Shown here: piece by piece, positions 1 to 64,000 of the stretch
Layout of the letters: each line of letters starts with the position of its first letter
Position numbering within the stretch: position 1 is the stretch's first letter
Assembly (NCBI GenBank): GCA_963806535.1
Contig: CAWDYC010000011.1
Location: 96,001-160,000 of the forward strand
Source: Candidatus Bathyarchaeota archaeon
GTDB taxonomy: Archaea; Thermoproteota; Bathyarchaeia; Bathyarchaeales; Bathycorpusculaceae
DNA: 64,000 bases
Reading direction: 5' to 3'
The notes under the pieces: model-generated
Seen by the model: the letters and a program-made list of their open reading frames with translations, nothing else
What the model was told of the DNA's origin: nothing
Databases searched by the model: none
Translations under genes and position numbers: made by a program

Positions 1-275
1 TTTATTCCAACCAAGGTATCGCCGTTTGCTTGAAGAGTATGCCCTGCACCGTCGATTACAATATTGTTGGTTTGAACTAAAATGGTGCCGAAAATGTCAC
101 CGTTAAAGGTGTATGTGTTTCCGTTTCTTTCAAGCAAGTTTGTGTTTGGTTCAACACTTCCATCAGGCTTAATTGTGAGGTTAAGCGGTTCTTGTGCCTT
201 CACTTGTTGACTGACAGTTATGCATGATGATGTTAGGAAGAGAATAACAAACAGTAGAACGAAACCTTTACCCAT
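1..275 (-). CDS. Secreted protein N-terminus, NosD/right-handed beta-helix-like (partial, runs off window)
   Basis: Manual translation from ATG at 275: MGKGFVLLFVILFLTSSCITVSQQVKAQEPLNLTIKPDGSVEPNTNLLERNGNTYTFNGDIFGTILVQTNNIVIDGAGHTLQ; signal peptide plus IxxDGS...NIVIDGxG pattern typical of archaeal beta-helix proteins. Confidence 0.7.
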   Translation of the reverse strand, partial: MGKGFVLLFVILFLTSSCITVSQQVKAQEPLNLTIKPDGSVEPNTNLLERNGNTYTFNGDIFGTILVQTNNIVIDGAGHTLQANGDTLVGI

Positions 276-322
276 GTCACATCGAGTTCTACTTTGGAGT
301 TTTTCGTAATAAAAGGGTTCTC

Positions 323-378
323 GTCAAGCTTTCTTGACTAAAAGGTTTACTGAGGTTAGTCAAGGATTATTGACTAAC
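323..378. promoter_or_regulatory. Two GTCAA-N6-TTGAC palindromes, candidate operator
   Basis: GTCAAGCTTTCTTGAC (323-338) and GTTAGTCAAGGATTATTGACTAAC (355-378), 48-103 bp upstream of the ATG at 275. Confidence 0.5.
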
Positions 379-419
379 AATTTGTCAAATTATGCTAAAT
401 TGCCTATTCTTGGAAATTT

Positions 420-599
420 TTAAACTACATATTGGATTGGGAATACCTTAGCCCGTTTGGTTTCCTTAGGCTCTATTTGAGCATGGGCAAAAAGCCATTC
501 AGAAAGCTTTTGGCATTCGTCGGGGTTACAGGAGAATCTTCTTGCTTTTTGATCCCATTTTTGGCAGAAGGAGCAGGGAATTTCCGAATTATTGTCCAT
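420..599 (-). CDS. Small Cys-containing hypothetical protein (possible Zn-binding)
   Basis: MDNNSEIPCSFCQKW...CNPDECQKL; CxxC plus CxxxxC; ATG at 599 preferred over longer track start. Confidence 0.45.
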   Translation of the reverse strand: MDNNSEIPCSFCQKWDQKARRFSCNPDECQKLSEWLFAHAQIEPKETKRAKVFPIQYVV

Positions 600-961
600 T
601 GTAAACATAAATATGTTATTTGAAATTGATTTATCATTTATGAAGCAGAAATTAAGAGCATTATTCAAGATAAGTCTTAAATCCTCATAGCGGAAATAGA
701 TTATAGGCAGAGTCAATGATTAATGAAGAAATTAGGAATGAAATCCATGAAGCTGTTATTGAAATCCTTGAAGCTGTAGTAAGGTTTGCGGAAAAAACAA
801 AAATTGCTTTTAGAAAAATCACGACAAAGATTTAGTTAGGTTTTAGTTGAAAATTTACAGTTTTAGCGGTTTAGGGTTTTGCAGAACTTTTGCATAAGTA
901 TGGTTAAAATAGGTTAAAAACCCTCTAAACAATAATTAAATGGGTTCCAACGAGGGCTACT

Positions 962-1375
962 ATGTATCAGCGGTTACTACTTTATTCTGATGGTGGGGCA
1001 AGAGGAAATCCTGGACCTGCCGCTACCGCTTATTTAGCCTTAACAGAAAAAGGTGAAACAGTGAAAGCGGATTCACATTTTATAGGCGAACACACAAACA
1101 ACCAAGCAGAATATAATGCGTTAATAGCGGCATTGGAGTTTGCAGCAACCAACAAAGTTGAAGAAGTCATATGCCACCTTGACAGCGAACTAGTTGCAAA
1201 ACAACTCAAAGGTGAATACAGAGTAAAAAATCTTGAACTGCAAAAACTGTGGCGGCGGGCACAAGAATTGAAAAGGTGCTTTAAAAAAATAAGTTTTGTA
1301 AATGTTCCAAGAACCAATGTTTACATCCAAAAGGCAGATGCTCTTGTGAATAAAACCCTTGATGAATTATCTTAA
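962..1375 (+). CDS. rnhA: Ribonuclease HI family protein
   Basis: SDGGARGNPGPA, TNNQAEY, DSELV, ADALVN motifs. Confidence 0.9.
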   Translation: MYQRLLLYSDGGARGNPGPAATAYLALTEKGETVKADSHFIGEHTNNQAEYNALIAALEFAATNKVEEVICHLDSELVAKQLKGEYRVKNLELQKLWRRAQELKRCFKKISFVNVPRTNVYIQKADALVNKTLDELS

Positions 1376-1434
1376 AACAATTCTTACTAAAGTATTATAA
1401 CAAGGCTTGCTAACGTAAGCAATGGAAAAGTTGG

Positions 1435-1830
1435 GTGATGACTTTGTTTGTTCATACAAGTATTCGCACAAGCAACCTCGAGAGATCGATTGATTTTTAT
1501 TCAAGATTTTTTGGACTAAAAGTTCAGCGTAGAATGGAGATTAAGAAGAACAACGCTGAACTCGCTTTCCTTCAAGACCCAAAAGGCGAAGGTTGCACGC
1601 TTGAATTAACTTACCTGCGTGACCAAAAAAAGTTTACTCAGCCCGAATATGAAGAACGTTTGTTTGACCATTTAGCCTTCGAAGTTGCAGACATAAACAA
1701 AACCATTGCTGCCTTGCGAAAGGAAAACATCACACTTACAGATGAACCCTTTAACCTGAATTCTAAAACAACAATTGCTTTTATCGAGGACCCAGACGGA
1801 ACCCTGATTGAATTAATTGAGCGAAAATAA
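1435..1830 (+). CDS. VOC/glyoxalase family protein
   Basis: HTSIRTSNLERSIDFY, LELTY, HLAFEV, FIEDPDGTLIELIE. Confidence 0.9.
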   Translation: MMTLFVHTSIRTSNLERSIDFYSRFFGLKVQRRMEIKKNNAELAFLQDPKGEGCTLELTYLRDQKKFTQPEYEERLFDHLAFEVADINKTIAALRKENITLTDEPFNLNSKTTIAFIEDPDGTLIELIERK

Positions 1831-1860
1831 GCTCATCATTCGTTTTCTGAGTTGAACAGC

Positions 1861-2505
1861 TTAGAACAACAATAGAAAGAAACATTTCCAAGACGCAAAA
1901 GATATTCTCAAATTAGCCTTAATATTTCCGCCAATCCTAGGGTTGTTGCGTCTAGGCGGCGGCTCATAAGAAACCTCGCCGATTCTAAAATCATTCTTTT
2001 TGGCAATAACCAGCAGCTCTCCACCAAAGGTTTCTCCACCTTTCAAATCAAATTTTGTGACTAATTCTTTTTTGAAAGCCCTAAAATTCGAGTAGAAATC
2101 AGAGACGCCAACCATTTTACCCAACGTTTTGGCCGCCCACTGTTCTGAAAACCTGGGAACAATCGTTCGTGACGCGTTTACAACGTCGAATTCTTCAAGT
2201 TTCTTAACAAGTGCAGGAATTAATTGGGGGCTATTCTCCAAGTCGGAATCAATTGTTACTATGATTGGGAACTTGGCGTATTTCATTCCATAAAGTAAGC
2301 CTTTGGTTTGTCCTTCCCTGACTTTGCCAACCGCGATATCGGCGTATTGTTTTGCAATATTTAGAGTTCCATCGGTTGAGCTGTCATCAACAACGATTAT
2401 TTCATTAGGCAAATCCTTGAGTGTTGATCGGACTCTGAGAATTAGCTCTTTAATGTTTTCTTTTTCATTCCAAGTAGTTGTAACAACGGATATGCCTTGA
2501 ACCAT
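1861..2505 (-). CDS. GT2 glycosyltransferase (DPM1-like)
   Basis: SVVTTTWNEKENI, IIVVDDSSTDGT, IDSDLE (DxD). Confidence 0.85.
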   Translation of the reverse strand: MVQGISVVTTTWNEKENIKELILRVRSTLKDLPNEIIVVDDSSTDGTLNIAKQYADIAVGKVREGQTKGLLYGMKYAKFPIIVTIDSDLENSPQLIPALVKKLEEFDVVNASRTIVPRFSEQWAAKTLGKMVGVSDFYSNFRAFKKELVTKFDLKGGETFGGELLVIAKKNDFRIGEVSYEPPPRRNNPRIGGNIKANLRISFASWKCFFLLLF

Positions 2506-2722
2506 TTCACCGCAGACTCTTATCAATAGCCATACTAATCAAAGTTATAAGTTGCCTGCAGAAATTACCTGAAAAATGATTTAGAATTTTGGTTTTTCGG
2601 AGTTTCTTGAATTTTTACGTCGTATTTCCATCTATAAAAGACACGGAAACTTAAAATAATTGGAAGGACTGATGTGTTAACCGAATTCATAAAATTAGGT
2701 AAGATTAATAGAGGATGAAAAA

Positions 2723-4027
2723 ATGAGTAAATCAGACAAACCCCACTTAAACATTATAATCATGGGGCACGTTGACGCGGGAAAATCCACAACAACTGGC
2801 CACTTACTTTACTTAGCAGGCGCAATCGACGAGCGGACAATCAAAGCCTTTGAAGAAGAAGCCGAAAAAATGGGCAAAGGAACATTCAAATTCGCTTGGG
2901 TTCTCGACAACCTTAAGGAAGAACGGGAAAGAGGAGTTACCATTGACCTTCGATTCCTACAGTTCCAAACCAAAAAATACAATTTCACAGTCATCGATGC
3001 ACCAGGACACAGAGACTTCGTCAAAAACATGATCACAGGCGCAAGCCAAGCTGATGCAGCCGTACTCTTCGTCTCAGCCAAAAAAGGCGAGTTTGAAGCA
3101 GGCATCGGTGCAGGTGGTCAAACACGAGAGCACGCATTTTTAGCATTCACTTTAGGCATTCGCCAACTTATCGTTGCAGTAAACAAACAGGATGATATCT
3201 CTGTTAATTACAGCAAAGAAAGGTATGAAGAAATAAAGAATGAAGTTTCAAGAATGCTTCGAATGGTAGGTTTCAAAGTCGATAAAATCAACTTTATACC
3301 AGTTTCAGGATGGACAGGTGAAAACCTGCTCAAGAAAGCTGAAAAGTTACCATGGTACACCGGTCCAACCTTAATGGAAGGATTAGACCTACTAGAACTA
3401 CCACCTAAACCAACTAACAAGCCTCTTCGCGTACCAATCCAAGACGTTTACAGCATCACAGGAATCGGCACAGTTCCAGTCGGCAGAGTAGAAACAGGTC
3501 TACTTAAAGCAGGCCAAAACTTAATTTTCATGCCAAGCAACAAAACAGGCGAAGTTAAATCATTAGAAATGCACCATACAATGATTCCAGTAGCTGAACC
3601 AGGCGACAACATAGGCATGAACGTAAGAGGCATAGCAAAAACCGACGTTCACCGTGGAGACGTAGCAGGAACAGTCGACAACCCACCAACAGTAGCAAAA
3701 GAATTCATTGGCCAAATCATTGTAATTTACCACCCAACAGCAATCGCAGCCGGATACACACCAGTACTCCACTATCACACAGGACAAATCGCAGTCAGAT
3801 TCACAGAACTAATAAAGAAAATTGACCCACGCACAGGACAAGTAACCGAAGAACACCCAAGCTTCCTCAAAACTGGAGACGCTGCATGGGTACGAATGGA
3901 ACCATTACACCCAATCGCAGTTGAAGCTTACACAGACTTTCCAGAGCTAGGACGATTCGCGGTAAGAGACATGGGCACAACAGTGGCAGCAGGCGTTATC
4001 AAAGAAGTAACCAAAAAGGGACCATAA
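2723..4027 (+). CDS. tuf: Translation elongation factor EF-1 alpha
   Basis: [49 protein letters not shown]. Confidence 0.98.
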
Positions 4028-4505
4028 ACCCTTTCCATTTTATTTTTGTTCAATTATTTTTTCGTATTAATTCTATAAAATGAATCGTTTCTGAAATACC
4101 TAATTAAATTCTTAGTCCATTAATTTAATAATGAATGACATTTGTTGTTGTGCCGTTACAATCACAACTACGTATATTCTATGTTTCCGAGTGAGCTACA
4201 TGAGGCGAGGGTTTATGGGTAATCAACATAAGAAATCCAGATTGCATAAGAACCTTTACGAAGCTGAAACAGAAAGTTTTCGCATAGAACCCGCGAATAT
4301 ATCATTAAAAGACATGCCTTTAGAAACGAGACGCAAAGAAGCAAACAAACCATTGTTCCTAGTAAGATATGAATAATTCAACGTAGAAGAACTTCATATA
4401 TCAACGTTTTTTATTTGAAACCCTGAAATAATAAAATAGCAAAAACGAGATTATTCCTCGGTAACTTTTGGCCATGGATAAACTAAAATACTTGATTGAT
4501 TCAAA

Positions 4506-5240
4506 ATGACCTTTGAGTTTCATATGTTTAGAAACACCAAATCTAAAGAAATCAGCGATTTCTATGCTTTACCGCTGAAAAAAAACGAAGTCGCAGTATT
4601 TTATTTAGGGGTTTCCGGCATTATCGCCAGAACAAATAATCAGGCGGTGCTAATTGACCCTGCGGGGCTCCTCAAAAAAGATGAGATATTAGCCCTTAAA
4701 AAAATCAATTTACTGTTATTTACACATGACCATTTCGACCATTTCAATGGCGGTGCAACTCAGGCTATTTTTAAAGCAACTGCAGCCTCTATATTGGCTG
4801 AATCCAAAGTAGCAAAAAAACTAAACGGAAAAATACCTCCTGAGAAACTCATAATTGCAGAAAACAAAAAAAACTACAACTTCGGCGACCTATCTGTAAC
4901 AGCTATTGAAGGAGTCCACCGTGGTCCAATAATGCTCTACCAAATAAGAATGGACAGAATCACCTTGTTTCATGGGGGCGACTCAGGATATGTGCCTCTC
5001 AAAGACTACCGTTCTGACATTGCGTTTGTTCCAACAGGAAGAATGTCGCCGACGGCCTCACCAGAAAACGCCTACAAGATGGTTGCTGACCTCAAATCAA
5101 CCACATCCGTAACTATGCATGGGTCAGAAAAACAGAAAAAGCAACTCCAGCAAAAAGTTAAAGAAAGCATGCCCCAAACTAAGGTTGTAATAATGCAGGC
5201 ATATACAATGGAAACTTTAAGCGTCAAAACTGAAGATTAG
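4506..5240 (+). CDS. MBL-fold metallo-hydrolase
   Basis: LIDP, THDHFDH, FHGGDSG, TMHG motifs. Confidence 0.85.
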   Translation: MTFEFHMFRNTKSKEISDFYALPLKKNEVAVFYLGVSGIIARTNNQAVLIDPAGLLKKDEILALKKINLLLFTHDHFDHFNGGATQAIFKATAASILAESKVAKKLNGKIPPEKLIIAENKKNYNFGDLSVTAIEGVHRGPIMLYQIRMDRITLFHGGDSGYVPLKDYRSDIAFVPTGRMSPTASPENAYKMVADLKSTTSVTMHGSEKQKKQLQQKVKESMPQTKVVIMQAYTMETLSVKTED

Positions 5241-5403
5241 AAATCTGAGCTAGCGCGATAGATGTTCTGATAAATATGTAGACGCGGAAATTCTTGATCA
5301 TTTTAGATAATGCCTGTTTTTAACCCATGGTCCTGCAAAATGATTTAAGAATCGAAAATAACATTAATTGCTTTTATATAACGGCAACTTGAGAGTTGAC
5401 TAC

Positions 5404-6129
5404 ATGTCTGGTACTGAAACGCTGGTTCCCTTCATGAATGATAAAAAGAAGAATGGTGAAGAACCAACCATAATAGTGGATAGTCGGGAAGCAAGCAGTG
5501 CAGAAAAAATTGTTAAGGGCCTAGTTGAACGGGGCGTCAAAATTAAGAGTATGCTACTTGAAAGAGGCGACTACATTCTTTCTGATGAATGTGCTGTTGA
5601 ACGCAAAACCGTTAGCGATTTTGTTTATACATTAACAAGGCGTTACCTTTTTGAACAGATTTTCGCTCTTAAAGATGCTTACCCCAAATCACTTGTCGTG
5701 CTTGAGGGCTACCTGCCAATCATTTACAAGTACAGTAACATTCAACCCAGCGCAGTTTGGGGAGCAATGTTTAACCTCGCTAAAAACGGCGTTTCCCTAG
5801 TTAACACTTCCTCCTACAAAGAAACAATAGATTTTCTTTACACAGCTGCTCGACAAGAGCAAATTGTTGAGAAAAGAAGTCCTATGGTTCATGCTTTTAA
5901 AAAATGCGAGACATTATCCGATTCTCAGATCTACTTTGTTGCGAGTTTGCCAAATATTGGAAGAGAAAAAGCCGTGGCCATTTTGGATGCTTATCAAACG
6001 CCGATGAATGCTTTAATTAATGTGGATGATTGGTCGAAGGCTGTGCATGGTCTTGGTCCCGTGATTACTAACAAAGTGAAAGAGGTTATTGCAACACCTT
6101 ACAAAGAGAAGCCTTGCGAAGACTCTTGA
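5404..6129 (+). CDS. xpf: ERCC4/XPF-family structure-specific endonuclease (short archaeal form)
   Basis: IIVDSRE, GDY, ERKTVSDF, C-terminal HhH (LPNIG, HGLG). Confidence 0.88.
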   Translation: MSGTETLVPFMNDKKKNGEEPTIIVDSREASSAEKIVKGLVERGVKIKSMLLERGDYILSDECAVERKTVSDFVYTLTRRYLFEQIFALKDAYPKSLVVLEGYLPIIYKYSNIQPSAVWGAMFNLAKNGVSLVNTSSYKETIDFLYTAARQEQIVEKRSPMVHAFKKCETLSDSQIYFVASLPNIGREKAVAILDAYQTPMNALINVDDWSKAVHGLGPVITNKVKEVIATPYKEKPCEDS

Positions 6130-6183
6130 GTCTAACTAAACAAGATTTAAATGCTAAATGACACAATATAGTACGCGGTTGAT

Positions 6184-6783
6184 ATGAATAAATTAAAGAT
6201 CGCGTTAACCCTGCTTACAGTTGCAATTATTGTTGGTCCTTTTGCATATGTACTGATTGCTTATCATGACAATTTGACTGGTCTAGTTGTGCCTCCTCAA
6301 TTTTCTAGTTTAACCCAAAGTATAGGTCAAAATTCTGGACAAAATCCATCATCTTCCTCATCTAACCCGATTAATATAACCGGATCTAATTTTCAAATCC
6401 CACAAGTGGTAGGCACACCGCAATACAATCCATCTACAGGAGACTTTAACGTAGCAATAAACGCAACAAACCCCTTGCCCAACGAAATTTCCGTGGACAA
6501 CTTATCTGTGGAAATCCAGTCAAAAGACGGCAGCGGCTTAATGGGCAACATTTCAATCCCTCAAGCAATCAATATTCAACCTGGAGAAAGTTCAATAATC
6601 AATGTTGAGGGCGTAATACCTCAACAATTGTATAATCAAATTAACGGTCAAAACACAGGCAACATAGACTTTAACAATATTTTGCTCAAAAACCTCGACG
6701 TTACGGTGGGTGGAGTTAAAGTCCATATTGATCAAGTTGATCCAGCAACTATTCAATCAGCATTAGGTGGATTACAGCCATGA
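6184..6783 (+). CDS. Membrane-anchored hypothetical protein (possible LEA2-like beta domain)
   Basis: N-terminal TM helix, Ser/Asn linker, beta-rich domain; ATGA overlap with next gene. Confidence 0.65.
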   Translation: MNKLKIALTLLTVAIIVGPFAYVLIAYHDNLTGLVVPPQFSSLTQSIGQNSGQNPSSSSSNPINITGSNFQIPQVVGTPQYNPSTGDFNVAINATNPLPNEISVDNLSVEIQSKDGSGLMGNISIPQAINIQPGESSIINVEGVIPQQLYNQINGQNTGNIDFNNILLKNLDVTVGGVKVHIDQVDPATIQSALGGLQP

Positions 6784-7382
6784 AAAAACGCATTAACTGG
6801 TTCGGACTTGCCGCAGGAATAATCACAATAATAGTTCTTGCCGTTTCCCTATTCGTTCCATGGTGGCAGTTGACGATTGGAGACAAGTTGATGCAGGTTA
6901 ATGCTTCACCTATGAACACAAATTTCGGTCTACTTGATCTTCATTTCACAGTACCCTTACTTTGGGCTTGGAACCTTGTTACCGTACTTATTTTCGTCTC
7001 CGCAGGCGTGGCAATGTTGTTTTACTCGATTTTCCCAACGAAATCTTATGCGAAAGAGATTCTTGGATTCGCGTACAAAAAACCACTATACATTCTGTTA
7101 TCATTCTTCCTTGGATTAATAGTAATGGTTTTCATAGCTGGCGCACTCGGTTTTAGCGTTCCAGTCGTTGGCACATCAAACATTGCAATACCATCAACTT
7201 TCATACCTACTGGTTTGAGCATAAGCGCTTTGGTTTCAGCTGGCTTTCAATTGCCATTCTATCTTGGCATAGCAGCCGCCGCTCTGAGTATCGCTGCCAG
7301 ATTATACCATGGAAGAATTGCGCAACCATCAACAGCTACTGCGAATGCTACCGTGCCGACAATAGCAACGATAAACAAATAA
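6780..7382 (+). CDS. Integral membrane hypothetical protein (~4 TM)
   Basis: Four hydrophobic segments; translationally coupled to upstream gene. Confidence 0.7.
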   Translation: MKKRINWFGLAAGIITIIVLAVSLFVPWWQLTIGDKLMQVNASPMNTNFGLLDLHFTVPLLWAWNLVTVLIFVSAGVAMLFYSIFPTKSYAKEILGFAYKKPLYILLSFFLGLIVMVFIAGALGFSVPVVGTSNIAIPSTFIPTGLSISALVSAGFQLPFYLGIAAAALSIAARLYHGRIAQPSTATANATVPTIATINK

Positions 7383-7490
7383 CGTCCCGAACAAACTTTA
7401 ATTTTTTTAAAGCTACATTTTAACCGTTAAAGTTTAAAGGTTAGCCAACATTATTTTATGAAGCCGCAAAAAGAGAAAAACAAATTTGAA

Positions 7491-7568
7491 GGGGCTGTCG
7501 GCTAGCTTGGTCCAGGCTTGTAGCCTCGGGCGTTATAGACGAGAGTTCAAATCTCTCCAGCCCCACCA
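7491..7568 (+). tRNA. tRNA-Pro(CGG), intronless, CCA encoded
   Basis: Acceptor GGGGCTG/CAGCCCC, D-loop AGCTTGGTCCA, anticodon arm GTAGC-CTCGGGC-GTTAT, T-arm GAGAG-TTCAAAT-CTCTC, ACCA end. Confidence 0.92.
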
Positions 7569-7605
7569 ATCCACTATCGTGACAAATAAACTAAACAAAG
7601 ATTCT

Positions 7606-9399
7606 TCATTTTGTGGAAACAAGAGAAAATGTATGGTTTAAATCAACGCAGAAATCTATGGGAGAGTCAAACTCGTTTTTCGATCGTTTAATTGGCAATA
7701 TAACGGTAAATGTCGTTCCCTTTCCCATTGTAGTTTCAACTGTAATTTTGCCTCCATGAGCCTCCACAATTCGCTTACATATTGCTAAGCTCATCCCCAT
7801 TCCCTTAGCCTTGGTAGTTACAAGAGGCGAAAAAATTTTAGACATAATGTTCGGAGGGATGCCTGTTCCAGAATCGGTAAATGATGTTTCTACGTTGGGT
7901 CCTTTCAGAACAGTTTCTATTTGGATGACTCCTTTTTCTAAAGTGGCATCTATAGCATTTTTTATTATGTGGGTAAATGTGTTTTCTATTCTGGGTACGT
8001 CAAGGAACATTGCGAAGTCTTCTGATGCATTATTTACTAAATTGATTCTTTCTGGAATCTTAATTTTGGACAACGCATGAATTACAAGAGATTTAGGCGT
8101 GCACTGTTCTGGCTCTAAATTAAGTTCGCTTGAATAATCTATTATGCTAGTTATAATTCTGTCCGCATCTTCAACAGCATTATCAATTGTCGCTAAAACC
8201 TGGTCTCTTTCCTTTTCTGTCATCCGGTCGCTTTTCTTTTTCATAATATACGCGCAGTTTTTGATGCCAGCTAATGGATTCCGAAGGTCATGTCCAATTT
8301 GCCCAGCCAGTTCACCAATTGAAGCAAGCCTTTCTGCTTTGACAAGCCTTTCTTCCATGGTTATGCGTTCTGTAATATCACGAATAACACATGCTAGTCC
8401 AATAGTTCTTCCTGTTCTGCTTTTTACAGTGGAACCTGAAAATAAAACATGTTTATTTTCTCCAGATTTTGTTACAAGCATTAATTCACGATTTCTTATT
8501 ATCCCCTTTTCTGCTAATTCAGTTAAGACATTTTCACAATTTATTTCTTCATTTTCGGCGCATAATGTCATGATTGATTGGCCAGTCAATTCCTCTGGTG
8601 AACAACCAATAAAATTGACTAGCCGTTCATTTACCCTGAGCATTTTAGTATTTATGTCAGCGAGAATAAGCGGATCTGGGATAGCTGAAAGAATATTTTC
8701 AGCTGCTAATGCAGCATCAAAAGTAAATAATTCAAATTTCAAAATAGCATATCCAACTAAACCGCTGAAAAACAATGTAGCGATAATTCCAAAATTAGGA
8801 ACTCCAATGTTAAACGATCGAGCCAACATGTTTGTTGTAATGAAAGTGGCTATAGGAATGGCAAAGCCAACCGTGACATATTTTCTCTGCTGTCTTTGCT
8901 CCGCGTCTTTTGCCTTAGCATAATACCTGAAACAGAAGAAAAAGGCTAAAATTGGCAATATTGCTGACCAAGCTGTCGAGACAATATAGACCCATGTTCC
9001 TGAAGCTGGGTCATTGTATCCCCAATACTGCAAAACGGGAGGACCATTTATTAGGTTGGTGAATAGGTCGATTATACAAAATGCCGCCGCAGGCAAATAC
9101 AAAACTAAATAATTTAACTTGTTTTTTAGCCATTTGCTCTCGGTAAAAACCAACGCAAAATTAAATGTTGCTGCGACAAAAAAAGGCCATACCATTCCTG
9201 CTTTATTCCATAAAGAAGCGGTTTCAAAGTTGCCAGCTGCCCACATCATAACCGTTGAGAATGAATACCAAAAAGTTGCGAGAACCGCCAAAAGAAACAT
9301 TCTGTTAAGAATAGATTTCCTATTGAAAGAATACACTATAATGCCTAAGCAAAGACACACTATACTTGAACAAAGAGAAAGCCAAATGAAAAGATTCAT
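7606..9399 (-). CDS. Sensor histidine kinase: 7TM N-terminus, PAS, HisKA, HATPase
   Basis: ~7 hydrophobic helices, PAS-like (DPLILAD...VNE...ELTG), H-box GHDLRNPL, NAIDA, DSGTGI, GMGMSL, HGGKI. Confidence 0.92.
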   Translation of the reverse strand: MNLFIWLSLCSSIVCLCLGIIVYSFNRKSILNRMFLLAVLATFWYSFSTVMMWAAGNFETASLWNKAGMVWPFFVAATFNFALVFTESKWLKNKLNYLVLYLPAAAFCIIDLFTNLINGPPVLQYWGYNDPASGTWVYIVSTAWSAILPILAFFFCFRYYAKAKDAEQRQQRKYVTVGFAIPIATFITTNMLARSFNIGVPNFGIIATLFFSGLVGYAILKFELFTFDAALAAENILSAIPDPLILADINTKMLRVNERLVNFIGCSPEELTGQSIMTLCAENEEINCENVLTELAEKGIIRNRELMLVTKSGENKHVLFSGSTVKSRTGRTIGLACVIRDITERITMEERLVKAERLASIGELAGQIGHDLRNPLAGIKNCAYIMKKKSDRMTEKERDQVLATIDNAVEDADRIITSIIDYSSELNLEPEQCTPKSLVIHALSKIKIPERINLVNNASEDFAMFLDVPRIENTFTHIIKNAIDATLEKGVIQIETVLKGPNVETSFTDSGTGIPPNIMSKIFSPLVTTKAKGMGMSLAICKRIVEAHGGKITVETTMGKGTTFTVILPIKRSKNEFDSPIDFCVDLNHTFSLVSTK

Positions 9400-9828
9400 A
9401 ATTGTTTATCCAATCGCCCATTTAGCTCCAAATATTTGGGCAAAATCCACATTGAACTTGATTTTGCCTTTCTTTGTTTTCATTTGACTTGTATACGTCT
9501 GATTGCTTATAAAAAAAATATGATTTTCTAATCTGTATTTCAGGTAACCTTTCAAAAAGTTTTGGGTATAACGATGTGTTATATGAACAGGTGATTTTGA
9601 ATGTTTTTCAGTTTATAATGTGCATGTGAATTTCAGCCATTGCTTAAAGCTTTAATGACTGATAGAGGAAAACGCTATGAACGTTTCAAGGCGTTCCTTT
9701 ATGCTTAATAAGATAAATCAGAAAAGGCAATAAAACTCAACTAGTGGTTGCTTAGGCTTAGCAACTTCTTACGGCAAAAAGTAATTAAGTCTGTGCCGAG
9801 TAACAGAAAAAGTTGGAGATAGTTTTGC

Positions 9829-10122
9829 GTGCTTAACCTGAATTCTGTTATTAAATCGTCCCCAAATGCATCGTCTTACATGCCTAAAAAACGAAGGGCA
9901 TCACTATATTTTTGGCTAGGCTTGACATGTGCTTTCGTCAGCTTTTTTGTAGTTCCAGAAATTTTCGGTTCAGTTGCTATAGTTCTTGGAGCTTATACGT
10001 GGAGGCTTGAAAGTGGCGAAAATAAAAACCGTGGACTTCTGCTTGTAATATTTGGGATTTTAACTATGCTTGTGGGAATTTATTATACATCCTTATTCGG
10101 CATATATAACATCCTTCCATGA
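9829..10122 (+). CDS. Small membrane protein
   Basis: Two to three TM segments; start uncertain (ATG MPKKRR alternative). Confidence 0.6.
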   Translation: MLNLNSVIKSSPNASSYMPKKRRASLYFWLGLTCAFVSFFVVPEIFGSVAIVLGAYTWRLESGENKNRGLLLVIFGILTMLVGIYYTSLFGIYNILP

Positions 10123-10147
10123 AAAAGCTTGCAAAGAAGTTTGATGG

Positions 10148-11221
10148 CTAAGGGCTTTTAGCTTTCTCGTACGCGCTAGCTACTGCTCCAATAGTTAGGA
10201 CACCAACAACTTTTTTTGGAGTTTCCCTATCCACAACAGGTAAAAGGTCAATTTTAGCTTTAGTCATAAGCTTGTATGCTTCAAAAACTCCTTCATCCGG
10301 ATACGTAAAAATGTTCGTTAGTGGCATCTGTTCAACCTTTATCTTGTCACGTTGTTCTTGTTGAACCTTAATTATTTCGTTCCAAGAGACTAAACCCTGA
10401 AAAACCCCGTCTTTTTCCACAAGAGCATCATGATATTTGGATTTAAACATGATTTCCAACGCCTCAGCAATAGTTTGCTCAGGACGAACTGAAGATATCT
10501 CAGATTGCATAACATCTTTTACGGAAACACTAGCCAAAGTGGTTGAAACAATTGTTTGCTCTGCTTCTTCACTTGCGCCGATATAAATAAAAACACCGAT
10601 TAATATCAAAACTGGATTAAAGAAGAAAAATCCAACTGCTACCATCAAGATGCCAAATATTCTACCTATATAAGCTGCATATTTTGTCGCTTTGGCAAAA
10701 TTCATCCGTTCAGCTAATAAAGCCCTGAAAACTCTGCCGCCATCCATTGGGAAGGCTGGAATTAAATTGAATGCACCCAGCAGGAGGTTCAGATAACCTA
10801 AGTCAAGAAGTATGTTTCCTGTGGAAATGATTACGGAGGATGGAGGAAAGCTCGGGATTTTCGTTGGTAACGCATAGTTGATGCCCACAAGAGCGGCTCC
10901 AAGAACTATGCTTGTTAGCGGTCCAGAAATCGCCATTCGCCACTCTATTGAGGGGTTTTCCGGTATTTCTTCTATTTCTGAAACTCCGCCGATTGGATAT
11001 AGAACAATTTTTCGAACTTTAATGTCATAGCGCCTTGCAACAACCGAGTGAGCAAGCTCGTGAAAGAAAACGAATACAAACAAGAAAACAACTAAAATAA
11101 ATGAGTAAATGTCTTTGAAATAAATGGCTAAACCTAAAGCTGCCAGAATTAACAGGATAAACGTAAGATGCAGCTCAATTGGGATTCCCCAAGCTGAGCC
11201 TATTTTAAAAGATAACTTCAT
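10148..11221 (-). CDS. Site-2 protease (M50) with tandem CBS domains
   Basis: HELAH and NLIPAFPMDGGR motifs, C-terminal CBS pair. Confidence 0.92.
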   Translation of the reverse strand: MKLSFKIGSAWGIPIELHLTFILLILAALGLAIYFKDIYSFILVVFLFVFVFFHELAHSVVARRYDIKVRKIVLYPIGGVSEIEEIPENPSIEWRMAISGPLTSIVLGAALVGINYALPTKIPSFPPSSVIISTGNILLDLGYLNLLLGAFNLIPAFPMDGGRVFRALLAERMNFAKATKYAAYIGRIFGILMVAVGFFFFNPVLILIGVFIYIGASEEAEQTIVSTTLASVSVKDVMQSEISSVRPEQTIAEALEIMFKSKYHDALVEKDGVFQGLVSWNEIIKVQQEQRDKIKVEQMPLTNIFTYPDEGVFEAYKLMTKAKIDLLPVVDRETPKKVVGVLTIGAVASAYEKAKSP

Positions 11222-11566
11222 AGCTTAAGTGAAGAAACGTTTGCTTTTTAAATTTTCTATTCATAAGCAGCTGACCCTTTATTTTAATTGTGTTGAGCAA
11301 GAAATCTATGGGTTCAAAAGATGGTTCTAATAGGCTCTAAATATCGTTCAAGATACGGAGCAATGAATGAAGGCGTGTACTTTTCAACACGAAATATGTA
11401 TTTTTGTATGCCGAAAATTGAGAAAACAACTGAACGCTTAATCGAAAAACAAAAACTGGTCGACATGCCCAAAAATTATTAAAGTAATCAAAGATATGAA
11501 CGCTTGATAGTTAAAACTTGCTTTGTTAGGGCAAGAAACATTCAACTTAAGATTGGAGGAAAAAAT

Positions 11567-12064
11567 ATGTTAAACGGGAAATTGGTAAGCTTAATTGTTG
11601 GTCTTATTGTTATTTGTGCTTTGATGGGGAGCATTTTTTTGGAGGTTTCTTTAGCTCCGTCTGAACAAGTGACAAAGGCTATGGATTTTACGGTGAGCGG
11701 ATCAAATAATTGCCTCAGGTTTCTGAACGAAACAGTCTCCGTTGTTTACATACCATTTACTGTTGCTGCAAACGGCCAGGGTCAATTAACAATAAACTGC
11801 ACTAAAATGCCCGGCGGCGTCAACGGTTACACAGACATCTACCTCTATAAAGGCTATTGGGACAATGGAACCAACCACCAATGCCTATCAGCCGACCTTT
11901 ACCCCATCCTAAACAACATCCACAGTGCAAATTATGAATTAAAAGGCACAACTTCTTACAACGCAACCTACGGAGGCTCAACTCAACAGAGCTACACAGT
12001 ATTCTTTGTCATGCCACCCGGCGGACAACAAGCCACATTTAACATAGCATACAAGCCAGCTTGA
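11567..12064 (+). CDS. Secreted/membrane-anchored hypothetical protein
   Basis: GGAGG SD before ATG 11567, N-terminal hydrophobic helix, beta-rich domain. Confidence 0.65.
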   Translation: MLNGKLVSLIVGLIVICALMGSIFLEVSLAPSEQVTKAMDFTVSGSNNCLRFLNETVSVVYIPFTVAANGQGQLTINCTKMPGGVNGYTDIYLYKGYWDNGTNHQCLSADLYPILNNIHSANYELKGTTSYNATYGGSTQQSYTVFFVMPPGGQQATFNIAYKPA

Positions 12065-12124
12065 AACGACAAACCTAATTTTGGTTTCTTTTCTTTTTTT
12101 GCTTACTGCAATATAGTTATATAA

Positions 12125-12526
12125 TTGCGTCCGCTAGCTATTTCTGAGGTTTGTCTTTTGTCTGAACTTATTTGGAATAAACCTGTCTTATGCATTTTTA
12201 AAGAGCGAGAACCTTTCGAGATAGATCCATTCGTTGTTGTAAAAGCCAAAAAACTCGCGATTACTCCTGAAGCTGGTTCTAAATGTTCTGGAAAAGTGGA
12301 GGACTTTTTCACTCTTATGGGCGACGCCGATTATCTTTCGACCCCTGAAGGCGCAGCTGACCATTACGTCATATGTTGGTTTGACGACACAGAGCCAGAT
12401 ATGACTAAGGATTTAAGGCGGCTGCATGGAGTTACCTTTACAGCAAAAGTAACTTTTTTCCTCAATGAAGGAGGAAAGCGTACTTATAACGCAGCTTTCA
12501 AGGCTGGGCATGCCAAACTGAAATAA
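12125..12526 (+). CDS. Hypothetical protein
   Basis: 133-aa ORF with protein-like composition, no recognised motif. Confidence 0.5.
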   Translation: MRPLAISEVCLLSELIWNKPVLCIFKEREPFEIDPFVVVKAKKLAITPEAGSKCSGKVEDFFTLMGDADYLSTPEGAADHYVICWFDDTEPDMTKDLRRLHGVTFTAKVTFFLNEGGKRTYNAAFKAGHAKLK

Positions 12527-12691
12527 ACAGTCATTTTTTCGGCTATTTTTTTCGAGCAATGGTCAATTAGCGGTAACTTTGACGGTTAAAGGTCTTCTTT
12601 AATGTGTGATGTTAAAGGTGAATTTTACATGTTTGTTAAAATCACTCTTAAATATAACTCCATAAATTTAGATTGGATAAGGTCGTAGACC

Positions 12692-13093
12692 ATGGTAGAG
12701 CAAAAGCTACGCGCAACTCTAATTACTGGTAGAACAATTGATCAAGGAGTTGGAAAGGAGATGGGGAAAGGCTCCAAAGAATATTTTGACAGCTCCTCAA
12801 TCTGTTTTATTGACAAGTCCGAAATGGTGAAACTCGGCATAAGAAATGGAACAAACGTTCAGGTAACATCCAAGTATGGATCAGTAATAGTTACGGCGTT
12901 GAAAAACCCAATCGGAACCATGCCCGGCATTGTTTTCATCCCTTGTGGTTTATGGGCAAATGCAATTTGCGGTGACGAAACTTTCGGGATGGGCATGCCC
13001 TTGTTTAAAGGTTTTCCAGTTGAAGTTGAACCTGCTCCAAACCAGTCTGTTTTAACTTTGGATGAGCTTCTAATGAAAGAATATGGAAGGTAA
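12692..13093 (+). CDS. fwdD: Formylmethanofuran dehydrogenase subunit D (molybdopterin dinucleotide-binding)
   Basis: LITGRTIDQG, VFIPCGLWAN, GMPLFKG; first gene of fwdDBAC. Confidence 0.92.
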   Translation: MVEQKLRATLITGRTIDQGVGKEMGKGSKEYFDSSSICFIDKSEMVKLGIRNGTNVQVTSKYGSVIVTALKNPIGTMPGIVFIPCGLWANAICGDETFGMGMPLFKGFPVEVEPAPNQSVLTLDELLMKEYGR

Positions 13094-13098
13094 ATGTA

Positions 13099-14649
13099 AT
13101 GACCGAAACAAAATCAGTTGTTTGCCCAATTTGCGGTTGCTTATGTGATGACATAGAAGTAACAGTGGAAAATAACGAGATTGTAAAAATGAAAAATGGC
13201 TGTGCCCAATGTGAAGCGAAAATGGTTCACGGGTACAAGAGTGAAGAGCGAATTTTAAAGCCGATGATACGAAAGGACGGCAAGTTAGTTCCTGTATCAA
13301 TGGATGAAGCGGTTCACAAGGCAGCTCAAATTCTAACGGACGCTAAGTATCCATTATTGTTCGGCTGGAGTAGTTCAACTAGCGAAGCACAACGTATTGG
13401 TGTTCAATTAGCTGAAGAATTAGGTTCCGCGTTAGATAACTGCTGCAGCGTTTGCCATGGGCCATCAGTTATGGCAACGCAAGAAATCGGTATCCCTGCG
13501 TGTACCCTTGGTCAAATCAGACATCGCGCAGACTTAATTGTTTACTGGGCATGCAACCCCTGGACTTCACACCCAAGACATCTTGAAAGATACACAAGCT
13601 TCACTGACGGACGATTCGAAGGTAGTGAATGGAAAAGTTATATGGAAAAAGTAAAAGGTGCTTCAAGCCAGAAAAAAGTTGCGGCAGCTTCAAAGCGAAT
13701 ATTGGGGAGTTATAATCCTCCTATTCATCCCCAAACATGCAATGTAAATGCGCCTCCTCAGGCAATGCAGAAAAATGGACGTAAACTGGTAGTTGTTGAT
13801 GTTAGAAAAACAATGACTGCTGAAGCAGCTGATTACTTTATCCAGGTTCAACCAAACAAAGATTATGAAATCCTTGACGCAATGAGATGTTTGGTTGCTG
13901 ATCAAGAATTGGACGTTGACAAAGTTGGCGGTGTTCCAGTTGAATACCTCAAAGATGTAACTGACGCAATGGTGAACTGTGATTTCGGTGTCATCTTCTT
14001 CGGACTGGGCTTAACTCAAAGCGCAGGCAGATTCCGAAACATCGAAATAGCCATCGCATTGACACGAGACCTTAACAGAAGAACCAAATTCGTAATCTCG
14101 CCAATGCGAGGACACTTCAATGTTACGGGCGCAAACGTGGTTTTCGCTTGGACAACAGGCTATCCGTATGCAATTGATTTCTCACAAGGATATCCACAAT
14201 ACAATCCTGGAGAATTTACAACCATTGACCTGCTCAGACGGGGCGACAACGACGCTACCTTAGTTATTTCATCCGACCCAGGTGCGCACTTTCCAAAGGT
14301 AGCCATGCAAAATATGATGAAGCATCCGTTGATCACTATTAACCCAGATATGAACGCTATTTCAAGACTTGGCGATGTTGTGTTTCCAACCCAATGGTGC
14401 GGCATAGAATACGAAGGCACTGCTTACCGCATGGACCATGTGCCAATTATGTTGCGCAAAGTTGTTGAGCCACCAAAAGGTATCTTAAACGACGAAGAAC
14501 TCTTAAAGAAAATACTAGAAGAAGTCCGGGCAATCAAAGCCAAAAATCCAGAGATCGAAACTAACGCCGAACTTAAAGCACGCAATAAACTGGCACCTAG
14601 GATCGAAATTAAACAAAGAAAGAAAGCGAAAAAAGTAGAGGTTGCTTAA
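13099..14649 (+). CDS. fwdB: Formylmethanofuran dehydrogenase subunit B (Mo/W catalytic, Cys form)
   Basis: CPICGCLCDD [4Fe-4S], SVCHGP metal-ligand Cys (TGC), HPRH, PMRGHFNVTG, TGYPYAIDF, GTAYRMD. Confidence 0.95.
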   Translation: MTETKSVVCPICGCLCDDIEVTVENNEIVKMKNGCAQCEAKMVHGYKSEERILKPMIRKDGKLVPVSMDEAVHKAAQILTDAKYPLLFGWSSSTSEAQRIGVQLAEELGSALDNCCSVCHGPSVMATQEIGIPACTLGQIRHRADLIVYWACNPWTSHPRHLERYTSFTDGRFEGSEWKSYMEKVKGASSQKKVAAASKRILGSYNPPIHPQTCNVNAPPQAMQKNGRKLVVVDVRKTMTAEAADYFIQVQPNKDYEILDAMRCLVADQELDVDKVGGVPVEYLKDVTDAMVNCDFGVIFFGLGLTQSAGRFRNIEIAIALTRDLNRRTKFVISPMRGHFNVTGANVVFAWTTGYPYAIDFSQGYPQYNPGEFTTIDLLRRGDNDATLVISSDPGAHFPKVAMQNMMKHPLITINPDMNAISRLGDVVFPTQWCGIEYEGTAYRMDHVPIMLRKVVEPPKGILNDEELLKKILEEVRAIKAKNPEIETNAELKARNKLAPRIEIKQRKKAKKVEVA

Positions 14650-16347
14650 ATGACTGAGTTACTAATAAAAAACGGCTTCGTCTTTGACCCTATCAACCAA
14701 ATTAACGGGGAAAAAATGGACATAGCCATCAAAGACGGCAAAATCGTCCGCAAAGTGAGCAGCAAAGCCCAAGTAATTGATGCCTCAGGCTTAACTGTAA
14801 TGCCGGGCGGTGTCGACATTCATACACACATTGCAGGTGGGGAAGTTAACACAGGCAGAATTATTCGCCCTGATGATCACATTAAAGATGTGGAACGAAA
14901 AACCGCCATGACCCGTAGCGGTACTGGTTATTCCATTCCTTCCACTTTCACTACTGGTTACCGTTATTCTCGTATGGGTTATACAACAGTCATGAATCCA
15001 TCAATGGCCCCATTGGAAGCTAAACATACTCATGAAGAATTAAACGACATACCCTTGCTTGACAAAGCCACTTATCCGCTTTTAGGCGACTGGTGGTTTG
15101 TACTCGAAAACCTCTCTAAAGGCAACATCGAAGAATGCGCTAAACACGTAGCATGGATGTTGGATATAACCAAGGGATATGCAATAAAAATCGTTAACCC
15201 AGGAGGTTTAGAATCTTGGGGTTTCGGTCACAACGTTCACAGCATAGATGATCAAGTAGCTAACTTTTGCATTACCCCACGTGAAATAATATGTGGTTTA
15301 GCTAAAGTTAACGCACTGCTTAACTTGCCTCACTCTATTCATCTTCACACTAACAATCTTGGATTACCCGGCAACTTCACCACAACAATGGATACGATGA
15401 AGGCGTTAGAAAGCGTGCCTTACAACGGCAAACCGGTTGGACACATTACTCACTTGCAGTTCGCGAGCTTCGCAGGTGACTCTTGGGCGCATTTTAATTC
15501 AGCTTCAGAAGAAATTTCAAGTTACATTAATGCACACAACCACATGACTTTTGACATGGGGCAGGTCATATTTACAGACACTACAACCATGACTGCTGAT
15601 GGACCCTTCGAGTTTTCCCTCTATGAGTTAGGTGGTCACAATAAATGGGTCAATAGTGACGTTGAAACAGAAACCAGCGGAGGAATAATACCGTTCCACT
15701 ACAAGAAAAACAGCCCAGTAAACGCATTACAATGGTCCATTGGATTGGAATTGGCTTTGCTCATTAAGGACCCTTGGAAAATGTTCATGACAACCGATCA
15801 CCCCAACGGAGGACCCTTCTTTGCTTACCCACGTGTTCTCGCTTGGCTATACAGCAAGAAAGCACGCGAAGCAACACTCAAACATTGTAACAAGAAAGCG
15901 CAGAAAAAGAGCTTGCTCCCAACAATCGACCGTGAAATGACCCTCTATGAAATAGCGATTATGACTCGTGCAGGACAAGCAAAAGCTTTAGGGCTTCCGA
16001 ACAAAGGCCAACTTGGAGTTGGCGCAGATGCAGATATCGCAATATACAACATTAACCCTGAAAAACTTGATATAGCTCAAAAATTCAAAACTGCACGCAA
16101 AGCCTTCAAACACGCATCCTACACCATCAAAGACGGCAAAATTGTAGTAAAAGACGGCGAAGTAGTAAACAACACCACACCTGGCAGAACTATGTGGCTT
16201 GACGTCCAAACCAAAGACCCCTGCGTGATTGACGAGGAAATGAGACGCAAATTCAAACAATACTGGACAATCGAATACGATAATTACCCAGTATTCGACC
16301 ATTACCTGAGGGTTCCAGAAAAATTAACTGTAAAGGCAAGTGTCTAA
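14650..16347 (+). CDS. fwdA: Formylmethanofuran dehydrogenase subunit A (amidohydrolase)
   Basis: DIHTHIAGG, KIVNPGG, HLHTNNLG, HITHLQF, TTDHPNGGPF. Confidence 0.96.
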   Translation: MTELLIKNGFVFDPINQINGEKMDIAIKDGKIVRKVSSKAQVIDASGLTVMPGGVDIHTHIAGGEVNTGRIIRPDDHIKDVERKTAMTRSGTGYSIPSTFTTGYRYSRMGYTTVMNPSMAPLEAKHTHEELNDIPLLDKATYPLLGDWWFVLENLSKGNIEECAKHVAWMLDITKGYAIKIVNPGGLESWGFGHNVHSIDDQVANFCITPREIICGLAKVNALLNLPHSIHLHTNNLGLPGNFTTTMDTMKALESVPYNGKPVGHITHLQFASFAGDSWAHFNSASEEISSYINAHNHMTFDMGQVIFTDTTTMTADGPFEFSLYELGGHNKWVNSDVETETSGGIIPFHYKKNSPVNALQWSIGLELALLIKDPWKMFMTTDHPNGGPFFAYPRVLAWLYSKKAREATLKHCNKKAQKKSLLPTIDREMTLYEIAIMTRAGQAKALGLPNKGQLGVGADADIAIYNINPEKLDIAQKFKTARKAFKHASYTIKDGKIVVKDGEVVNNTTPGRTMWLDVQTKDPCVIDEEMRRKFKQYWTIEYDNYPVFDHYLRVPEKLTVKASV

Positions 16348-17161
16348 GATGATTATCTTAATTCCGAAAAAAAAATTTGAGGTACCCGTTCAAGCAGCTT
16401 GTATAAGCCCAGACGTTTTCAAAGGCAAAGACACAGCTGAAATAGCAAACATGCCCGTTACCGAAGGAAACCGCAACGTAAAACTCGGCGACCTATTCGA
16501 AATCCACGAAGACAATCTTGAAACACCTTACATCACCATAAACGGAGATGCAGGCAAAGTCAAACGAATCGGTCAAGGCATGAAAACAGGTGAAATCCTC
16601 ATCAATGGCGACGCAGGCATGCATACGGGCGAAAAAATGGCCGGCGGCAAAATCACAATAAACGGTTCCATAGGCGGATGGTCAGGTAACGATATGAAAG
16701 GCGGCTTAATTGAAGTTCATGGAGACGCTGGCGACTATTTAGCTTCACCATACCGCGGGACAAGCACAGGCATGAAAGGTGGTCTAATAACCGTTGACGG
16801 CAAAGTCGGAAGTGACTCGGGATGCTACTTGCACGGTGGAGTACTAAAAATCAAAGGCGGTGCTGGAAGGTTCCTTGGTTACCACATGAGCGACGGTGCA
16901 ATCCTTGTGGACAAAGAAGTTGACACGCGAGCGGGCGCATGCATGACAGGTGGCAAAATAGTTATAACAGGTACAATCCCAGAAGTAATGCCAACATTCA
17001 CCATAGACGGCGTTAAACCCAAAGTCAAAATCGACGATACACAAAGTGTCGCAGGGCCTTTCTACGTTTTCTTAGGTGATTTGGCAGAGCATGGCACAGG
17101 CAAAATCTTCGTAAACAAAGCCAACAATCCGCAGCTTAAAACATACGAAAAATACCTATAA
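16340..17161 (+). CDS. fwdC: Formylmethanofuran dehydrogenase subunit C
   Basis: GxxMxxG beta-helix repeats, FLGDLAEHGTGKI. Confidence 0.94.
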   Translation: MSKMIILIPKKKFEVPVQAACISPDVFKGKDTAEIANMPVTEGNRNVKLGDLFEIHEDNLETPYITINGDAGKVKRIGQGMKTGEILINGDAGMHTGEKMAGGKITINGSIGGWSGNDMKGGLIEVHGDAGDYLASPYRGTSTGMKGGLITVDGKVGSDSGCYLHGGVLKIKGGAGRFLGYHMSDGAILVDKEVDTRAGACMTGGKIVITGTIPEVMPTFTIDGVKPKVKIDDTQSVAGPFYVFLGDLAEHGTGKIFVNKANNPQLKTYEKYL

Positions 17162-17448
17162 TTCTCACTTCTCAGCTCTTTTCGATTTTTGCTCTCTCTG
17201 TTAGCCTACGAGTAAGTCAAAGCATGCACAGTTTGCGTATATACTTTGTAGATACAACTTGTTTATGGAAGGTAGTGATAAGACTGTTAACCCTCTGTTT
17301 TCCCTATTGGTTTTGCAAAATTTTACGGCTTGATAGCAATAAACTATAAGGAGAAGTAAATTGGATGGTATATAAGAAAAGAAAAAGCACGGTTAATTGA
17401 CCTCTTCGTTATTGGCTGGCTAAAAAAAACTAAAACAAAATTCCAGGG

Positions 17449-18831
17449 TCAAAAAAGTGAATATGTATCGGTAATCCTATATGCATAGTAAATTTTGATA
17501 GCTCTTTCAATCTCCGATTCCTTTAGCCCTATTTCTTTTAGAATAATTGATATGATCATAAAACGTAAGGTGTCTGTTAGAAATGGAATTTTTGATTGTT
17601 CAGTGGGCGGTTCTGTGATTTCTGGGTCATAGTGAGTTAAATAATTTCTTGTATCTACAAACTGTCTAATGAATTGTTTTTCGTCTTTGACAAAAATTTT
17701 AAAAACTTGATTTTGCTCAAACAATTCTTTGATTTGCATGCTCAAGGACTTTCTATTAACGTACTTCATTTTATGCTTGAAAGGCTCTCTTAAGGGCTCA
17801 GCTATTACCTCACACATTTTTTTAGAGAATTGCGTGGAGCCATCTATTTCTTTTCTGATGTCATCTGAAAAAAGTTTATTGTCGTATTTTCTACTATGAT
17901 AAGCCTCAATCGCTTGTGAAAGTACAAGAAATGGGGTTCTTACATAGCCTCTTTCATTTGCAAGAGAGAAAAACAAGTCGTAAACAGGTTCATATTTTTG
18001 CGCAAATGAAAACCAATTTTGAAAGATAGTTTGAAGATTTTGGCTTATTGATTCAAACTCTACCGGATGTGGCACTGTTTTGTGGGTATTATATCTAGAT
18101 TTTTCAAAAAACGGACAAATAGCTGAAATTTTTTTGAAATCTTCTCCTTCATAGTAAAATATATGCCTTATGAGAACATTTTGACCAATTAATACCTCAA
18201 AGAAATTCCTAAGGGAGTTTATTATCTCAATCACTTTTTGTAGGCTCATTTTTTGAGCATGAATAGAGATTAATACGTCTCTTGGAAAGGTATCTAAAAA
18301 AAAGCTGTGCGAACTCTCAATTACCCCTGTTATTTTAATAGTGAACTGGTCAAGCTGAATTTGTTTTTCTAGAGGTTTATTAATTTGCCAAATTGTTTCA
18401 GAATCATTTTCTTCGAGATGGGAAACTGAAAATAAGCTGTGAGTGAGCCATTCTTTAATATTAGAAAACTTGACATTTACATATTTAAATTCAATTTCAC
18501 TTTTTTTAGGAAAATATTTTCCTATCAATAACAAGGTCACATTGTATTTAGATCGAAAATAATTGATTGCCCCTGCATTAACATCGCTGAAATTCAGCCT
18601 GACGCAATCTATAAGTGTGATTTTCTTGCTATCAACAAGTCCTAATATGGTCTCATAAAATTCGCCTTCCTCTTTCTTTTCAATGAAAGCGCCTTCCAGC
18701 GAAAGAATAGGTAAATGTCCAACATGATGTATTAGATTTCCATGAATTTTTTTCTCTGGATTTTCGGATAACCACCACATTCCGCTATATTGTTTGACCT
18801 GCAAAGCAACCACCCACCATCTTTTCATCAA
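17449..18831 (-). CDS. ApeA-family HEPN domain protein (putative anti-viral RNase)
   Basis: N-terminal GxWWL...GxL (ApeA NTD-like), QAIEAYH, HEPN RxxxxH motif RNYLTH; AT-rich and antisense to flanking genes. Confidence 0.75.
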   Translation of the reverse strand: MMKRWWVVALQVKQYSGMWWLSENPEKKIHGNLIHHVGHLPILSLEGAFIEKKEEGEFYETILGLVDSKKITLIDCVRLNFSDVNAGAINYFRSKYNVTLLLIGKYFPKKSEIEFKYVNVKFSNIKEWLTHSLFSVSHLEENDSETIWQINKPLEKQIQLDQFTIKITGVIESSHSFFLDTFPRDVLISIHAQKMSLQKVIEIINSLRNFFEVLIGQNVLIRHIFYYEGEDFKKISAICPFFEKSRYNTHKTVPHPVEFESISQNLQTIFQNWFSFAQKYEPVYDLFFSLANERGYVRTPFLVLSQAIEAYHSRKYDNKLFSDDIRKEIDGSTQFSKKMCEVIAEPLREPFKHKMKYVNRKSLSMQIKELFEQNQVFKIFVKDEKQFIRQFVDTRNYLTHYDPEITEPPTEQSKIPFLTDTLRFMIISIILKEIGLKESEIERAIKIYYAYRITDTYSLF

Positions 18832-19410
18832 AGATAGTACTAATAAGTTTTTGACATTCGTTAAACTTAATTTCTACCTGGAAAAACCTATCGATGCAAA
18901 AACTTGAAGTCTAATTACAAGATTATACACTTGGTTATTTTCTAGGAGCATTCAGATTATAGAGAAATTGTCAATCCAAATCTTTCTGAGATTGATGCTC
19001 ACCTTTTACGTCTTCCATTCCAACTTGCTGGATTCCTTTTACTTCTCTTTGTTTAGTTAGTCCAATTCCATGAAAAACGGATTGTTATTATAACGAGCTT
19101 CGACATTTTAATATCGCTATTATCTATCGATTTTGCTGTCTCAAAAAGACACTTATTCTTGTCTTGTTCAACATTTTATGACTGGAAAATAAGTAGAGGA
19201 AAATTAAATCATCGGAATCTGAGTCCTCACTCAATCTAATTTATGAATACTCAATTTATTGATTAACGAGTGCTCGCTCACTATAGAGGTAACAAGACTT
19301 GAAGAATTACATTTACTCAGCGTACGAGTTGTTGTTGACATTGTCGGAATAGCCGAATACCTTATCAACACGCTCTCAGTTCAAAAACAAACACACAAAG
19401 AGGACAATGT

Positions 19411-20196
19411 ATGCGTCAGGTTGACATAGTAAGGCTTGACTTATCTACGGGAAAAGCGGAAAAAACTAAGGATTGTGTTGCTGAAGAGGTTCCTCTTCAA
19501 ATTTCGCTTAATGATGTTTATACATTTGTGATTTGGTGTTCGCCTTCACAGTTTAAGGAGCTTGCTGTTGGCTATTTGCTTGGAGAGGAAATTTTGAGGT
19601 CAGTTGACGAAATTAAATCCCTGAGCTCAAACGAAAAAGAACACAAATGCCAACTTAAGCTGAAGCCAAGCGTAGATTTGGATGAGCGCATGAAAAATTC
19701 GCGCCGAAGCACCCGCATAATCCCCCTTATCAAAGCAAGCACTTCACCGTACCAACATGACGAGCGTATACCCGTCGTAAAATCCTGCCTTAAAATTAAA
19801 GCCCAAATTATCTTAGACGCGGTAAACCAAATTAACAGCCTCGCTAAGGGCTTTAAGGACACGGGAGGGCTGCACGACTCTGCCATTGTCAAAGCTGACG
19901 GAACGATTATGGCTTTTTCTGAAGACGTAGGAAGGCATAACACGGTCGACAAAGTTATCGGCGAGGCGTCGCTGAAAAATGTGAATTTTAGTGAGTGTTT
20001 TTTGATTATTACGGGACGGGTGCCGGGCGACATGATTTATAAAGCGGCCAAGGTAGGTTTGCCTATTGTTGCTTCGGTAGCGGCAGTTTTGAACTCGGGG
20101 ATTTCTTCAGCTGAAAAAGCCGACATTGCCTTAGTGGGGTTTGTCCGCGGAAAACGCATGAATGTCTATACGGGGTTTGATAGAATCATTCTGTAG
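19411..20196 (+). CDS. fdhD: FdhD/NarQ-family Mo-cofactor accessory protein (lacks CxxC loop)
   Basis: VAEEVPL, ELAVGYL, TGGLH, EDVGRHNTVDKVIG, TGR, LVGFVRG. Confidence 0.9.
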   Translation: MRQVDIVRLDLSTGKAEKTKDCVAEEVPLQISLNDVYTFVIWCSPSQFKELAVGYLLGEEILRSVDEIKSLSSNEKEHKCQLKLKPSVDLDERMKNSRRSTRIIPLIKASTSPYQHDERIPVVKSCLKIKAQIILDAVNQINSLAKGFKDTGGLHDSAIVKADGTIMAFSEDVGRHNTVDKVIGEASLKNVNFSECFLIITGRVPGDMIYKAAKVGLPIVASVAAVLNSGISSAEKADIALVGFVRGKRMNVYTGFDRIIL

Positions 20197-20201
20197 GTGC
20201 C

Positions 20202-21479
20202 TTGATGAATCGACCTGATATTAGACGGCTGCCGAAACGTTCGGATCCCCAAGAAGCACAAGCTAGGCTGCTGGATGCAGTTAAATCAAAAAAATTATCA
20301 ACCGAAAAAATCAACTTGGCCAAAGCTTTGGGCAGAACCTTAGCCAAAGATGTCACTTCAGACATTAACATCCCCGCCTACGATAAAACATTCATCGACG
20401 GCTACGCAATCAACCCAAAAGAAACCTTTGGCGCCTCACCCGCAAAACCTGCCGCTTTCAAAGTTGTTGGCAAACTATTCCCATCCGACTACCCAACTAC
20501 GGCTGAAGCAAGAAGCGGGGAAGCAATCTACGTTGCATGTGGAGCTCCCACCCCAAAAGGTGCAAAATCAACCGTTAAAGTGGAAGAAACCCGTTTAAAG
20601 GGCGACAAAATCGAAATTGTCCGAGAAATCAAGTCGGGTGAGGGTATTATACCGCTTGGAGATGACGTAAAACAGGGAGCACTGTTGCTAAAGCAGGGAC
20701 AGGTTCTGCGACCGCAAGATATCGGGCTACTCGCATCAATTGGACTGATGGATGCTGAAGTTTACAAAAAGCCAACTCTTGTAGTTCTGAGTGGCGGAGA
20801 CGAACTGATCAAACAATGCGAAAAAGATCCATCCAAAATCGCAAATAACTACGCGTTGGTAGTTGTGGGATTGGCGTCTGAATTAGGAGCAACAGCCAAG
20901 GTGCAGGGGATTATGCCTGATAAACTGGAGCAGGTGCAAGCCAAAATCGGCGAAGCCCTAGCAGACGCAGACATTGTTGTAACTATCGGCGGCACATCGG
21001 TGGGAATGAAAGATTTTGTTCCAGACGCCATTAACTCGCTTGGTGAACCTGGGGTTGTTGTTCAGGGGATTTCGTTGAGACCCGGGGCGGTCTCAGGTTT
21101 CGGCATGTTGGGTGGCAAGCCTGTTGTGATGTTGCCAGGTCATATCGGCTCGTGTATTGCAGGTTTTTACCTTTTTGCAGCCCCGTTAATCCGTGTTTAC
21201 AGCGGCTTAGAAAGAAATGGTTTGCAACCATTGTTAAAAGCTGAGCTTTCAGAAGCGGTTGATTCGGGTCCACAATTCAGGTTTCTACTACTTCATTTAA
21301 AGCAGATTGGAAACATACTTCTGGCTGAGCAGGTTGAAGGCGGGTCAAGTGCCCTCACAACGATAGTCAAATCAAATGGGTACTCAATCATTCCGCCTCA
21401 TACGAATTTACCAAAAGGCTCTTGCGTAGATGTTTACTTGTTTGGAAAACTGGAACTTTCACAAATTTCTCAGGCTTGA
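20202..21479 (+). CDS. moeA: Molybdopterin molybdotransferase MoeA
   Basis: ALGRTLA, DGYAI, GAPTPKG, GGDEL, GGTSVGMKDFV, MLPG. Confidence 0.9.
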   Translation: MMNRPDIRRLPKRSDPQEAQARLLDAVKSKKLSTEKINLAKALGRTLAKDVTSDINIPAYDKTFIDGYAINPKETFGASPAKPAAFKVVGKLFPSDYPTTAEARSGEAIYVACGAPTPKGAKSTVKVEETRLKGDKIEIVREIKSGEGIIPLGDDVKQGALLLKQGQVLRPQDIGLLASIGLMDAEVYKKPTLVVLSGGDELIKQCEKDPSKIANNYALVVVGLASELGATAKVQGIMPDKLEQVQAKIGEALADADIVVTIGGTSVGMKDFVPDAINSLGEPGVVVQGISLRPGAVSGFGMLGGKPVVMLPGHIGSCIAGFYLFAAPLIRVYSGLERNGLQPLLKAELSEAVDSGPQFRFLLLHLKQIGNILLAEQVEGGSSALTTIVKSNGYSIIPPHTNLPKGSCVDVYLFGKLELSQISQA

Positions 21480-22567
21480 CGCACTTTAGATGGGTACCTG
21501 TGAGCGTGACTGTGTTTTCCCATTACCCATGATTCGCACCATGCTTTGTCAGCCTGTGCTCGCTCTGCCAACAACCAGCAACGGTTTTCCTCGAAAATTC
21601 CAGTCTCAATGCGATAGTTGTTTGCGGCTCTCAGGAAAGCTTCTTTGCCTTCAAAATCCCGCTCAACAGCCGCCTTTGGCTCAAGCTCTCGCTGCGAGAG
21701 TTTCAATAAGGCTTCACCTTGATTTTCCCCGCTCAATGCTCCCCAAAAGAATGCGTTCGAAAACTCAAAGTTGGACGCAAGAGCAGCAAAAGTACTCTGA
21801 GCTTCCGAAAACCTGTTTTCCTGGATCATTTTAGTGCCCACTCGAAGTCGCTGCAAATCAGAAACAGAGAAAACCCCCAAGTTTACCCTGAGGTTTTCTG
21901 TAACTGCTCCTTGTGCTCGGCGTGTTTGTAGTCGACTGAGGTCTTCTCTAAAATTTATGTTGATGAAGCTTTTGAGTTCTGGGTCCAGTGTTTTTATGTC
22001 GTTAATTGGAGAAACAAAAAGGATTTTTGATGCGCCTCTTGGAATGTCGTCGGAGCGTGGTCGCTTCAACTTGCAAAGTGTTTCCGCAATTTCTAAGTTG
22101 CTTTTCCTTTTTAGCACCATTAGAAGGGTTTCAAGCCTGCCATTTGGCCACATTGGAACAGCCACTTCAACATCCGCCGCCTCCTTGAACAGATATTCAG
22201 CGACAGATGACTTTAGAAAAGGCATATCACAAGGTAAAGTAAGGCAAAAATCAGCTTTTAGCGCACTCAATCCTGACATAATTGCCACATTAGGACCATT
22301 GATGCCGCCGATTTCTTCGTCCACTACTATCTGAAAGTTTGTTTTGGAATGTTTGTTTAGAATCTGCTCGTATTTTTCTTTTCGTTCCTCATCATTTACT
22401 GATACAGCAATTTCATCAACTATATCTTCAACATTTTCGATCGCGAGAATCAAAAGGGGCTTTCCTGAAAGCTCTGCGAGGGCTTTATCCTGCCAGACTT
22501 TATCGATAGATTGAAATCTTCGGGCTTTTCCACCTGCCAAAATCAATGCAGCCCGTTTAGCCATCAA
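21470..22567 (-). CDS. mobA: Molybdenum cofactor guanylyltransferase with C-terminal helical extension
   Basis: LILAGGKARRF, DKAL, LPCDMPF, FININFREDL, then ~150 extra residues. Confidence 0.85.
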   Translation of the reverse strand: MMAKRAALILAGGKARRFQSIDKVWQDKALAELSGKPLLILAIENVEDIVDEIAVSVNDEERKEKYEQILNKHSKTNFQIVVDEEIGGINGPNVAIMSGLSALKADFCLTLPCDMPFLKSSVAEYLFKEAADVEVAVPMWPNGRLETLLMVLKRKSNLEIAETLCKLKRPRSDDIPRGASKILFVSPINDIKTLDPELKSFININFREDLSRLQTRRAQGAVTENLRVNLGVFSVSDLQRLRVGTKMIQENRFSEAQSTFAALASNFEFSNAFFWGALSGENQGEALLKLSQRELEPKAAVERDFEGKEAFLRAANNYRIETGIFEENRCWLLAERAQADKAWCESWVMGKHSHAHRYPSKVRQA

Positions 22568-22577
22568 AACTCCTCAT

Positions 22578-23141
22578 TTAAGCCGTTTTGTTTTGTGTTA
22601 AATGTTTTTTGACTAGTTCCACAAGTTTTTGCCCATCTTCTGGCACCTTGATTATTGGTATGTTGCCATAGGCTGGGTTAATTGAGTTTTGGGCAACAAT
22701 GCCGGCAATCGCTAATATGGGTTCAACCGTGCCTTCCAAAGTCCGTTTAAGACCATTTTCGTCTACTGCGGTAATAATTTTCGGAACATCTGTTCTTTTA
22801 GCGATTAAACGATGAAAACCTTCAAAGAAAACAATATCCAAATCCTCATCCTCAATCAGCGCAGTCATTTGGTCCAAACTTTCCAGAGACATTTCAGTTT
22901 TCTTTATTATAGCGACTTCTTCAGGAGAAATGGCTACGATTACTTTGGCACCAGCCTTCGCGTATCTCCAAGTGTTCGTACCCTCCTTATCCATCGTAAA
23001 GCCTTTGTGGTGGACATGTTTTATTGAACCGATTTTGTAACCTTGAGCTGAAAGCTGAGAAACTAAGTATTCTAAGGTAACTGTCTTTCCTGAACCGCTA
23101 ATGCCGACAGCGGCAACAACTAAAACCATATTGGGTCTCAC
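22578..23141 (-). CDS. mobB: Molybdopterin-guanine dinucleotide biosynthesis protein B
   Basis: GISGSGKT P-loop, IKHVHH, DKEGTNTWR, FEGF. Confidence 0.92.
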   Translation of the reverse strand: MRPNMVLVVAAVGISGSGKTVTLEYLVSQLSAQGYKIGSIKHVHHKGFTMDKEGTNTWRYAKAGAKVIVAISPEEVAIIKKTEMSLESLDQMTALIEDEDLDIVFFEGFHRLIAKRTDVPKIITAVDENGLKRTLEGTVEPILAIAGIVAQNSINPAYGNIPIIKVPEDGQKLVELVKKHLTQNKTA

Positions 23142-23372
23142 TCTTGCTTGAAGATTAATTGCTTCGTTTTTATAAATTTCGCCTTGATTTTTCTAATATA
23201 TCTTGAAAACATCTATTTTTAAGGGGTTATCGAGAGGTTCGGCTATTAATTTTATTTCCGCTAAGAACATGAAGTTGATCTTAGTCTCTTAGTCCTCAGA
23301 TGGGTAGAAATCTCAATTTTGGTATAGTTTTAAATCAAACTCTGCTTATCCATAGCTATCAAAATAATATCA

Positions 23373-24686
23373 GTGGCTCAGATGGCTCAAAAATTATCAA
23401 AACTCCGTTTTAACCGAAGAATAAAAGCGTTAGTAGCTTTTTCAATTATCGCTGTTTTGTTGTTTTCATTTTTTGCTTTTCTGCCAGGTCAAATGTCAAG
23501 CTTATCGCAATGGTTTGGCAGCATCGGTAAAGGATCAGATTCTAATAGAAATTCTGGACTAATTAAATCTGGTCAACCTGTTAATTCAACTGTGTGGTTT
23601 GGAGTTGCTGGGAATGCTTGGGCGTATTTTCAACCTAATGTAGGTGTTGATGCTAAAACAGGTCTTCCTTACGCTGGAGCCACATATTTTAAAGCTCTTA
23701 CCGATTGGGACTTAGGCGTTTATATCCAAGCCGTAATTGACGCTCAGAAAATAGGCTTGATAACGACCGATGGCACTTGGGGTTCTTACGCAAGATTGAA
23801 CAAGGCTTTAAATTATTTAGAAAATCGACCGCTTAATGATACTACCCATTATCCTTTCTGGTTCTACGACGCAACAAATGGAAAAAACTACAATTCATTG
23901 TCCGACAAGGCAACAGAGAAAGTTGACGTGGTTGATACTGGACGATTATTTGTTGCCCTTAACAATCTTAAAACATACAACCCAAGCTGGGCTCAAAGGA
24001 TAAACAACTTCGTTTACAATATAAATGGTAACAGATCAGATTACGCCGCCATAATTCCTGGCCTTGAAAGTGACGCGAACTCAAATAGTATTTATGGCTA
24101 CTATTTTGATAGCGGTTACGCAAATTTTTGGCCTCAACAACTCGGTAACGTTCCAGCTAGCATAATAAACAATATATCTAACTCATCTACAATCACAACT
24201 TATGGCAACGTTTCACTGCCTCAGGCTCCTCTTGCATGTGAGCCACTGCTGTGCTCAATTTTCGAGGTAAACAATACTAATTCCGAATTGATGACGCTGG
24301 CGAACCAGGTTTATCTTGCCCATGAAGCCTACTATAACACGAAAGGTCAATACGTAGCTTTTAGCGAAGGAAACGGCTTTTCAAGCCAGTATCTGTGGGA
24401 ATGGGTAGTTGGGCCTAATGGCACTCCATGGGAAATAACTACGTCTGGAGGCGCACAATATTCGGGCAATGCCATTATTTACAGTAAAATAGCTTTCAGT
24501 TTCTTAGCCCTTTACAATGCAACATACGCTCAAAACACAATAGTCTACCTTGAAAAATATCTTCCCGCTCCTTCAAACGGCTACTCCGACGGCGTTGATA
24601 CTGCTGGCCAAGTAGTTCCAGGGTCTGGCAGCAACACAAACGGTATGATTTTGGACGCAGCTTTGTACGCATTACAGAATAAATAG
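23373..24686 (+). CDS. Secreted DUF3131-like (alpha/alpha-barrel glycoside-hydrolase-like) protein
   Basis: N-terminal TM/signal; AWAYF...TGLP, TDWDLGVYI, DTGRL, AFSEG, NTNGMIL. Confidence 0.65.
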   Translation: MAQMAQKLSKLRFNRRIKALVAFSIIAVLLFSFFAFLPGQMSSLSQWFGSIGKGSDSNRNSGLIKSGQPVNSTVWFGVAGNAWAYFQPNVGVDAKTGLPYAGATYFKALTDWDLGVYIQAVIDAQKIGLITTDGTWGSYARLNKALNYLENRPLNDTTHYPFWFYDATNGKNYNSLSDKATEKVDVVDTGRLFVALNNLKTYNPSWAQRINNFVYNINGNRSDYAAIIPGLESDANSNSIYGYYFDSGYANFWPQQLGNVPASIINNISNSSTITTYGNVSLPQAPLACEPLLCSIFEVNNTNSELMTLANQVYLAHEAYYNTKGQYVAFSEGNGFSSQYLWEWVVGPNGTPWEITTSGGAQYSGNAIIYSKIAFSFLALYNATYAQNTIVYLEKYLPAPSNGYSDGVDTAGQVVPGSGSNTNGMILDAALYALQNK

Positions 24687-24786
24687 CGCTAATATACCAA
24701 TAATTACGGTAAATGCGGAAATAGAATTGGCAACATTGACAAAGAAGCAACCAAAAAACCCAACCGAATCTCTTAAAAGATATTCA

Positions 24787-25269
24787 TTAGCAAAATCTGC
24801 CATCGTCTTTAGTGCTTTTAAGTTTGCTTATTTTGTCGTTGAACCAGCCTATTTTTGTGGTCCTTCGGTAGTCAAATTGCGGAACATAGGGCTTAATGTC
24901 TAAAAGTGGTGTTCCATCTAAAATATCTAAGTCCTGGACATGCAGGATGTTGTTTTCGACCTTTGTAAGGCATACTGTAGAGATGCCGATTTTATTGGGT
25001 CTAGCAGGTGAGTGTGTGGCGAAAACCCCATGGAGTTTTTCATCGAGGAATGGTTTCACCAGTAAGTAACCGTCTTTTACTAGGTGAAAATGGTAAAGCA
25101 AAATAATGTGGGAAAAACCTTCTATGTCTCGCAAGCCCTCTGCGTATTCAGGGTAAATTTCCAAGGTACCTTTGATACCTTTTGATGCTGCTGCTTGGAT
25201 TGGAACATTTTGTGGTTCCTTAAACGGCGAATGTATTACGCCAATGGATTTGTAAGTTATTACGCTCAA
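24787..25269 (-). CDS. tsaA: TsaA/TrmO (YaeB) family SAM-binding tRNA methyltransferase
   Basis: IGVIHSPF, GFSHI, GVFATHSPARPNKIG, LDGTPLLDIKPY. Confidence 0.9.
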   Translation of the reverse strand: MSVITYKSIGVIHSPFKEPQNVPIQAAASKGIKGTLEIYPEYAEGLRDIEGFSHIILLYHFHLVKDGYLLVKPFLDEKLHGVFATHSPARPNKIGISTVCLTKVENNILHVQDLDILDGTPLLDIKPYVPQFDYRRTTKIGWFNDKISKLKSTKDDGRFC

Positions 25270-25476
25270 CTATACATTGCTCCCTCGAAATGGTTATTGA
25301 ATTATTCAAGGTCATTTAAAACAAAATAAGGAATTGTAATTTAAGATTCTGATGTCGGTTCAAAAAAATATGGGTTTCCGTTTCTCAACCCTATATGTAT
25401 GATACTTTTTCATTGTGAATAGGATCTTTATTTTTTTTGCAAATCGTAATTGAAATAAAATGCTCAGTTTCGTTTT

Positions 25477-25578
25477 TCACCGGACTTCGATAAGTGAAAT
25501 GCCTTTGACCCAATCGTGAGGCGCAATTTGGTCGCCCATGACTAGTCGAACTGGCCCTTCGCCTCCCGACGATAGACC
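25477..25578 (-). pseudogene. 3' remnant of a molybdopterin-binding oxidoreductase-like gene
   Basis: Translates as GLSSGGEGPVRLVMGDQIAPHDWVKGISLIEVR*, resembling the GPxRLV...WVKxxxxIEV C-terminus of Oxidored_molyb-type domains; no upstream coding part. Confidence 0.55.
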
Positions 25579-25651
25579 AGCACCTCACCATACCAACATG
25601 ATGAGCGCATACCCGCCGTAAAATCCTCTCTGAAAATTAAAGCCCAAATTA
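25579..25651 (+). repeat. Diverged 73-bp copy of an internal fdhD segment (19738-19810)
   Basis: 65/73 identical by manual alignment; STSPYQHDERIPAVKSSLKIKAQI vs STSPYQHDERIPVVKSCLKIKAQI. Confidence 0.9.
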
Positions 25652-25928
25652 GGCGTCATTAGAGCTATGTCCATGGTTGTCCTTTTTGAGAAGTTTTTCT
25701 GCAATAATATTTCTGGTCTCATCGAAACCAAGATGTTAAAATTGTGTATTATAAAGAAATAAATGTTAAGGTAAAGTTCGTTCTAATTCAACAAGAAATA
25801 AACCCTTCATCGTCCGAAATGAGTAAAAACTATTTAACTTTTCAATTCTACGGTGAATATTATTAGAAAAGTTGAGTATATCGTAATTCAAACGCCTCTA
25901 TTCTTAAATTTAATGAGATAAAAAACCA

Positions 25929-27032
25929 TTAATTGCCGTCGTCAGCAAAAATGTTTAGTGAATCCGCGTTGAAACAAACATGCACATGGTCTCCCACCAT
26001 GAGGCCTAAGTTTTTAATAACGCTTAAAGAAATCCTAGTTTTTAATATAAACCCCACGTCTACCGTAACCTGCGCATTTGACCTCATCTGAACCATTTCT
26101 ATAACGACACCTTCGATGAAGTTGACTCCGTTTTCTTGGATATCGATATCGTCGGATTTTGTAAGTTTCACGTTTTCGGGCTTGATGGTTGCAATAACAT
26201 TTTTTCCCAATAGATTGGGCGTTGATTGTGATAATAGTATCGAGCCGTTTGCTTCAATTTCCAACAACCCCCCGCGGGTTTTGGTAGCCTTGCCCTTAAA
26301 TGAGTTAACTCCAAGAAAATTCGCAACGTACCCTGAATTTGGTTTATCAAAAAGGTCTGCTCCGCTACCTATTTGTTGAATGCTTCCATTTCCCATAACA
26401 GCTATTCTATCCGACATTATGAAAGCTTCGGACAAATTATGCGTAACATAAACAACAGTAATTTTAAGCGACTGCAAATAATTTTTAAGTTCCAACCGAA
26501 AAGATTCACGAAGCTGGGGATCAACTGCCGAAACAGGTTCATCTAAAAGCAAGATTTGCGGTTCAGTAGCTAAAGATCTTGCCAACGCAATACGTTGCTT
26601 TTGTCCGCCGCTAAGCTGGCTTGGATAAAACCTTGCGTATTCCCGAAGACCTACAAAATCAAGCAGGTCACTGGTTCTTTTTTTAACTTCTTGTCTAGGT
26701 AAATGCAGTGCTTTTAGTCCGTATGCTACGTTGTCTTTAACTCGCATATGAGGAAAAAGAGATACCGTTTGGAAGACATAGCCAACTTTGCGGTCTGAAG
26801 GTTTAAGATAAACTTTTTTTGTGCCCGCCCTTCCGCTGACTAAGACATCATTAATGTAAATATTGCCCTCGTCTTGTCTTGTTAGACCTGAGAGTATGTT
26901 TAACAGCGTTGTTTTTCCACAGCCATTTGGACCTAGCAGAGACAAGATTTCCTCCTCTTTGACTTCAAGACTGAGTTTTCCCAAAACTTTTTTTTCGCCA
27001 AAGGATTTTGAAATTGAATCAATCTTGATCAT
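25929..27032 (-). CDS. modC: Molybdate/tungstate ABC transporter ATP-binding subunit with TOBE domains
   Basis: GPNGCGKT, LSGGQKQR, LLLDEP, C-terminal TOBE-like region; follows modB. Confidence 0.88.
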   Translation of the reverse strand: MIKIDSISKSFGEKKVLGKLSLEVKEEEILSLLGPNGCGKTTLLNILSGLTRQDEGNIYINDVLVSGRAGTKKVYLKPSDRKVGYVFQTVSLFPHMRVKDNVAYGLKALHLPRQEVKKRTSDLLDFVGLREYARFYPSQLSGGQKQRIALARSLATEPQILLLDEPVSAVDPQLRESFRLELKNYLQSLKITVVYVTHNLSEAFIMSDRIAVMGNGSIQQIGSGADLFDKPNSGYVANFLGVNSFKGKATKTRGGLLEIEANGSILLSQSTPNLLGKNVIATIKPENVKLTKSDDIDIQENGVNFIEGVVIEMVQMRSNAQVTVDVGFILKTRISLSVIKNLGLMVGDHVHVCFNADSLNIFADDGN

Positions 27033-27847
27033 TTTTTAGCTCCGAACCTTTTCTGTTCAAGAAGTTTGATGGTGATAAGGACTGCGAATGCAATGGCTAT
27101 TAAGATAATGGATAACATGACCCCCGCCAATGGATCAGAATATAGGAACACATAGATTGCAAGTGGCATTGTCTGAGTTATGCCTGGTAAGTTTCCTGCA
27201 AACATTAAGGTTGCCCCAAACTCACCCAAAGCTCTTGCCCACGTCATCATTGACCCAGTAACAATAGCCCGTATCGATAGTGGGAAGGTGATGGTGAAAA
27301 ATACTCTGACGCGGCTATCCGTTAACATTTTGGCGCTGTTTATGATGTCCTTATCCATACTTTCAAAACCAGTTTTTGCTGACCGTAAAAGAAATGGAGA
27401 CGCCACAAAGGTTTCAGCAATAATAACGGCGATGGTGTAGCCTGGAATAGTTAAGCCCAAACTGTTCAAAATCGGACCTAATAGTCCTTTTGGAGCAAAG
27501 GCGTAGAGCAAGGCTACACCGGCAACTGCAGGCGGCAGAACGATAGGTAAATCTATTATCGTATCAATAACTGATTTGCCGGGAAATTTTCTTGTTGCCA
27601 TAAAATAAGCGGTTGGAACTGCTAGGACGAATGCAATGAAAGTAGCAACAGCGGATGTGTATAAACTAAGTTTTATGGTGTTTATGATTTGGGTATTATG
27701 TAGTTGAGTGTTAACTTGACTTGGGTTGATTCTTAAGAAAATTGCTGCTATAGGCAGCGCTACAAAAAGAAAGTATGTTAATACTATAAGACCCAGAATA
27801 ACGATTATTATTTTATTTGAAAGCGTGTTAGTAATGTTGTGTTTCAT
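27029..27847 (-). CDS. modB: Molybdate/tungstate ABC transporter permease
   Basis: DLPIVLPPAVAGVALL, WARALGEFGATLMFAGNLPG. Confidence 0.92.
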   Translation of the reverse strand: MKHNITNTLSNKIIIVILGLIVLTYFLFVALPIAAIFLRINPSQVNTQLHNTQIINTIKLSLYTSAVATFIAFVLAVPTAYFMATRKFPGKSVIDTIIDLPIVLPPAVAGVALLYAFAPKGLLGPILNSLGLTIPGYTIAVIIAETFVASPFLLRSAKTGFESMDKDIINSAKMLTDSRVRVFFTITFPLSIRAIVTGSMMTWARALGEFGATLMFAGNLPGITQTMPLAIYVFLYSDPLAGVMLSIILIAIAFAVLITIKLLEQKRFGAKK

Positions 27848-27904
27848 TGCTGCACCGATTGGTTAATTTAAAAAGGGGTGAGGAAGTGCTTAATATATGC
27901 ACTT

Positions 27905-28918
27905 TTAGGAATTAAAACCATAATAGGTCAGTAACGCTTGTCCATCAGTTGAGCTCCAGAAATCCATGAATTTTTGCGCTAATGCAGATTGGCTGGTTGT
28001 TCCTATGACGGCTATGCCGTAAGTGCCTTTTGTGTTTACTGCGGCAGGTATAGGAATGAATTGGACTTGGGACCCTGACAGTTGACCGTAAACTGCGTCT
28101 GAAACAAACACTATGCCTGCGTCTGCCGTTCCGACGTTGAGTGAAACTTTTCCTACTACGTTTTCGACAGTCAATTCATACGAGACGACATTTTGATGAA
28201 CGGTGTAGTTATAGTTGACGTAAGCTCCAGAAGCGACGTATAGCGGGCTACTTGCGTTGCCCCAGGTTGAATCAATTTTCCAGAGGTTGTGTTTGCATAT
28301 GAGCCTGAAGGTATCGATGGGTCTGGTAATACCAATTTTACCCCAGGTTTTGCTAAGTCTGCAAGGGATGTTATGCCTTTCGGATTGCCTTGTGCTATTA
28401 TCATTTCTAAGCTGTTTGTGGTGAAATTGACATAATTATTGTTGTATAGGAGTGCTGAGTTGTTTAGTTGCTTTGTCCATTTGGTGTCGGCGGACATGAA
28501 GACGTCGCATGGTGAACCAGATGTGATTTGTGTATATAGTGTACTTGAGGAGCTAGGAGTTTACTATGATGTTGCAGTTGTTTGCTTGATTAAATGCTTG
28601 GGTCATGTTAGCGACGACGTTAGTTAAACTTGATGCTATGAAAACTCGTAGGTCTACAGGTTGAGGGGTGGCGGATGGGGTTGGTGAGGCAGTGGGCGTC
28701 GCCGTCGGTGAATGGGTTGGTGTGGGTGAGGCTGTTGACGTTGGAGTTGGAGATGATGTCGGCGATACAGTTACTGTTGGGGTTGGAGTTGGCGTTGGCG
28801 AGGGATTGCTGTTGGAAGAGAATGCGCCGCTATATGCTAAATAGCCTAATGCTGAAGCTACTACTATTATGACTACCAATACTATGGCTATGAGTTTGTT
28901 GTTCATATTACTCATCAC
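27905..28918 (-). CDS. modA: Molybdate-binding protein with Pro/Thr stalk; two apparent frameshifts (~28556, ~28285)
   Basis: TM anchor, PTPT linker, VFIASSL, then shifted frames [32 protein letters not shown], and [11 protein letters not shown]. Confidence 0.85.
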
Positions 28919-28941
28919 GATGTTATCATTTAGTCATATCG
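28918..28941. promoter_or_regulatory. Candidate ModE box immediately upstream of modA
   Basis: CGATGTT-N10-CATATCG imperfect dyad with ModE-type spacing. Confidence 0.45.
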
Positions 28942-29045
28942 ATAAAATGTTGCCATATAAACATTTCTCAACAAAAGAATTGACAACAAAAAATTAAAAG
29001 CACAAAAAAGATCAGATGTCAACTAGCCCAAAATAATGATTAAAC

Positions 29046-29377
29046 TTAAGGCATTTTTCCCAATACAGCTTCTAGCTCTGCTTGAGCATTCCGATAACGC
29101 TGTAACCAAATTTTTTCCAAAATCAGTAACTTCAGAAGACCCACCGCCTTTTGCACCTCCCCGAACACGTGTAACCAAGCGATTGACCTAACCGCTCTTC
29201 TGCCAATGTAAGTCTATGCAGAGCATATCGATAGGACATGTCTAATTGTTTGGCGGCTTCCAAGATGGAATGCTGTTTGCATATTTCTTCGAGGAGTTCT
29301 GCTAAGCCATTGCCGAAAACTGCTTCACCTTTTTCGTTGACCATCCAAAGTTTGGTTTCAAAGCATAGGGGGGACAT
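29046..29377 (-). CDS. modE: ModE-family winged-HTH regulator (DNA-binding domain only); two apparent frameshifts
   Basis: VFGNGLAELL, SILEAAKQLDMSYRYA, shifted frame LVTRVRGGAKGGGSSEVTDFG, then RYRNAQAELEAVLGKMP*. Confidence 0.8.
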
Positions 29378-29480
29378 AGTTTTTCACTTAATGTAAGTTG
29401 GCGCAATGAGAATTAAGCTTAATGCTTGCTTGAGACTCTGGTTTTTCTTGTGTGCCGTTTCTAATGCGTACGCATGAAGT

Positions 29481-29504
29481 CGTTATGTTTGGATAATCAT
29501 AACG
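29481..29504. promoter_or_regulatory. Candidate ModE box between divergent modE and nfnA/sudB
   Basis: Perfect dyad CGTTATG-N10-CATAACG. Confidence 0.6.
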
Positions 29505-29598
29505 CTTTTATAGTATATATTGTATATACTGACTATACTGGTATTTATTGTATATTGCAATGGGAGAACGTGAAAATGCCTCAAACCCCGAATAAACA

Positions 29599-30457
29599 AT
29601 GAACAGACAACAACACAATCCTCGAAAAACAACAACTAAACCCACAAGTAAAACTCCTAAAAATCCACGCGCCATCCATAGCCCAAAAAGCCCAAGCAGG
29701 ACAATTCGTAATCCTAAAAGCCCACGCAGACAGCGAACGAATCCCCCTAACCCTCTCATCCTGGGACAAAGAAGAAGGCACAATCACACACATATTCCAA
29801 GAAATAGGCTATTCAACAACCGAACTGGGCACCCTGGAAGTGGGCGAAAAAATTATAAACCTAGCAGGTCCCTTAGGAAACCCCAGTGAAATCAAAAACT
29901 TTGGGGTAGCCGCCATTGTATGTGGAGGACTCGGCACAGCAGTAGCTTACCCAGTAGCTAAAGCGCTTAAAGAAGCTGGAAACAAAGTCATATCCATAAT
30001 GGGTGCACGAACCAAAGATCTATTCATTTTAGAGAATGAAATGAGCGCAGTCTCTGACGAAATATTTTTTACATCAGATGACGGCACAAAAGGTCAAAAA
30101 GGCTTTGTAAGCGACGTTTTGAAGTCTTTGATAGCTAAAAATTATAACTTTAACATAGTTTTCGCTATCGGACCTCCAATAATGATGAGTGTAATAGCAG
30201 ATATCACCCGTCCATTTGGCATAAAAACCATCGCCAGCCTAAACCCAATAATGGTTGACGGTATGGGCATGTGCGGCGCATGCCGAGTATCCATTGGAGA
30301 CAAAACCCAGTTTGCATGCGTTGACGGTCCTGAGTTTGACGCTCACCAAGTTAACTTTAAAGAGTTAATGCAACGGCTTAAAAGTTACTGCACTGAGGAG
30401 AAACATGTTTTGACAGTTCAAACTCCTGGAGGTACATGCCAATGTCACGGTCAGTAA
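29599..30457 (+). CDS. sudB: NfnA/SudB-like FAD/NAD-binding [2Fe-2S] subunit; start obscured by probable 1-nt insertion
   Basis: Open frame from ~29603 TDNNTILEK...AQAGQFVIL...ERIPLTL, GPLG, GGLG, GPPIMM, MVDGMGMCGACRV, CVDGPEF. Confidence 0.85.
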
Positions 30458-31909
30458 AAGAAGAAACTAAAGTTCAGAATCGCTTTCAAGCAATTGAAGT
30501 AGCCAAACAGGAACCTTCCGTGCGGTCGAAGAATTTTGAGGAAGTCGTTTTAGGCTACACAGAAGAGCAAGCATTAGCTGAAGCCTCCAGATGCCTAAAC
30601 TGCCCAAACCCCAAATGCGTTACCGGTTGCCCAGTAGGCGTTGACATTCCAGCGTTTATTTCCTGCATCAAAAAAAGAAAGTACCACGAAGCCATCTCAA
30701 AAATTAAAGAAAAAAACAGTCTCCCCGCCATTTGCGGACGAGTTTGCCCTCAAGAAGAGCAATGCCAAAAAAACTGTATAATGGGCAGAAAAGGCGAATC
30801 GGTTTCCATTGGGCGACTTGAACGGTTTGTCGCTGACTTTGAACATGAAAAAGGCATAACGCCTAAGCCGGCAGAGGCATGGAATGGCAGAAAAGTAGCC
30901 GTGGTCGGCGCGGGTCCAGCAGGGTTAACTGTAGCAGCGGATTTAGCTAAGTTGGGGTACCGTGTGGTTATTTTTGAGGCGCTTCATCTTGCCGGAGGCG
31001 TATTGGTTTATGGTATTCCAGAGTTCCGATTACCCAAACGCATTGTTCAAGCTGAAGTTGACTACATCGAGAGGTTAGGCGTTGAATTGCAGACTGATTC
31101 CTTGATTGGCAGACTTTACACTATTCCGGAGTTGTTGGCGCAAGGTTTCGACGCAATCTTCATTGGCACCGGCGCAGGCTTACCAAAGTTTATGGGTATA
31201 CCTGGCGAGAACCTCTGTGGAATCTACTCAGCCAACGAATTTTTAATACGCGTCAACCTCATGAAGTCCTATCAGTTTCCAAAATCCAAAACACCCATAC
31301 ACATGGGCAAAAAAGTGGTAGTCATCGGCGGCGGCAACGTAGCGTTGGATTCTGCACGGTGCGCTCTACGGTTGGGTGCCGAAAGCGTTTCGATTGTTTA
31401 TCGCCGCTCAAGAGAGGAAATGCCAGCTAGAGAAGAAGAAATTAGCAACGCTGAGGAAGAAGGAATCACAATTCAAGTTCCTTGCTGCCCCAACACAGTT
31501 CATAGCTGATGACCATGGGCAAGTTAAAGCTATGGAATATGTAACAATGAAACTTACTGAACCAGACGCGACGGGCAGAAGCAAACCAGTTCCAATCAAA
31601 GGTTCAGAAACTACCATAGATGTTGACACAGTCATAGTTGCCATAGGACGTACGCCTAACCCAATCATTCAAAGCACCACTGAAGGGCTAAAAACGTTAG
31701 TCGGTGGCATCATAGCGGTTGATAAAGACACGGGCCTCACCAGTTTAGAAGCGGTTTACGCTGGCGGCGACATAGCTACAGGTGAATCTACTGTTATTAG
31801 CGCCATGGGTTCAGGCAAAATAGCTGCCAAAAGCATACACAACTACCTCAACAGCAAAAAAGAAAAAGTGCTATTGGTGCACTCCGCCAAGGCAACTAAA
31901 CAGCCTTAA
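30436..31909 (+). CDS. sudA: NfnB/SudA-like (GltD-like) NADPH-dependent Fe-S flavoprotein; frameshift near 31470
   Basis: CLNC...CVTGCP, CGRVCPQEEQC, GAGPAG, YGIPEFRLPK, GGGNVALD; continues in ORF 31376..31909 (YAGGDI, AMGSGK). Confidence 0.88.
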
Positions 31910-31917
31910 ATCTTCTT

Positions 31918-32964
31918 TTATTCTCCGCTTAAGCCGCTTGAATCTGGATTTGATGCTTTAAAGGCACGGTTAACCGTTATTTCAGCCATGCTAAATGCGC
32001 AGTGACAAATTCTTTTTATGTCATCGCGGATTGAGCAGATGCCGCAGACTAAGATCAGAACTTTTTGGTGGACCAGTAAAGGATTTTGTGGCTATTTCCA
32101 TTTCAGCTTTGTCCATTGTTTGTCTGTACTTCATAATTTCAACTGCGGCAGCGACATCTTTTGAGAAGAAGGCTTCAATTCCTTTAATGTAAAGCTCCAA
32201 AACCTCTCTTCCAGTAGAAATCATAATCGACAAAACTTCATCCGGAATCTTCTGTTTTGCACCATTAAGCATAATAATGTGACGCGCAATGTCGGCAGCA
32301 TAATCTCCTGCATACTCCATACGGTAAACAAGAATTTGATGATCCATACAATCTAACGGATCAACATGTAACTCGTTGGCTAAGATTGGATCTTGGGCGG
32401 CGTTACGGAGAATTCTGAGGATAAAGAAGCCAAAGTGGTCAACATCGTCGTCCAAGGACATTACTGATTTTGCTAGTTCGATATCGTTGCTTTTTAGTGA
32501 GTTGATGGCTCCTTCAATCATTGAACGACGAGATAAGGTGCATACGTTGTATCGCTTGCTCCAAAGAAGCCTTCGACTCATCCATGAGGCTTTGAATGTA
32601 AACGCATTTTGAGTCAGCTTCCATAACTCTCATGTAGAGCCTGCCCGCCATGCGGCGAATCGCTTTCGTTTGCGGTACTGTAAAAATTTTTTCGGACGTT
32701 AGCATGATGCCTGAATAGCCATTTAGGAAGGCCCCAAGGATTTTCTGTGATTATGAGTAGTTCTTCTTCGTTTTGTCCAACGCTAAGTGTTATTTCTTTT
32801 GGTTCCGATTTTTTGAGGGCGCCGGGGTAAACGACTAAGGAGCGGTCTCGTTGGATGTTGAATGAAACTGTGTCGCCTTTTTTTAGGTCATTTAGTTGCA
32901 TCCATTCTTTCGGAAGAGATATAACTAGTGATGATTTGCCTAACGACATGATTTTTCGTTCCAT
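31918..32964 (-). CDS. AbrB/MazE-PhoU family regulator; several apparent frameshifts
   Basis: MERKIMSLGKSSLVISLPKEW (AbrB), PhoU repeats DDDVD and MEYAGDYAADIA, split over three track ORFs. Confidence 0.8.
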
Positions 32965-33091
32965 AAGCGTTTCTCCAATTAACATTGCAAAGTATTAACA
33001 GTACATACGTTACCTATTCAATATATATTATACCGCTAAAATCATGAGAAGGAAAACGCCAAATCAGGGGTAAATATTAAAAGAATAGCGA

Positions 33092-34126
33092 TTATGCCTC
33101 AATGATCTTAGCATCTTTGAGTACGTTAACGTTTCCACTGCCCTTTGCCACATAACCAACTTCAAAATGCCTAACTTTACGCTTATCCAACTCACTCAAC
33201 AAATCATCCGCATCCTGTTTAGATACAGCAATAAGCATGCCACCTGCAGTTTCCTTCGCTTCACCCTGCAACAAGGGGTAACCGAAAATTTCCGTCAACA
33301 CGGGTGTCCCTCGAATCACCGGCAGCTGGTCTATAACGATGTCAACTTTGCTCAGCATAGCCATGTTGGCGGCATGACCTTTCAATCCAAAGCCTGTGAC
33401 GTCTGTGGCTGCATGCACGGAGACTTTCTGCATAGCTTCAGCGACAGGTTTGTTGGAAGTTATCATTCCTTTGATGGCTTCATCAACTGCAGTGTCAATT
33501 AAATCCTCAGGTACGTCATTGAGAAGTTCCTTGCCCTCTTCTTCCTTTCGCAAACGGTAAGCAGCCATTGCGGGCGCAATCCCAAGTGGCTTAGTCAAAA
33601 ACAAACGGTCACCCACCTTCGCGCCACGGGTGTAAACTATTTTTTCGGGATCGCTGATGCCTGTTGCTGCTCCTCCAATAATTGGCCAAGGATTCCGAAT
33701 TGTGTGTCCACCAACCACAGGGGCACCCATCTCACGGCAAAAATCACCAAATCCTTTCAGCATCCCCACAGCCAATTCGTCAGGCATATTCTCGGGAAAA
33801 GCCATAATCGACAACACGCTGACAATGTTTGTAACTGCTAAAGCATAGATATCGCTGGTAACGTTGCTTCCTGCAATTCTGCCTTGAATTTCTGGTTCAT
33901 CAACCATGGGAGTGAAAAAATCAAGCGTATTTAGGACAGCAAGGTGGTCTGCGATTTTGACAACGCTGGAATTTTCCCATGGACCAGCCAACACTTCCTC
34001 ACTGAACCCCTCTGACAAACCAGCCTTATCTAACAAACCGCCCAGCTGATACTGCGGAAGCTTGCAGCTACAGCCGTGAACGGGAACGACCTTAGTTAAT
34101 CGGTAATCCAATTTCGTTGCCTTCAA
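33092..34126 (-). CDS. selD: Selenide,water dikinase (selenophosphate synthetase), Cys form
   Basis: HGCSCKL (codons TGT AGC TGC), DFFTPMVD, GGHT, LTKPLG, TDVTGFGLKGH, ETAGGML. Confidence 0.92.
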   Translation of the reverse strand: MKATKLDYRLTKVVPVHGCSCKLPQYQLGGLLDKAGLSEGFSEEVLAGPWENSSVVKIADHLAVLNTLDFFTPMVDEPEIQGRIAGSNVTSDIYALAVTNIVSVLSIMAFPENMPDELAVGMLKGFGDFCREMGAPVVGGHTIRNPWPIIGGAATGISDPEKIVYTRGAKVGDRLFLTKPLGIAPAMAAYRLRKEEEGKELLNDVPEDLIDTAVDEAIKGMITSNKPVAEAMQKVSVHAATDVTGFGLKGHAANMAMLSKVDIVIDQLPVIRGTPVLTEIFGYPLLQGEAKETAGGMLIAVSKQDADDLLSELDKRKVRHFEVGYVAKGSGNVNVLKDAKIIEA

Positions 34127-34195
34127 ATTTATTCATTATTACTCTAGGAACTCTAAAGATAAAAATATTCAATCCCAAAAAAATGGAGACGTGGT

Positions 34196-35488
34196 TTACG
34201 TCTGCTTTTTCCCTTGGATGATTTCGAGGAAGGCTTCGATTCTTGTTTTTATCTGCTCGGAATCGCCCATAGCATAATCCGTTTCAATCTTAAGCATAGG
34301 TAAATCTTGAGCTTTCAAAGCTCGCTCAACTTTTACTCCTTCAACATTGTAGTCATGACAGTTCTGAAGTGTGTAATATATTACACCTTCTGCTTTGAAT
34401 TGCTTAGCAAGCTTAGTTACGCTTTCTAGTCTTTTATCGTTAGGTGTGAAGCAAGCGCAGGGAATCTGGCTGTATTTCTCTACTATAGCCCAAAGCAAAT
34501 CCTCTAAGCTTTCACCTTTCGGCTCAACCAAATCTGTAAAGTACCGTGTGCCTATGCAACTTTCTTCAACAACCACTGAAGCACCAGCGGTTTGAGCTAT
34601 GCTGTGGACTTTCCAATTGGGAATTGCCATAGGGCAGCCTGAAATCATTAGTCTTGGAGCATCTTTGTTTGTAACGCCTTCACCTTTCCGCACACGCTCG
34701 TCGAGTTCATCACAGAGCTCATTCACTTTTGCTGTGAACCGTTTTACGTCATCGTTGAAGCTGATTTGGAAAATAAGCAATGCATCTAAGCCGCTTATTG
34801 GTGATGGATTATTTTCCCGTAAATCAGACAAACGCTTCAGCGCTCTGCGTTTGCTGTTTATTAATTCAATGGATTCTTTTAGTTTTTCAGCAGTTATCTT
34901 GTTCCCTGTAAGCTCTTCTAATTTAGCTTGAAAATCCTCCAGCTCTTTAAACCAGAAAGCTTTGCCCTTTGCAGTGTATGGCTTGTGGGGAATTTCTAAG
35001 ACGTAAGTTGGGATAAGCTCGTTGAGGAGTTCATAAACTTTCTTTTTGCCGTCGCATGTTGTTTCTCCAACCACCAAATCACTAGACTGGAAATATGGGC
35101 ATGTCCGGTTTAGTTTGAAGCCGTAGAATGATTTAACCAAGGGACATAGGTTTCGGGGTAAAACTGCTTCTGCGTCTGGAACGGAAAAGTCTGCGCCGCC
35201 GCATAAACCCACCATTGTAGCATTTGCAGCGTAAGCAAGTTCCTCTGGTGCGTAAATGCAGAAAGCTCCAACGACCTTGTTTCCTGCTGCTCTTTGATCG
35301 TTGAGTTCTTTGATTCTTAAGCCGTGGATTTCTGAGACGACGAAGTCAAAGTAACCCATGCCTTTTGGCCTATTTTTTTGGGATAAAAATACAGCGGTGT
35401 AGTATTGACCTAGAATGTTTAAGAGTTGGTTATGTTTTTCGAGGTCCATTCCGAGGTTTTTCCACATTGGGACATATTTTTCTGCCAT
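34196..35488 (-). CDS. Double-cubane-cluster-type reductase (2-hydroxyacyl-CoA dehydratase D family)
   Basis: FCIYAPEE, GLCGG, PRNLCPLVKS, CPYF, GETTCDGKKK, SGCPM, EESC, PCAC, LKIETDY, TRIEAFLE. Confidence 0.82.
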   Translation of the reverse strand: MAEKYVPMWKNLGMDLEKHNQLLNILGQYYTAVFLSQKNRPKGMGYFDFVVSEIHGLRIKELNDQRAAGNKVVGAFCIYAPEELAYAANATMVGLCGGADFSVPDAEAVLPRNLCPLVKSFYGFKLNRTCPYFQSSDLVVGETTCDGKKKVYELLNELIPTYVLEIPHKPYTAKGKAFWFKELEDFQAKLEELTGNKITAEKLKESIELINSKRRALKRLSDLRENNPSPISGLDALLIFQISFNDDVKRFTAKVNELCDELDERVRKGEGVTNKDAPRLMISGCPMAIPNWKVHSIAQTAGASVVVEESCIGTRYFTDLVEPKGESLEDLLWAIVEKYSQIPCACFTPNDKRLESVTKLAKQFKAEGVIYYTLQNCHDYNVEGVKVERALKAQDLPMLKIETDYAMGDSEQIKTRIEAFLEIIQGKKQT

Positions 35489-35529
35489 TACATCACATGC
35501 CGATAAGAAGCGTATTACACATCATATTT

Positions 35530-35566
35530 ATTAGAATTTCTGATAAGTATTATTAGAAAAGTTGAT
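35530..35566. promoter_or_regulatory. Tandem LysR-type boxes upstream of the double-cubane reductase gene
   Basis: ATTA-GAATTTC-TGAT (35530-35544) and ATTA-GAAAAGT-TGAT (35552-35566), T-N11-A cores 22 bp apart. Confidence 0.5.
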
Positions 35567-35570
35567 TTGA

Positions 35571-35795
35571 TCAACGCTTTTTAATTAAAACCCTAAATTC
35601 TGCACCAGACTTGGAGGCTTCAACAACCTCGTGACCATTATTCTTAACCCAACGCTGAACATTATCAAACTCCAACTCTCCCTCACCAACAACCTCTAGT
35701 AGATGACCAGAAGCCATGCTTTCCAGCTTACGCTTCGTAAAGGCAACAGGCATAGGACACATTTTTCCTTTAACATCTAACTTTTCAAATGCCAA
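35571..35795 (-). CDS. TusA/SirA/YedF-family sulfur (or selenium) carrier
   Basis: LDVKGKMCPMP motif, 74 aa. Confidence 0.9.
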   Translation of the reverse strand: MAFEKLDVKGKMCPMPVAFTKRKLESMASGHLLEVVGEGELEFDNVQRWVKNNGHEVVEASKSGAEFRVLIKKR

Positions 35796-35804
35796 AATAT
35801 CCGC

Positions 35805-36156
35805 CTAAAACACAATCACTTTCTCGCTGTTAATTGTCCACTCAACAAGTTCATGTACCGTTGCAATTTTTACTCCATCAAGTAAGTCTGCTTGAGCTAA
35901 GCCGCGAGCATCCGCGCAAACGATGCAGGCTTTGACTTCAGCGCCTCCTTTCATTAGGTCTTCCAGCATTTGGCCGTAATTGGTTAAACCTTGAGAGGGG
36001 TTCTGTCCTTTCTTTGCTAAGTAGACGCCGTTTTCAAACAGCCAAATTCTTACTTTGTGCCCTTCTATATCGCAGGTCCATGCAAATCGTAAGTGCTGAT
36101 AGTGCACGTTCTTTTGCGTACGGTGCTTCATAAATTATTATTGTGAAAGTTACCAA
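35805..36156 (-). CDS. DsrE-family protein; apparent frameshift near 36090
   Basis: TTG start MVTFTIIIYEAPYAKERALSAL, shifted into RFAW...WLFENGV...CIVCADARG. Confidence 0.82.
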
Positions 36157-36188
36157 GTCTTCAACCTCAATTTTACTGAATATCCCTT

Positions 36189-36203
36189 ATTAAAAAAACT
36201 AAT
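36189..36203. promoter_or_regulatory. LysR-type box in the divergent dsrE/lysR intergenic region
   Basis: ATTA-AAAAAAC-TAAT, same ATTA-N7-TRAT pattern as 35530-35566; region is AT-rich. Confidence 0.4.
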
Positions 36204-36286
36204 ATAATTCTTTCTATCAAAACAAATAACATATAAACATTATACAGAAACTAAATACAAAACAAAAAGGGGTTCTAACAAAGCAC

Positions 36287-37220
36287 ATGGAAACCATAAG
36301 ATTCGATTACCTCAAAACATTCCTCACAGTCGCAAGAACTCGCAGCTTTTCAATTGCGGCAAAAGAGCTTGCAACAAGTCAAGGCACAGTAAGCCACCAC
36401 ATAGCAGCACTAGAAGCATATTTCGATGCAGAACTGTTCAAACGCACAGCCAACGGCGTAGAGGTCACCGCAGCAGGAGCAACGCTCAAAGAAACCGCAG
36501 AAAAAGTATTGCGAGAAGCTCAAAATGCAAAAGCCCAAATTTCCTTAGCTAAACAAAACCTATCTGGAACCATAAGCATAGCTGCAAGTACCATACCAGA
36601 AGAGCACATAATTCCCAGTCTAATTTCTGAGTTCCAAAATCAGTATCCTCATGTGAAATTTAAAATTAAAGCACAAGACAGCCTCAATAGTCTAAGCAGT
36701 TTGCAAGCTAATAGTGTTGATTTTGCAGTAGTTGGCACTTTGAAGGGTTTTGAAGAAGAATTTGGGTTTATTCAAGTTGGGCAAGATGACCTTGTTCTTA
36801 TTGTACCCTGCAATCATGAATTAGCCAAGCAAAAGTCAGTTGCGCTTAATGAAATCGTCAAGTTTCAATTTATTGATAGAGAAGAAACTTCTGGAACTAA
36901 GAAAAGAACTCGAGTGCTTGCTAGAAAACAACAAGCTGAGCTTAGAAAAATTGAAGGTAGCTTTGGAGCTTGGGAGCACTGAATCAGTAATAACGGCTGT
37001 TTCAGAAGGAAGAGGCGTAAGCATAATCTCATCTATTGCGGCAAAAAAAGCCTACGCAGCAGGCTTAATTAAAATTGTTAAAATAAAGGAAGCCAAAAGC
37101 CCAAGAAAACTTTGTATTGTAAGACCTAAAAGACCACTTGTAAAAACATCCGAGGTTTTTTGGGAATTTTGTAAGGGCTATAAATTCAAAAATGAAGCTA
37201 TAACATGCAATGCCGATTAA
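36287..37220 (+). CDS. LysR-family regulator (CysL/selenium-associated type); frameshift near 36900
   Basis: SFSIAAKELATSQGTVSHHIAALE HTH, AASTIPEEHIIP, REETSGT, ELGSTESVITAV. Confidence 0.88.
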
Positions 37221-37234
37221 ACACCTTTTTTTAT

Positions 37235-37564
37235 TTATTCGTCTTCGTCGTCGACCTTCACCAATATTTTTCCTGACTTAATTTTCCACTCGTAGCTTTT
37301 TAGCTTCATCGACGGGTCATCCTCGTATTCGCCGGTTTTGAGGTTAAAGCGCCAATCATGACAAGGACAAATAATTACAGGTCCGTCAAGAGATCCCCCA
37401 GAGAATCCACAAGCCATGTGTGGACAACGATTATCAATAGCGTAAATTTGACCTAACTGTTTAATCAGTAAAACAGGCAACCCTTCAACTCTTATCAGCT
37501 TCATTGTGCCTTCCTGCAATTCTTTTTCTTCTAAAACAGAAATAAAATTGTCTGATTCAGCCAT
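37235..37564 (-). CDS. Rieske [2Fe-2S] ferredoxin
   Basis: CPH...CPCHDWRF. Confidence 0.9.
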   Translation of the reverse strand: MAESDNFISVLEEKELQEGTMKLIRVEGLPVLLIKQLGQIYAIDNRCPHMACGFSGGSLDGPVIICPCHDWRFNLKTGEYEDDPSMKLKSYEWKIKSGKILVKVDDEDE

Positions 37565-37695
37565 AAATTTGTCTCCTCAAAATGTTATTCATAATTATCA
37601 AATAAATTTTGTCTTTTCTTCGTTTAGCAATGGAGCGCTGATTCTCAATTTTAATATTTAAATGCTTAATTCCTAGTGGTTCTAGTGTATTTTTC

Positions 37696-38535
37696 ATGTT
37701 TCATGTGAAGCAAATGAGCCCTTCCGATTTTCAGTTTGCGACTAGGTTAGCGAACACTATGGACTGGAATATGGCGCCTGAGGATTTCGAGTTTAATTCT
37801 TCACTTGAACCGGAAGGCTGCCTGGTTGCTTTCGAGGGCTCCAAACGCATTGGTGTAGCAACGAGCATTAGTTTCGACAAGGTAGGTTGGTTTGGCAACC
37901 TAATCGTTAAAGAAAAATACCGAAGAAAAGGCGTAGGCAGACTCCTAGTGAGACATGCAGTAAACTACTTGCAAAGCAAAGGTGTAAAAACCGTTGGGCT
38001 CTATGCCTACCCGAACCTTGTCAGTTTCTACGGCAGCTTGGGTTTCAAAAATAACATGGATTATTCTCTTCTGCATACAGAATGCCTTCAAAATGTTATT
38101 GCTGAAAACTTGCCGAAAGTGGAAAAACAGCAAATAGGTGCAATAGAAGAGTTCGATGCCGGATTTTTTGGAGGTAACAGAAAAAGATTGCTTGAATCTA
38201 TAATTCTTGAAAAAGGCAACTTAAGCTATTACTACTCTGAAAATAATCATGTTGTTGGGTATGTAGCTGCTACTGTTTACGAGTCAATGGCTTGGGTTGG
38301 ACCTTTAATATGTGAAGCAGGCAACGTTAAAGCTGCCATTGCACTGGTTAAATTGGCTCTTGCAAAATTGACTGGCAAAAATGTTTTCTTGGTGTTGCCC
38401 AAAAAGGAAACTGCGCTTTTGGACATGCTTTTCAGCGTAGGGTTTAAGGAAGATTTTTCTGTTTCGAGAATGTTTCTAGGGGAAGTTACCGTAAAAAATT
38501 GTATATATTTGGCTGAATCTTTGGAACGAGGTTAA
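37696..38535 (+). CDS. Two-domain GNAT acetyltransferase (YitH-like)
   Basis: YRRKGVG acetyl-CoA motif, FYGSLGF, second degenerate GNAT (WVGPL). Confidence 0.82.
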   Translation: MFHVKQMSPSDFQFATRLANTMDWNMAPEDFEFNSSLEPEGCLVAFEGSKRIGVATSISFDKVGWFGNLIVKEKYRRKGVGRLLVRHAVNYLQSKGVKTVGLYAYPNLVSFYGSLGFKNNMDYSLLHTECLQNVIAENLPKVEKQQIGAIEEFDAGFFGGNRKRLLESIILEKGNLSYYYSENNHVVGYVAATVYESMAWVGPLICEAGNVKAAIALVKLALAKLTGKNVFLVLPKKETALLDMLFSVGFKEDFSVSRMFLGEVTVKNCIYLAESLERG

Positions 38536-38538
38536 GTT

Positions 38539-39903
38539 ATGAGTGAAGATTACTGTAAGTTTTTGCTTGAAGATTTTTTGAAGACTTCATTTTCAACAGT
38601 AAAGGTGCTAGTTGAAGGCGCCGCGTCTTCAAAGGGCCAAAACAGCAACCGTAAAGTTACGTTATTCCGTTATGTCAACAGCAAAAAGGTCTCTTTTTCA
38701 TTCTCTGATGAACGTTTCTATTTGCGGGGCTCAGTTGAGTATACGAATCCGCAGTTGACAGTTGAGGAAGTTCAAGGTATTGTCGGGACCCGCCTGCTTG
38801 AAACTTGTGGCAACTATTTTTATGAGCATGGTTTACATCAACCTGATAATGGCGACGTTTCTGCGCTCTTAGAGTTGCTTAAGAAACCTACACAAGGTTA
38901 TATCGTGCCTTTCTTGCTTAATACTGATGATGTGGAAGCTGACCGTTATTCGATGAATCCGCTCAAAGAGTCAATCGTGGATAGTGGTCAAAGTGCTTTT
39001 CCAGCAGCGAACGTTAAAACGGATGAGTTGAAAATCGATGAAGCATATCTCAAAAAATACGATGGCTCATTAATCTCTCAAAAAGAAGCAGTACTTATCG
39101 AAGAAATGCTTCATGCTAGCAATGGCTCTTATCTTGATTTGGTGGATTCAATAAAATATTCGCAGCTAAAGGAGCTGTCGGCGTTTTTTGGGATGGATCT
39201 CTCGCTTTACACATTGCGTATGCCACTTTCTACCTTGCAGTCTGAGAACAAAGACGGCTTGCTCCATTACATAATCCGAGAAAGCAACCAAGATTATGCA
39301 TCAATTGAGGAATCATACACTTGTATGGGTCGCAGTATGAAAAACCGAACAACGCTTTTGACAGTGCCGCATTCCACGAAAGGTTTCGGTTCCAAACGCG
39401 CAGCCAGAGGCAAATTGCACTTTGAAAACAACAAATTAATTGATGCAACAGTCAAATACAAAACTACTCCACTATATCCTAACGCCATGGACCCAGAAGA
39501 CATAGCGGTCGCCATTTGTGAGGACAGTTTCAGCGTTCCAGGCGAAAAACTTGCTGATTACAGTTTTGCCGAAACCCCTTCTTCACCACAGTTTTTCCTC
39601 TATTCAATTGGTTCTCCTGAAGACGCAACTGTTTGGCACGGCGTGGGCGCCTTCGCGGCACCACAACTATTACAGAGTTATCGTTCTGGCCGAATAGCCT
39701 GCAGAGAAGGAAAACTCGTTAAGAATTTAAGCCAAAAGTTCAATATCAAAGTGGATGTTCCCTTGCAATTTAACCTTGCACCCGAAGGCATATGGAGTCA
39801 CCCAATCCACCGCAATATCGACGCGAGCATAGGCAGCGTAGATGATCTTCCAGATTTGGCTCATCGAGGAATGAAACTTGAATACCTCGCATCTTTCAAA
39901 TAG
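38539..39903 (+). CDS. Hypothetical 454-aa soluble protein, no recognised family
   Basis: Long intact ORF starting 3 bp after the GNAT stop. Confidence 0.8.
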   Translation: MSEDYCKFLLEDFLKTSFSTVKVLVEGAASSKGQNSNRKVTLFRYVNSKKVSFSFSDERFYLRGSVEYTNPQLTVEEVQGIVGTRLLETCGNYFYEHGLHQPDNGDVSALLELLKKPTQGYIVPFLLNTDDVEADRYSMNPLKESIVDSGQSAFPAANVKTDELKIDEAYLKKYDGSLISQKEAVLIEEMLHASNGSYLDLVDSIKYSQLKELSAFFGMDLSLYTLRMPLSTLQSENKDGLLHYIIRESNQDYASIEESYTCMGRSMKNRTTLLTVPHSTKGFGSKRAARGKLHFENNKLIDATVKYKTTPLYPNAMDPEDIAVAICEDSFSVPGEKLADYSFAETPSSPQFFLYSIGSPEDATVWHGVGAFAAPQLLQSYRSGRIACREGKLVKNLSQKFNIKVDVPLQFNLAPEGIWSHPIHRNIDASIGSVDDLPDLAHRGMKLEYLASFK

Positions 39904-39919
39904 GAGCAACTGTTAAGAT

Positions 39920-40447
39920 TTGACTGCGATAGAATATATAGGATTTAGGATACTGCGATTGCTAAGAAAATTACCATTTAACATACTAGGCGTTGGAAAC
40001 CGTAAATTAATTTTCGCTGAGTTCTTCAAGGATTTCGAAAATGTTGAGGCGGTAAAAGGCATTTTCGGCGAAAAAACAAATGAAGTCTTAAATCATCTTA
40101 CAGTAGAACTTAGCTGGATTTTCGGCTACATGTACGTGGATGGCTCCGATGGGCACCTTGTTATAAGCAAAAACTACCTCAACAACGGCGACAAAACAGA
40201 CATTTACCTTGACTTAATCCATGAACTTTGCCATGTTAAGCAATACATGGAAGGAAAAGAGCTCTTTGATGCAAGATATGACTATGTGGAACGACCCACC
40301 GAGATTGAAGCTTACCGTTATTGTGTTCAAGAAGCAAAACGCCTGGGTCTGAGTGATGAAAGAATCAGATGCTATCTCAGGACTGAATGGATGAGCGATA
40401 ACGACTTCAAAAAACTGGTTAAATCAGTTAACATTTCAATTTCCTAA
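39920..40447 (+). CDS. Small HExxH zincin-like protein
   Basis: LIHELCHVKQ and downstream PTEIEAY; start uncertain. Confidence 0.7.
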   Translation: MTAIEYIGFRILRLLRKLPFNILGVGNRKLIFAEFFKDFENVEAVKGIFGEKTNEVLNHLTVELSWIFGYMYVDGSDGHLVISKNYLNNGDKTDIYLDLIHELCHVKQYMEGKELFDARYDYVERPTEIEAYRYCVQEAKRLGLSDERIRCYLRTEWMSDNDFKKLVKSVNISIS

Positions 40448-41635
40448 TGCTTCATAATAGACTTTGAGCATTTTTTGAGCGCAAACATCCCACGTAAAGT
40501 TTTCCAAAACGAATCTGCGTCCATTGGCGCCCATTTTTTCCTGCAAACTCTTGTTCGAAATAACCTTCAACACTGCATCTGCAAACTCGGTAGTGTTGCC
40601 CAGCTTAACAAGTAAACCTGTTTCCCCATTTCGGACAGCTTCGTTTACTCCACCAATGTTAAAAGCCACAATCGGCTTAGCACAGGCTTGTGCTTCTAAC
40701 AGTACAATTCCTTGCCCCTCCTGAATTGATGGCAACGCGAAAACATCTGCGCAATTGTACACATTTGAGAGCTGGTCATCTTTTAGGTTGCCTAAAAACT
40801 TGAAATTACCTGATAGATTCGTCTTCTTAAGAGAATTATCCAATTGGTTTCTTAACGGTCCTTCTCCTACAATCAGAAATTTTGTATCGCTTTTTTCTTT
40901 AACTACTTGCCTGGCCGCTTCAACCAGAAAAGGCAGCCCTTTCCGAGGAATCAAACTACCAACAAAAAGCACACATGGCTCATCGCTTAATCCAAACCGT
41001 CGTTTAGCTGCTTCCCTATCCTCAAAGGGCCGGAATTTTGCAATGTCAACGCCATTTGGAACAATTCGCACCTTGGCCGCATCAACTTTGTAAAATTGCT
41101 TGATTTTCTCACACGAATAATTGCTGATCGTCACAATCAAAGTTGCATTTTGAGCTGTTTCAGACTCCAGCTTGCCAAGCCTACTCATGAAATAATTAGC
41201 AATCTTGCCTCTGAAAGACTGATAACCATTCTTCTTTGCCTGTTCATACTCGTCTGAGAGGACGCCATGAATCGTATGAATGAACGGCTTTTTGATGCCC
41301 TCTTTGTCTAACTTTTTGAGGAGTCCGTAACCGCTCACTGCATGAGCTTCAAAAACATCAGCATCAATGTTTGTGGCTTTTTTGGCGATGCTTCTGTTAA
41401 AGAACCAGTTGTCTAAAGGAAAAATTCTATCCGTTGAATAGAATGGAATAAAATTTACGCCGTTGAGGGTGGAAGGTTCGGTGAAGCCCGCTTTTGTGCC
41501 ACTGTAGACTGTAATGTCTGCTTGGTCTTGAAGTCGTTTGGTAGTTTCGATTATTCGCCTTTCTACCCCTCCAACATAGAGGTGAGGGGGTTGAGTATTG
41601 AAGACGGCTAACCGAAACTTTCCCATTCTGTTCAC
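40436..41635 (-). CDS. GT4 glycosyltransferase
   Basis: GGVER, VPNGVD, FVGSLIPRKG, EGQGIVLLEAQA. Confidence 0.92.
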   Translation of the reverse strand: MNRMGKFRLAVFNTQPPHLYVGGVERRIIETTKRLQDQADITVYSGTKAGFTEPSTLNGVNFIPFYSTDRIFPLDNWFFNRSIAKKATNIDADVFEAHAVSGYGLLKKLDKEGIKKPFIHTIHGVLSDEYEQAKKNGYQSFRGKIANYFMSRLGKLESETAQNATLIVTISNYSCEKIKQFYKVDAAKVRIVPNGVDIAKFRPFEDREAAKRRFGLSDEPCVLFVGSLIPRKGLPFLVEAARQVVKEKSDTKFLIVGEGPLRNQLDNSLKKTNLSGNFKFLGNLKDDQLSNVYNCADVFALPSIQEGQGIVLLEAQACAKPIVAFNIGGVNEAVRNGETGLLVKLGNTTEFADAVLKVISNKSLQEKMGANGRRFVLENFTWDVCAQKMLKVYYEALGN

Positions 41636-41793
41636 TTCTCTTTGACGAAATTCTTGTTTGACTAGTTAATGTTAGCTTATTTTTTACATATAAGTAGATT
41701 GTTTGAGATGTTAGGATTAAATGCAAATTTTAATAATCAAAAGTTCCTTATCTTGGTCATGTGGTTAAACCTTAACCCTGGCGGTATAAGGAC

Positions 41794-42564
41794 ATGAAAT
41801 TAGGCTACGTGATTACAATAATTTTTGCTGTTGTTCTATCTTCGCTCATTCTTTCCGTCGCTTTTTATTCTTATTATCTTTCCAATATTGTTGAGACTCA
41901 ACCGAAAGCAGACATAAGTGTTAAACTTGTTTATGCCTACATTGGTCATCCAACAGTTAACAACAAAATAGAAGGTCTATACTATAACAACACACAAACA
42001 AAGAGCGATATGAACTATAATTTAGCGTCATATGTTATAGTGTTGAGGGTAACTAATAATGCGGAAGCCAACCGGCACCAACAATTTGTCAGTATCACTC
42101 AAATTAGGGTCGCTGTTGCGCCACTCATTGTTGAGTATAAGCAATTTTTGAACGATTCAAATGGCCAACCTGCGCCTGGTGGACTTGGGGGACCAGCATA
42201 TGGAATAAGTAACGCTGTAATTTCTGAAGATCGGAAAGCGCTGCAAGGTGAGGTGGCGGGTTGGAGTGACTACTTAGACGCAGGAAGCTCAACACTTGTT
42301 GCTTTAACTGGTATGACGACAACCGATAAGTTTTCACAACAATATATTCAGAATGGTACTCTGTACGTTTGGTCACACATAATAGCTCAACCTGGTTATC
42401 CAGATGCTAAAAGCATAATCACACCTCAGGACCAATCAGCTAATGATCTTGAGCAAGTAAAATTCCAAAATATTGGCGGTGATTATCTTTTTAATGATTT
42501 ACTTGCTCAAAATCAAACACTGGTAATTGATGGGCTGAGGGCTCAAGTTTTGCCAAGCTCATAG
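41794..42564 (+). CDS. Membrane-anchored secreted hypothetical protein
   Basis: N-terminal TM helix, Asn/Gln/Ser-rich beta domain. Confidence 0.7.
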   Translation: MKLGYVITIIFAVVLSSLILSVAFYSYYLSNIVETQPKADISVKLVYAYIGHPTVNNKIEGLYYNNTQTKSDMNYNLASYVIVLRVTNNAEANRHQQFVSITQIRVAVAPLIVEYKQFLNDSNGQPAPGGLGGPAYGISNAVISEDRKALQGEVAGWSDYLDAGSSTLVALTGMTTTDKFSQQYIQNGTLYVWSHIIAQPGYPDAKSIITPQDQSANDLEQVKFQNIGGDYLFNDLLAQNQTLVIDGLRAQVLPSS

Positions 42565-42688
42565 TTTAGACGCCTTCAGACGAATTATGAGTTTAACTTG
42601 AGCACAGTTTCTTGGTTCAAACTTGCAGGTTCAAAACGCGGTCACTTTATACTTTTATATACTCTTTTATCCTATTTTGCGGAAGGGA

Positions 42689-45600
42689 ATGAAATTGACT
42701 GCCACCGAAGAAGCCGACTCAAACATAGGTTTACCAACTAATTATACTCCACTTGCATTAGAAAAAGAAATGCGGGAATTCTGGGCTAAAAACCAGATTA
42801 GAGAAAAACTCGAGCTTTTAGAAAAAAACGCTAAAGGATATTTAGGCTACGTTGAAGGACCACCCACGCTAAATGGTATTCCACACATCGGTCATGCACG
42901 AGGTCGCATAATGAAAGACATTCGTTACCGATGGAAAACCATGGAAGGCTATTACATGCCATTTTGGGCTGGATGGGACTGCCAAGGCTTACCCGTAGAG
43001 TTAGAAGTTGAGAAGCTTTTGGGAGTGCGTAACAAGCGGGAATCCATCGAAAAGTATGGAATGGAACGTTTCATCGAAGAATGCAAGAAAGCCATATTGC
43101 GTTACCATCAGATGTGGCTCGAAGCCGATGGGAACTTGGGAGTTTTCATTAATCAAGAGAAAGCTTATTGGACGTACAAGGACAGCTATATCGAGCGGGA
43201 ATGGCAAATCCTCAAACGGGCATGGGATCAAAGTCTTCTCGAAGAAGGACACTATGTTGTAGCCTATTGCCCAGGATGCCAAACATCACTCAGCAGCGCT
43301 GAAGTCGGCTACGAAGGTAGCTACAAAGAGGTGGAAGACCCGTCTGTCTATTTTAAATTCAAGGTTTCAGGAAGCAAAAACGAGTTTTTCCTCGTTTGGA
43401 CAACAATGCCATTCACCATAATAACTGACACAATGCTCGCTGTCAAGCCAGATGCCGAATATGTGAAAGTGAAAGTCGGCGATGAAATATGGATCATGAT
43501 GAAGCAGCGCGCCGACCCTGTTATGCAAGAACTTGATATAATAAAATATCAAGTTACCGAAACTATGCTGGGCAAAACCCTAGAGGGAACAGCATACGAT
43601 TACCCGCTAAAGGATTTGATTCCGAAACAAGCAGAACTTGAAACCAAACATCCCTTGGTGCATAAAGTCGTCGGAGAAGACTTCGTTGACGTTGAAACTG
43701 CCACTGGAGTGGTGCATCTTTCGCCTGGAAACGGAGAAGACGATTTTTGGGCAGCGCAACGAAGAGGAGTCCCCATATTTGCTCCATTCGATGATGAGGT
43801 AAAATTTACCAAAGATGCAGGAATATTTGTAGGCGTTTTTGCCCGAGAAGCAGACATGTTAGTTGTTGAGGAACTGCGCAACCACAATGCCTTTGTAAAA
43901 GTAACAAAAATCAAACATGAATATCCAACATGCTGGCGTTCCCATCACAAACTTGTTTGGCTCGCAAGAAAAGAATATTTCTTGCGCACCGACAAATTAA
44001 ACAGCAAAGTTTTGGAGGCAGCTGAAAAAGTTGAGTACTTCTTTGAAGAACCCAAAAACCGTTTCCTTGCCTTTCTTAAAGAAGGAAAACCATGGTGCGT
44101 AAGCAGAGAACGGATCTGGGGTACACCGCTCCCGATTTGGGCATGCGAAAAATGCGGCAATAAACGTATTGTAGGAAGCAAAAAAGAACTTCTCGAAAAT
44201 GCTCAGGAACAGATTCCAGAAAACTTTGAGTTACATAAGCCTTGGGTTGACCGAATTACTTTCAAATGTGACAAATGCAGCGGTTCAATGAAACGAGAGG
44301 ACTTTGTTCTGGACACCTGGCATAATAGTGGCGCTTCACCCTACGCAAGATTTACTGACGAAGAAGTTGAGAAGTTTGTGCCAACATCCTTCTTAACCGA
44401 GGGCATTGACCAAACCAGAGGCTGGGCAAACTCGTTACTGCTTGAACACGTAATTTTGACAGGCAAACCAGAGGCACCCTATAAAGCATTTCTGTTTCAA
44501 GGCTTAACACAAGACGCTAAAGGCAGAAAAATGAGCAAAAGCTTAGGAAACGTAGTTGAAACCAACAAACTGCTTGAAAAGAATTCAGCTGACCTCTGCC
44601 GTTTCTATATGATGCGAAAGTGCTCGTCGATCGACTTCATGAATTTTGACATGCAAGAACTCAACCGCCGCCCATACCAAGTCCTGTCAACACTTTATCA
44701 TTTAAGCAGGTTCTTTATGCAAAACGCATCATTCGACGAGTTTGACGCTAAAAAGTACACTTTAGATTGGGCTTTAAAATCAAATAAGCTTCAAGAAGCT
44801 GACTTCTGGCTTCTCTCCAAATTACAAGAAAAAATCGAGCAATATACAGGTGATTTGGAACGATGCGAATTCAATGCTGCAGTATCCGTTTTAGATGACT
44901 TCGTAATTGAAACCTTAAGCAGGCTGTACGTGCCTATGATTCGGAAGGAACTTTGGACTGATGAACCTGAGACTTTTGAAAGACGACAAACAATCTACGC
45001 ACTCCTGCATCACACATTAAAGACGGTTACATTGCTCTTTAATCCAGTCACGCCTTACCTTAGCGAGGCACTTTACCAGAAAATTTACAGACAACTGGAA
45101 CCTACGCTGCCCGAATCAGTTAATCTTGCCTCTTGGCCAACGCCAAAAAAGGAAATCCGCAACAAAAAACTTGAGGAACAATTTGACATTCTACTTAAAA
45201 CAGTTTCAATAGCCTACGCAGCAAGACAAACAGGGAAACTGAAACGCCGATGGCCTCTCAGCAAAGCAATCGTAGTTGCGCCACAAAAAACATTAGATGC
45301 TATAAAATGTCTTGAGGCGTTGTTTTTGGAACAAGTAAATGTGAAAGCTGCAGAATATGCCGCTAAGGTTCCTGAGTACGTTGGAGGCGAAAACTGGGTT
45401 TCAAGCGCAGAAGACGACATATCTGTATTTGTAAGCGGGCAACGCGATGACACATTGCTGGGAGAAGGCATCATGCGCGATTTAGCACGCCGTGTCCAAG
45501 CGCTCCGCAAAGAAATGGGGTTCACGCCGACTGACGTTTTAGAATCCGTTCATATTGCTGAGTTAGACGCAGAAAGCATGACGCTTTTGGAGCCATATTT

Positions 45601-45727
45601 AAAGGAGATGGCTGGACTAGTGAGGACTAGAAAAGTGTATATGCATGGCAACCGCAGCGAAGAACACGACGCAGAATGGCACGAATCCGAATTGGATGGC
45701 AAAAAAATATTCATAAACATCCACTAG
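42689..45727 (+). CDS. ileS: Isoleucine--tRNA ligase
   Basis: EGPP..NG..HIGH, GWDCQGLPVE, VWTTMP, EGIDQTRGW, KMSKS; ATG 42689 follows GGAAGG. Confidence 0.95.
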   Translation: MKLTATEEADSNIGLPTNYTPLALEKEMREFWAKNQIREKLELLEKNAKGYLGYVEGPPTLNGIPHIGHARGRIMKDIRYRWKTMEGYYMPFWAGWDCQGLPVELEVEKLLGVRNKRESIEKYGMERFIEECKKAILRYHQMWLEADGNLGVFINQEKAYWTYKDSYIEREWQILKRAWDQSLLEEGHYVVAYCPGCQTSLSSAEVGYEGSYKEVEDPSVYFKFKVSGSKNEFFLVWTTMPFTIITDTMLAVKPDAEYVKVKVGDEIWIMMKQRADPVMQELDIIKYQVTETMLGKTLEGTAYDYPLKDLIPKQAELETKHPLVHKVVGEDFVDVETATGVVHLSPGNGEDDFWAAQRRGVPIFAPFDDEVKFTKDAGIFVGVFAREADMLVVEELRNHNAFVKVTKIKHEYPTCWRSHHKLVWLARKEYFLRTDKLNSKVLEAAEKVEYFFEEPKNRFLAFLKEGKPWCVSRERIWGTPLPIWACEKCGNKRIVGSKKELLENAQEQIPENFELHKPWVDRITFKCDKCSGSMKREDFVLDTWHNSGASPYARFTDEEVEKFVPTSFLTEGIDQTRGWANSLLLEHVILTGKPEAPYKAFLFQGLTQDAKGRKMSKSLGNVVETNKLLEKNSADLCRFYMMRKCSSIDFMNFDMQELNRRPYQVLSTLYHLSRFFMQNASFDEFDAKKYTLDWALKSNKLQEADFWLLSKLQEKIEQYTGDLERCEFNAAVSVLDDFVIETLSRLYVPMIRKELWTDEPETFERRQTIYALLHHTLKTVTLLFNPVTPYLSEALYQKIYRQLEPTLPESVNLASWPTPKKEIRNKKLEEQFDILLKTVSIAYAARQTGKLKRRWPLSKAIVVAPQKTLDAIKCLEALFLEQVNVKAAEYAAKVPEYVGGENWVSSAEDDISVFVSGQRDDTLLGEGIMRDLARRVQALRKEMGFTPTDVLESVHIAELDAESMTLLEPYLKEMAGLVRTRKVYMHGNRSEEHDAEWHESELDGKKIFINIH

Positions 45728-45821
45728 TATGACTTTTTTTCATGTCTTTCTTTTTAATTGATTGAAGCCAACTCTCCGGCTTTCACTTAACAACTTCATT
45801 ATTAAACAAAAATAAGAGAGA

Positions 45822-46499
45822 TTAAACTCTGACACGAACATTTTCTGTATATTTGTTTATTATTTGTGCAAATTCGCCGATAATCTCAGGTCCATAAGGC
45901 TTGAGCGTTTGAAATTTCTTGTCTAATGTATCCTCTGCAATGTATTGCTGTAGTGCATGAATTTTTGAGCCTTTCACCATTTCGCCGATGCATGTGGCGT
46001 CTTGCGCTGTGACTATTTGTGGCACTACGGTTGTCCTGAATTCGTAAGGCACCTTACCTGTCTTCAAAATTTCGATTGTTTGCATGAGTCCAGCTGTGTC
46101 TTTTGCGCCTAGCAGATTGTATTTTTCTCTGCAGGTTTTCACATCCATAGCTACATAATCAACGCTGCCTAAACATTCCTCAAGAACTTCTGGGAAAAAG
46201 CCGTTTGTGTCCAGTTTAACCATGAAGCCTCGTTCCTTAAGTTTAGCTAAAAATTTAGGCAATTCCTTATGCATGCAAGGTTCGCCGCCTGTTATAACTA
46301 CTGCATCAATGTATTTTTTGCGGCTTTCCAAAATTTCTAAGGCAGCGCCTTCCTGCAAAAAAGGTGGTTGAGGGTTTACAGCAATACGCCAATTGTGGCA
46401 GAAGGGACAACGTAAGTTACAGCCTGGCGTAAATAGGACACTGGCTACTTTATCTGGATAGTCAAGCAAGCTTGTTTTTTGTAATCCGCTAAATTTCAT
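45822..46499 (-). CDS. nrdG: Anaerobic ribonucleotide reductase activating radical-SAM enzyme
   Basis: GCNLRCPFCHN, TGGEP, KLDTNG, YEFRTT; downstream of nrdD. Confidence 0.92.
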   Translation of the reverse strand: MKFSGLQKTSLLDYPDKVASVLFTPGCNLRCPFCHNWRIAVNPQPPFLQEGAALEILESRKKYIDAVVITGGEPCMHKELPKFLAKLKERGFMVKLDTNGFFPEVLEECLGSVDYVAMDVKTCREKYNLLGAKDTAGLMQTIEILKTGKVPYEFRTTVVPQIVTAQDATCIGEMVKGSKIHALQQYIAEDTLDKKFQTLKPYGPEIIGEFAQIINKYTENVRVRV

Positions 46500-46514
46500 G
46501 TCAGGTTTTTCCTC

Positions 46515-48641
46515 TCAAGTTGTTAAGGGTGATGTGATGATCATAGTAGATCGATCGAAGGTTTTGCGCATAGCAAATTCTGCTTGTTTTCCATCATTCC
46601 ATTGGTCCACTGGTCTTAAGTAGCCCACTACTCTTGAGTAAATTTCGCAGTTTGCTCCGCAGGAAGGACAAGTCTTGTGTTCTCCAGTTGTATAGCCATG
46701 AGTTGGACAAATGCTAAATGTTGGCGTCAGAGTGAAGTAAGGCAACTTTGAGTTCCATGATACTTTTTTAATTAATTCGGCAGCCGCTTTCCAGGAGCTT
46801 AACCGTTCCCCTAAGAAAATGTGGAAAACTGTTCCTCCAGTGTATTGTGTTTGCATTGTTTCCTGATGCTCTAAGGCGTCAAATAAGTCACCGTTGAAGT
46901 CAACTGGTAACTGGGATGAGTTGGTGTAGAAAGGTTCAGCGTGGTCGGCTACAACTTGTTTTTGGTTAGCGAATATTATGTCTTTGTAGCGTTTCTTGTC
47001 TATTCGAGCAAGTCGATAAGAAGTTCCCTCGGCGGGAGTTGCTTCAAGATTATATATGCTGTCAGTTTGTTCTTGATAATCTGCGAGACGGTTTCGCATG
47101 AAAGTTAACATTTTAACTGCGAATGCTTGTCCGTCGCGTGATGCTATGTTTTGTCCTAGCAAGTTTATGATTGCTTCGTTTACTCCTACTATGCCTATGG
47201 TGGAGAAGTGGTTCTTCCAGTATTTGCCGTAGCCTTCTTTCACATGTCGTAGGTAACGCCGTGAATACGGGTATAAACCGTTATCTGTGAATGCTTCAAG
47301 CACTTTACGTTTTATTTCCAAACTGGATTTTGCAGTTTCCATCAGTATATCTAATCGCTCAAAGAATTCGTCTTCATCTTTAGATAAGTAGCCAATGCGT
47401 GGAATGTTTAATGTTACAACGCCTATGCTGCCTGTTAACGGGTTAGCTCCGAAGAATCCGCCTCCTCGCTTGCGGAGTTCGCGGTTGTCTATTCTTAGGC
47501 GGCAGCACATGCTGCGTACATCTTCAGGTTTCATATCGCTGTTAACAAAGTTCGAGAAATAAGGCACACCATACTTTGCAGTAACTTCAAAGATAGCTTG
47601 TGATACAGGTGAATCCCAATCGAAATCTTTGGTGATGTTGTAGGTTGGAATTGGGAATGTGAACACTCTTCCCTTTGAATCGCCTTGTCGCATGACCTCT
47701 GCGAAGGCTAAGTTGAACATTTCCATTTCTTTGGTCATGTCGCCGTAGATGTCTTGTGTTACTTTTCCATTGAAGAGAACTGCTTCGTTTTTCATGAAGT
47801 CTGGGACGACCAAATCAAGAGTCAAGTTTGTGAACGGCGTTTGGAAACCTACACGGGTCGGTACGTTCATGTTGAAGAAGAATTCTTGAAGTGCTTGCAA
47901 TACTTCTTGCTGATTAAGATGGTCATATTTTATGAATGGGGCAAGATAGGTGTCAAAGTTACTGAATGCTTGCGCTCCTGCTGCTTCACCCTGTAATGTA
48001 TAGAAGAAGTTTACGACTTGACCTAGTGCCGTTCGGAAGTGTTTAGCTGGTTTGCTCTCTATTTTTCCTGAAACGCCTCCGAAGCCTGCAAGTAATAGTT
48101 CACTTATGTCCCAACCGACACAATAAGCACCTAAAACTCCTAGATCATGAATGTGGAGATCACCTGAAAAGTGGGCGTCAGCAATATTTTGGGGATAGAT
48201 TCTTGATATCCAATATTTTGCTATCACGGTTGAGGATAGGTAATTGTTCAATCCCTGTAGAGAGTAGCTCATGTTGCTGTTTTCTTTAACGCGCCAATCC
48301 TCAACTTCAAGATATTGATCTACCATGTCTGATGAGCTTAGCAAAGCGGCTAATTCACGCATGTCGGTATGCTGCTTTCTATAGAGAATGTACGCTTTCG
48401 CAGTCTGTGCATGTCCATTTTCAATTAAGCGTTTTTCAACGACATCTTGAACTTCCTCAACAGTGGGGACTCCATCGTCACCGTAAGTTTTTTGCAGTTC
48501 AGCAACTACTTCATCACTTACGCGTTTGGCTTGATCTTTATTTGTTCCACCTACTGCTTTTGCCGCTTTCCAAATGGCGGTTGTTATACGTTCTTGATCG
48601 AAGGGTTCTAATTTACTATCACGTTTTAATACAAACCTCAT
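46515..48641 (-). CDS. nrdD: Class III anaerobic ribonucleoside-triphosphate reductase with ATP cone
   Basis: ATP cone, HIHDL, GAQAF, SMCCRL, EATPAEG, CPTHG..CPSC, YSRVVGYL glycyl-radical motif. Confidence 0.95.
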   Translation of the reverse strand: MRFVLKRDSKLEPFDQERITTAIWKAAKAVGGTNKDQAKRVSDEVVAELQKTYGDDGVPTVEEVQDVVEKRLIENGHAQTAKAYILYRKQHTDMRELAALLSSSDMVDQYLEVEDWRVKENSNMSYSLQGLNNYLSSTVIAKYWISRIYPQNIADAHFSGDLHIHDLGVLGAYCVGWDISELLLAGFGGVSGKIESKPAKHFRTALGQVVNFFYTLQGEAAGAQAFSNFDTYLAPFIKYDHLNQQEVLQALQEFFFNMNVPTRVGFQTPFTNLTLDLVVPDFMKNEAVLFNGKVTQDIYGDMTKEMEMFNLAFAEVMRQGDSKGRVFTFPIPTYNITKDFDWDSPVSQAIFEVTAKYGVPYFSNFVNSDMKPEDVRSMCCRLRIDNRELRKRGGGFFGANPLTGSIGVVTLNIPRIGYLSKDEDEFFERLDILMETAKSSLEIKRKVLEAFTDNGLYPYSRRYLRHVKEGYGKYWKNHFSTIGIVGVNEAIINLLGQNIASRDGQAFAVKMLTFMRNRLADYQEQTDSIYNLEATPAEGTSYRLARIDKKRYKDIIFANQKQVVADHAEPFYTNSSQLPVDFNGDLFDALEHQETMQTQYTGGTVFHIFLGERLSSWKAAAELIKKVSWNSKLPYFTLTPTFSICPTHGYTTGEHKTCPSCGANCEIYSRVVGYLRPVDQWNDGKQAEFAMRKTFDRSTMIITSPLTT

Positions 48642-49084
48642 TTTTTCACCTCAAGGAGTACTCGCCTGAAATCTTCAGGCTCTTCAAACTGCTTGTAAAC
48701 TGAAGCAAAGCGAATGTAGGCAATGCGATCCAAATTTTTCAGATGCTTCATAATTAGATCCCCGATTTCTTGGGACGCAACTTCTTCAGTATCTTTTAGC
48801 ATCAGATCTTGCCTTACTTTACCTGCTAACTCGTTGATTTGGCTCATTGTTACAGGTCTTTTTTCGCATGCTTTCTGTAAACCTCGTATTATTTTGTTAA
48901 CGTCAAAGCGTTCAAGTTCGCCGTCTTTTTTTCGGACCATAAGCTCTACTGTTTCCAGATATTCGTAGGTTGTGTAACGTTTTCCGCAGTTAATGCACTC
49001 TCTACGTCTACGTGTAGTGTTCTCTGGAGAATCGCGTGTTTCCAATGTTTTAGAGTTTTCCGAATTGCAGTATGGGCATCTCAT
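48638..49084 (-). CDS. nrdR: Transcriptional repressor NrdR
   Basis: MRCPYC, RRRRECINC..RYTTYE, ATP cone, AYIRFASVY. Confidence 0.95.
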   Translation of the reverse strand: MRCPYCNSENSKTLETRDSPENTTRRRRECINCGKRYTTYEYLETVELMVRKKDGELERFDVNKIIRGLQKACEKRPVTMSQINELAGKVRQDLMLKDTEEVASQEIGDLIMKHLKNLDRIAYIRFASVYKQFEEPEDFRRVLLEVKK

Positions 49085-49105
49085 AGGTTAACATTCTCAT
49101 GCTTT

Positions 49106-49154
49106 ATTGTATATGTAGTGTTATACAACCTTACTCACACACTACAGTTAGCGC
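49106..49154. promoter_or_regulatory. Two candidate NrdR boxes upstream of nrdR-nrdD-nrdG
   Basis: ATTGTATATGTAGTGT (49106-49121) and ACACTACAGTTAGCGC (49139-49154), partial matches to acaCwAtATaTwGtgt, 33 bp apart. Confidence 0.5.
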
Positions 49155-49384
49155 ATATATAAGGTATTTTAACATTAAACTTGAAATATTACGTATTAAG
49201 ATAAAGATCGCTCCATCAAAAATAAACAAAAAACACAAAATAAAAAAGTGAGAAACAGTCCTTTTTGCGCAAAAAACCGCCTTTTCTCGAAGATAATGGT
49301 TTGATTAAAGCTTGCGAAAGAAATATAATAAAAACAGAGCTCTACTTAGTTACATTTATCTTGATAAACACGAAAAGGTATGTT

Positions 49385-49774
49385 ATGGACCCAGAAATGA
49401 AGGCGAAAATTGTAAAAGATGGCTCCTTAGAAGAGTATTTAACTCCTGAACAATGCTTTGTAGTTGAGAACTACAGCGATGGACTAGTTTCAATTGCAAG
49501 AGCCCGGGTTAAACCTGGAGTTACAACCATTGCCCATCACCTCAACGGTGCAACTGAAATTTACCTTATTGCTTGTGGAAAAGGCATAGTAACTGTTGGC
49601 AGTCTCCAACCAACAGAAGTTGCTGCTGGAGATGTCGTAGTTATTCCAGCCGGTGTCTCCCAAAAAATAACGAACATTGGAAAAACCGATTTAGTTTTCC
49701 ACTGCATATACACCCCAAGATTCACCCAAGAATGTTACTTTAGTGAAGAAGAAACAAAAACAAAGCCGAAGTAA
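49385..49774 (+). CDS. Cupin domain protein
   Basis: PGVTTIAHHL..EIY..G.G, GDVVVIPAG. Confidence 0.85.
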   Translation: MDPEMKAKIVKDGSLEEYLTPEQCFVVENYSDGLVSIARARVKPGVTTIAHHLNGATEIYLIACGKGIVTVGSLQPTEVAAGDVVVIPAGVSQKITNIGKTDLVFHCIYTPRFTQECYFSEEETKTKPK

Positions 49775-49899
49775 TTTTTGTGGATATATATCGATTATTG
49801 TAGTAGCGCTTTATTAGTATATTTTTACTCTTTAAGGAATTGAGAAGGAAAACAAGGAGAAAGGAAGGCTTTTTACGCCTCTTTATGAGGCAGTTTTTT

Positions 49900-52780
<2,881 letters not shown>

Positions 52781-52816
52781 TTTTCTTCACGTTAAATAAT
52801 TTTTTTGATCGACGGC

Positions 52817-52954
52817 TTAGCCGCCGCCGGCTGCTTTATCTATGCCTATACAGCAAGTGCATTTTGCTGTTTCTCCGCAATATGGGCATACGCAATTACA
52901 ATTGTCAATGAAATTTCCGCAATTTATGCAACGAGGCAAATCTTTTCTGCTCAT
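52817..52954 (-). CDS. 45-aa Cys-rich peptide (metallothionein-like or Zn/Fe-S binding), not in ORF track
   Basis: MSRKDLPRCINCGNFIDNCNCVCPYCGETAKCTCCIGIDKAAGGG*, 9 Cys, GAGG upstream, same strand as flanking genes. Confidence 0.7.
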   Translation of the reverse strand: MSRKDLPRCINCGNFIDNCNCVCPYCGETAKCTCCIGIDKAAGGG

Positions 52955-53057
52955 TTCTTCGCCTCTGCCATATCTAGTGTTGCATTGTGTTCGGAATTAA
53001 GTTTTCGGAAATACTTCTAACTTAAAGCTTAACAAAAAAAAGAAAGAATAGTTGATT

Positions 53058-54038
53058 CTATCGTACAAAGTCGTCAAATGTCCAGAAGTGATCTTCTTCT
53101 TGAATTATTATGTCTTCGAACATGCGTCTTGTTTTGGTGTCACTGCGTTTGAGTGCTTCAGCGATGATTTGACGGTAAAGTGATATCGCGCTACTTTCTA
53201 ATGCATGATCCAACTTCAGAAAATCCTGTGCTGTGTCACCGACTACTGGGAGTGGATCTGGTTTGTATGTGGCTTCGCCTTCGAGTAGATAAATGCGTTC
53301 ACTGATTTTTTCAAGGTGATCCATTTCCTGCATGAAAACTTCTTTCAGAATCTTGCTTACTACACCGGCCTTGTTAGTTTCAGTGATAGCTTCTAACGGT
53401 GTGTTCTTCATTCGGAGTTCAAGAAAAGCCATTTTTTCGTGTTGATTAGTATATTGAATAATGCCGGTGATTTCTGCTGATACAGCTTTGTTTAGCAGGG
53501 TAAAGTAATCGTCTGTGTATATTTTTCTCCATTCGGGCAATGGGACTTTGCTTGGTCCTTCTTTCTCGTCTTGGAATTTTGAATATTCTTGGAATTTGAA
53601 TAAGTGTCCTTCTTCTTCGCCGTAGATTTTCTCGAAAACTTCACGTGTTTCCCAATCGCCAATTTTTCCAGCTGTTTCGATAATTTGGCGATAAAGTGTT
53701 AGGGCTTCTTCTTCAGCTTTTACGCCTAGTTTAGCAAATTCGCTTATACTGTCGCCAACGTTAACTTTGCTTGACTTAGTAGTTGCTAGTCCGCCCAGGT
53801 AATAAATGCGCTCCATAATAGTTGCTGCATGTTTCATTTCTTGAATAGCGATTTCACGTAAGAACTTTCCAACTGCGTCGTATGTTGTTTTGTCTAACAG
53901 GATGTTTTCTGGAATAGTTCTGCGTACAAGTTTCTCCATTTTTGCGTGTTGAAGAATATATTGCAGTGAAACGCCAATTTCACGTTCAACTGCTTTGTTT
54001 AGTAAATCCACATAATCGGGGGTTGTTTTAACTGCCAT
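53058..54038 (-). CDS. Tandem two-domain ferritin-like/bacterioferritin-like di-iron protein
   Basis: Two repeats of LNKAV..E...QY..QH / EMxH...ERIY.L / E..A..LYRQII / EExH. Confidence 0.88.
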   Translation of the reverse strand: MAVKTTPDYVDLLNKAVEREIGVSLQYILQHAKMEKLVRRTIPENILLDKTTYDAVGKFLREIAIQEMKHAATIMERIYYLGGLATTKSSKVNVGDSISEFAKLGVKAEEEALTLYRQIIETAGKIGDWETREVFEKIYGEEEGHLFKFQEYSKFQDEKEGPSKVPLPEWRKIYTDDYFTLLNKAVSAEITGIIQYTNQHEKMAFLELRMKNTPLEAITETNKAGVVSKILKEVFMQEMDHLEKISERIYLLEGEATYKPDPLPVVGDTAQDFLKLDHALESSAISLYRQIIAEALKRSDTKTRRMFEDIIIQEEDHFWTFDDFVR

Positions 54039-54164
54039 AGAATCACAACTTCTACCAAAGAGGAGCAATCTCTTAGATATAAGATTTTTTGTGATTAACA
54101 AAATTAAGGGAAAAATTTAGGTTTAAAAAGCAAAAAGCAGACGATTGCTTGCTGACTTATTGCT

Positions 54165-54938
54165 TCATTGCAGTTGTTTACCGCAGTTTTTGCAGTATGC
54201 GGCGTCAATATTGTTTGATGTTCCACAGTATGGGCAGTATTTGTTTTGCATTGTGGTTGGAGGCGCTGCTGGGACAGTGTAGTAAGTAGAAGAACTTTCA
54301 GGTGATTTGGCCTTAAGCGAGTTAAATCCAGACAATGCAAAAATCCAGCCGACCCAAGAAACAACTGGTATTATCACACCAATCAAAATTAGTAAGCCAG
54401 CAGTGTCAAAACTGTGAACACCAGATTTCTCTCCAAGCTTGTCGAATGCACGTTTGCAAAAGAAAGTACCCAATACTACAACAACAAAAAATATGCCAAA
54501 TACACCTAAAAATCCAAAGAGGAGCAAACCTGTTTGTGGCGTAGTTGTGGTTGCTCTGGAATTTGCTGCTGCCGATATTAGGGAGGCAATCAATACTGCT
54601 GCATAAGTAGCTACTCCTGCAGCGATTACGATTAAGGCATATACAATATTTTTGAAAATACCTGGTTCATTATAGTAATGGCTTAACTGGTACATAGATA
54701 CAATAAACATGATTAATCCAAGCAAACTTGCCAGTCCGATCGCTACTAGTGTAACCCAAATTACTCCGATGGAAAGAATAGGGGTTCCAACGGTTGTTGC
54801 TCCATTTGAAATAGTCCTGGAAAAAGCGGAGATTAATGAAAAAAACAAAAACCCATCTAGAACCACCGCAACAACTGGGGCTATAACAAATATTAAGCTG
54901 GATAACAAACCAAGTTTTCTGCCCGATTCAAACGACAT
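54165..54938 (-). CDS. DUF996-like membrane protein with C-terminal zinc ribbon
   Basis: LSHYYNEPGIFKN, F.TAGLL, CPYCG...CKNCG. Confidence 0.75.
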   Translation of the reverse strand: MSFESGRKLGLLSSLIFVIAPVVAVVLDGFLFFSLISAFSRTISNGATTVGTPILSIGVIWVTLVAIGLASLLGLIMFIVSMYQLSHYYNEPGIFKNIVYALIVIAAGVATYAAVLIASLISAAANSRATTTTPQTGLLLFGFLGVFGIFFVVVVLGTFFCKRAFDKLGEKSGVHSFDTAGLLILIGVIIPVVSWVGWIFALSGFNSLKAKSPESSSTYYTVPAAPPTTMQNKYCPYCGTSNNIDAAYCKNCGKQLQ

Positions 54939-55011
54939 TTTGAACCTCAGATGTTATTCTAGCGAGTTAAGGATAAGCTTTTTGCAAGTAATGATTATTG
55001 ATATTTGAGCC

Positions 55012-55797
55012 TTAATTAATTGGTGATGAGGGTTTTTCAGTGTTTATTCTTACGCGTTTAGTTGCATACCAAGCTACCAATACGGAGACCACAGACAACG
55101 TAAAAACTATCGCTTCAAAAACTATTATGTCGTTTGGTAAGGTGAACGGAACTAGAAAATCAACAAACCCCATAGGTAATGCAATCAGAAACAGTCTTTT
55201 CTTATGGTAAACTACAGCCATGACACAGAGATATCCCCATGCAAAATGAAATAGAATCGAAGAAATTCGCTCAATTGTCCCTATGGCAACTGACCTTAAT
55301 GCTTGAGACGCAGGCTCAAAAAGGCTAGGCGCATTAGTGTATAACTGGTTATAGAGCGTCTGAGCAAGCGGGGTATTTGTCTGAAGGATGCTCCAGTAGG
55401 CAATTAGGTTAATGAGGGAGAGAACTCCTAACAAGCCAGCGTTTTCCCAAAAAGCCAGTCCTGAACCGTAAGCTTCCGCATCTTTTCTTCCAATTTTGCC
55501 ACGCGAAAAGGAGTACCAAGCAACTACAAATGCTAAGCCTACTTCGAAAAATACTGTTTGAAGGCCATAATAGACGCCCAATTCGATGCTGTGGGATCCA
55601 AAATTGTCGATGACTAAGTTTATTGTTGGGATTTGTACGGCATATTTTAGAGCGATTGCTGCAGCGTAAGCCACGAGTGAATATATAAGAACCATTAGGT
55701 GAAAGCGTCGCTTAAAGTACCAATAAATCAATAGCGCTGAGGAGAGAATAATTACGATAACAGGTTGCAGAATAAAGATGAGGTCGATATTTTGCAT
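55012..55797 (-). CDS. YhfC/PrsW-like intramembrane glutamic/metalloprotease
   Basis: Multi-TM, FFEVG, FWENA, ERISSILFH. Confidence 0.65.
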   Translation of the reverse strand: MQNIDLIFILQPVIVIILSSALLIYWYFKRRFHLMVLIYSLVAYAAAIALKYAVQIPTINLVIDNFGSHSIELGVYYGLQTVFFEVGLAFVVAWYSFSRGKIGRKDAEAYGSGLAFWENAGLLGVLSLINLIAYWSILQTNTPLAQTLYNQLYTNAPSLFEPASQALRSVAIGTIERISSILFHFAWGYLCVMAVVYHKKRLFLIALPMGFVDFLVPFTLPNDIIVFEAIVFTLSVVSVLVAWYATKRVRINTEKPSSPIN

Positions 55798-56016
55798 ATC
55801 TACCGTTAATATGTTTAGTCTTAAAAATTTTAGTGTATACAACTATTATGGGTCATTAATGCATTCGGATTCTGCTTAGGCAAGTTTAAATCCGCCTGCA
55901 AGAGTTGTGTGTAATTCTCGATTAAAGTTTTTTTCATTTTTTTGACGAATCTCCTCGTTTGTGTCGACCAATATGAATAAATTATTCAATACTGTGTGAA
56001 TTAATTTCATAGAAGT

Positions 56017-56721
56017 ATGCGCATGAAGAAGAAAACGAAGCTAATGACGCTGACAATTGCAATAATCATTCTCGTCTCGCCTCTTGCAATTTTTAAAATA
56101 ACTAATTTACAAAACTCAAAGGCGCCCCCAATCTCCACAAGTAGTCCTACTCGGGTCGCATGCGTAGGCGACAGCATCACCGAAATCACCGGATATCCCT
56201 CAGCCCTTCAATCGATGCTCGGAAAAAACTACACCGTAGGAAACTTCGGTGCCACCGGATCAACCGTACTGCTTAACTCCTGGAAACCTTACATGAATCA
56301 ACCCCAGTTTGAAAACGCTGAAGCCTTCGAACCTAATATTATCGTCATTATGCTTGGAACAAACGATGACCTTAAGGAGCTTGAACAGTACAATGATACT
56401 TTTGAGGATGATTACACCAAACTAGTTTCCTCCTTCCAACAGCTTCAAACGAATCCACAGATTCTAATTGCAAATTCTCCTCCGATTTTCAGTAACAGTT
56501 CAGACTTAAACTCTTCATATTTGGCGGACACTATTATTCCACAAACTGCTAACTTGGCAGACAAAATGAGTTTGCCATTAATTGATGTGTACGATTCATT
56601 TGAGAACCACACTGATTACTTTGTAGATGGAGTGCATCCTAACAGTGAAGGAGCGGCGCTTATTGCAGCTGATGTATGCGACACAATAGATCCTTCTTGG
56701 AACGTAACTCAATCACCTTAG
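56017..56721 (+). CDS. Secreted SGNH/GDSL esterase
   Basis: GDSIT, NFG, LGTND, DGVHP. Confidence 0.92.
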   Translation: MRMKKKTKLMTLTIAIIILVSPLAIFKITNLQNSKAPPISTSSPTRVACVGDSITEITGYPSALQSMLGKNYTVGNFGATGSTVLLNSWKPYMNQPQFENAEAFEPNIIVIMLGTNDDLKELEQYNDTFEDDYTKLVSSFQQLQTNPQILIANSPPIFSNSSDLNSSYLADTIIPQTANLADKMSLPLIDVYDSFENHTDYFVDGVHPNSEGAALIAADVCDTIDPSWNVTQSP

Positions 56722-56776
56722 CGAAAACGTAACTAGTTTTTTATAAGTCTGCTACTGAATTATTGAATGGTGACAA

Positions 56777-57545
56777 GTGATGGCTAAGCTGGCAAATCAA
56801 GTAGCGGATTATGGTAACTGGGTTTCGAAACGATTGATCTATACATTTGGCATATTGGGTGGGCTGTTTTTAGCATTTGGTTTCCTCCTTTGGATTCTGA
56901 CATTTCCTGCCCTAATATGCTTCGCAATAGCAGCTTACTTTGCTTATGCACGCTACCTATTCTCTCCTAAAGGAGGAAACGTCCAGAACAAAATTTGGGA
57001 TTTAGTTATTTCAAATTTAGATTGGAACGGCGAAGGAAAAGCATTAGATATAGGTTGTGGCAACGGCGCCTTATCTATAAGACTTGCAAAGAAGTTTTCC
57101 GCTGCCACGAGTAATTGGGATTGATTTTTGGGGAGAAAGATGGGAGTACTCAAAGAGCACTTGTGAGGCAAATGCAAAAGCTGAGGGGATAGATGAACGA
57201 GTGGGGTTTCAGAAAGCAAGTGCTTCGAAATTGCCGTTTGAGGATGAATATTTTGATGCGGCGGTAAGCAATTTGTGTTTTCATGAGGTTAGCGATTCAA
57301 AAGACAAACGCGAAGTTATCCGTGAGGCTTTGCGTGTTGTTAAGAAAGGCGGCAAATTCGCCTTTCAAGATCTTTTTATGCTCAAAAAAGTCTACGGAGA
57401 ACCTGAAGAGTTGGTTGCTACCATAAAAAGCTGGGGAATCTCTAAGGCGGAATTCGTGGAAACAAGAAATTCACTCTTTATCCCTAGGGCTTTAAAGTTG
57501 CCGTTTATGACTGGACCAATTGGGATAATTAGAGGAGAAAAATAA
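56777..57545 (+). CDS. Membrane-anchored class I SAM methyltransferase; frameshift near 57100
   Basis: LDIGCGNG in first ORF; VIGID, LPFEDEYFD, RVVKKGG in second. Confidence 0.85.
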
Positions 57546-57562
57546 ACCTTAAAAAAAATTAC

Positions 57563-59038
57563 TTAACTAACATTTGGAAAAGTTTGGTTCCAATAGTAAA
57601 CTTGCTGATATCGCCCAGCTACTTGAAAGGCAGAATCGTCGTAAACTATATCCAATTTAGAACCATATTTCTGAAGACACGCCTGAAGTGCAGTCCAAAC
57701 TTCCGGAGAGGCGGAGTCTGGCTGCCAAATCCCCCAAATGTTATCTTGCAAAGAGCGCATACCCCAGCCATAATTCTTAGGTAAAACCAAAACTGCCTCG
57801 GCTTTGACTCCGCCGTTAATCACCGTTTTATTTTGAACTGTGTTATTCCAGAATCTCTGCAGAGCAGAGAAATGTTCATCTTGCAAAATGCCATATTGAT
57901 TGTTATCTGGGTAGGTTGGGTAATTGAAAACAACAATGTATTTTGCTCCAGCCTCGTAAGCTGAACGCATCTGATCGTACATTTCCGTTCCATTTTCCAA
58001 GTATGGTTGATGATCGTATTTCCAAGTGATAATTGCACCCCAATCTTTGCCTTGTAAGTCGGCAGCCCCGCGTGCTAGGGCAATGTCCTGCGTTTCAGTG
58101 TGATTCCAACCGATTTGCGCAAAAACAACATCGTAGCCTCCCAAGTAATCATACCAGTAAAGCGCATAATCTGAAGTGAAAACTTTAACACTTGTTTGGC
58201 TACGTAACCAACCGGTAGTATTTCGGCAAGTATCAACTAAACTGTTTGCTACTTCATCGTAAGTTTGGAATGGTCGTTGAGCAATAATTTGGTTATACAG
58301 CTCTATTTTAGGCAGTTTGTTTGTATCGATAACTTGAGAAATTATTTTATCGTTATCATCTAAAAGGTAAGCCGTGCCATTAGCTTCGATTAAGTAGCTG
58401 CTTCTACTGGGAAGTGTGGCATTCACTGTTAACTGAATGGTTCCATCTGGCTTGTAGTAAATTGAAGTATCTGAAGTTTCTACGGATATAGAACCATTTT
58501 GTTCGTAATTGATCCGTGTCCCGTCTGGTTTGATAACTGTTGTCACACTAGAAACTTTGCTGATGATATAGCCAGTTTTTGAATCCAATAAGTTCAAGTT
58601 TGAGGAATCTAGCGTTTTTCCGCCTGGCTCATCGTCGTAATAAATGCCTAAAAGGTTGTTTCCCAACTTCTCATTGCTTAAAAAATTGGTTATGTTTTCT
58701 CTGTTATATTCCACTGAACCAAAGTAAACAATTACATGTAAACTCTTTGCAACTGCATAGTTGCATATCTCATTTATGGCAGAGAAATTCTTTTGCAGTG
58801 AACCCGACTGAATAACAAAAAGATTCGTGTAATTTTCAACTCTATCAATGAGTAATTCGGCTGCTGTAACATTATCACCGCAATATGTTACTCCAACATA
58901 AAACGGAGCATTCGGCAATGCAGTTGTTGCTTTTGATGAATTTTGATTTAAGAATTGATAGTTGTCGGCAATCAGAAAAGAGGTAGATAAAACTATGGCA
59001 ACAATAACTACGGCTGCAATAACTAGCCTTTTCCTCAT
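57563..59038 (-). CDS. Secreted hypothetical protein, possible TIM-barrel glycoside hydrolase-like
   Basis: Signal/TM, GIYYDDEPGG, FTSDYALYWYDY, WGAIITW, AYEAGAKYIVVFNYP. Confidence 0.7.
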   Translation of the reverse strand: MRKRLVIAAVVIVAIVLSTSFLIADNYQFLNQNSSKATTALPNAPFYVGVTYCGDNVTAAELLIDRVENYTNLFVIQSGSLQKNFSAINEICNYAVAKSLHVIVYFGSVEYNRENITNFLSNEKLGNNLLGIYYDDEPGGKTLDSSNLNLLDSKTGYIISKVSSVTTVIKPDGTRINYEQNGSISVETSDTSIYYKPDGTIQLTVNATLPSRSSYLIEANGTAYLLDDNDKIISQVIDTNKLPKIELYNQIIAQRPFQTYDEVANSLVDTCRNTTGWLRSQTSVKVFTSDYALYWYDYLGGYDVVFAQIGWNHTETQDIALARGAADLQGKDWGAIITWKYDHQPYLENGTEMYDQMRSAYEAGAKYIVVFNYPTYPDNNQYGILQDEHFSALQRFWNNTVQNKTVINGGVKAEAVLVLPKNYGWGMRSLQDNIWGIWQPDSASPEVWTALQACLQKYGSKLDIVYDDSAFQVAGRYQQVYYWNQTFPNVS

Positions 59039-59140
59039 TTGCTAATCCTGCTTCCACCTATCGATATACTGTTATAAATATTGGGTCAAATCAGATAAAA
59101 TTATTAAATTCCTAAAAAAAACTGTTTAATGAAAATGCAG

Positions 59141-59572
59141 TTATTTTGTCCATTTGCCTTGTGCCCATGTGTTGAAGGATGTTGGCGTCACTTTGATTAT
59201 AGGTATGTCGCCTTCTTTCCAACTGCCTGCTTCAGAACGATATTCGGGGTATTTTTCTTTGAGAAGGTCATGGGCATAACGATATTCTTTGCCATTCAAC
59301 ATGATAGTTGCTTCTCCCTGAACACGTATGCCCTTGATGATTGACCAGTTGTCTCTATCGTAATCATCAAACACTAAAGATACCTCTGGGTTAGCTTCAA
59401 TTTGCTCTAGCTTTGGAGTGTCAGGGTCAGATGCAATGTAAATGTTTAAGCCGTCGAAAACCGGCCAAACAGGCCTCACTATAGGCTCACATTCTTCAGT
59501 TGCTGTAGCTAATCGACACACGGGTAATTGCTGCATAAACGCAACATCTTTTTTGGATAGTTTTTGTACCAT
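59141..59572 (-). CDS. Pyridoxamine 5'-phosphate oxidase-like (PPOX/split-barrel flavin or F420-binding) protein
   Basis: CRLAT, PVWP, K...IEANPEVSLVFD, LKEKYPEY. Confidence 0.82.
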   Translation of the reverse strand: MVQKLSKKDVAFMQQLPVCRLATATEECEPIVRPVWPVFDGLNIYIASDPDTPKLEQIEANPEVSLVFDDYDRDNWSIIKGIRVQGEATIMLNGKEYRYAHDLLKEKYPEYRSEAGSWKEGDIPIIKVTPTSFNTWAQGKWTK

Positions 59573-60296
59573 TCCCAGAACCTACCAGAAACACCTATCT
59601 TTAATGTTTGTATCGGGGATATTTCTCTATTTCCCTTCAGTATCTCATCTTCGGCGAATATTGTTAGGTTATGCCAAGGAAGCGGAATAAGATTTCGACG
59701 TTTCTCAAGTCGAGTGCTGAATTGAGTTATTGAAGATTTTTTGTGCAGTTTTATTCTTTGTGTTTTGGTTTTCTTTCTTGTTTCAAAGCTTAAATCCTTT
59801 GCAGGTTGCGTCTTTATCTGTAAGAATCCGTAAACATGTGTAAGACTTTGTATGAAAAGTGAAAGAAAGGGAATGATCGAAGGCTTCCAATCTTTGGAAT
59901 TTTTTGTTCATTGTTTTTTAACTTGCTTCTTTAGATCAGATTTGGTTCGTTTTTAAGTTGCTTCTCCTCGCGTCCCCAAAAAAGTTAATGCCTCCAAAAT
60001 TTGAGACCACCAAACCCTGTCTGATCGATCTTAAGCAGGATCTATAGGTATTACTACTTATGAATTGAATAGAATGAAGTGATTATAGGTGGGAGCAGAT
60101 TCGTTCCTCTCAAAGAATTGAATAATATACCAAGTTACAACAGACTTTAGTGAAGTCTCTCGGGGCTACATTTCCTAGCGTACACTTTCAATATGGGACC
60201 GGTTGTATCCCTGCGCAAAAATCTTTCAATAATATGCTTCTTAGTGGTTTGTTCAAGCTTGTATCGGTTCGAGTTAGATGTTTGACTTTCTAACTT

Positions 60297-61451
60297 TTAG
60301 GTCGACTTGTTTTCTTGTTCTGTTTCCTTGGCCGACGTCTCGTTTGTTAATTCCTGCTTATCAATTGGCGAGTTTCGGTCGATCGATAGCTCACTTGATG
60401 TGCCGACAATTGGTCTGTTAGAAGTTTCAGGGAAAATATTTTTTCGTCTTTTTCGCAAATCCAGAATCAAGATTATTATGCTTGACGTGGCTCCTACTGC
60501 GACAGCGCCATAGGCTACTTCATGAGCCGCGTTATAACTCAATATAAAAAACATGGAGAATATGCTAGACCCAAAAAAGTTAGTTGCAATACCCAGAGCG
60601 TAAAATATTAAACCAAATGCTACAATCAATGCAATTAGCGATTTTCGTCTCTGATGCATAGCCTCAAATAGAGGGCGCTTTCTAGAGGCGGTTTTCAGGG
60701 GCTGGTCGCCTATGGTCTGTCTTACGCTTTTGTTGTCCGTGAACGCTTTCTGGCGGGGGCTGAACGCTTTCTTGTTATTGTGCTCCTTGATTATCATGCC
60801 ATCCCGCATCTCAAACACTCTACTAGCCATGCTTGCAATTGATGGGTCATGAGTAACAACAATGACTGTTGCGCCCTCATGGTTCGATAGGTCTCGGAGC
60901 GCGTGCACAACTTCTTTGCCTGTTTTAGAGTCTAAGTCGCCTGTAGGCTCATCTGCCAAAACTATGGAAGGCTTATTTGCGAGGGCTCTGACAATGGCTA
61001 CGCGTTGCTGTTCTCCACCGCTTAGTTCATCAGGTCTATGATGCAGGCGGTCGCCTAACCCAACCATTTTCAGCAGCTCTCGTGCCCTGTTTTCCCGCTC
61101 TTTTGTTGGCACCCCCGCTATTAGCATGGGTAATTCAACGTTTTCAAACGCTGACAAGACAGGAATCAAATTATAAAATTGAAAGATGAAGCCGATGGTG
61201 CTTCGTCGAAGCTTGGTTAGATCCTTCTCTTTTAGAAGGGTGAGGTCTATTCCGTCAACGTAGATTTTGCCTTTGCTTGGTTTATCTAAAACACCGATTA
61301 AGTTAAGCAGGGTTGTTTTGCCTGACCCTGAAGGACCCATAAAAGCCACAAACTCGCCCTTCTTTAACTCCAAGTTGACTCCTTTTAAGGCATGAACCTT
61401 GTTTTCTCCAAGCCTGTAAGTTTTTTCAACTTCAACAACTTTAACGGACAA
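60297..61451 (-). CDS. LolD/MacB-type ABC ATPase with C-terminal membrane extension
   Basis: GPSGSGKTT, GFIFQFYNL, LSGGEQQR, ADEPTGDLD, VTHD, then two TM helices. Confidence 0.85.
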   Translation of the reverse strand: MSVKVVEVEKTYRLGENKVHALKGVNLELKKGEFVAFMGPSGSGKTTLLNLIGVLDKPSKGKIYVDGIDLTLLKEKDLTKLRRSTIGFIFQFYNLIPVLSAFENVELPMLIAGVPTKERENRARELLKMVGLGDRLHHRPDELSGGEQQRVAIVRALANKPSIVLADEPTGDLDSKTGKEVVHALRDLSNHEGATVIVVTHDPSIASMASRVFEMRDGMIIKEHNNKKAFSPRQKAFTDNKSVRQTIGDQPLKTASRKRPLFEAMHQRRKSLIALIVAFGLIFYALGIATNFFGSSIFSMFFILSYNAAHEVAYGAVAVGATSSIIILILDLRKRRKNIFPETSNRPIVGTSSELSIDRNSPIDKQELTNETSAKETEQENKST

Positions 61452-61570
61452 TTTTCTCTCCTCAAAAACCGTTAATTAAGAAATTACGTGTAACAAATAA
61501 TCTTTAGGTTGTTTGCATTAAAAAAGGTTAGGGAAGCAAGACAAAATGAAGGCATTGAACGCTCAAGACT

Positions 61571-61879
61571 GTGGAAGCATTGTTCATTTTAGTATTCGGA
61601 GTCTTCCATTTTGCCATACCGTTCATTTTTCCCCCAAACTCCAATGATACCAATCTTTTTGGATCTTTGCGTATTGCGGATTTTGTGCTTCCAGGATGCT
61701 TCACTTTAGCAATCGTAAGCATCATTTTTTACGTAACAAATAACCGTTATCCAGCAGCGTTACTTGCATTCCTGTACAGCGGCGGCATCATTTTCCATAC
61801 GTTATATCTTTTAGGACTGTTTCCATCGGTAATTATTGTTCCAACCAAGCTTAATTTTGGTTGCAGGCATCGTGGTTGA
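61571..61879 (+). CDS. Small membrane protein, probably frameshifted at both ends
   Basis: Three hydrophobic segments; C-terminus looks out of frame. Confidence 0.45.
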   Translation: MEALFILVFGVFHFAIPFIFPPNSNDTNLFGSLRIADFVLPGCFTLAIVSIIFYVTNNRYPAALLAFLYSGGIIFHTLYLLGLFPSVIIVPTKLNFGCRHRG

Positions 61880-62000
61880 TGCGCTTGTCGATTGTGGCAA
61901 TTTACGATTATTACCGTCGAGTTCACTTCAATCGCTCGATTATTGCCTAATTGAGTCAACAATGTTTTGTTTTGAAGCTCTGTTAGCGGGGTAAACTGCG

Positions 62001-64000
62001 CTAATCACTGCGGTTAAAAGTGCAAGGAACAAGCGTAATTGCCATAGCGTCGAAGGGTATTATGAATGCCATTGGGAAACCTGCCACACGCATGTAGCTG
62101 ACTGTGACTCTGTGGAACATTAAGCCAACAGTTATGCCCATGGCGAAACCGACGACTCCGAGAAATGTTGCTTCACCGATTATTGACGTTACCACTTGGG
62201 ATTTGCTCATGCCTTGAGACCTGTATATTCCAATTTCTCGTCGGCGCTCAGCAACGTTCATTATCATTATTGCAGCTACGCCTATTCCAGCGTTTAAAAC
62301 TGCAAAGGCAACAACTGGAGTATAGAATGTAGAATATTTGGTCAATTGAGCTTTTTACACGTTGGACCGCGTCATTGTAGGTTGTTATGCTTAGCTTGTA
62401 CTCGTTTCCGTAGGAATCTTGTATGCTATTTTTGGTTTGGTCAATGTTTGTGTTCGCGTCAACTTTTACGAAGAACAGGTTAGCTTTGTCGTTGTAGTCG
62501 TTTGATGAGTTGGGAATGTCTCGTTGAGGTTGTTGTAAGAAATGTATGATGCTTCAGAGAGCATAAAGTTGCCAAACGACATTATGTCAAGCCAAGCACC
62601 CTGTGCTATGCCAACGACGGTGAAGTTTTTCCAAGCTAAAACTGGGACAGTGTAATTGTATGGAATGCGTGCCATATTGGGTTTGGTATTGTCCTGTGCG
62701 GTTTTCGTAGTTAAGTAGCGGATTTTGACTTCATCCCCGACCGACGACGTTAAGCGATTTAGCCAGACGGCGAAGTCAAGATAATTGTGTCAGAATCGTT
62801 TAACTTTCTCAAAAACGTTTGATGGTGTGTCGTCGCTAAAAGTCATAGACATAACTTTGGGGTAAGAGGCTGGGTCAATCGCAAGCACTGTTGAGGAGGA
62901 ATTTATCGGCGAAGAAGACGCGTCATTTTGGATTATGGTTTGGTCAGGAACCACAAGAAGCGGCGTGGTAGCGTTTACTGCGCAATATTTGTGATGTTAT
63001 CGGTGAAGGATTTTGGAATCATGTTGTCAGACATAACTGTCAAATCTGAGCTTGAAAAAGAACGAATTACATTCTCTAACTCCGGCGACTGTGCCAATCT
63101 GTGCTCCACTCATAACAACGACTAAACTCAACGACATGCCAATGAGCGCAAAACAAATGGTGCTTCTAAGCAAGTTGCGCTCGACGTTTCGGGAAATGAT
63201 TTTTCTGGTTTTGCCAAAACCAAACAGGCTTCGTTCTATTACTGGACCGCCACTTCTTAGCAAGCCAGCCGCAAGCAATGTCACGCCAAGCATAGCTATT
63301 GGGGCAAGCGCTGATACCACGTACAAGCCAATGCCGTACTGCGAGAATATAGTCATACCATACAAAGATGAAGGCGCCAAAAATTGTCAGCGGCAACCCG
63401 ACGAGGATAAGTTTTAGGGCGGTTCTCTGTTTGCCTGGCTTTCTCATCGATGGACGTAGCGCGTTGATTATGTCTGTTCTGCATGCTGACAGCGATGGGA
63501 AAAGTCCGCCAATCATTACCGTTAACAAGCCAGCTGCCGCACCCAAAATCAGATGCTGTATGGTTGTTGGAGGAAAAGAAAACTTGAAGGTGATGCCCGG
63601 CGAGAAGGGCTGGAAAATTTTTGAAGTTAAATAACGGAAAATGTCTGTTACAAATAATCCTGAAACAAGCCCTATGGCTACGCCGATTAATCCAAGAATT
63701 AGGCTTTCTGAGAAGAATATCCAAAAAACCTGTCGTGTAGAAGCACCTTGTGAGCGTAATATGCCGATTTCATGTGTGCGTTCGCCAATGTTCATGTACA
63801 TGGTGTTTAAAACGATAACTATGGCAACGCAAAGCGCCATTACTGACATGATTTGCAAGCCGCTCTGTAAGCCTGACGGTTGCTCTGCTTACAATGTTGA
63901 GCAGGCTTTCTTTTACTGGGTTAACGATGTAGTCGCTGCCTAACCTGCTGTTAAGGTCGTTTACTACGTGTGCTTGTTTGCTTTGAATCTGTGAGCTTTA
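62001..64000 (-). pseudogene. FtsX/MacB-family ABC permease broken by multiple frameshifts (partial)
   Basis: Fragments NIGERTHEIGILRSQGAS, RNLLRS, NVAERRREIGIYRSQGMS in different frames; may be sequencing error rather than decay. Confidence 0.75.

Follow-up and report, generated by a model that had tools for sequence, protein, structure and literature searches.

In a 64,000-nucleotide stretch of a bathyarchaeal contig (hereafter the window), we found that genes for a selenophosphate synthetase (SelD), a double-cubane-cluster protein (DCCP) and two small carriers of the TusA and DsrE families lie together on one strand, divergent from a gene for a LysR regulator of a selenium-associated family, in a genome that, like most of its relatives, is without every known selenophosphate consumer. 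We give about an even chance to the reading that this is a selenium-activation operon under the selenium-type LysR, in which the carriers and an optional DCCP feed SelD for a use of selenophosphate that is independent of selenocysteine (Sec). According to this proposal, selenium would travel on DsrE and TusA as a perselenide bound to cysteine and be passed to SelD, which would make selenophosphate with ATP; the DCCP would provide SelD with selenide by reducing selenium species that are refractory or bound to a carrier, and the resulting selenophosphate would serve a Sec-independent use outside the four known traits. Such an orphan operon points to an additional use of selenium that is yet to be discovered.

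Genes of the cluster and the identity of SelD

Four minus-strand genes, dsrE, tusA, DCCP and selD, and a diverging lysR gene make up the cluster, in agreement with the initial annotation, coordinates included. The selD gene (33092..34126, minus strand) encodes a 344-aa selenide water dikinase (selenophosphate synthetase) of the Cys type with the N-terminal loop VHGCSCK, and is preceded by the gene for a 430-aa 'type A' DCCP of the HGD-D fold (34196..35488, minus strand). The TusA-family, YedF-like carrier (35571..35795, minus strand; 74 aa) has its predicted active Cys13 in a CPMP motif, matches PF01206 with 68 bits in profile searches and finds its best NCBIfam match in YedF (PRK11018), below the cut-off of 79 bits. 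The DsrE-family carrier (35805..36156, minus strand; 116 aa in relatives; PF02635, 66.3 bits) displays a CxxC motif (CIVC); its start has to be corrected to the TTG at 36156. Cys13 of TusA is kept in 57/57 relatives and the CxxC of DsrE in 58/58. The lysR gene (36287..37220, plus strand; 310 aa in relatives) codes for a LysR_Se/HrsM-like regulator associated with selenium metabolism, whose N- and C-terminal parts, encoded separately in the window, score 182.8 and 62.4 bits against NF040786 (cut-off 250); an intact orthologue (L026:5338-6270) passes that model with 260.8 bits.

Similar parts are known from other selenium systems. Lin et al. 2015 (PMC5322559) describe bacterial selenium neighbourhood genes that include YedE, YedF, LysR_Se and DUF3343; as in their account, a LysR_Se-type regulator here adjoins selD, and the TusA/SirA-like and DsrE-like modules found with SelD are the two domains of long YedF. 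That source gives YedF as absent in archaea. Here each domain has a gene of its own, in the order dsrE-tusA; neither reaches the YedF cut-offs, and, unlike in the bacterial YedE/YedF neighbourhood, YedE is absent, with no YedE-type selenium transporter found in the window's genome. LysR_Se orthologues are placed by the same authors almost only in Sec-decoding organisms, whereas most carriers here are without Sec. In Methanococcus maripaludis, TusA/TusD transcripts are reported to rise 4.5-4.6 log2-fold on selenium depletion, and HrsM is described as a LysR-type selenium regulator (PMC11097638); the HrsM system likewise combines an archaeal regulator of this type with a selenium-responsive TusA/TusD (DsrE family) pair, which we liken to the pairs here by family and not by orthology. 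However, Methanococcus decodes Sec and its regulon, as described there, switches between Sec and Cys isoenzymes, whereas selenoproteins that could be switched are absent here, and the adjacency of the regulator gene to selD sets it apart from HrsM of Methanococcus.

By its sequence, SelD is a bona fide Cys-type selenophosphate synthetase. It passes both NF010705 (344.1 bits, cut-off 291) and TIGR00476 (239.4 bits, cut-off 125), and its best solved relatives are selenophosphate synthetases (172 bits). The loop HG[C/U]SCK is invariant in 65/65 related loci, and in three of these, all from Sec-decoding genomes, the first loop cysteine is encoded by TGA (Sec). Orthologues with 70-87% identity occur in Sec-decoding genomes; one related locus (L051) has the order dsrE-tusA-selD-SepSecS, and in three other Bathyarchaeia families selD and the PSTK-SelB and SepSecS genes are arranged head to head; the order is selD-DCCP-activase in one of these families and tusA-selD in another.

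The folds of TusA and DsrE are classical for sulfur relays, the known selenium consumers were not found in the window's genome, and SelD-like proteins from hyperthermophilic Crenarchaeota have already been credited with a possible sulfur role (PMC9312934), all of which favours a sulfur system where SelD, TusA and DsrE would handle sulfide or persulfide, for example in making thiophosphate. We consider this very unlikely. The crenarchaeal sulfur-type family, which the initial annotation had mentioned together with its SirA/DsrE neighbours, is rejected with 45.1 bits against NF038049 (cut-off 250); the AIR-synthase-like fold is common to both, but the window's SelD is a true SelD by the two equivalog models above. 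Moreover, its orthologues serve genomes that decode Sec, three of these orthologues being selenoproteins in their own right, the LysR belongs to a selenium-associated family, and the TusA protein is nearer to YedF (49.3 bits) than to TusA proper (29.2 bits).

Conservation of the cluster and its predicted operators

We compared 63 related loci from Bathyarchaeia in which the sequence ahead of selD extends for 3300 nt or more. Beside selD, tusA and dsrE each occur in 61 of them, lysR in 55 and the DCCP in 40. The conserved core thus comprises lysR, dsrE, tusA and selD, with the DCCP as an optional insert that is independent of the Sec trait (10/14 Sec-positive versus 24/36 Sec-less genomes). The linkage that the initial annotation had wanted examined across Bathyarchaeia is strongly conserved. 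Gene order and both sets of boxes described below are kept across a species-rich Bathyarchaeia genus.

A divergent promoter/operator is predicted in the lysR-dsrE spacer (36187..36207), where the palindrome ATTA-N7-TAAT (36189-36203) overlaps a TATA-like TTATAT element. An internal promoter/operator is predicted before DCCP-selD (35530..35566, minus strand), with two ATCA-N7-TAAT boxes (35552-35566 and 35530-35544) 22 nt apart on the operon strand and an AT-rich, TATA-like stretch after them. Over the whole window the box pattern is weakly enriched (15 matches versus 8.4 ± 3.2 expected), and a count of 15 is reached in 5 of 100 shuffles of the window. We nonetheless regard the shared boxes first noticed in the initial annotation as real, because of their conserved position in relatives and not because of the window-wide count. 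In the lysR-dsrE spacer, an exact AT[CT]A-N7-TAAT or ATTA-N7-TRAT lies at the same place in 33/47 loci, and of the remaining 14 loci 13 have a one-mismatch box there, as judged by eye. The tusA-DCCP spacer contains at least one box in all 40 DCCP-bearing loci and two in 27 of them, mostly spaced by 22 nt, and a box is found in 0/22 loci where tusA abuts selD; the boxes travel with the DCCP insert. We posit that the LysR_Se regulator binds the predicted boxes in both promoter regions and, since these overlap TATA-like elements before each unit, that dsrE-tusA and DCCP-selD would both respond to selenium status.

Known selenium end uses and the retention of the operon

The initial annotation had seen no known selenium end-use gene in the window, and the genome-wide search that it called for extends this to the whole genome (91.75% complete), in which tRNA-Sec, SepSecS, PSTK-SelB, SelA, SelU, YqeB and YqeC were all not found. 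Likewise, the SepSecS and tRNA-Sec of a relative gave no tblastn or blastn match in this genome, where the genes that flank them are present. SepSecS occurs in 14 of 50 related genomes and is absent from 36, SelU and YqeC are each found in 0/50, and the single-chromosome assemblies G027 and G028 are without Sec machinery, including tRNA-Sec, in a search that scored two Sec-positive controls at 64.5 bits. The absence of a Sec or SelU pathway elsewhere, taken with the conserved linkage, upholds the view of a selenium module with a true orphan SelD. Previously described orphan-SelD genomes, given by Lin et al. 2015 (PMC5322559) as four bacteria and Methanoplanus petrolearius, have in common with the window's genome a selD without Sec, SeU or Se-cofactor genes. 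Unlike those single genomes, the present case spans 36/50 genomes of a species-rich genus with a conserved operon, for which purifying selection was measured.

That measurement bears on whether the operon is a decaying relic of a lost selenocysteine system, a reading that we hold to be highly improbable. It would fit the presence of Sec machinery in 14/50 relatives and its absence from the rest, the linkage of selD to Sec genes in L051 and other families, and two 1-nt insertions in the window, each seen against 7/7 aligned relatives: one in dsrE near 36085-36096 and one near 36893-36909 that splits lysR into two ORFs. If real, these would leave this strain with defective carriers and a defective regulator. 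However, the window has a gltD-like gene with the same kind of split, and split matches are common among related loci (e.g., four pieces for the DCCP of L023), many of which, to judge from their record titles, come from one MAG series, so that assembly indels are a likely cause. On the selD tree, two whole clades (one of 13 rows, the other of 16 rows including the window) are only Sec-less among the tested genomes. In the Sec-less clades, dS is about 1.5-1.8, and thus saturated, and dN/dS is 0.054 for selD, 0.067 for the DCCP, 0.108 for tusA and 0.071 for dsrE, similar to the values in Sec-positive genomes. With dN/dS this low and the catalytic loop as well as the carrier cysteines invariant, the operon does not behave as a relic.

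The window also contains fwdB, fwdA, fwdC, fdhD, moeA, a mobA-like gene and an ABC transporter (13099-27847), and the initial annotation had suggested that the module might serve these adjacent Mo/W enzymes. By analogy to selenium-dependent molybdenum hydroxylases, selenium would then be supplied as a labile ligand to these enzymes (the formylmethanofuran dehydrogenase FwdBAC, with FdhD, MoeA and MobA); there is a precedent, in that Haft and Self are said to have explained an orphan SelD by a molybdenum-cofactor trait in 2008. The chance of this is remote in the extreme. The Mo/W genes are 11-20 kb from the cluster, separated from it by unrelated ApeA-HEPN, DUF3131, gltD-like and PhoU genes; of five relatives checked, just two have fwdB less than 20 kb from the cluster (14 and 18 kb), and in the other three the distance exceeds 100 kb. 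Furthermore, YqeB and YqeC are absent, and no stop codon interrupts the FwdB reading frame even in relatives that are Sec-positive.

The DCCP as supplier or consumer of selenium

The DCCP scores 500.3 bits against NF040772 (cut-off 350) and 512 bits against PDB 6ENO/7YYL over residues 8-424. Its cluster cysteines C77, C96, C115, C145, C311, C344 and C377 (spacing 18, 18, 29, 165, 32 and 32) are all invariant in 33/33 relatives, and the seven are shared with the DCCP of Carboxydothermus hydrogenoformans (6ENO, 7YYL). Sequence comparison thereby marks the crystallised double-cubane reductase as its close orthologue, and the two would also share the requirement for an ATP-driven reductase of the BcrAD/BadFG type (DCCP-R). 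The initial annotation had found this partner missing, which holds for the window but not for the organism: a search for BcrAD/BadFG activases revealed two such genes after a DCCP paralogue on another contig (G000:C9). We predict that this pair energises the DCCP in trans and that, in three relatives with an activase gene between DCCP and selD, the activase inside the operon does so. Bacterial loci from several phyla have the activase directly after the DCCP in 65/73 cases, whereas in the window selD follows the DCCP and the sole activases are beside the paralogue elsewhere. In 7 of these 73 loci, selD is at most 6 kb from the DCCP orthologue; one of these seven (L113) has the arrangement lysR | DCCP-activase-dsrE-selD.

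The initial annotation had offered two mechanisms, and both are viable: selenide may pass from the reductase and carriers to SelD, or SelD may install selenium in a metallocluster. Our preference for the former has to reckon with the fact that the reduction of elemental selenium or perselenide has no obvious need for the very low potential of an ATP-driven double cubane. The latter we judge unlikely; TusA and DsrE would deliver to SelD, and SelD would provide the selenium that is built into the double-cubane cluster of the DCCP, for example as the bridging atom of an [8Fe-9S]-type cofactor, which would make the operon a maturation system for a selenium-containing metallocluster. The DCCP is the sole candidate acceptor encoded in the operon and is directly upstream of selD in 40/63 loci. 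In a class sample of 201 genomes, NF040772 matches above 400 bits occur in 7, all selD-positive, and the linkage of DCCP, activase and selD is seen again in another Bathyarchaeia family and in bacteria. Haft & Gwadz (bioRxiv 10.1101/2022.07.06.499078) count 955/970 high-scoring DCCPs in SelD-containing assemblies, nine of the 15 exceptions coming from methanogenic archaea, and raise selenium in the double-cubane cluster as a formal possibility. Also, 24 of the 36 Sec-less relatives have a DCCP beside selD, which would account for their orphan SelD. Against this, 12/50 relatives keep dsrE-tusA-selD with neither SepSecS nor a selD-linked DCCP, so that the DCCP cannot explain the retention of selD and another consumer of selenophosphate is needed anyway. 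Across the selD tree, the DCCP entered or left the place beside selD no fewer than 16 times while selD stayed, and a lower-scoring paralogue alone is present in 22 genomes of the class sample without selD, indicating that the DCCP fold itself needs no SelD. Solved DCCP structures are described as [8Fe-9S], and the co-occurrence is equally expected if the DCCP supplies selenium to SelD.

The co-occurrence of NF040772 DCCPs with SelD is thus already known, as are LysR_Se and YedF. The DCCP here belongs to the family treated by Haft & Gwadz (10.1101/2022.07.06.499078) and, as in their report, its high-scoring members are found only where SelD is. Unlike the genome-level co-occurrence and the adjacency to a SAO locus in Sec-using bacteria described there, the DCCP here shares one operon with selD, TusA and DsrE, under a LysR_Se and in archaea without Sec. 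DCCP, DCCP-R, selD and selR (LysR_Se) are also listed together in methyl-selenide salvage clusters, where they are drawn as accessory genes of the type I mlp/Sdm systems (PMC10418091). In one relative (L094), a DCCP adjoins genes for a corrinoid protein and a URO-D-type methyltransferase, but the window's genome has no match to the latter, and its operon therefore works without a methyl-selenide salvage system. Set against those parts of the above sources that concern these genes, the operon-level fusion of the DCCP with the selD module and the large archaeal clade with orphan SelD are new.

A further gene next to lysR encodes a small Rieske [2Fe-2S] protein (37235..37564, minus strand; 109 aa; PF00355, 72.7 bits). 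It was not seen among the bacterial DCCP-selD loci and its membership of the selenium module is uncertain; it is nevertheless a conserved neighbour, adjoining lysR in 55/63 related loci.

Composition and conservation of the selD operon

We found a minus-strand operon, dsrE-tusA-DCCP-selD (DCCP, double-cubane-cluster protein), with a divergent lysR, in a genome assembled to 2.95 Mb in 12 contigs (91.75% complete, 3.41% contaminated), of which the window is C11:96001-160000. The selD product (33092-34126, minus strand, 344 aa) clears both curated equivalog cut-offs (NF010705, 344.1 against 291; TIGR00476, 239.4 against 125), and its N-terminal loop, VHGCSCK, carries the HG[C/U]SCK signature present in SelD of 65/65 loci, with TGA in 3 of them. 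The Cys/Sec and Lys of this loop presumably have the catalytic roles of their E. coli SelD counterparts and, by orthology to selD of selenocysteine (Sec)-decoding relatives, we infer that the window SelD would make selenophosphate from selenide and ATP. The DCCP (34196-35488, minus strand, 430 aa) scores 500.3 against the NF040772 cut-off of 350 and matches the solved DCCP (PDB 6ENO/7YYL) with 512 bits across residues 8-424. Its cysteines C77, C96, C115, C145, C311, C344 and C377 (spacings 18, 18, 29, 165, 32 and 32) closely follow the seven-Cys motif CX19CX18-19CX29CX166-170CX32-34CX32C given in the accessible text of Haft and Gwadz (bioRxiv 10.1101/2022.07.06.499078), with two spacings shorter by one residue, and all seven are invariant in 33/33 relatives.

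The tusA-like gene (35571-35795, minus strand, 74 aa) encodes a PF01206 protein (68 against a gathering threshold of 28.6), whose top NCBIfam match is the YedF model PRK11018 (49.3 bits, under the cut-off of 79; TIGR03527, 36.6 against 110) and whose Cys13, in the CPxP motif, is kept in 57/57 relatives. The dsrE product (minus strand, from a TTG start at 36156 to 35805) matches PF02635 (66.3 against 22.7) and has a CxxC kept in 58/58 relatives; it gave no match to the two-domain YedF model TIGR03527 at E <= 0.01 and stays below the TusD/DsrE equivalog TIGR03012 (cut-off 89.25; window fragment 22.5, intact orthologue from the related locus L026 44.1), its membership being at the level of the Pfam DsrE family only. 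YedF unites a SirA-like and a DsrE-like domain in one protein, whereas here they are separate genes with scores below the YedF cut-offs, an archaeal split counterpart in two genes. The top family of the lysR product (36287-37220, plus strand) is NF040786, the selenium metabolism-associated LysR; the window copy is split (182.8 + 62.4 bits, cut-off 250), and the intact L026 orthologue clears the same cut-off with 260.8. For LysR_Se, the available portion of Lin et al. 2015 (PMC5322559) describes a conserved proline in the substrate-binding domain.

Both dsrE and lysR carry 1-nt insertions relative to 7/7 aligned relatives, near 36085-36096 and 36893-36909, respectively. A gltD-like NADPH-dependent oxidoreductase gene (30436-31909), present as two overlapping ORFs of 357 and 177 aa, is the third apparent frameshift inside 8 kb, and split matches are common among the related loci, many of which, by record titles, come from one MAG series. 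Assembly error is therefore a plausible, if unproven, origin of the insertions in dsrE and lysR. The only DNA run that a sequencing-run search returned contained 0.05 of the sampled words, and no RNA run was found.

A scan with one genome per species recovered a selD relative at 66 loci, which by title belong almost entirely to Bathyarchaeia/Bathyarchaeota MAGs. The synteny check that the initial annotation had proposed across Bathyarchaeia bears out a conserved linkage. Sequence upstream of selD spans 3300 nt or more at 63 loci; of these, tusA and dsrE each lie near selD in 61, lysR and a small Rieske gene each in 55, and DCCP in 40. At loci lacking DCCP, tusA directly precedes selD, mostly with a spacer of 13-50 nt, and the core is thus lysR with dsrE-tusA-selD, into which DCCP is optionally placed between tusA and selD. 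Of 201 genomes sampled from the class, 16 have selD; within the window's genus it is present in the window's genome and 10/11 others of that sample, and it was found in 0/16 genomes from other genera of the same family. Downstream of selD, AbrB/MazE-like and PhoU-domain ORFs (32021-32985) look like one split gene, and such a pair lies near selD, mostly just downstream, in 27/66 relatives.

Selenium use and the orphan SelD clade

The first loop Cys codon of selD is TGA at three related loci (L070, L073, L075 / L095:9965-10999), whose genomes all have SepSecS; the encoded SelD is thus a selenoprotein in its own right, and Cys occupies this position in the remaining 11 Sec-decoding relatives. One further locus, L051, has the order dsrE-tusA-selD-SepSecS, its SepSecS being split into two ORFs directly after selD (L051:8081-9344). 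Across three other Bathyarchaeia families, selD stands head to head with a PSTK-SelB fusion gene and SepSecS, and the order selD-DCCP-activase (the activase being the BcrAD/BadFG-type ATP-dependent partner of DCCP) is found in one of these families and tusA-selD in another. PSTK-SelB fusion and Sec decoding are known in some Bathyarchaeota according to the accessible text of PMC9499178. The sulfur-type SelD-like genes of Crenarchaeota, which had been cited as a precedent, do not extend to the window SelD, which scores 45.1 bits to that family (NF038049) against a cut-off of 250. As judged from these sequences, the operon is predicted to handle selenium rather than sulfur.

To our knowledge, selenophosphate has four uses, namely in selenocysteine, 2-selenouridine, the labile Se-Mo cofactor and selenoneine-type small molecules. 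The initial annotation had noted no known selenium end-use gene near the operon, an absence that now extends to the whole genome for tRNA-Sec, SepSecS, SelU, YqeB/YqeC and SelA. ARAGORN reports no tRNA-Sec among 39 tRNAs, and the top RF01852 match (41.6 bits against a cut-off of 47) lies on its tRNA-Ser(tga) gene; the program is able to detect this tRNA, since it places tRNA-SeC beside SepSecS in 4/4 Sec islands of relatives (L089-L092, from G020, G017, G050 and G047), the first of which also has a PSTK-SelB fusion gene of 731 aa. SepSecS (TIGR03531) has no match in the window's genome, tblastn/blastn with a relative's SepSecS or tRNA-Sec found none there either, and its PSTK-SelB retrieved GTPase paralogues alone, at about 32% identity; several flanking genes of that relative's Sec island are present on contig C5 at 68-94% identity. 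SelU/MnmH (TIGR03167) is missing from the window's genome at E <= 0.001 and found in 0/50 relatives, with M. jannaschii positive as the control, and YqeC (TIGR03172) is likewise missing from the genome and found in 0/50 relatives. YqeB (TIGR03309), SelA and YedE gave no match in the genome. The model TIGR04348, which we take to be the SenB-type glycosyltransferase of the selenoneine/selenosugar trait, reaches at most 32.9 bits in the window's genome against a cut-off of 300 and is found in 0/50 relatives at E <= 1e-30, with no control genome positive in either search, so that this trait is not counted as absent.

Of the 60 related genomes first chosen, 50 were searched, and 14 of these have SepSecS above the cut-off. 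Among the Sec-less genomes are G027 and G028, which are single chromosomes by record title and in which no tRNA-Sec was found; two Sec-positive genomes score 64.5 bits for this tRNA. A quick selD tree (54 rows) places every one of the 14 Sec-positive genomes in a single 22-row clade, whose remaining rows are Sec-less (5) or untested (3). Only Sec-less genomes make up a 13-row clade and, among those tested, the 16-row clade to which the window belongs. As the tree is rooted on one long noisy row (L086), we claim no polarity of gain or loss. The dN/dS ratios, which are rough (Nei-Gojobori, with pairs of saturated or very small dS dropped), are 0.054 in the Sec-less clades and 0.069 in the Sec-positive genomes for selD, 0.067 and 0.064 for DCCP, 0.108 and 0.100 for tusA, and 0.071 and 0.114 for dsrE. 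The Sec-less selD value comes from 175 retained pairs of 27 sequences, a single retained selD pair has a ratio of 2.48, and dS in the Sec-less clades is about 1.5-1.8 (saturated); the contrast of dN near 0.1 with dS above 1.4 is robust. The low ratios in the Sec-less clades, with the invariant SelD loop and the invariant cysteines of TusA, DsrE and DCCP, make it very unlikely that the operon is a relic. Strong selection maintains SelD, two carriers and a selenium regulator in genomes where the searches matched none of the four uses, and a further use of selenophosphate thus probably exists; the orphan SelD is borne by a whole clade of widespread uncultured soil/peat archaea.

Literature searches turned up no description of this operon or of an orphan SelD in Bathyarchaeia, and such loci might be listed in the supplementary tables to Lin et al. 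2015 or to Haft and Gwadz. The Haft and Gwadz preprint (bioRxiv 10.1101/2022.07.06.499078) is the source of the genome-level association of DCCP with SelD and of the suggestion that selenium might bridge the cluster; LysR_Se, YedF and orphan SelD are treated in the available portion of Lin et al. 2015 (PMC5322559), and HrsM with selenium-responsive TusA/TusD in that of PMC11097638. New here are the operon-level fusion in archaea and the large orphan-SelD clade.

Double-cubane proteins, activases and the direction of selenium flow

We know of no physiological substrate of double-cubane proteins, for which the operon offers a concrete, testable partner. The ATP-dependent partner that had been listed as missing is indeed absent from the window, where no activase adjoins DCCP, but it is present elsewhere in the genome, on contigs C9 and C12. 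A second DCCP-like gene (C9:3538-4935), 35% identical to the window DCCP and just below the NF040772 cut-off with 341 bits, is directly followed by two BcrAD/BadFG activase genes (C9:5019-5735 and 5732-6643). Another activase pair, one copy of which has an in-frame TAA, stands at the very start of C12 (C12:4-1184) and may reflect duplication, strain variation or a contaminating contig. The paralogue-plus-activase set is near-universal among the 50 relatives (activase in 48/50), and the high-scoring selD-linked DCCP has its own activase only in G043, G046 and G047, as a 257-aa protein (TIGR00241, 290.8 bits) encoded between DCCP and selD.

The best 120 matches of the DCCP homologue search were all close Bathyarchaeia relatives, and the alignment (A1) was built from a representative search. 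Of 73 bacterial loci that have a DCCP orthologue (49-57% identity), 65 have an activase gene following it, and selD lies within 6 kb of DCCP in at least 7, a lower bound because some of these loci are incomplete. The linked loci belong to several phyla and vary in order, for example lysR with DCCP-activase-dsrE-selD (L113), lysR with selD-DCCP-activase (L134) and tusA-DCCP-activase-selD (L166).

In the class sample of 201 genomes, NF040772 scores above 400 bits occur in 7, all of them selD-positive (six of the window's genus and one of another family), and 22 genomes without selD have lower-scoring DCCP paralogues only. A selD-adjacent DCCP is found in 10/14 Sec-positive versus 24/36 Sec-less genomes, and the selD-linked DCCP is independent of the Sec trait. 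The question posed by Haft and Gwadz is narrowed to two: DCCP releases selenide for SelD, or SelD puts selenium into DCCP. Both predict the occurrence of this DCCP only with selD. Within our best explanation DCCP would release selenide for SelD, an element that we hold tentatively and with somewhat less than even confidence. In 12/50 genomes dsrE-tusA-selD persists although DCCP and SepSecS are both missing; another selenophosphate consumer is thus required in any case, and the pattern of DCCP is that of an accessory dependent on niche. These genomes, the at least 16 changes of DCCP adjacency on the selD tree, the lack of a tie to Sec and the occurrence of DCCP in selenium-salvage clusters (the accessible text of PMC10418091; L094), which we count for selenide release, make it unlikely that SelD would instead pass selenium to DCCP, even though the operon encodes no other candidate acceptor and we know of no further consumer. 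Quite improbable, in our judgement, is a fifth, Sec-independent selenophosphate trait in most species of the genus, in which SelD, loaded by TusA and DsrE, would give rise to a selenium-bridged analogue of the [8Fe-9S] cluster in DCCP, with another acceptor where DCCP is missing.

At L094:6743-9767, in G047, a second DCCP, 65% identical to that of the window, adjoins a B12-binding corrinoid protein and a URO-D-type methyltransferase, and this cluster resembles the type I mlp/Sdm clusters for which methyl-selenide salvage is proposed in the available portion of PMC10418091. As a source of selenide in the window's genome, methyl-selenide salvage is rejected, with no URO-D match and a weak B12-domain match only.

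Predicted LysR operators and other genes of the window

The initial annotation had proposed ATTA-N7-TRAT boxes shared by the divergent lysR and the operon. Their enrichment in the window is weak by itself (15 matches against 8.4 +/- 3.2 expected, with at least 15 in 5/100 shuffles), but the sites are conserved: the lysR-dsrE spacer has the exact box at the same position in 33/47 loci and, by eye, a one-mismatch variant in 13 of the remaining 14, and the tusA-DCCP spacer has at least one box in 40/40 DCCP-bearing loci, two of them in 27/40, mostly 22 nt apart. With a box in the tusA-selD spacer of 0/22 loci lacking DCCP, the DCCP insert thus brings its own operator copy. The boxes match what we take to be the T-N11-A form of LysR sites and overlap TATA-like elements, an overlap that suits a repressor, and LysR is predicted to bind them; a predicted operator motif is now defined for the LysR_Se family.

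The region 13099-27847 contains fwdB, fwdA, fwdC, fdhD, moeA, a mobA-like gene and a gene for an ABC transporter; within it, the formylmethanofuran dehydrogenase cluster (13099-22567) has fwdB, fwdA and fwdC followed by fdhD, moeA and the mobA-like gene. The suggestion that the operon serves these adjacent Mo/W enzymes was dropped, as fwdB is close to the selD cluster in only 2/5 relatives (14 and 18 kb) and more than 100 kb away in the other three. A Sec codon between 13099-14649 and 14650-16347 was likewise rejected: TAA followed by ATG separates two genes, fwdB and fwdA. The FwdB site, CCSVCHG, has Cys, and fwdB of both Sec-positive relatives that we examined is free of in-frame stops. A defence-type gene (17449-18831), for a 460-aa protein with an ApeA N-terminal domain and HEPN_Apea, lies after the fwd genes and before fdhD. 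Two further proteins have no Pfam match: one of 454 aa (38539-39903), which is 69-92% identical in relatives where it is seen beside a GNAT gene, and one of 175 aa (39920-40447) with a HELCH motif.
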